Assembly (NCBI GenBank): GCA_023136205.1
Contig: JAGLRQ010000047.1
Span: 1 to 15,870, forward strand
Reading direction: 5' to 3'
DNA length: 15,870 nt
DNA from: Candidatus Auribacterota bacterium
GTDB lineage: Bacteria > Auribacterota > UBA6266
In this document: positions 1 to 15,870 of the stretch, one piece after another
How the letters are laid out: every line of letters starts with the position of its first letter
Numbering within the stretch: the first letter of the stretch is position 1
Translations under genes and position numbers: made by a program
The notes under the pieces: generated by a model
The model's input: only the letters and a program-made list of their open reading frames with translations
Told to the model about the DNA's origin: nothing
The model's database searches: none

Positions 1-230
1 GATACCCTGAGGATAACAGGTTTCTTGAGAGCAGGGTCTATAGCTGAACGCAGTACCCCTCTCGTAACAAAGAGAGCATCACAATAAGGCAAAAGCTGCT
101 TAATAGTTTCCGCCGGTTTTTCTAAACAACGGGTAGGCCCCTGAAAATACCCATGATCTATCGGTAAAAAGAAACAATTCCCGTCTTTACCAAAAAGTTT
201 ATTCATTCTGTTTTCTATTCCCCAATCCAT
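1..230 (-). CDS. Class I aldolase of the DhnA/FbaB/LsrF (DeoC/LacD) family, N-terminal fragment; the 3' part lies outside the window
   Basis: Absent from the ORF track because it runs off the window. The reverse complement of 1..230 starts at ATG (230..228) and reads MDWGIENRMNKLFGKDGNCFFLPIDHGYFQGPTRCLEKPAETIKQLLPYCDALFVTRGVLRSAIDPALKKPVILRVS with no stop. GGAGG (complement of 239..243) lies 8 nt upstream. The R-x-N-K-L-F-x-x-D-G-x5-P-I-D-H-G-x3-G-P pattern matches the N-terminal signature I recall for DhnA-type class I aldolases (FbaB, ADH synthase, LsrF). Confidence 0.6.
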   Translation of the reverse strand, partial: MDWGIENRMNKLFGKDGNCFFLPIDHGYFQGPTRCLEKPAETIKQLLPYCDALFVTRGVLRSAIDPALKKPVILRV

Positions 231-310
231 TTTGCAAACCTCCTATAATTAGTTAAGTTATCAGGTTATCCTTGACGCTGGTATTGTTTTCACGTAACTT
301 GAACAATTTT

Positions 311-1174
311 TCAATTAATATATTTATCAATAATAACCTTCAGTTTTTCCTTTACTCTCTCGGGAATTTTTGCCCTTGAAGTAATTATCGCGGCCGCGAG
401 GGCTTTTGAACAAATGCAATCTCTATTTAGTTTGTTGGCCTTCGGAATTATTTTCTTTATAAGTTTTTTTGCGTTGGAGCTGTTCTTCTTAAGGCACTCC
501 ACAATCATATCAACCGTAACGCTATCATGATCCGGATGCCAGCAGTCATAATCAGTTATCATCGCGACAGTGCAGTAACAGATCCCGGCTTCCCTTGCCA
601 GCTTTGCTTCAACAAGGTTAGTCATTCCGATAACATCCATCCCCCACTTCCTATAAAGATTAGATTCTGCTTTTGTAGAAAACGCGGGGCCTTCCATGTT
701 AACATATGTTCCCCCCATTACCGCTTTAATCCCCATTTCCTTCGCCTCTTCAAAAACCAATTTTCCTACGTCACCGCATACCGGTTCAGCAAACGCTATG
801 TGAGCTACAATCCCTTCTCCAAAAAAAGTGTTGCGGCGGGTGGCATTAGTTCTGTCAAAAAACTGGTCAACTATAACAAAAGTTCCCGGATCAAGCTCTT
901 CCCTGAGGCTCCCGGCCGCGCTGAAAGAAATTATTTTTTCAACACCAAAAGATTTCATGCCATAAATATTCGCCCTGTAATTTATATCCGTGGGCATAAC
1001 TATATGTCCTCTGCCATGTCTCGGTAGAAAAATAATCTCAACTCCCTCCAGTTCACCAATAATATAATTATCTGAAGGATCACCAAAAGGTGTTTCCACC
1101 TTTTTTTCTTTTATATTTGTTACCCCTTCAATGTCGTATAACCCGCTGCCGCCAATTATTCCAATCCTGGTCAT
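311..1174 (-). CDS. mtnP: S-methyl-5'-thioadenosine phosphorylase (MTAP, PNP/UDP phosphorylase family)
   Basis: 287-aa ORF. The N-terminus IGIIGGSGLY, FLPRHGRGH, GMTNLVEAKLAREAGICYCTVAMITDYDCW and the overall length are typical of MtnP/MTAP. ATG at 1174 is preceded by GGGAGGG. Confidence 0.9.
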   Translation of the reverse strand: MTRIGIIGGSGLYDIEGVTNIKEKKVETPFGDPSDNYIIGELEGVEIIFLPRHGRGHIVMPTDINYRANIYGMKSFGVEKIISFSAAGSLREELDPGTFVIVDQFFDRTNATRRNTFFGEGIVAHIAFAEPVCGDVGKLVFEEAKEMGIKAVMGGTYVNMEGPAFSTKAESNLYRKWGMDVIGMTNLVEAKLAREAGICYCTVAMITDYDCWHPDHDSVTVDMIVECLKKNSSNAKKLIKKIIPKANKLNRDCICSKALAAAIITSRAKIPERVKEKLKVIIDKYIN

Positions 1175-1210
1175 TCATCCCTCCCTGAGTGGTTAGTGAA
1201 TCGTATCTAT

Positions 1211-1651
1211 TTAAATAATTTTTTCTTCCATATCAACCTTCCCTGTTATTTTAGGGATAAATTGCTTTTTCTTTAATATAAATTTATTGCCAAAAATAAG
1301 CGACGACATTCCGGCCGCCAACCCGAGCAAAAGAAAACCAACCATTATGAAACTGCCCCTGCCCCCCGCTGATTCCGCGGTAACATTTTCTCCGGCGACA
1401 AGAAAAACAATCAGCAATAATGTTGGCAGGAAGAATGTAAAAAAGGTTGCGGCAAATCTTCTAAAAGTATTTATCTCAATCCTTACTTTATCTCCTTTTT
1501 TCAACCCGGGATAAGGAAGACAAACTAATTCTCCATCTGTCTTACCGGCTGAACACATACTGCACCGAGTACATTCCAAAGAAGCTTCCATTTTCACAAT
1601 AACCCCGTTTGGGGTAATTGAACTAACCGTTCCTGTTTCCCTCTTAATCAA
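1211..1651 (-). CDS. RseC/MucC-family (SoxR-reducing-system type) small membrane protein
   Basis: 146 aa. The N-terminal soluble domain has a Cys cluster (ECTRCSMCSAG...C) followed by GDKVRIEI, then two hydrophobic helices (FAATFFTFFLPTLLLIVFLVAG and SFIMVGFLLLGLAAGMSSLIF); this is the RseC (PF04246-like) layout. The start codon is TTG (1651..1649), with AAGAGG 6 nt upstream. Confidence 0.7.
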   Translation of the reverse strand: MIKRETGTVSSITPNGVIVKMEASLECTRCSMCSAGKTDGELVCLPYPGLKKGDKVRIEINTFRRFAATFFTFFLPTLLLIVFLVAGENVTAESAGGRGSFIMVGFLLLGLAAGMSSLIFGNKFILKKKQFIPKITGKVDMEEKII

Positions 1652-1743
1652 AATAAGCCTCTTTTTAAAAGGTAGAGAAATTTCCGAAATATTTTGTTAT
1701 TATACTAAAGGTTATATTACAAATAAACTTTTAGTTTAATTTT

Positions 1744-3435
1744 ATGACACAGTATATCATAGAAGGATTTTTACTGGGAATTTCCACCGGATTTTTCTGC
1801 GCCGGGATATGTCTTCCTCTTTTAACCCCGATAATGATGCTAAACATAAAAAAAAGCCTCAAACAGGGATTAATTATATTTGGGCTGTTTGGTGCCGGAC
1901 GCCTCGCGGCATATTCTCTTTTCGGCCTTTCCGCGGGGCTTGCGGGGCTTTATCTTTCGGAACTTGTAATTGGCCCGTATATAGTAAGCGTTTCCCTGAT
2001 AATTACCTCTCTTTTACTTCTATTCTTCGCTTATTCAAACGGAAAAGGGTTCTCTTTCTGCCTTAATAAGAAAACCTTTGAAAACACAACTTATCTTCCA
2101 CTTGTACTGGGCTTTTTGACCGGAATAAACATATGTCCTCCATTTCTAATGGCCATACCCGCCATATTTAGGCTGACATCCCCCACTTTGGGGTTATTGT
2201 TCTTTTTGTCTTTCTTTGTAGGAACCACCATTCTGTTGCTTCCCTCCTTCTTTGGATTATTAATCGGTAAAATAAAAATGTTAACCCCTTTAATAAAGAT
2301 CGTAACTGTTTTTATAGGATTGTATTTTTTAACAATTGGCCTTTCATCGTTTAAAAATCTAATCATCTTCTCAAAACCGCACCAGCAAATTGAAGAATCG
2401 GATGTTATAGATTTCTTCCCTGGTGCAAATGTTGTTATAACACCTTTTCACAATTCCGTTTTCTCGGCACACAGCAAAAATAATCTTCTCGGATATATTA
2501 TCATTTCCGATGGGTTTGGCAATTTTACCGGATTTAGCGGGCCGCTTACGGTGGGAATTTCCACCGATCCCGACTTCAAAATCAACAAAGTAAAAATCTT
2601 AAGACACAATGAAGGAGCTCCTTATATAAGGCTGCTCGAAGATTCCGGATTCCTCAAGCAATTCAAAAACAAAACACCGGCAGATGCGCTTATGCTTAAC
2701 ACCGACATTAATGCCGTAACAGGGGCAACCGTTTCTTCATCCGCAATTCTGGATACAGTAAAAATAAGTTATAAAAAAGCATTTTCCCTTGTCACGGGAC
2801 AGAAAGTCACATTACAAAAACCTGTCTATTATTCCCCTTTCTCAATAATGGTAATTTTTGTCCCTTTTATCAGCTGTCTCCTTTATATTTTCTATAAAAA
2901 AGAATATCTGCGCTACTTTACAATGTTTTACGCCTTCATAGTCCTCGGGTTCTGGAAAAAAACAATGCTAACAGGAGAACAGATTGCCAATACCCTGACA
3001 AGTAATATTTTCAGCCCGGCTCAGAGATTATTCCTTGTTTTTTTCGCGCTTATTATAATTATCACTGTATTTTTCGGAAATAAATACTGTTCATTTATAT
3101 GTCCTTTCGGGACAATTCAGCGATTCGCGGGTAAAATTTCAAAAAAGAAAATTACTGTCTCCAGCCAAGTTGTTAATTTCATGGGCAAGACAAAATTTAT
3201 ACTGCTTTTTACAATAATCATAATTTACAGCTTAGCCATAAAAATCCCTTCCGGAAGGCTTGAGCCTTTTAGTACAGCATTCAGTTTGAGAGGAGATTTC
3301 CTGGCTTGGGCCCTTCTATCAGTGTGTATTCTTTCTTCCATTTTTATAGACATGTTCTGGTGCAGGTTTTTCTGCCCGGCAGGTGCCTTTCAGAAAATTA
3401 TCTCAACAATCGGGGAAACCAGTGAAAAAAAATAA
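1744..3435 (+). CDS. Polytopic membrane redox protein: N-terminal DsbD_2/TauE-like 6-TM domain, FMN_bind domain, and C-terminal NosR/NapH/PceC-like CX3CP membrane domain
   Basis: 563-aa ORF. Residues 1-205 form about 6 TM helices with the Cys motifs GFFCAGICLP (C19, C23) and GINICPP (C131), as in DsbD_2/TauE-like proteins. Residues about 245-345 resemble an FMN_bind domain ending in AVTGATVSS; the candidate flavinylated Thr329 is at nt 2728..2730. Residues about 360-563 are hydrophobic and carry two CX3CP motifs: CSFICP (nt 3088..3105) and CRFFCP (nt 3361..3378). There is no obvious SD before ATG 1744. Confidence 0.75.
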   Translation: MTQYIIEGFLLGISTGFFCAGICLPLLTPIMMLNIKKSLKQGLIIFGLFGAGRLAAYSLFGLSAGLAGLYLSELVIGPYIVSVSLIITSLLLLFFAYSNGKGFSFCLNKKTFENTTYLPLVLGFLTGINICPPFLMAIPAIFRLTSPTLGLLFFLSFFVGTTILLLPSFFGLLIGKIKMLTPLIKIVTVFIGLYFLTIGLSSFKNLIIFSKPHQQIEESDVIDFFPGANVVITPFHNSVFSAHSKNNLLGYIIISDGFGNFTGFSGPLTVGISTDPDFKINKVKILRHNEGAPYIRLLEDSGFLKQFKNKTPADALMLNTDINAVTGATVSSSAILDTVKISYKKAFSLVTGQKVTLQKPVYYSPFSIMVIFVPFISCLLYIFYKKEYLRYFTMFYAFIVLGFWKKTMLTGEQIANTLTSNIFSPAQRLFLVFFALIIIITVFFGNKYCSFICPFGTIQRFAGKISKKKITVSSQVVNFMGKTKFILLFTIIIIYSLAIKIPSGRLEPFSTAFSLRGDFLAWALLSVCILSSIFIDMFWCRFFCPAGAFQKIISTIGETSEKK

Positions 3436-4603
3436 TTCGAATAAAATCAGTTTAGCCGTTTTGTTCTCGTCTGTTCTACTGCTTATAGCCATCGGTGTCT
3501 ACCAACTTTTAGCCGACTCGGCAACCCCTTTGCTCAGCTCGGTTCATAAAATTACCAAGTTAAAAAAAGAAGCGGCTCAAAAAGCGGATTTATCTATTAA
3601 AGAAGCTATGTATTACAGGAAACTTCCGGAAAATATGGTCCAATGCGGGTTATGCCCAAGAAAATGTGTTCTTAAAGAAGCTCAAAGAGGTTTCTGCCGC
3701 GTAAGGGTAAACTACGGGGGGAAATTATACTCCCTTGTTTACGGAAAACCCGTTTCTGTTCACGTTGACCCTATCGAAAAAAAACCTCTTTATCATGTCC
3801 TTCCCGCTACCAGCTCATTTTCTCTGGCAACAGCTGGATGTAATCTTGGATGTATCTTCTGCCAGAATTGGGAAATAAGCCAGGCTTATCCTGAAAATGC
3901 GAGGCATCAAAACCTTTCGCCTGAAGAAATTATCAATTATGCCATCAAGGAAAAATGCGAATCAATTGCTTTCACATATACAGAACCAACCATCTTTTAT
4001 GAATATATGCTCGACATCTGCAAGCTCGCGAAGGAAAAAGGCCTAAAAACCATATGGGTCACCTGTGGTTACATCGAGGAGGCTCCTTTACGGGAACTTT
4101 GCAAATATCTTGATGCGGCCAATGTTGATTTAAAAGGCTACAGCGAAAATTTTTACAAAGATTACACAAATTCCTCTCTTGAGCCTGTCCTAAGAACCTT
4201 CAAAATTCTCAAACAGGAGGGAATTCATACCGAACTTACAAATCTTATAATTCCCGGCATGAATGATAATAAAAATATGATTGCCGGCATGTTCGACTGG
4301 ATAGCTATAAACCTCGGCACCGATGTGCCTGTTCACCTTTCAAGGTTTTATCCTCATTATCAGCTCAAAAACAAGCCTCCAACGCCGATAAAAACACTGC
4401 TTGAAGCAAAAGAAATAGGGATAAAAAAGGGGCTGAATTACATTTATATAGGTAATGTTGCCGGTAAAGGCCTTTCAGATATGTACTGCCCCAAATGTAA
4501 AAAACTACTCATAAAAAGATTAGGCTACTCCGTAGAAGAAAATAACATTCAAGATGGTAAATGTAAATTTTGTGGTGAGGAGATACCGGGAATCTGGAAA
4601 TAA
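3422..4603 (+). CDS. amrS: AmmeMemoRadiSam-system-type radical SAM enzyme (AmrS; PFL-activase-like) with an N-terminal hydrophobic extension
   Basis: Family-typical N-terminal Cys motif VQCGLCPRKCVLKEAQRGFCRVR. Radical SAM CX3CX2C motif CNLGCIFC (nt 3839..3862). HVDPIEKKPLYH. C-terminal zinc-ribbon-like CPKCKKLL...CKFCGEEIPG. Start choice: GTG 3422 has GGGGA 5 nt upstream and overlaps the upstream stop. Alternatives are GTG 3383 (ORF-track start, no SD) and ATG 3608 (matches the canonical family N-terminus EAMYYRKL, but the SD is poor). Confidence 0.85.
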   Translation: MKKNNSNKISLAVLFSSVLLLIAIGVYQLLADSATPLLSSVHKITKLKKEAAQKADLSIKEAMYYRKLPENMVQCGLCPRKCVLKEAQRGFCRVRVNYGGKLYSLVYGKPVSVHVDPIEKKPLYHVLPATSSFSLATAGCNLGCIFCQNWEISQAYPENARHQNLSPEEIINYAIKEKCESIAFTYTEPTIFYEYMLDICKLAKEKGLKTIWVTCGYIEEAPLRELCKYLDAANVDLKGYSENFYKDYTNSSLEPVLRTFKILKQEGIHTELTNLIIPGMNDNKNMIAGMFDWIAINLGTDVPVHLSRFYPHYQLKNKPPTPIKTLLEAKEIGIKKGLNYIYIGNVAGKGLSDMYCPKCKKLLIKRLGYSVEENNIQDGKCKFCGEEIPGIWK

Positions 4604-4608
4604 AAAAC

Positions 4609-4798
4609 AAGAAAGAAAAAGATTAAGCCACAGAGACACAGAGAAGAACAAAAGAGAATATCAAAATAGGGCATAGATTAAAATACTAATATTCATTATC
4701 TATGCATGCCCATGGTTTATAATATATGTTTGTATTTTTAAATCTTAAAAATAACCCTGTGCCTCTGAGCCTCCGTGGCAAATATATTTCTCTTTCTT
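4609..4798. repeat. Imperfect terminal inverted repeat (arms 4609..4643 and 4755..4798) flanking a central hairpin; REP/MITE-like element or structured RNA
   Basis: The left arm is AAGAAAGAAAAAGATTAAGCCACAGAGACACAGAG. The reverse complement of the right arm is AAGAAAGAGAAATATATTTGCCACGGAGGCTCAGAGGCACAGGG. Shared blocks are AAGAAAGA, GCCAC[A/G]GAG and [A/G]CACAG[A/G]G. A central 8-bp inverted repeat pairs GCATAGAT (4671..4678) with ATCTATGC (4698..4705). Confidence 0.5.
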
Positions 4799-4807
4799 AT
4801 TTCTCCC

Positions 4808-4837
4808 TTGAAAAATATCCTCCCTTTATTATATATT
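4808..4837 (+). promoter_or_regulatory. Sigma70-like promoter for tRNA-Thr
   Basis: TTGAAA (4808..4813), an 18-nt spacer, then TATATT (4832..4837). This places the transcription start 1-3 nt before the mature tRNA 5' end at 4846. Confidence 0.5.
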
Positions 4838-4845
4838 TCCACATA

Positions 4846-4921
4846 GCCCACGTAGCTCAATTGGTAGAGCAGCGCATTCGTAATGCGCAGGTTATCAGTT
4901 CAAGTCTGATCGTGGGCTCCA
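4846..4921 (+). tRNA. tRNA-Thr, anticodon CGU, CCA encoded
   Basis: Manual cloverleaf: acceptor GCCCACG/CGTGGGC, D arm GCTC-AATTGGTA-GAGC, anticodon arm GCGCA-TTCGTAA-TGCGC (anticodon CGT), variable AGGTT, T arm ATCAG-TTCAAGT-CTGAT, discriminator T, then CCA (4919..4921). Confidence 0.95.
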
Positions 4922-4963
4922 TCCAAGTCGCGCCGGAGGGTTTATAATTTATGGGCAAAAAAA

Positions 4964-5039
<76 letters not shown>

Positions 5040-5062
5040 ACAAAAAAATTACACAGGAAAAA

Positions 5063-5091
5063 ATGTTATTACACAAGAGCTTTGCTGTCAA
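5063..5091 (-). promoter_or_regulatory. Sigma70-like promoter for tRNA-Phe
   Basis: On the minus strand: TTGACA (complement of 5086..5091), a 17-nt spacer, then TAACAT (complement of 5063..5068), about 25 nt upstream of the mature tRNA 5' end. Confidence 0.45.
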
Positions 5092-5150
5092 GGGATTTTG
5101 GGATAAACAATACTATTCCTCGCGGTATTATCGAAATTTTTAGTTTTCAA

Positions 5151-5179
5151 TTTAGATAGGAAGCGTAGTATAGTATAAT
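5151..5179 (+). promoter_or_regulatory. Candidate promoter for the TerB-like gene
   Basis: TTTAGA (5151..5156), a 17-nt spacer, then TATAAT (5174..5179). The SD GGAG at 5188..5191 and ATG at 5201 follow. Confidence 0.35.
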
Positions 5180-5200
5180 AATCGAAAGGAGAAACGCTCA

Positions 5201-5572
5201 ATGGTAAACAAAAAAAATAACAACAATGGAGAAATACTTCAAGACACAGCTCTTTTGTGGATGCTGATGACGGTATCTGACGGCGCGGTTGCCATGGGTG
5301 AACTTAATTGCCTTACAAATTTCCTGGAAGAAAAGGGCCTTGTTGAAAATGAGATAGATAATATTCTTCATTATGTAACTGTTAAGATTGAAAATTCCCC
5401 CGGCATTGGGATCATAGAGAGAATTGTTAAAAACTATACTTACAATGAGCGTATTTCAATTGTAAGATCCCTTAAAAAACTTGCGCGCAATGATAAATGC
5501 TTTATATCTTCGGAAGAGAAACTCTTACAGGATACTTGTTCTTTAATCGGTGTTAAAGAAAAAGATATTTAA
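5201..5572 (+). CDS. TerB-like (tellurite-resistance TerB / DjlA N-terminal domain-like) small cytoplasmic protein
   Basis: 123 aa with SD AAAGGAG upstream. It has two half-motifs of the TerB-like helical fold: LMTVSDGAVAMGELNCLTNFL and LKKLARNDKCFISSEEKLLQDTCSLIGV (the A-x-DG-x-i-x2-E-x2-l pattern). The assignment rests on pattern only. Confidence 0.5.
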   Translation: MVNKKNNNNGEILQDTALLWMLMTVSDGAVAMGELNCLTNFLEEKGLVENEIDNILHYVTVKIENSPGIGIIERIVKNYTYNERISIVRSLKKLARNDKCFISSEEKLLQDTCSLIGVKEKDI

Positions 5573-5635
5573 GAGGCATATTGTCCTGCCCGTTCTTTGT
5601 TCCCTAATTAAGGCCAAGCGCATGTTTTTTTATCC

Positions 5636-6994
5636 ATGAAAAATATAAAAGAAATTATAATTATGGGATGCGGCCCCGCGGGGCTGGCAGCAGGATACCA
5701 CCTCGCCAGAAAAGGTATTCGACCCCACCTCTTTGACAAAGATACATCCGTAGGCGGCCTTTCCAAAACTGTACACTGGAAAGGGAACAAATTTAACCTG
5801 GGCGAACATAGATTTTACACAAAATATCCCGAGGTGTTAAAGCTATGGAAAGACATTCTCCCCAGGGATTTGAAAACGAAAAAGTGCGTATCAAGAACCT
5901 ACTATAACAATAAATTTTTAGAATACAAAAACCTTTACAAAAATCTCGGCTTTAATAAAACAATTCTATGCTTTCTCAGTTACGCCAAAACCCGCGTTTC
6001 CAGGAGAAAAAGCGAAGAAACATTTGAAGAATTGATAACAAATAGATTCGGCAGAAAATTTTTTGAAATCTTTTTCAAGAACTACACCGAAAAGACATGG
6101 GGGCTTCCCTGCGGTAAACTTAGCCCCGAGCGGAGAACACAAGGAATTAAGAATTTTCCTCTAATAACCGCGATAAAAAACTCTTTTGAAAATATTTCAC
6201 CATCGCTGGAAAAAGCTCCGGAGATTAAAACAGCCATAACCGAACCGCTCTATCCAAAAAAAGGGCCCGGGCAATTATATGAGAAAATCGCGGACTACAT
6301 AAAGAAACGCGGGGGAAAGATATCGCTGAACACAGAATTAAAAGAAATAGAAATTTCGGAAAACAGAATAACAAAAGCAATATTAAACGACACGGAATAT
6401 TCCCCCGGCGAATTTATCTCGAGTATCCCACTCAATCATTTCATAGAGTCAATTGCTTCCTTAATACCTCAAACAGTAAGGGATGCCGCTAAAAAACTCA
6501 AATTCAGGAACCTTTTAAAAGTTGTGCTTATTTACAACAAAAAGGGCCTTTTCCCTGACAACTGGATATATATTAATAATTCAAACGTAAAAGTGGTAAG
6601 GATTCAGAATTTTAATAATTGGTCTAAAGTTATGACGGTTGACAGAAATTCGACCATGCTTGGGCTGGAATATTTCTGCGGCAAAAATGATGATATATGG
6701 AACAGTACTGATAATGAGCTTATAAATTTAGGCCTTGAAGATCTCGAAAAACTAAACCTGGCAAAAGCGGATTTTTTCAGCGATGGAATAGTTTATCGCG
6801 TTTCAGATGCTTATCCCATCGACAGCATTGGTTACAAAGAAAATTTAAAAGTAGTCCGTGAATACCTCGATAATATAAGCAACCTGCATTTAGCAGGCAG
6901 GGCAGGGACATTCGGATATGACAATATGAGCTACTCTGTAATGACGGGAATACAGTCGGCAAAAAACATTTTAGCGGGCAAAAAAGCAATCTAA
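5636..6994 (+). CDS. FAD/NAD(P)-binding oxidoreductase, UDP-galactopyranose-mutase / amine-oxidase-like fold
   Basis: 452 aa. N-terminal Rossmann dinucleotide motif IIIMGCGPAGLAAGYHLARKG...FDKDTSVGG. LGEHRFYT and FFKNYTEKTWG resemble the Glf-family HxFHT and YTxKQWG blocks. There is no SD before ATG 5636. Confidence 0.75.
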   Translation: MKNIKEIIIMGCGPAGLAAGYHLARKGIRPHLFDKDTSVGGLSKTVHWKGNKFNLGEHRFYTKYPEVLKLWKDILPRDLKTKKCVSRTYYNNKFLEYKNLYKNLGFNKTILCFLSYAKTRVSRRKSEETFEELITNRFGRKFFEIFFKNYTEKTWGLPCGKLSPERRTQGIKNFPLITAIKNSFENISPSLEKAPEIKTAITEPLYPKKGPGQLYEKIADYIKKRGGKISLNTELKEIEISENRITKAILNDTEYSPGEFISSIPLNHFIESIASLIPQTVRDAAKKLKFRNLLKVVLIYNKKGLFPDNWIYINNSNVKVVRIQNFNNWSKVMTVDRNSTMLGLEYFCGKNDDIWNSTDNELINLGLEDLEKLNLAKADFFSDGIVYRVSDAYPIDSIGYKENLKVVREYLDNISNLHLAGRAGTFGYDNMSYSVMTGIQSAKNILAGKKAI

Positions 6995-8436
6995 AACTCT
7001 CTCACCACATAATTCGCTTCGTCATACCGGTAAGAAAAAATTTCGCTCCCGCTTAAAATATCCCCTGTTTTTTCCGCTCTCAAAATTACATAGAAATTTT
7101 CACCTTCTTTTTCTAAATTCTCAATTTCTCCGACAGTAAGACGGGGAATCTTTTTGCCGAGATAAAAAACAAGTTCCGCGTTATGAAAATCATATGTATA
7201 TACACCTTTTTCCCCAATACCTCTTCTTTTTATTTCCATGGCAAGGTTCTTAAAAGACGAATTCGGGTAAAATTTCATGTGGAGGAAAAATGAGTCAAGT
7301 ATGGCGCCGGATATAACACATAAAACAAACATAGAAATAACAACAATAACAACACGCCCCACCTTTTTGCGATCAATCAGAAAATCAGCGAACCATCCTG
7401 TAACAAGTGCCATCGGAGGCAAAAGCAGAAGAGAATAATGCGGCTGTTTATTGGGATTTACTGAAAGTAAAATAAAAGAAACAACTAACCAGACGAGGGT
7501 AAATACAAGTGCCTGATTTTTTTCTTTTTTGAAAAACGCGAACCCGGCACCCCAGTACATAAAGACAGTCCACGGAGCAAAACATTTAAACAACGTGTAA
7601 AAATAATAATAGAATGGCCCCGGATGATCTATCCCTTTCACAAATGCTATTTCAAGCTCATTTTTAAAAACTCCTGCTGCTAATCCACTTTCACGCAAAG
7701 CCGCCATTGCGTACCACAACGAACTTAAAATAAGGCAAATTAGGAGGCTGATTGGATTTAACCATTTTTTAATTTCTTTAAATTCCCTCAACACTAAAAG
7801 CACACACAGGAAAGATAGAAAGGGAAGAACAAAGCCTGCCGGGCCTTTAAGATTAACGGCAACCGCGCACATAAAGTATCCGGCAAGATACATATAAGTT
7901 TTCCTTACGTCCGATGAAAAAGCTATATACCAAAAAAACGCGGCAAGAACAATGCTTAAGACAAGAGCCATATCTATTTCCGCGAGCCGCGAATGTTTTA
8001 TGAACTGAAAAGAGGTTGCTAAAACAAGAGAAGTTATAAAGCCGGCTCTTTTATTAAAAAGCCTCTTGCCGAAAAAAAACATAACAATTACCGCTAAAAG
8101 ACTAAAAACAAATGAAGGGAATCTCGCGGAAAATTCATTTACCGTATCAAAAAGGCAATACGAACCGGCTACAATCCATGTCATAAGAGGGGGTTTTTTT
8201 AAACGCGGTATTCCGTTTAATGTAGGGATAAACCAGTTGCCGTCTTTCAACGCCTCTCTCGCTGTGACAGCTACTCTTGCTTCCTGAGTTCTCTCTATGG
8301 GGATTTTCCACATTCCAAGAAAAGAAACTAAAAAAGAAATGAGAATTATTGTTAAAAGGTATTTATAGAAAAAAGGGACAGTCCACCTGTTCTCTGCGCT
8401 CGCTTGGGACTGTCCCCATTTTCTAAAATTGTTCAA
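6991..8436 (-). CDS. GT-C fold glycosyltransferase of the ArnT/PMT_2 type (GT83/GT39-like), polyprenyl-phosphate-sugar dependent
   Basis: 481 aa with more than 10 predicted TM helices. It has the signature periplasmic-loop motif EARVAVTAREALKDGNWFIPTLNGIPRLKKPPLMTW (compare ArnT E-x-RYA-x-REM...KPPL-x-YW). The start codon is TTG (8436..8434), 8 nt after the upstream stop. Confidence 0.85.
   Translation of the reverse strand: MNNFRKWGQSQASAENRWTVPFFYKYLLTIILISFLVSFLGMWKIPIERTQEARVAVTAREALKDGNWFIPTLNGIPRLKKPPLMTWIVAGSYCLFDTVNEFSARFPSFVFSLLAVIVMFFFGKRLFNKRAGFITSLVLATSFQFIKHSRLAEIDMALVLSIVLAAFFWYIAFSSDVRKTYMYLAGYFMCAVAVNLKGPAGFVLPFLSFLCVLLVLREFKEIKKWLNPISLLICLILSSLWYAMAALRESGLAAGVFKNELEIAFVKGIDHPGPFYYYFYTLFKCFAPWTVFMYWGAGFAFFKKEKNQALVFTLVWLVVSFILLSVNPNKQPHYSLLLLPPMALVTGWFADFLIDRKKVGRVVIVVISMFVLCVISGAILDSFFLHMKFYPNSSFKNLAMEIKRRGIGEKGVYTYDFHNAELVFYLGKKIPRLTVGEIENLEKEGENFYVILRAEKTGDILSGSEIFSYRYDEANYVVREF
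8375..8416. repeat. Perfect 10-bp GC-rich inverted repeat (GGGACAGTCC / GGACTGTCCC) with a 22-nt loop, inside codons 7-21 of the GT-C gene
   Basis: Read directly from the sequence: 8375..8384 is the exact reverse complement of 8407..8416. In the minus-strand mRNA the stem begins about 20 nt downstream of the TTG start. Confidence 0.6.
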
Positions 8437-8444
8437 TTCTATCT

Positions 8445-8753
8445 CTATGCTTCTACAGATTTCTTCTTGTAAATAAAATACAGGTTTCGGACATAAACTA
8501 CACTGTTAAAAAGATAGCCTACTATATAAACAGGTTTCTTGATATAAAAGCCGTACACAAGAAGAAGAAGGCTGCCTACAATACTCAAATACCAGAAAGA
8601 AACAGGAATAATACTCTGTTTTTTTCTCTCAGTGGCAATCCACTGAACAATAAACCTTGAACTGAAAAAAAGCTGGCCAACCCATCCGATCAATGCCCAG
8701 GGATCTTTTAATTCAACATAAAGTTCTTTGAAGTAATTGGCTGCCGCGTCCAT
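8445..8753 (-). CDS. LAB_N (lipid-A-disaccharide synthase N-terminal domain) family small membrane protein
   Basis: 102 aa with 3 TM helices. The motif GWVGQLFFSSRFIVQWIATERKKQSIIPVSFWYLSIVGSLLLLVYG...VRNLYFI matches the LAB_N (PF07578-like) consensus GQxxFxxRFxxQWxxSExxxxSxxPxxFWxxS. The ATG lies 1 nt after the upstream stop. Confidence 0.8.
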   Translation of the reverse strand: MDAAANYFKELYVELKDPWALIGWVGQLFFSSRFIVQWIATERKKQSIIPVSFWYLSIVGSLLLLVYGFYIKKPVYIVGYLFNSVVYVRNLYFIYKKKSVEA

Positions 8754-8754
8754 C

Positions 8755-9489
8755 CTATTTCTCCTGTTTTATCCTGTATAGCAGTTTCCTTTTTTTCATC
8801 CATCTTACAGCAAGCATGTCTAAAAATGATTTAAACACCCTGTTCCAGACACCATATTTTGACTCGCCGTGCAATCTCTTCGCGTGTTTTACAGGTATTT
8901 CAATAACCGAAAATCCTTCCATTTTAAAAAGAGTCGGTAAAAACCTGTGAAATCCGTTATACATTAAAATGCTTTCAAAGCACTCTTTTTTAAAAGCGCG
9001 ATAAGTACATCCCGCGTCTGTAATCTCGTCTTTAAGAATGCTGTTTCTTACCTTGTTTGCTACGCGCGAAGAAATATTCTTGATAAACCCGTCTTTTCTC
9101 ATTCCCACCCTTGTTCCGCAAACACAGTCGAATTCCTTGATTTTTTCAAGAAACGCGGGAATGTCCGCAGGATCATTTTCAAGGTCAGCATCTATAGTCA
9201 TCAACACCCTCCCGCCGGATGATTTAAGGGCGGCATCCTCAGCAGCGCTCTCTCCTGAATTTTCTTCAAACTGGAGACATCTTAAGAAAGGGCATTTTTG
9301 CTTCGTCTCAAGCATTACCTGCCAGGATCTATCCGTACTACAATCATCCACCACAACTATCTCGTAAGAGTATCCGGGAATATTTTTCATCACCTTCATT
9401 ATCCTGTCAACAATCACAGGAATATTCCCCTCTTCATTGAAAACAGGAATACATATGGAAAGGCCTAATTCGCTTTCCTTTTCGGCCAT
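8755..9489 (-). CDS. GT2 polyprenyl-phosphate glycosyltransferase (ArnC/GtrB/DPM1-like)
   Basis: 244 aa. LSICIPVFNEEGNI, YEIVVVDDCSTDRS and TIDADLENDP (DxD) form a GT-A core. The C-terminus is short and amphipathic, as in ArnC/Dpm1-type enzymes. The ATG lies 1 nt after the upstream stop. Confidence 0.85.
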   Translation of the reverse strand: MAEKESELGLSICIPVFNEEGNIPVIVDRIMKVMKNIPGYSYEIVVVDDCSTDRSWQVMLETKQKCPFLRCLQFEENSGESAAEDAALKSSGGRVLMTIDADLENDPADIPAFLEKIKEFDCVCGTRVGMRKDGFIKNISSRVANKVRNSILKDEITDAGCTYRAFKKECFESILMYNGFHRFLPTLFKMEGFSVIEIPVKHAKRLHGESKYGVWNRVFKSFLDMLAVRWMKKRKLLYRIKQEK

Positions 9490-9490
9490 T

Positions 9491-10573
9491 TCAACACCCC
9501 AAAAATTCTTTGATAGAATTTACAACATATTCTATATTCTCTTTCTCGAGTGCGGGATACATAGGAAGCGAAAGAATTTTCTTAACCGCGGTTTCCGTTG
9601 CCGGAAGAGATATTTCCCCTATAAGCCCGGTTACTGCCGGCTGTTTATGGACAGGAACGGGATAATGTATTCCTGTGCCTATCCCTTTTTCCTTTAAAAA
9701 TTCTTTCATTTTATCCCTGTCGTCAACTTCAATAACATACATATGAAAAACATGCTCCACACCTTCCCTTGTTTTCGGTGTTTTAACAATGCCTTTAAGC
9801 AACTCGGTATATTTAGCCGCGTGTTTTCCTCTATTTCTATTAAGCTCATCTATAACTTTAAGCTGACACCTGCCGACAGCAGCCTGTATCTCGTTAAATC
9901 TCATATTAAACCCCATTTCATCATTAAAAAATTTACTTTGCCTGCCATGGTTTCTGAGAGAAATAACTCTATCTGCCAGAGCGTCGTCACTTGTCGCTAT
10001 CCCCCCGCCGTCACCATAAACAGTAAGATTCTTGGAAGGGTAGAAGGAAAAACCCGCGGCCAAACCCATACTGCCAACCCTATTGCCATTGTACTTCGCC
10101 CCAACCGCCTGCGCGCAATCTTCTATAACAAAAAGACTATGCTTTTTAGCAATCTCCATGATTCTCGTCATATTGGCCGGCTGGCCATACAGATGGACAG
10201 GAAGTATCCCGATAGACTTAGGCGTAATCTTTTTTTCCAAATCATCAGGATCCATGCAATATGTCTCATCAATATCAACAAACACAGGTTTCAGCCCCAC
10301 ATGACAAATAGGTTCAACTGAAGGAAAAGCCGTTAAAGATGGAAGAAGAATCTCCCCTTCCTCTTTTAAATTCATTCCCTTAAGCAGAAGATGCACTGCT
10401 GATGTCCACGAATTTGACAGGACAAATCTTTTAACACCGACAAAACCGGCAAGTTCCTTCTCAAATGAGTCAGACTCGGGGCCCAGGATAAAATTCCCGG
10501 AATCTAAAACTTTAAGCACACTGTCTTTAATTTCTTTTGAATTGTAAACTTTTGAAAGCGGTATTTTCTTCAT
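9491..10573 (-). CDS. DegT/DnrJ/EryC1/StrS-family PLP-dependent sugar aminotransferase (ArnB/GnnB/WbpE-like)
   Basis: The FSFYPSKNLTVYGDGGGI block contains the PLP Lys. ILGPESDSFEKELAGF, IEDCAQAVGA and LRNHG are also present. The ORF track starts at TTG 10576; the adjacent ATG 10573 with AAGGGA upstream is preferred. Confidence 0.9.
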   Translation of the reverse strand: MKKIPLSKVYNSKEIKDSVLKVLDSGNFILGPESDSFEKELAGFVGVKRFVLSNSWTSAVHLLLKGMNLKEEGEILLPSLTAFPSVEPICHVGLKPVFVDIDETYCMDPDDLEKKITPKSIGILPVHLYGQPANMTRIMEIAKKHSLFVIEDCAQAVGAKYNGNRVGSMGLAAGFSFYPSKNLTVYGDGGGIATSDDALADRVISLRNHGRQSKFFNDEMGFNMRFNEIQAAVGRCQLKVIDELNRNRGKHAAKYTELLKGIVKTPKTREGVEHVFHMYVIEVDDRDKMKEFLKEKGIGTGIHYPVPVHKQPAVTGLIGEISLPATETAVKKILSLPMYPALEKENIEYVVNSIKEFLGC

Positions 10574-10585
10574 CAAATATCCCTT

Positions 10586-11560
10586 CTATTCTTCGAGATT
10601 AATTAACTTCCCTTCTTTCGCTGACCGGTAAGCGGCTTCTATTATCTTCACCACATTATAACCGTCTTCGCCATCGGCCAAAGGTTTCTTCCTGTTTTTA
10701 ACACAATCAATAAAACTTTCCAGCTCAAGAACTAACGGCTCTGCCTGCATGATTTCCTGTGTTAGTACCTCTCCCTGGGTCGCGACCCATGTATTTTCGT
10801 TTTTAGCATGAGTGTTTTTGTATATCTTTATCTTATCCTGGGATGAAGTAAAATCGCATTCCAGGGTAGCATCAGAACCAATAATAACTACTTCTCTCTT
10901 CTTTTTTGGCCTGAAATAGTTAGCCCGGACTTCGGCGTCAACATCACCATAATTAAGAGAAATCCATGAGGAATCATCCATGCCTCTCCCTAGATTGTCC
11001 TGCATCCTCGCAAGGACTTTCACAGGAATTTTCCCCAGAAGAAAATTAAAAAGATCTATATAATGCAATGAATCTGACCAGCTCACACCCGCATCCATCC
11101 GCGGCCTTTTAAAACCGTAAAAATTTCCTATCATCCACTTTATTTCCCCAAGCGTACCATCCTTTATTTTTTCAACCATAAAGTTTGTCGCGGGGTCAAA
11201 TCTGAAAACATGGCCTACCTGGAGAATCTTTTTGTCTTTCTCCGCCATTTTACATAATTTTCTGCAGTCGCCGGAATTAAGAGCAAGAGGTTTTTCAACA
11301 AATACATCCTTCCCCTTCTCAAAAGCAGCCGAACATACCTCGAGATGCGTATCGGCAGGAGTTACCACATCAACAGCATCAACTTCATCCAAAAAGCTAT
11401 CGTAAGAATCCGATATTTTCGATTGAGGAATCCCGGTTTCAAGAGCTTTCTTCCTTGAATCCTCATTGGAATCCACAACATAAACATCCATATTCAACAT
11501 TTTAAGTATTCTAAGGTGGTTACTCCCCCACCTTCCAAAACCAACAAGCATTATTTTCAT
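10586..11560 (-). CDS. Gfo/Idh/MocA-family NAD(P)-dependent (sugar-nucleotide) oxidoreductase
   Basis: 324 aa. N-terminal Rossmann motif MKIMLVGFGRWGSNHL. The family block DVFVEKPLALN (EKP motif). The C-terminal alpha/beta domain is typical of GFO_IDH_MocA. SD GGGGTG lies upstream of ATG 11560. Confidence 0.85.
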   Translation of the reverse strand: MKIMLVGFGRWGSNHLRILKMLNMDVYVVDSNEDSRKKALETGIPQSKISDSYDSFLDEVDAVDVVTPADTHLEVCSAAFEKGKDVFVEKPLALNSGDCRKLCKMAEKDKKILQVGHVFRFDPATNFMVEKIKDGTLGEIKWMIGNFYGFKRPRMDAGVSWSDSLHYIDLFNFLLGKIPVKVLARMQDNLGRGMDDSSWISLNYGDVDAEVRANYFRPKKKREVVIIGSDATLECDFTSSQDKIKIYKNTHAKNENTWVATQGEVLTQEIMQAEPLVLELESFIDCVKNRKKPLADGEDGYNVVKIIEAAYRSAKEGKLINLEE

Positions 11561-11599
11561 AGAATCACCCCTTAATTTTCTTCCTTGGTTAAACCAGAC

Positions 11600-11629
11600 A
11601 TACTACTGTATTTGCCACTAATTTTTCAA
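11600..11629 (-). promoter_or_regulatory. Candidate promoter of the five-gene minus-strand glycan operon
   Basis: On the minus strand: TTGAAA (complement of 11624..11629), an 18-nt spacer, then TAGTAT (complement of 11600..11605), about 35 nt upstream of ATG 11560. Motif match only. Confidence 0.3.
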
Positions 11630-11732
11630 CAGAAAACATTTACTAAATTCATCTTGACAAATCTAATCCCAAGATTTACCGTAAAACATCGGGTCTGTTA
11701 GACAGGTGTGTATTTTTGCGGGGAGGACGCAT

Positions 11733-12080
11733 ATGCTTAATAAGCGAAAATATGAGCGGTTGAAAGTATCGGCAACAATAACCCTTTGTAAAAAAGGGCT
11801 CTTCCGTAAGGGGGTCCCCATCCGCATTCATATTACCAATATATCAAAGGGAGGCGCGCAGGTAATAAGTGCCGTTCCATTTAATAAAAACGACCGCGTA
11901 ATGCTTACCTGTCAGTCAAGGGATAAATTAACATCTATAGATCTCGCGGGAAAGATAGCCTGGACAAAACCTGTGACCATTAAAAACAAACCTTTAATTC
12001 TTGTTGGCATCCAGTTTTCATCAGCCCGTGACAAAGATTTTGAGCAGGTTGCGACAATGCTCATTGCCAATTTAACTTAA
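11733..12080 (+). CDS. Single-domain PilZ protein (putative c-di-GMP receptor)
   Basis: 115 aa from ATG 11733, with GGAGG at 11722..11726 (6-nt spacing). The ORF-track GTG 11706 is less likely. Both PilZ signatures are present: RKYER (RxxxR) and NISKGG (D/N-x-S-x-x-G). Confidence 0.75.
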   Translation: MLNKRKYERLKVSATITLCKKGLFRKGVPIRIHITNISKGGAQVISAVPFNKNDRVMLTCQSRDKLTSIDLAGKIAWTKPVTIKNKPLILVGIQFSSARDKDFEQVATMLIANLT

Positions 12081-12160
12081 AAATTTACTTTGAAATTACG
12101 CCAAAACTAACCCTTCGTCCGACACGCTGGTATATCTATAATAATAAACAGCATAAAAAC

Positions 12161-12189
12161 TTGAATAAGAATAGATATTTACATATAAT
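12161..12189 (+). promoter_or_regulatory. Near-consensus sigma70 promoter for the small secreted protein gene
   Basis: TTGAAT (12161..12166), exactly 17 nt of spacer, then TATAAT (12184..12189). SD AAGGAG at 12210..12215 and ATG at 12222 follow. Confidence 0.55.
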
Positions 12190-12221
12190 CGTCTGAAATA
12201 TCAAAAACAAAGGAGTGTGGA

Positions 12222-12548
12222 ATGAAAAAAGTTACCTGTTTAATTCTTTGTGTTGCTTTTGCCCTTTCTATCGCTCTCCCTTCTTACGCGGTAACCATTA
12301 CAAGAGAAAGGGGCATGCAGTATCAGGGTGGAGAAAAACCAAAGATCAACCCTGCAAGTGTTAAACAAAAAACAGCCCGCATGCTGGGAAAAACATCGGG
12401 CACAACACTCGGAAGAGTTCCCGGCGGCTCCAAAGCCTGGGCGGAATATCAGAAGGCACAATACGAGAAAACCGGACAAGCTACAGGACAGAAAAATATT
12501 CAGAACTTCAAAACGAAGATTATCAATAAAATAGAAAGAAAAGACTAA
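12222..12548 (+). CDS. Small secreted, highly basic, low-complexity protein of unknown function
   Basis: 108 aa. Sec-type signal peptide MKKVTCLILCVAFALSIALPSYA|VT. The mature part of about 85 aa is rich in K/G/T/Q, has no Cys and no family I recognise. Strong promoter and SD signals support expression. Confidence 0.65.
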   Translation: MKKVTCLILCVAFALSIALPSYAVTITRERGMQYQGGEKPKINPASVKQKTARMLGKTSGTTLGRVPGGSKAWAEYQKAQYEKTGQATGQKNIQNFKTKIINKIERKD

Positions 12549-12666
12549 AACTCCTAATTATTATCAGCAGCTAGCGAAGGTCCATCGTAGCGGAATTCAC
12601 TATTCATCTCCGCGCTCACGTACGGGGAATTTTGCGAAGGCGGATTAAAAAACTCACACGCAGTAA

Positions 12667-14472
12667 TCAAGCATACTCTTTAATTATTTCCATTGCCTCT
12701 GATTCATCTTTAGCGCGCCTGAGTCTTGTCCTCACATCCTGAGCAGCAAGCAGTTTCGCTATCGCCGCAAGAATCTGAAGATGCTGTTCGGGGCTTTTAC
12801 TAGGAGAAATAACCATAAAAATTATATTAACCCGAAGATCTCCCATTCCCCCAAAAACAATTCCCTCATCATCGGGTAACAGTCCTAAAGCAACAGCCGG
12901 TTTTGAAATATTTGGAATGCGGCCGTGAAGTATGGCAATTCCATCCCCCAGCGCCGTTCCTCCCTGCCTTTCCCTCTCAAGAATTATTTCAAGAACTTCA
13001 CCTGGGTTTTCAATATATCCGGTTGTCTTAAGGGCCCGGATAAGTTCCCAAATAGCTTCCCCTTTTGATTTTGCTTTAAGAGGAACTTTTACACAGTCGG
13101 GATTAAGAACGCTGGCTACGCTCAACTTTTCTTTTTCAAGCTTATCTCTTATAATTTCTTCTTCCCCGATTAATTCTCCGCCTCCGGTACTCCATGATCT
13201 CCATTTCATAAGCGTTCTTTCAGAAGCAAGAACACCAATTATTTCAAAGATAATAAGTGCCGGAAGGATAATACTCAAAACCGCTTCTCCATCTTTTCCA
13301 AGGACCGTTGCCACAAAATAAGCTTCAACCGCGGCAACCCCTGCTTGAGGAAGCATCAGTTTCGGCAAACACTGTGTAAACCTTTTCTCCTGCCGCGTCA
13401 TTTTACAGCCAAGCCACGTCCCGCCAATCTTCCCCAAACCCCTCGTTGCGATATAAGCACCTACGAACAAAAAGTTCTCCGGATGGAAGGATTCAATTTT
13501 GGCATTAGCTCCAATAAGGGCAAAAAAAACTAATGTATACATTGAAGTCGCGTTCTCCACCCTCAAGGATTTAAATACCTCGGAGGAGTAAAAATTAGCA
13601 ATAAATACCCCTGCCGCGATAGCGGTTATCAGAAAGGGAAGATGCCAGTGAAGGGCAAGCCCAACTCCAAGAGAAACACAACCTGCCACAATTATAAAGA
13701 TTTCAACTGAAGGGCCCGGCATCTCGGAAATAAGCCTTGATAAAAACTCCGGGCCTAGAGTCGCATCAACACTGCCGTTTCCATTTTTGGGCCTCAGCCA
13801 CTTGCGCTCTACTGTAAGACGCAAAGCTGCAAAAACGCCCAGGCCAAGAAGAACCGCGAATATAAAGCTTTTGGCAGCAGGAAAGAAAATACCCTCAATA
13901 GAAATCTCACTATGATTGCCAAGCAAAAGAGCCACCTGGCACACCACGGAAAATATAATTACTTCTATCACATCATCGAGGACAACTATTCCCCCCAGCA
14001 TATTTCTCATCTTTCCCGTAATTTCAAGCTTGTTCATTATTACAAATGTAACCGCGGGTGCGGTTGCGATACCAATACTCCCGATTATAAAAGCAACTAT
14101 CGGCTTAAAACCTAAAAGGAGAAAAGTTCCTGTAATAAGAACCCACGTTGCAAGCGCCTGGACAAAACAGATAACAAGAGCGCCGTTTCCGATTTTCCTA
14201 AGTTTTTTGAAGCTGAGTTCATCACCTATTCCAAACACAATTATACTCAAAAAAACAAATGTGAGAAAATGAAGGGAATTAATTGCCTCCCTGTAAGCGG
14301 GAATTTCATGTTCAAGTAAAAAAAGAAGCCCCGGGCCAACAACTAATCCGCCCAGAACCTGGCCAACGACTTCACCAACACGCAGCCGCCTGGTTATCTT
14401 GCCGCCAAAATGAGCCGCCAGAACCAGAAGGCCAAGGGAAAGTATTTGCATATAAAAAACTTCAAAACGCAT
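12667..14472 (-). CDS. CPA2-type cation/H+ antiporter (Na_H_Exchanger domain) fused to a C-terminal PTS EIIA-2 (PtsN/EIIA-Ntr-like) domain
   Basis: 601 aa. Residues 1-420 form about 12 TM helices with a Kef/NapA-like N-terminus (LAAHFGGKITRRLRVGEVVGQVLGGLVVGP). Residues about 452-598 match EIIA-2: PLKAKSKGEAIWELI..., ERERQGGTALGDGIAILHGR (His516 codon at 12925..12927), and NIIFMVISP...HLQILAAIAKLL. ATG 14472 has GAGGAG 5 nt upstream. Confidence 0.85.
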   Translation of the reverse strand: MRFEVFYMQILSLGLLVLAAHFGGKITRRLRVGEVVGQVLGGLVVGPGLLFLLEHEIPAYREAINSLHFLTFVFLSIIVFGIGDELSFKKLRKIGNGALVICFVQALATWVLITGTFLLLGFKPIVAFIIGSIGIATAPAVTFVIMNKLEITGKMRNMLGGIVVLDDVIEVIIFSVVCQVALLLGNHSEISIEGIFFPAAKSFIFAVLLGLGVFAALRLTVERKWLRPKNGNGSVDATLGPEFLSRLISEMPGPSVEIFIIVAGCVSLGVGLALHWHLPFLITAIAAGVFIANFYSSEVFKSLRVENATSMYTLVFFALIGANAKIESFHPENFLFVGAYIATRGLGKIGGTWLGCKMTRQEKRFTQCLPKLMLPQAGVAAVEAYFVATVLGKDGEAVLSIILPALIIFEIIGVLASERTLMKWRSWSTGGGELIGEEEIIRDKLEKEKLSVASVLNPDCVKVPLKAKSKGEAIWELIRALKTTGYIENPGEVLEIILERERQGGTALGDGIAILHGRIPNISKPAVALGLLPDDEGIVFGGMGDLRVNIIFMVISPSKSPEQHLQILAAIAKLLAAQDVRTRLRRAKDESEAMEIIKEYA

Positions 14473-14489
14473 TATAACTCCTCAGTAAC

Positions 14490-15206
14490 TCAATCTTCTC
14501 CATGCACCATTGGTACAAATCTTACAGGAAGAAGGCCCTTCTTTTCAATTTTTCCGTCCTTTTTTGAAACTCGATATAATTCCTGGAAAAAAGAACCAAC
14601 GGGAATTATCATCCTACCACCTTCTTTTAACTGTTTAACAAGTTCTTCAGGAATTTCACTTGGGGCAGCAGTGACAATAATTACATCAAAAGGAGCCTCT
14701 TCCGGCCATCCCTTATATCCATCTCCACACAACACATAAATATTTTTATAACCAAGCTTTTTGAGCCTTTGCTTTGCTGATCTTGCAAGAGGCCCAAGAA
14801 TTTCAATCGTATAAACTCTATCAACAATTTCAGTGAGAACAGCTGCCTGGTATCCGGAACCTGTTCCAACTTCCAAAACTTTATCAGACAATTTTAGTCC
14901 GGCCGCCTCGGTCATAAAGGCTACTATATAGGGTTGAGAAATTGTCTGGGAATATCCTATTGGCAATGGTTGGTCTCTGTATGCATATTTTTCATATTCT
15001 TTAGGAACAAAAAGGTGGCGTTTAACCTTGAGCATTGCATTAATAACTTTTTCATCTTTTATACCACGGGAAATTATCTGGCTGTTGACCATATTTTCCC
15101 GCAGGCCTTCATAATCCTCCGCGGCAACACCACAGGAACTAAAAAGCAACAATACGATAACAGTTACAAAAACACTTTTCAACTTATATCCTAATTTGTT
15201 TCGCAT
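14490..15206 (-). CDS. pcm: Protein-L-isoaspartate O-methyltransferase with an N-terminal signal / lipoprotein-like peptide
   Basis: 238 aa. Pcm blocks: IGYSQTISQPYIVAFMTE, the SAM motif VLEVGTGSGYQAAVL, and FDVIIVTAAPSEIPEELVKQLKEGGRMIIPVG. The N-terminal 30 aa MRNKLGYKLKSVFVTVIVLLLFSSCGVAA form an n-region, an h-region and a Cys/AxA site. The stop lies 17 nt before the antiporter start, so the two are probably co-transcribed. Confidence 0.9.
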   Translation of the reverse strand: MRNKLGYKLKSVFVTVIVLLLFSSCGVAAEDYEGLRENMVNSQIISRGIKDEKVINAMLKVKRHLFVPKEYEKYAYRDQPLPIGYSQTISQPYIVAFMTEAAGLKLSDKVLEVGTGSGYQAAVLTEIVDRVYTIEILGPLARSAKQRLKKLGYKNIYVLCGDGYKGWPEEAPFDVIIVTAAPSEIPEELVKQLKEGGRMIIPVGSFFQELYRVSKKDGKIEKKGLLPVRFVPMVHGED

Positions 15207-15257
15207 ATAGCCCCCTCGGGGGAGACTACGCTACGCACTATTTCGTGATTTGCTGGT

Positions 15258-15266
15258 ATTCTACCA
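15258..15266 (-). promoter_or_regulatory. Candidate extended -10 promoter element for pcm
   Basis: On the minus strand: TGgTAGAAT (complement of 15258..15266), about 50 nt upstream of ATG 15206. The -35 (TTAATT at 17-nt spacing) is weak. Motif match only. Confidence 0.3.
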
Positions 15267-15292
15267 CATTTTGACTTTTCAATTAAAAGAAC

Positions 15293-15321
15293 TTTAAAGA
15301 TATTTACATCCACGTTATAAT
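15293..15321 (+). promoter_or_regulatory. Candidate promoter for the downstream glycosyltransferase gene
   Basis: TTTAAA (15293..15298), a 17-nt spacer, then TATAAT (15316..15321). SD GGGAGG at 15348..15353 and ATG at 15359 follow. Confidence 0.35.
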
Positions 15322-15358
15322 AAATAGGAATTTTCATTCACACTAAAGGGAGGCACAA

Positions 15359-15870
15359 ATGATATTCAAAGAAGTTAATCCTAAAAATGTAACAAAGGCA
15401 GCGATCGTTACCGGGCTGGCATCTTACAATGAGGCCGATAACATTTCCTATCCGACAGAACAATTGAGCCTTGGGCTCAAAAAACACTATCCGGAAAAAT
15501 CAGGCGTTATCATAAACGGTGACAACCATTCACCTGACGGCACCGAAAATGCTTTTCTCTCAAGCAAAACTGAAGTCCCCAAAATATATCTTACAACACC
15601 GCCTGACACCCCCGGGAAAGGATACAATTTCGAAAACATATTCAATAAAGCGATAGAACTCGACGCGGAGGCCGTTGTCTGTGTTGACGCGGATTTAAAA
15701 AGCATCACCCCTGAATGGGTCCATTACTTCCTGAAACCCATTTATGAAGGATATGATTATGTAACTCCGCTTTACGCGCGGCACAAGTATGACGGAACTA
15801 TTACCAATAACATCTGTTATCCTTTGATTTACGGACTTTTCGGAATAGATCTCAGGCAGCCAATCGGCGG
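15359..15870 (+). CDS. GT-A fold glycosyltransferase resembling mannosylglycerate / glucosylglycerate synthase (GT78-like); N-terminal 170 aa, and the 3' end lies outside the window
   Basis: Absent from the ORF track (no stop within the window). My translation is MIFKEVNPKNVTKAAIVTGLASYNEADNI...PGKGYNFENIFNKAIELDAEAVVCVDADLKSITPEWVHYFLKPIYEGYDYVTPLYARHKYDGTITNNICYPLIYGLFGIDLRQPIGG. The blocks PGKG, DADxxSxxPxW, GYxxVxxxYxR...D..IT and QPxGG line up with the Rhodothermus mannosylglycerate synthase sequence as I recall it. Confidence 0.65.
   Translation, partial: MIFKEVNPKNVTKAAIVTGLASYNEADNISYPTEQLSLGLKKHYPEKSGVIINGDNHSPDGTENAFLSSKTEVPKIYLTTPPDTPGKGYNFENIFNKAIELDAEAVVCVDADLKSITPEWVHYFLKPIYEGYDYVTPLYARHKYDGTITNNICYPLIYGLFGIDLRQPIG

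Follow-up and report, generated by a model that had tools for sequence, protein, structure and literature searches.

A DsbD_2, FMN_bind and NapH-like membrane protein coupled to an anchored AmrS radical SAM enzyme in Candidatus Auribacterota: a candidate envelope redox unit

Introduction

Flavinylated systems of the NapH-like type (NosR, PceC/RdhC, NapH) combine an FMN_bind domain, bearing the flavinylation motif [S/T]GA[S/T], with a polytopic domain that carries two CX3CP motifs, and are modular, being associated with various terminal enzymes; FMN is predicted outside and the CX3CP sites inside (Meheust et al. 2021, PMC8238504). According to the same paper the partners of most such systems are unknown, and its main text makes no mention of an association with radical SAM enzymes. 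A second flavinylated system, the SoxR-reducing Rsx/Rnf complex, operates with RseC and ApbE; the cytoplasmic Cys domain of E. coli RseC binds an Fe-S cluster and its partner is the FMN_bind-containing Rsx complex (PMC11729352). Cofactor-loaded enzymes devoid of a signal may be exported by the Tat route as hitch-hikers on a separate polypeptide with a twin-arginine signal, as in the [NiFe] hydrogenase HybOC (PMC10924467). The AmmeMemoRadiSam system is described by the models TIGR04335, TIGR04336 and TIGR04337, for AMMECR1, Memo and the radical SAM protein AmrS. Thiol-reducing power is carried across membranes by CcdA and DsbD, and the clients of CcdA are Sec-exported apoproteins whose cysteines must be reduced for cofactor attachment.

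The stretch of DNA analysed here (15,870 nucleotides, contig JAGLRQ010000047.1 of a Candidatus Auribacterota bacterium), hereafter the window, was the subject of an original prediction that an RseC-family protein, a membrane protein and an orphan AmrS form a three-gene redox module, which may deliver electrons to AmrS.

Gene organisation

The three genes were located by their ORF coordinates around a divergent gap, as predicted (Table 1). In L001 and L091, which are syntenic with the window, this gap is 108–109 bp, and a promoter scan of the 92-bp region in the window gave nothing useful, the DNA being AT-rich. Since tRNA-Thr and tRNA-Phe come after AmrS, the transcription unit probably comprises the membrane gene and AmrS alone. 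No gene for ApbE, Tat or SAM transport is present in the window, and a homologue search of it returned neither AMMECR1 nor Memo, in line with the original prediction; both are also absent within 10 kb in L001 and L091.

Table 1 Features of the locus, in window coordinates.
Feature	Position	Strand	Basis or conservation
RseC-family gene, 146 aa	1211..1651	-	Pfam PF04246
Divergent intergenic region, rseC/membrane gene, 92 bp	1652..1743	.	ORF coordinates
Membrane-protein gene, 563 aa: DsbD_2 (CcdA-like, 6 TM), FMN_bind, NapH/NosR-like (5 TM) with 2x CX3CP	1744..3435	+	Pfam
DsbD_2 TM1 motif C19-A-G-I-C23-L-P25	1798..1818	+	C19, C23 invariant in 37/37 family members
DsbD_2 TM4 motif C131-P-P	2134..2142	+	C131 invariant in 37/37
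Predicted ApbE flavinylation site T326-G-A-T329	2719..2730	+	A328, T329 invariant in 37/37
First CX3CP motif C449-S-F-I-C453-P454	3088..3105	+	invariant in 37/37
Second CX3CP motif C540-R-F-F-C544-P545	3361..3378	+	C540, C544 invariant
AmrS gene, 393 aa from GTG 3422	3422..4603	+	TIGR04337; mechanical ORF 3383-4603
AmrS hydrophobic anchor, aa 9-31, ISLAVLFSSVLLLIAIGVYQLLA, after MKKNNSNK	3446..3514	+	conserved; AF2 helix
E-A-M-Y-Y, first conserved element of AmrS core	3602..3616	+	alignment A2; A62 invariant in alignment A3
N-terminal Cys motif C75-x2-C78-P-x2-C82 (+ C92)	3644..3667	+	invariant or near-invariant in 57 sequences
Radical SAM CX3CX2C, C140, C144, C147	3839..3862	+	invariant in alignment A3
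C-terminal four-Cys element C356-P-K-C359 ... C381-K-F-C384	4487..4573	+	invariant in alignment A3
tRNA-Thr	4846-4921	+	ARAGORN; downstream boundary of unit
tRNA-Phe	4964-5039	-	ARAGORN; downstream boundary of unit

The RseC-family protein matched Pfam RseC_MucC end to end at 57.1 bits (cut-off 24.4), in agreement with its original assignment. It displays Cys27-x2-Cys30-x2-Cys33 and Cys44 near the N-terminus, followed by two predicted TM helices, and is akin to the RseC of Rsx/Rnf systems in its two helices and its Cys-rich, putatively Fe-S-binding cytoplasmic domain; its gene moreover adjoins one for a membrane protein whose FMN_bind domain is RnfG-like and flavinylatable. The window differs from those systems in that it has no RnfA, B, C, D or E homologue, in the NapH-like nature of its membrane part, and in that its RseC link is seen in Auribacterota only. 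There about 15 kb is syntenic, including the clearly unrelated MTAP and TerB genes and a glycosylation cluster, so that the adjacency is inseparable from general synteny and is not independent evidence. RseC is a plausible member of the module, as a candidate Fe-S partner on the cytoplasmic side. Of the proposed three genes, the pair of membrane protein and AmrS thus holds in distant lineages and as fusions, while RseC is adjacent in Auribacterota only.

The membrane protein

Pfam matches of the 563-aa protein were DsbD_2 at aa 9-193 (54.7 bits), FMN_bind at aa 263-340 (39.5 bits) and Fer4_5 twice (54 bits), and these agree with the motif positions and with the FMN_bind domain and two CX3CP motifs first proposed. 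All its cysteines and the TGAT motif are invariant across the 37-member family. The AF2 model was poor (pLDDT 45). The order of FMN_bind and CX3CP domains and the predicted topology are those of NapH-like systems, although NosR, NapH and RnfG family profiles match weakly, NosR (49 vs 1000 bits) and NapH (32 vs 213 bits) far under their cut-offs. Unlike many family members, which have a ferredoxin-like tail, it lacks a C-terminal 2x[4Fe-4S] ferredoxin domain; it further differs from NapH-like systems in its additional N-terminal DsbD_2 domain and in its partner, which is a radical SAM enzyme (with or without Memo-AMMECR1) and not a respiratory reductase.

The DsbD_2 domain resembles CcdA/DsbD in its six TM helices, with Pro-adjacent conserved cysteines in TM1 and TM4, in an orientation with both ends outside, which agrees with the positive-inside rule, and in the C-terminal fusion of a client domain, which mirrors DsbD-gamma. 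It differs in that TM1 carries CxxxC in place of a single PC motif, in that a radical SAM enzyme would take the place of a thioredoxin-fold protein as client, and in its family, PF13386, which also contains UreH-like and TauE-annotated proteins; a role in metal or small-molecule transport is therefore possible.

The radical SAM enzyme

AmrS scored 381.4 bits on TIGR04337 (cut-off 220) and 58 bits on the next family, the YjjW activase, hence it is a true AmrS, as originally assigned. A generic PFL-activase paralogue was ruled out by these scores; TIGR02493 gave 57 bits (cut-off 232). The start codon is more likely GTG 3422 than 3383: GGGGA lies upstream of the former as a Shine-Dalgarno sequence at 5-nt spacing, the product, MKKNNSNKISLAV..., is 393 aa, and a protein 97% identical to it (P0011), also of 393 aa, begins MKNNISRKISLAV... 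The predicted overlap with the membrane gene exists, and from this start it measures 14 nt, not 53.

Orthologues from Auribacterota and Planctomycetota retain the hydrophobic anchor. The AlphaFold model places a helix at residues 6-33 and a linker of about ten residues before a confident core (pLDDT 93.9). An artefact of ORF extension was ruled out by the conservation in orthologues and by the occurrence of such a segment, one per protein, in 103 of the 120 nearest relatives, many with AXA-type cleavage sites. The segment taken as a gain of this AmrS is thus real, but it marks a large AmrS clade and is not peculiar to the window.

The closest solved fold is that of PFL-AE (3cb8; Foldseek E 6e-15, TM-score 0.81 on target), with which AmrS has in common the CX3CX2C core. 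Identity to it is only about 15%, AmrS has the additional N-terminal CxxCPxxC...C and C-terminal four-Cys elements, and PFL-AE works in the cytoplasm with flavodoxin as its reductant. The motif C75/C78/C82/C92 is possibly an auxiliary cluster site.

As a full-length, high-scoring TIGR04337 member AmrS belongs with AmmeMemoRadiSam, and its relatives adjoin Memo and AMMECR1 homologues passing TIGR04336 and TIGR04335. The window departs from the described system by missing these two partners, and the related loci depart from it in having them fused and provided with export signals. Further differences are the anchor or signal on AmrS, or a Tat peptide in trans, and additional conserved partners (DsbD_2, FMN_bind-NapH-like and a polytopic Spermine_synth-like protein). 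AmrS is an orphan as far as the window goes; related AmrS genes usually adjoin a Memo-AMMECR1 fusion.

Recurrence in other genomes

The adjacency, whose loss in other genomes had been considered as a possible refutation, is conserved for the membrane gene and AmrS. At least four lineages have this pair, a membrane gene followed by an overlapping AmrS being found also in Planctomycetota L003 (27% identity), L094 and L095. P0146 and locus L096 show full fusions of DsbD_2, FMN_bind, Fer4_5x2, a TM helix and AmrS in one polypeptide, and P0010, P0029, P0050, P0062, P0086 and P0096 are DsbD_2-AmrS fusions, P0086 alone being present in 22 contigs. Among the 29 best FMN_bind-NapH-like relatives from 185,579 scanned species genomes, about 20 adjoin AmrS and/or Memo-AMMECR1; in Nitrospirota, Planctomycetota, Omnitrophota, Desulfobacterota and Gammaproteobacteria, genes of this kind are neighbours of AmrS and of exported Memo-AMMECR1 fusions. 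Where stand-alone DsbD_2 or FMN_bind-NapH-like homologues have full flanks, about two thirds of them lack an AmrS within 6 kb. At the level of gene arrangement the two genes are thus translationally coupled, recur together across phyla and are at times fused. The overlapping adjacency in distant lineages, the fusions and the repeated co-location of separate modules with AmrS strongly support a functional unit of membrane protein and AmrS.

Related loci were of two types. Tat-type loci contain FMN_bind-NapH-like genes in 18/18 cases and a Memo-AMMECR1 fusion beside AmrS in 15/18; this fusion occurs in 6/20 anchor-type loci. Each of the 18 adjacent fusions examined bears a signal, be it a lipobox, of the signal-peptidase-I type or an anchor. 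DsbD_2 was present in 20/20 loci whose AmrS is either anchored by a non-Tat segment or fused to DsbD_2, and in 0/18 Tat-type loci, a correlation that reflects few evolutionary transitions. This domain, only a search model in the original prediction, is yet the component that best tracks anchored AmrS.

Topology and export

No TM helix separates TM6 from AmrS in the DsbD_2-AmrS fusions, the full fusions have exactly one between the NapH-like tail and AmrS, and FMN_bind directly follows TM6; this parity sets AmrS on the FMN side. The K+R bias of the membrane proteins is 15.0 on the predicted inside against 6.6, inside exceeding outside in 37/37 family members, with the first CX3CP motif in the loop richest in K/R (mean 4.5). 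Short relatives open, like NosR, with a signal anchor followed by FMN_bind. The invariance of the TGAT flavinylation motif likewise favours an external FMN side.

A canonical Tat signal, PTRREFLLYGLLGLGG, is present on AmrS of L116 and L118, and 16 loci have beside AmrS a small ORF with [ST]RRxF[LIF] and a hydrophobic stretch. Outside Planctomycetota these small ORFs also carry the EAMYY first strand, which the cognate AmrS lacks. The arrangement recalls Tat hitch-hiker export in placing the twin-arginine beside a signal-less Fe-S enzyme, and differs in that the carrier is only 40–70 aa and, outside Planctomycetota, seems to derive from AmrS itself as its detached first strand. The window AmrS has instead a fused non-RR anchor: its N-terminus, MKKNNSNK, has no twin-arginine (RR was found in only 15/104 fused AmrS signals), so that export would need the unfolded state. 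Positive-inside rule, homology, parity and export signals together suggest that AmrS lies on the FMN side and that this side is extracytoplasmic, against the cytoplasmic location implicit in the original prediction.

Discussion

The genes at 1744-3435 and 3422-4603 would form one envelope redox unit with AmrS on the extracytoplasmic FMN side, a reading to which we give an even chance. Dedicated electron delivery to AmrS, as first proposed, is the most economical reading; the site is now predicted outside the cytoplasm. The membrane protein would act as a transmembrane electron conduit of the NosR/PceC type, with its two CX3CP sites at the cytoplasmic face. These may accept electrons from quinol or from a donor in the cytoplasm, for which the Cys-rich domain of the divergent RseC is a possibility, and would pass them to covalently bound FMN at the opposite face. 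There the N-terminal helix of AmrS would hold the enzyme about ten residues from the membrane, and the FMN domain could serve as a tethered flavodoxin-like reductant of its [4Fe-4S] cluster. The CcdA-like DsbD_2 would bring thiol reducing power to the same side, so that the 11 conserved cysteines of AmrS may stay in the reduced state once the protein has been inserted unfolded by a non-Tat route, a service that CcdA provides to apocytochrome c.

The same parts could work the other way up, AmrS and FMN_bind being cytoplasmic and a reductase driven by quinol or membrane potential activating the AmrS cluster, essentially as in the original prediction. With SAM, Fe-S assembly and reductants all present in the cytoplasm, such a scheme is biochemically easy, and FMN_bind domains are cytoplasmic in some fumarate and cinnamate reductases. 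All the coupling evidence is also compatible with it, parity fixing AmrS to the FMN side and not which side that is, and the window AmrS has no Tat motif. It would nonetheless require the positive-inside rule to fail in 37/37 family members, the CX3CP motifs to end up outside, contrary to NapH, NosR and PceC, and the CcdA/DsbD orientation to be reversed, and it gives no account of the Tat signals on or beside AmrS, the AXA-type cleavable signals or the exported Memo-AMMECR1; it is judged unlikely, if still the strongest competitor of the envelope unit.

It is more doubtful still that the conduit feeds another exported enzyme, for instance a Memo-AMMECR1 encoded elsewhere in the genome, with AmrS as a co-expressed maturase. 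Memo is a redox and metal protein, and the conduit-like genes in 18/18 Tat-type loci, with the exported fusion in 15/18, fit this scheme, as does the classical service of NosR-type proteins to a periplasmic catalytic enzyme (PMC8238504). Against it, AmrS itself is fused to DsbD_2 and to the whole conduit, the window, L091, L094, L095, L088 and L176 have conduit or DsbD_2 with AmrS and no Memo-AMMECR1 within 6–10 kb, and L116 and L118 pair FMN_bind-NapH with Tat-AmrS where Memo is absent. That the adjacency is functionless inherited gene order and the N-terminal segment incidental would accord with the synteny of the whole region, unrelated genes included, within Auribacterota; it is very improbable given the return of the link in unrelated phyla, where gene orders differ and fusions occur, the overlap of the two genes and the invariance of the functional residues.

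For the envelope unit, the substrate of AmrS in its relatives is probably either a Memo-AMMECR1 fusion protein that is itself exported or some molecule of the envelope. Against this unit, we know of no radical SAM enzyme outside the cytoplasm, nor of a periplasmic SAM pool or Fe-S assembly route, and a literature search found no report of an AmrS-class or other radical SAM enzyme working there; an exported AmrS would possibly be the first exported radical SAM enzyme.

Genes of the module in the window

Six-frame ORF analysis and profile searches found the three genes where the original prediction had placed them (table). The AmrS product, an AmmeMemoRadiSam radical SAM enzyme, scored 381.4 bits with TIGR04337 (cut-off 220) over model positions 2-333 of 349 and the runner-up family reached 58 bits, hence the protein is a true AmrS, as predicted, and not a generic PFL-activase paralog. 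With the glycyl-radical activase (PFL-AE) models it stayed below the cut-offs (TIGR02493, 56.8 vs 231.75; TIGR02494, 48.4 vs 174.35). Its radical SAM motif CX3CX2C (C140-N-L-G-C144-I-F-C147) is invariant in 57 relatives, and 11 cysteines of AmrS are invariant or near-invariant. A structure search found no solved AmrS; the nearest solved fold is that of PFL-activase, a likeness at fold level only.

The AmrS start appears better placed at GTG 3422 than at that of the mechanical ORF, since it is preceded 5 nt upstream by a GGGGA Shine-Dalgarno sequence and gives a 393-aa product, as in the homologue P0011 (97% identical); with this start the gene overlaps the end of the membrane protein gene by 14 nt. 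ATG 3608, which would make the N-terminal hydrophobic segment an artefact of ORF extension, was rejected because the segment is confidently modelled and is kept in the orthologues and in 103 of the 120 closest relatives, each with one such segment and a basic n-region; the segment is therefore real, as had been proposed. In the predicted structure (pLDDT 93.9) about 10 residues separate the anchor helix from the core, which would hold the core near the membrane. The two tRNA genes that follow AmrS (4846-5039) bound the unit downstream. A 73-aa ORF (4726-4947) was discarded as spurious, as it overlaps tRNA-Thr, and a promoter and terminator scan of the AT-rich window DNA returned nothing informative.

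The DsbD_2 part of the 563-aa membrane protein (PF13386, 54.7 bits) belongs to a family in which some proteins are annotated as UreH-like or TauE/SafE. As in CcdA/DsbD-type proteins, it has six TM helices, read from the secondary structure of a low-confidence AlphaFold 2 model (7 sequences, pLDDT 45), with conserved cysteines in TM1 and TM4; C19, C23 and C131 are invariant in all 37 full-length members of the three-domain family. We infer that it could pass reducing power by thiol-disulfide exchange from thioredoxin in the cytoplasm to a client in the periplasm. The remainder of the protein carries PF12801 twice, PF04205 and T326-G-A-T329 in one polypeptide, in keeping with the definition of NapH-like flavinylated systems, namely a PF12801 membrane protein with or beside an FMN_bind domain carrying [S/T]GA[S/T] (PMC8238504). 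The TGAT motif and the cysteines are invariant across the family, and covalent flavinylation of FMN_bind by ApbE on the extracytosolic side is predicted; no ApbE, Tat or SAM-transporter genes were found in the window. Resemblance to NosR, NapH and RnfG was weak and sub-threshold (NosR, NF046105, 49.2 bits vs cut-off 1000; NapH/MauN, TIGR02163, 32.3 bits vs 213). The protein stops 18 aa past the second CX3CP motif and is devoid of the C-terminal di-cluster ferredoxin domain of NosR, while some family members have a Cys-rich, ferredoxin-like tail. A word-index search with 7 full-length homologues had suggested a nearly unique protein, a view abandoned when exhaustive HMMER searches gave about 40 full-length cluster representatives; the family is small, not nearly unique.

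Positions of features in the window and in the fetched loci (L numbers)
Feature	Locus	Position	Strand	Details
MTA phosphorylase (MTAP)	window	311-1174	-	TIGR01694, 308 bits; adjoins rseC
RseC-family protein	window	1211-1651	-	PF04246, 57.1 bits vs 24.4, positions 1-129 of 130
563-aa membrane protein	window	1744-3435	+	Pfam: DsbD_2 aa 9-193, FMN_bind aa 263-340, two Fer4_5/CX3CP units
AmrS, mechanical ORF	window	start GTG 3383	+	ORF call
tRNA-Thr(CGT)	window	4846-4921	+	directly after AmrS
tRNA-Phe(GAA)	window	4964-5039	-	directly after AmrS
TerB-domain protein (123 aa) and PRK07208-type amine-oxidase-like flavoprotein	window	5201-6994	+	after the tRNAs; flavoprotein NF005548, 471 bits
ArnT-like cluster	window	6991-11560	-	PMT_2 glycosyltransferase, LAB_N small membrane protein, GT2, DegT aminotransferase, GFO/IDH/MocA oxidoreductase
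Stand-alone PilZ protein (124 aa); familyless 108-aa protein; Na+/H+ exchanger fused to PTS EIIA-2 domain (601 aa)	window	11706-14472		108-aa protein with signal-peptide-like N-terminus
Protein-L-isoaspartate O-methyltransferase (PCMT)	window	14490-15206	-	232 bits
MTA phosphorylase, then xanthine/uracil permease, CstA, class II aldolase	L001	4904-9431		syntenic locus
Spermidine-synthase-like polytopic protein	L003	13077-15347		separate
Spermidine-synthase-like polytopic protein	L090	10676-12814		separate
Spermidine-synthase-like polytopic protein	L093	10946-12865		separate
Spermidine-synthase-like polytopic protein	L094	9309-11762		separate
Spermidine-synthase-like proteins	L017-L044, L032, L033, L038	~7.3-11.4 kb in each locus
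CxxCxxCC (PF03692) protein	L093	10527-10949	-	adjoins Spermine_synth gene
Second radical SAM gene (289 aa)	L094	5229-6098	+	just upstream of three-domain membrane gene
Small twin-arginine ORF	L010	~1780-1900
Small twin-arginine ORF	L014	~3490-3610
Small twin-arginine ORFs	L011, L032	flanks of AmrS
Small twin-arginine ORFs	L017-L044	between AmrS and Memo-AMMECR1

Occurrence in Auribacterota and in distant lineages

The RseC-family protein gave a full-length match and has the C27-x2-C30-x2-C33...C44 cysteines and two hydrophobic helices of RseC/MucC. Candidatus Auribacterota keeps the locus in full: L001, L008, L009 and L091 all have it, with membrane proteins 42-94% identical. As the surrounding ~15 kb, with MTAP, TerB and a glycosylation cluster, is conserved as well, this alone proves little, and the distant lineages are the informative evidence. 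An HMM built from the Auribacterota RseC found no RseC in the other fetched loci, and a protein search returned close relatives only. RseC as a general partner was therefore set aside, its sole backing being Auribacterota synteny; of the three-gene module first proposed, the pairing of membrane protein and AmrS stands, as it recurs in distant lineages, and the RseC link is seen in Auribacterota synteny only.

Together, MTAP and the class II aldolase seen in L001 resemble the pathway that salvages MTA and 5'-deoxyadenosine, by-products of SAM, and such a pathway would be sensible near a radical SAM enzyme. The TerB protein and the amine-oxidase-like flavoprotein are syntenic in all Auribacterota loci and absent from AmrS loci elsewhere, and the ArnT-like cluster looks like an undecaprenyl-phosphate amino-sugar pathway for envelope modification.

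In L003, a Planctomycetota MAG, a membrane protein 27% identical to that of the window is followed by an overlapping AmrS gene, and a Memo-AMMECR1 (AmrB-AmrA) fusion passing both TIGR04336 and TIGR04335 is divergently paired with the membrane protein gene, in the place of RseC. The same three-domain gene overlaps AmrS in L094 and L095, from two more metagenomic lineages, with no Memo-AMMECR1 within 8 kb. The homologue search likewise returned no AMMECR1 or Memo gene in the 15.9-kb window, which bears out the predicted absence of amrA and amrB partners, and the syntenic loci L001 and L091 have neither gene within 10 kb; the AmmeMemoRadiSam trio of AmrA and AmrB encoded with AmrS is not found locally.

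Fusions of DsbD_2 to AmrS are recurrent (P0010, P0029, P0050, P0062, P0086 and P0096), that of P0086 alone occurring in 22 contigs. In P0146 and L096 a single polypeptide of ~1,050 aa comprises DsbD_2, FMN_bind, both CX3CP units, one TM helix and AmrS. About 20 of the 29 loci with the best FMN_bind-NapH-like matches (L010-L041 and L044), from a scan of one genome per species, adjoin AmrS and/or Memo-AMMECR1; the groups represented are Nitrospirota, Omnitrophota, many Planctomycetota, Desulfomonilaceae and sulfur-oxidising Gammaproteobacteria. In Planctomycetota, Desulfomonilaceae and Gammaproteobacteria the FMN_bind-NapH unit makes up the C-terminal end of a protein of 1,200-1,300 aa that begins with a polytopic spermidine-synthase-like (PF01564) module; this module is encoded as a separate neighbour in L003, L040, L090, L093 and L094. 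Whether separate or fused, the spermidine-synthase-like protein recurs as a partner of AmrS and Memo-AMMECR1. The separate proteins have 640-820 aa, one with a weak MFS_1 match, and none is encoded in the window; the joining of a SAM- or dcSAM-binding fold to a domain of transporter type might have a bearing on SAM supply.

Clustering of all neighbouring ORFs was swamped by shadow ORFs. With greedy gene calling instead, only two partners recurred in the majority of loci: Memo-AMMECR1, and a fused super-family that comprises AmrS, DsbD_2, NapH and Spermine_synth. In a metagenome scan limited to full flanks, about two thirds of the stand-alone DsbD_2 or FMN_bind-NapH homologues had no AmrS within 6 kb. 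Association with AmrS is thus frequent, not universal.

Export signals of AmrS

Many of the close AmrS relatives with a hydrophobic N-terminal segment have AXA-type cleavage sites, e.g. MRRILAVILALFLAATLASA|IQ, and the AmrS of L116 and L118 carries a textbook Tat signal in cis, PTRREFLLYGLLGLGGAFIVGS. Twin arginines occur in only 15 of 104 fused AmrS signals; the window AmrS has no [ST]RRxFLK motif with a moderate h-region and starts with MKKNNSNK, followed by a very hydrophobic segment of 23 residues. The Memo-AMMECR1 fusions beside these genes all (18/18) have lipobox, signal-peptidase-I-type or anchor N-termini.

In 16 loci AmrS begins directly at its CxLCPxxC motif and a small ORF (40-70 aa) adjoins, usually between AmrS and Memo-AMMECR1, whose product combines [ST]RRxF[LIF] with a hydrophobic stretch rich in Gly/Ala and a basic region. 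This product has KKAMFWKR, READYY or REAKYYK at its C-terminus in Nitrospirota, Omnitrophota, Desulfomonilaceae and Gammaproteobacteria. The motif aligns with LKEAMYYRKL, the earliest conserved element in the window AmrS and in ordinary AmrS proteins, and precisely the one that the cognate AmrS is without. The Planctomycetota small ORFs (10 loci) have the RR signal and another conserved tail, KYPGxLK...KWSG. The simplest reading is a Tat hitch-hiker, a mechanism reviewed in PMC10924467, in which the first strand of AmrS would have moved onto a signal-bearing peptide. An additional non-RR anchor peptide lies upstream of AmrS in L011 and L032, its stop overlapping the AmrS start (ATGA) in L011.

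Loci with a complete AmrS N-terminus were sorted by signal type. The 18 with a Tat signal in cis or in trans all had a NapH-like protein, and 15 had Memo-AMMECR1; among the 20 with a non-Tat anchor or signal or a DsbD_2 fusion, to which the window belongs, the counts were 11 and 6. DsbD_2 was present in 0/18 of the former and 20/20 of the latter, a correlation that a Fisher test would overstate, since most of the second type falls into a single derived group when AmrS cores are placed in a rough tree, and transitions are therefore few. DsbD_2 of the second type occurs on its own or as a fusion, either with AmrS or with the FMN_bind-NapH-like conduit, and these varied architectures argue for a sustained functional tie. 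CcdA acts in cytochrome c maturation; by analogy, an enzyme with a cofactor that passes through the membrane in the unfolded state, such as AmrS with its 11 conserved cysteines, may depend on DsbD_2 to keep its cysteines reduced once it is across.

The PCMT of the window begins with MRNKLGYKLKSVFVTVIVLLLFSSCGVAAE, in which a basic n-region is followed by a hydrophobic stretch and then FSSC, which resembles a lipobox; the Pfam match starts only from aa 38. The protein looks like an exported SAM-dependent enzyme.

Membrane side of AmrS

Helix parity, absolute orientation and export signals, as three independent observations, point to the same side for AmrS. In the window protein FMN_bind directly follows TM6 of DsbD_2; in the DsbD_2-AmrS fusions it is AmrS that comes straight after this TM6, without an extra helix between; and the full fusions have exactly one helix between the tail after the second CX3CP motif and AmrS. 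AmrS is therefore always on the same side as FMN, and across the membrane from the CX3CP motifs. Across the 37 full-length members, Lys and Arg residues average 15.0 in loops 1, 3 and 5, the CX3CP loop and the C-tail versus 6.6 on the other side, a bias of the same sign in 37/37, and short relatives start with a signal anchor followed by FMN_bind, like NosR. The invariant TGAT motif for flavinylation points to this orientation too. The predicted orientation agrees with the established topologies of NosR, PceC, NapH and CcdA/DsbD (PMC8238504). The FMN side is, by computed topology, predicted to be extracytoplasmic.

The mirror topology, with everything cytoplasmic, runs against this charge bias and the export signals, and we regard it as unlikely, yet as a serious rival: we know of no SAM pool or Fe-S assembly route outside the cytoplasm, and full-text literature searches returned no report of an exported radical SAM enzyme. 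What we tentatively put forward as possible is that a whole clade within AmrS, including the window AmrS, works outside the cytoplasm, exported by Tat or Sec and powered by a NosR-like conduit.

Discussion

The gene coupling, domain content, invariant cysteine and TGAT residues and fusion parity are established directly, and we class the module with the NapH-like flavinylated conduits, as one that has a CcdA-like domain and is partnered by a radical SAM enzyme. In the extracytoplasmic reading, electrons would enter the conduit at the cytoplasmic CX3CP sites and cross to the covalent FMN, from which they would go on to reduce the radical SAM cluster of AmrS; the FMN domain is a putative tethered counterpart of flavodoxin and DsbD_2 a candidate source of thiol reducing power. 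The electron source may be the Fe-S-binding N-domain of RseC, a role that fits PMC11729352 and also the window membrane protein being without the ferredoxin-like tail present in many members of its family. Tat would export the holo-enzyme, with the signal in cis or on a trans peptide (several lineages with a split-off first strand); the alternative route would be Sec-type anchoring, always with the CcdA-like DsbD_2 as thiol supplier. By either, a dedicated NosR-like FMN/Fe-S conduit would power the enzyme once exported.

The three-gene AmmeMemoRadiSam system is widespread, has AMMECR1 and MEMO1 as human homologues and, to our knowledge, has no assigned function; full-text literature searches found no functional study. 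Memo, AMMECR1 and radical SAM are unmentioned in the main text of the survey of NapH-like systems (PMC8238504), and Memo, AMMECR1 and PF13386 entries were not found in the accessible part of its supplement. From computational topology the system gains a predicted location, the cell envelope, and conserved accessories, i.e. the NapH-like FMN/Fe-S conduit, the CcdA-like DsbD_2 protein, the polytopic spermidine-synthase-like protein and small Tat peptides, which together make its question experimentally concrete. If the extracytoplasmic reading is true, we know of no earlier radical SAM system outside the cytoplasm, and AmrS would be the first. SAM would have to be available beyond the cytoplasmic membrane, and the Sec-type class would also need Fe-S insertion there, so that the assumption of cytoplasm-only operation would fall for radical SAM chemistry, SAM and Sec-type Fe-S insertion; an exported PCMT, if real, would be independent evidence of SAM use outside the cytoplasm in the same organism. 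The locus would then also give a genomic example of RseC/Rnf-type electron delivery to radical SAM enzymes, and a terminal enzyme would be assigned to some of the many NapH-like flavinylated systems whose partners are unknown.
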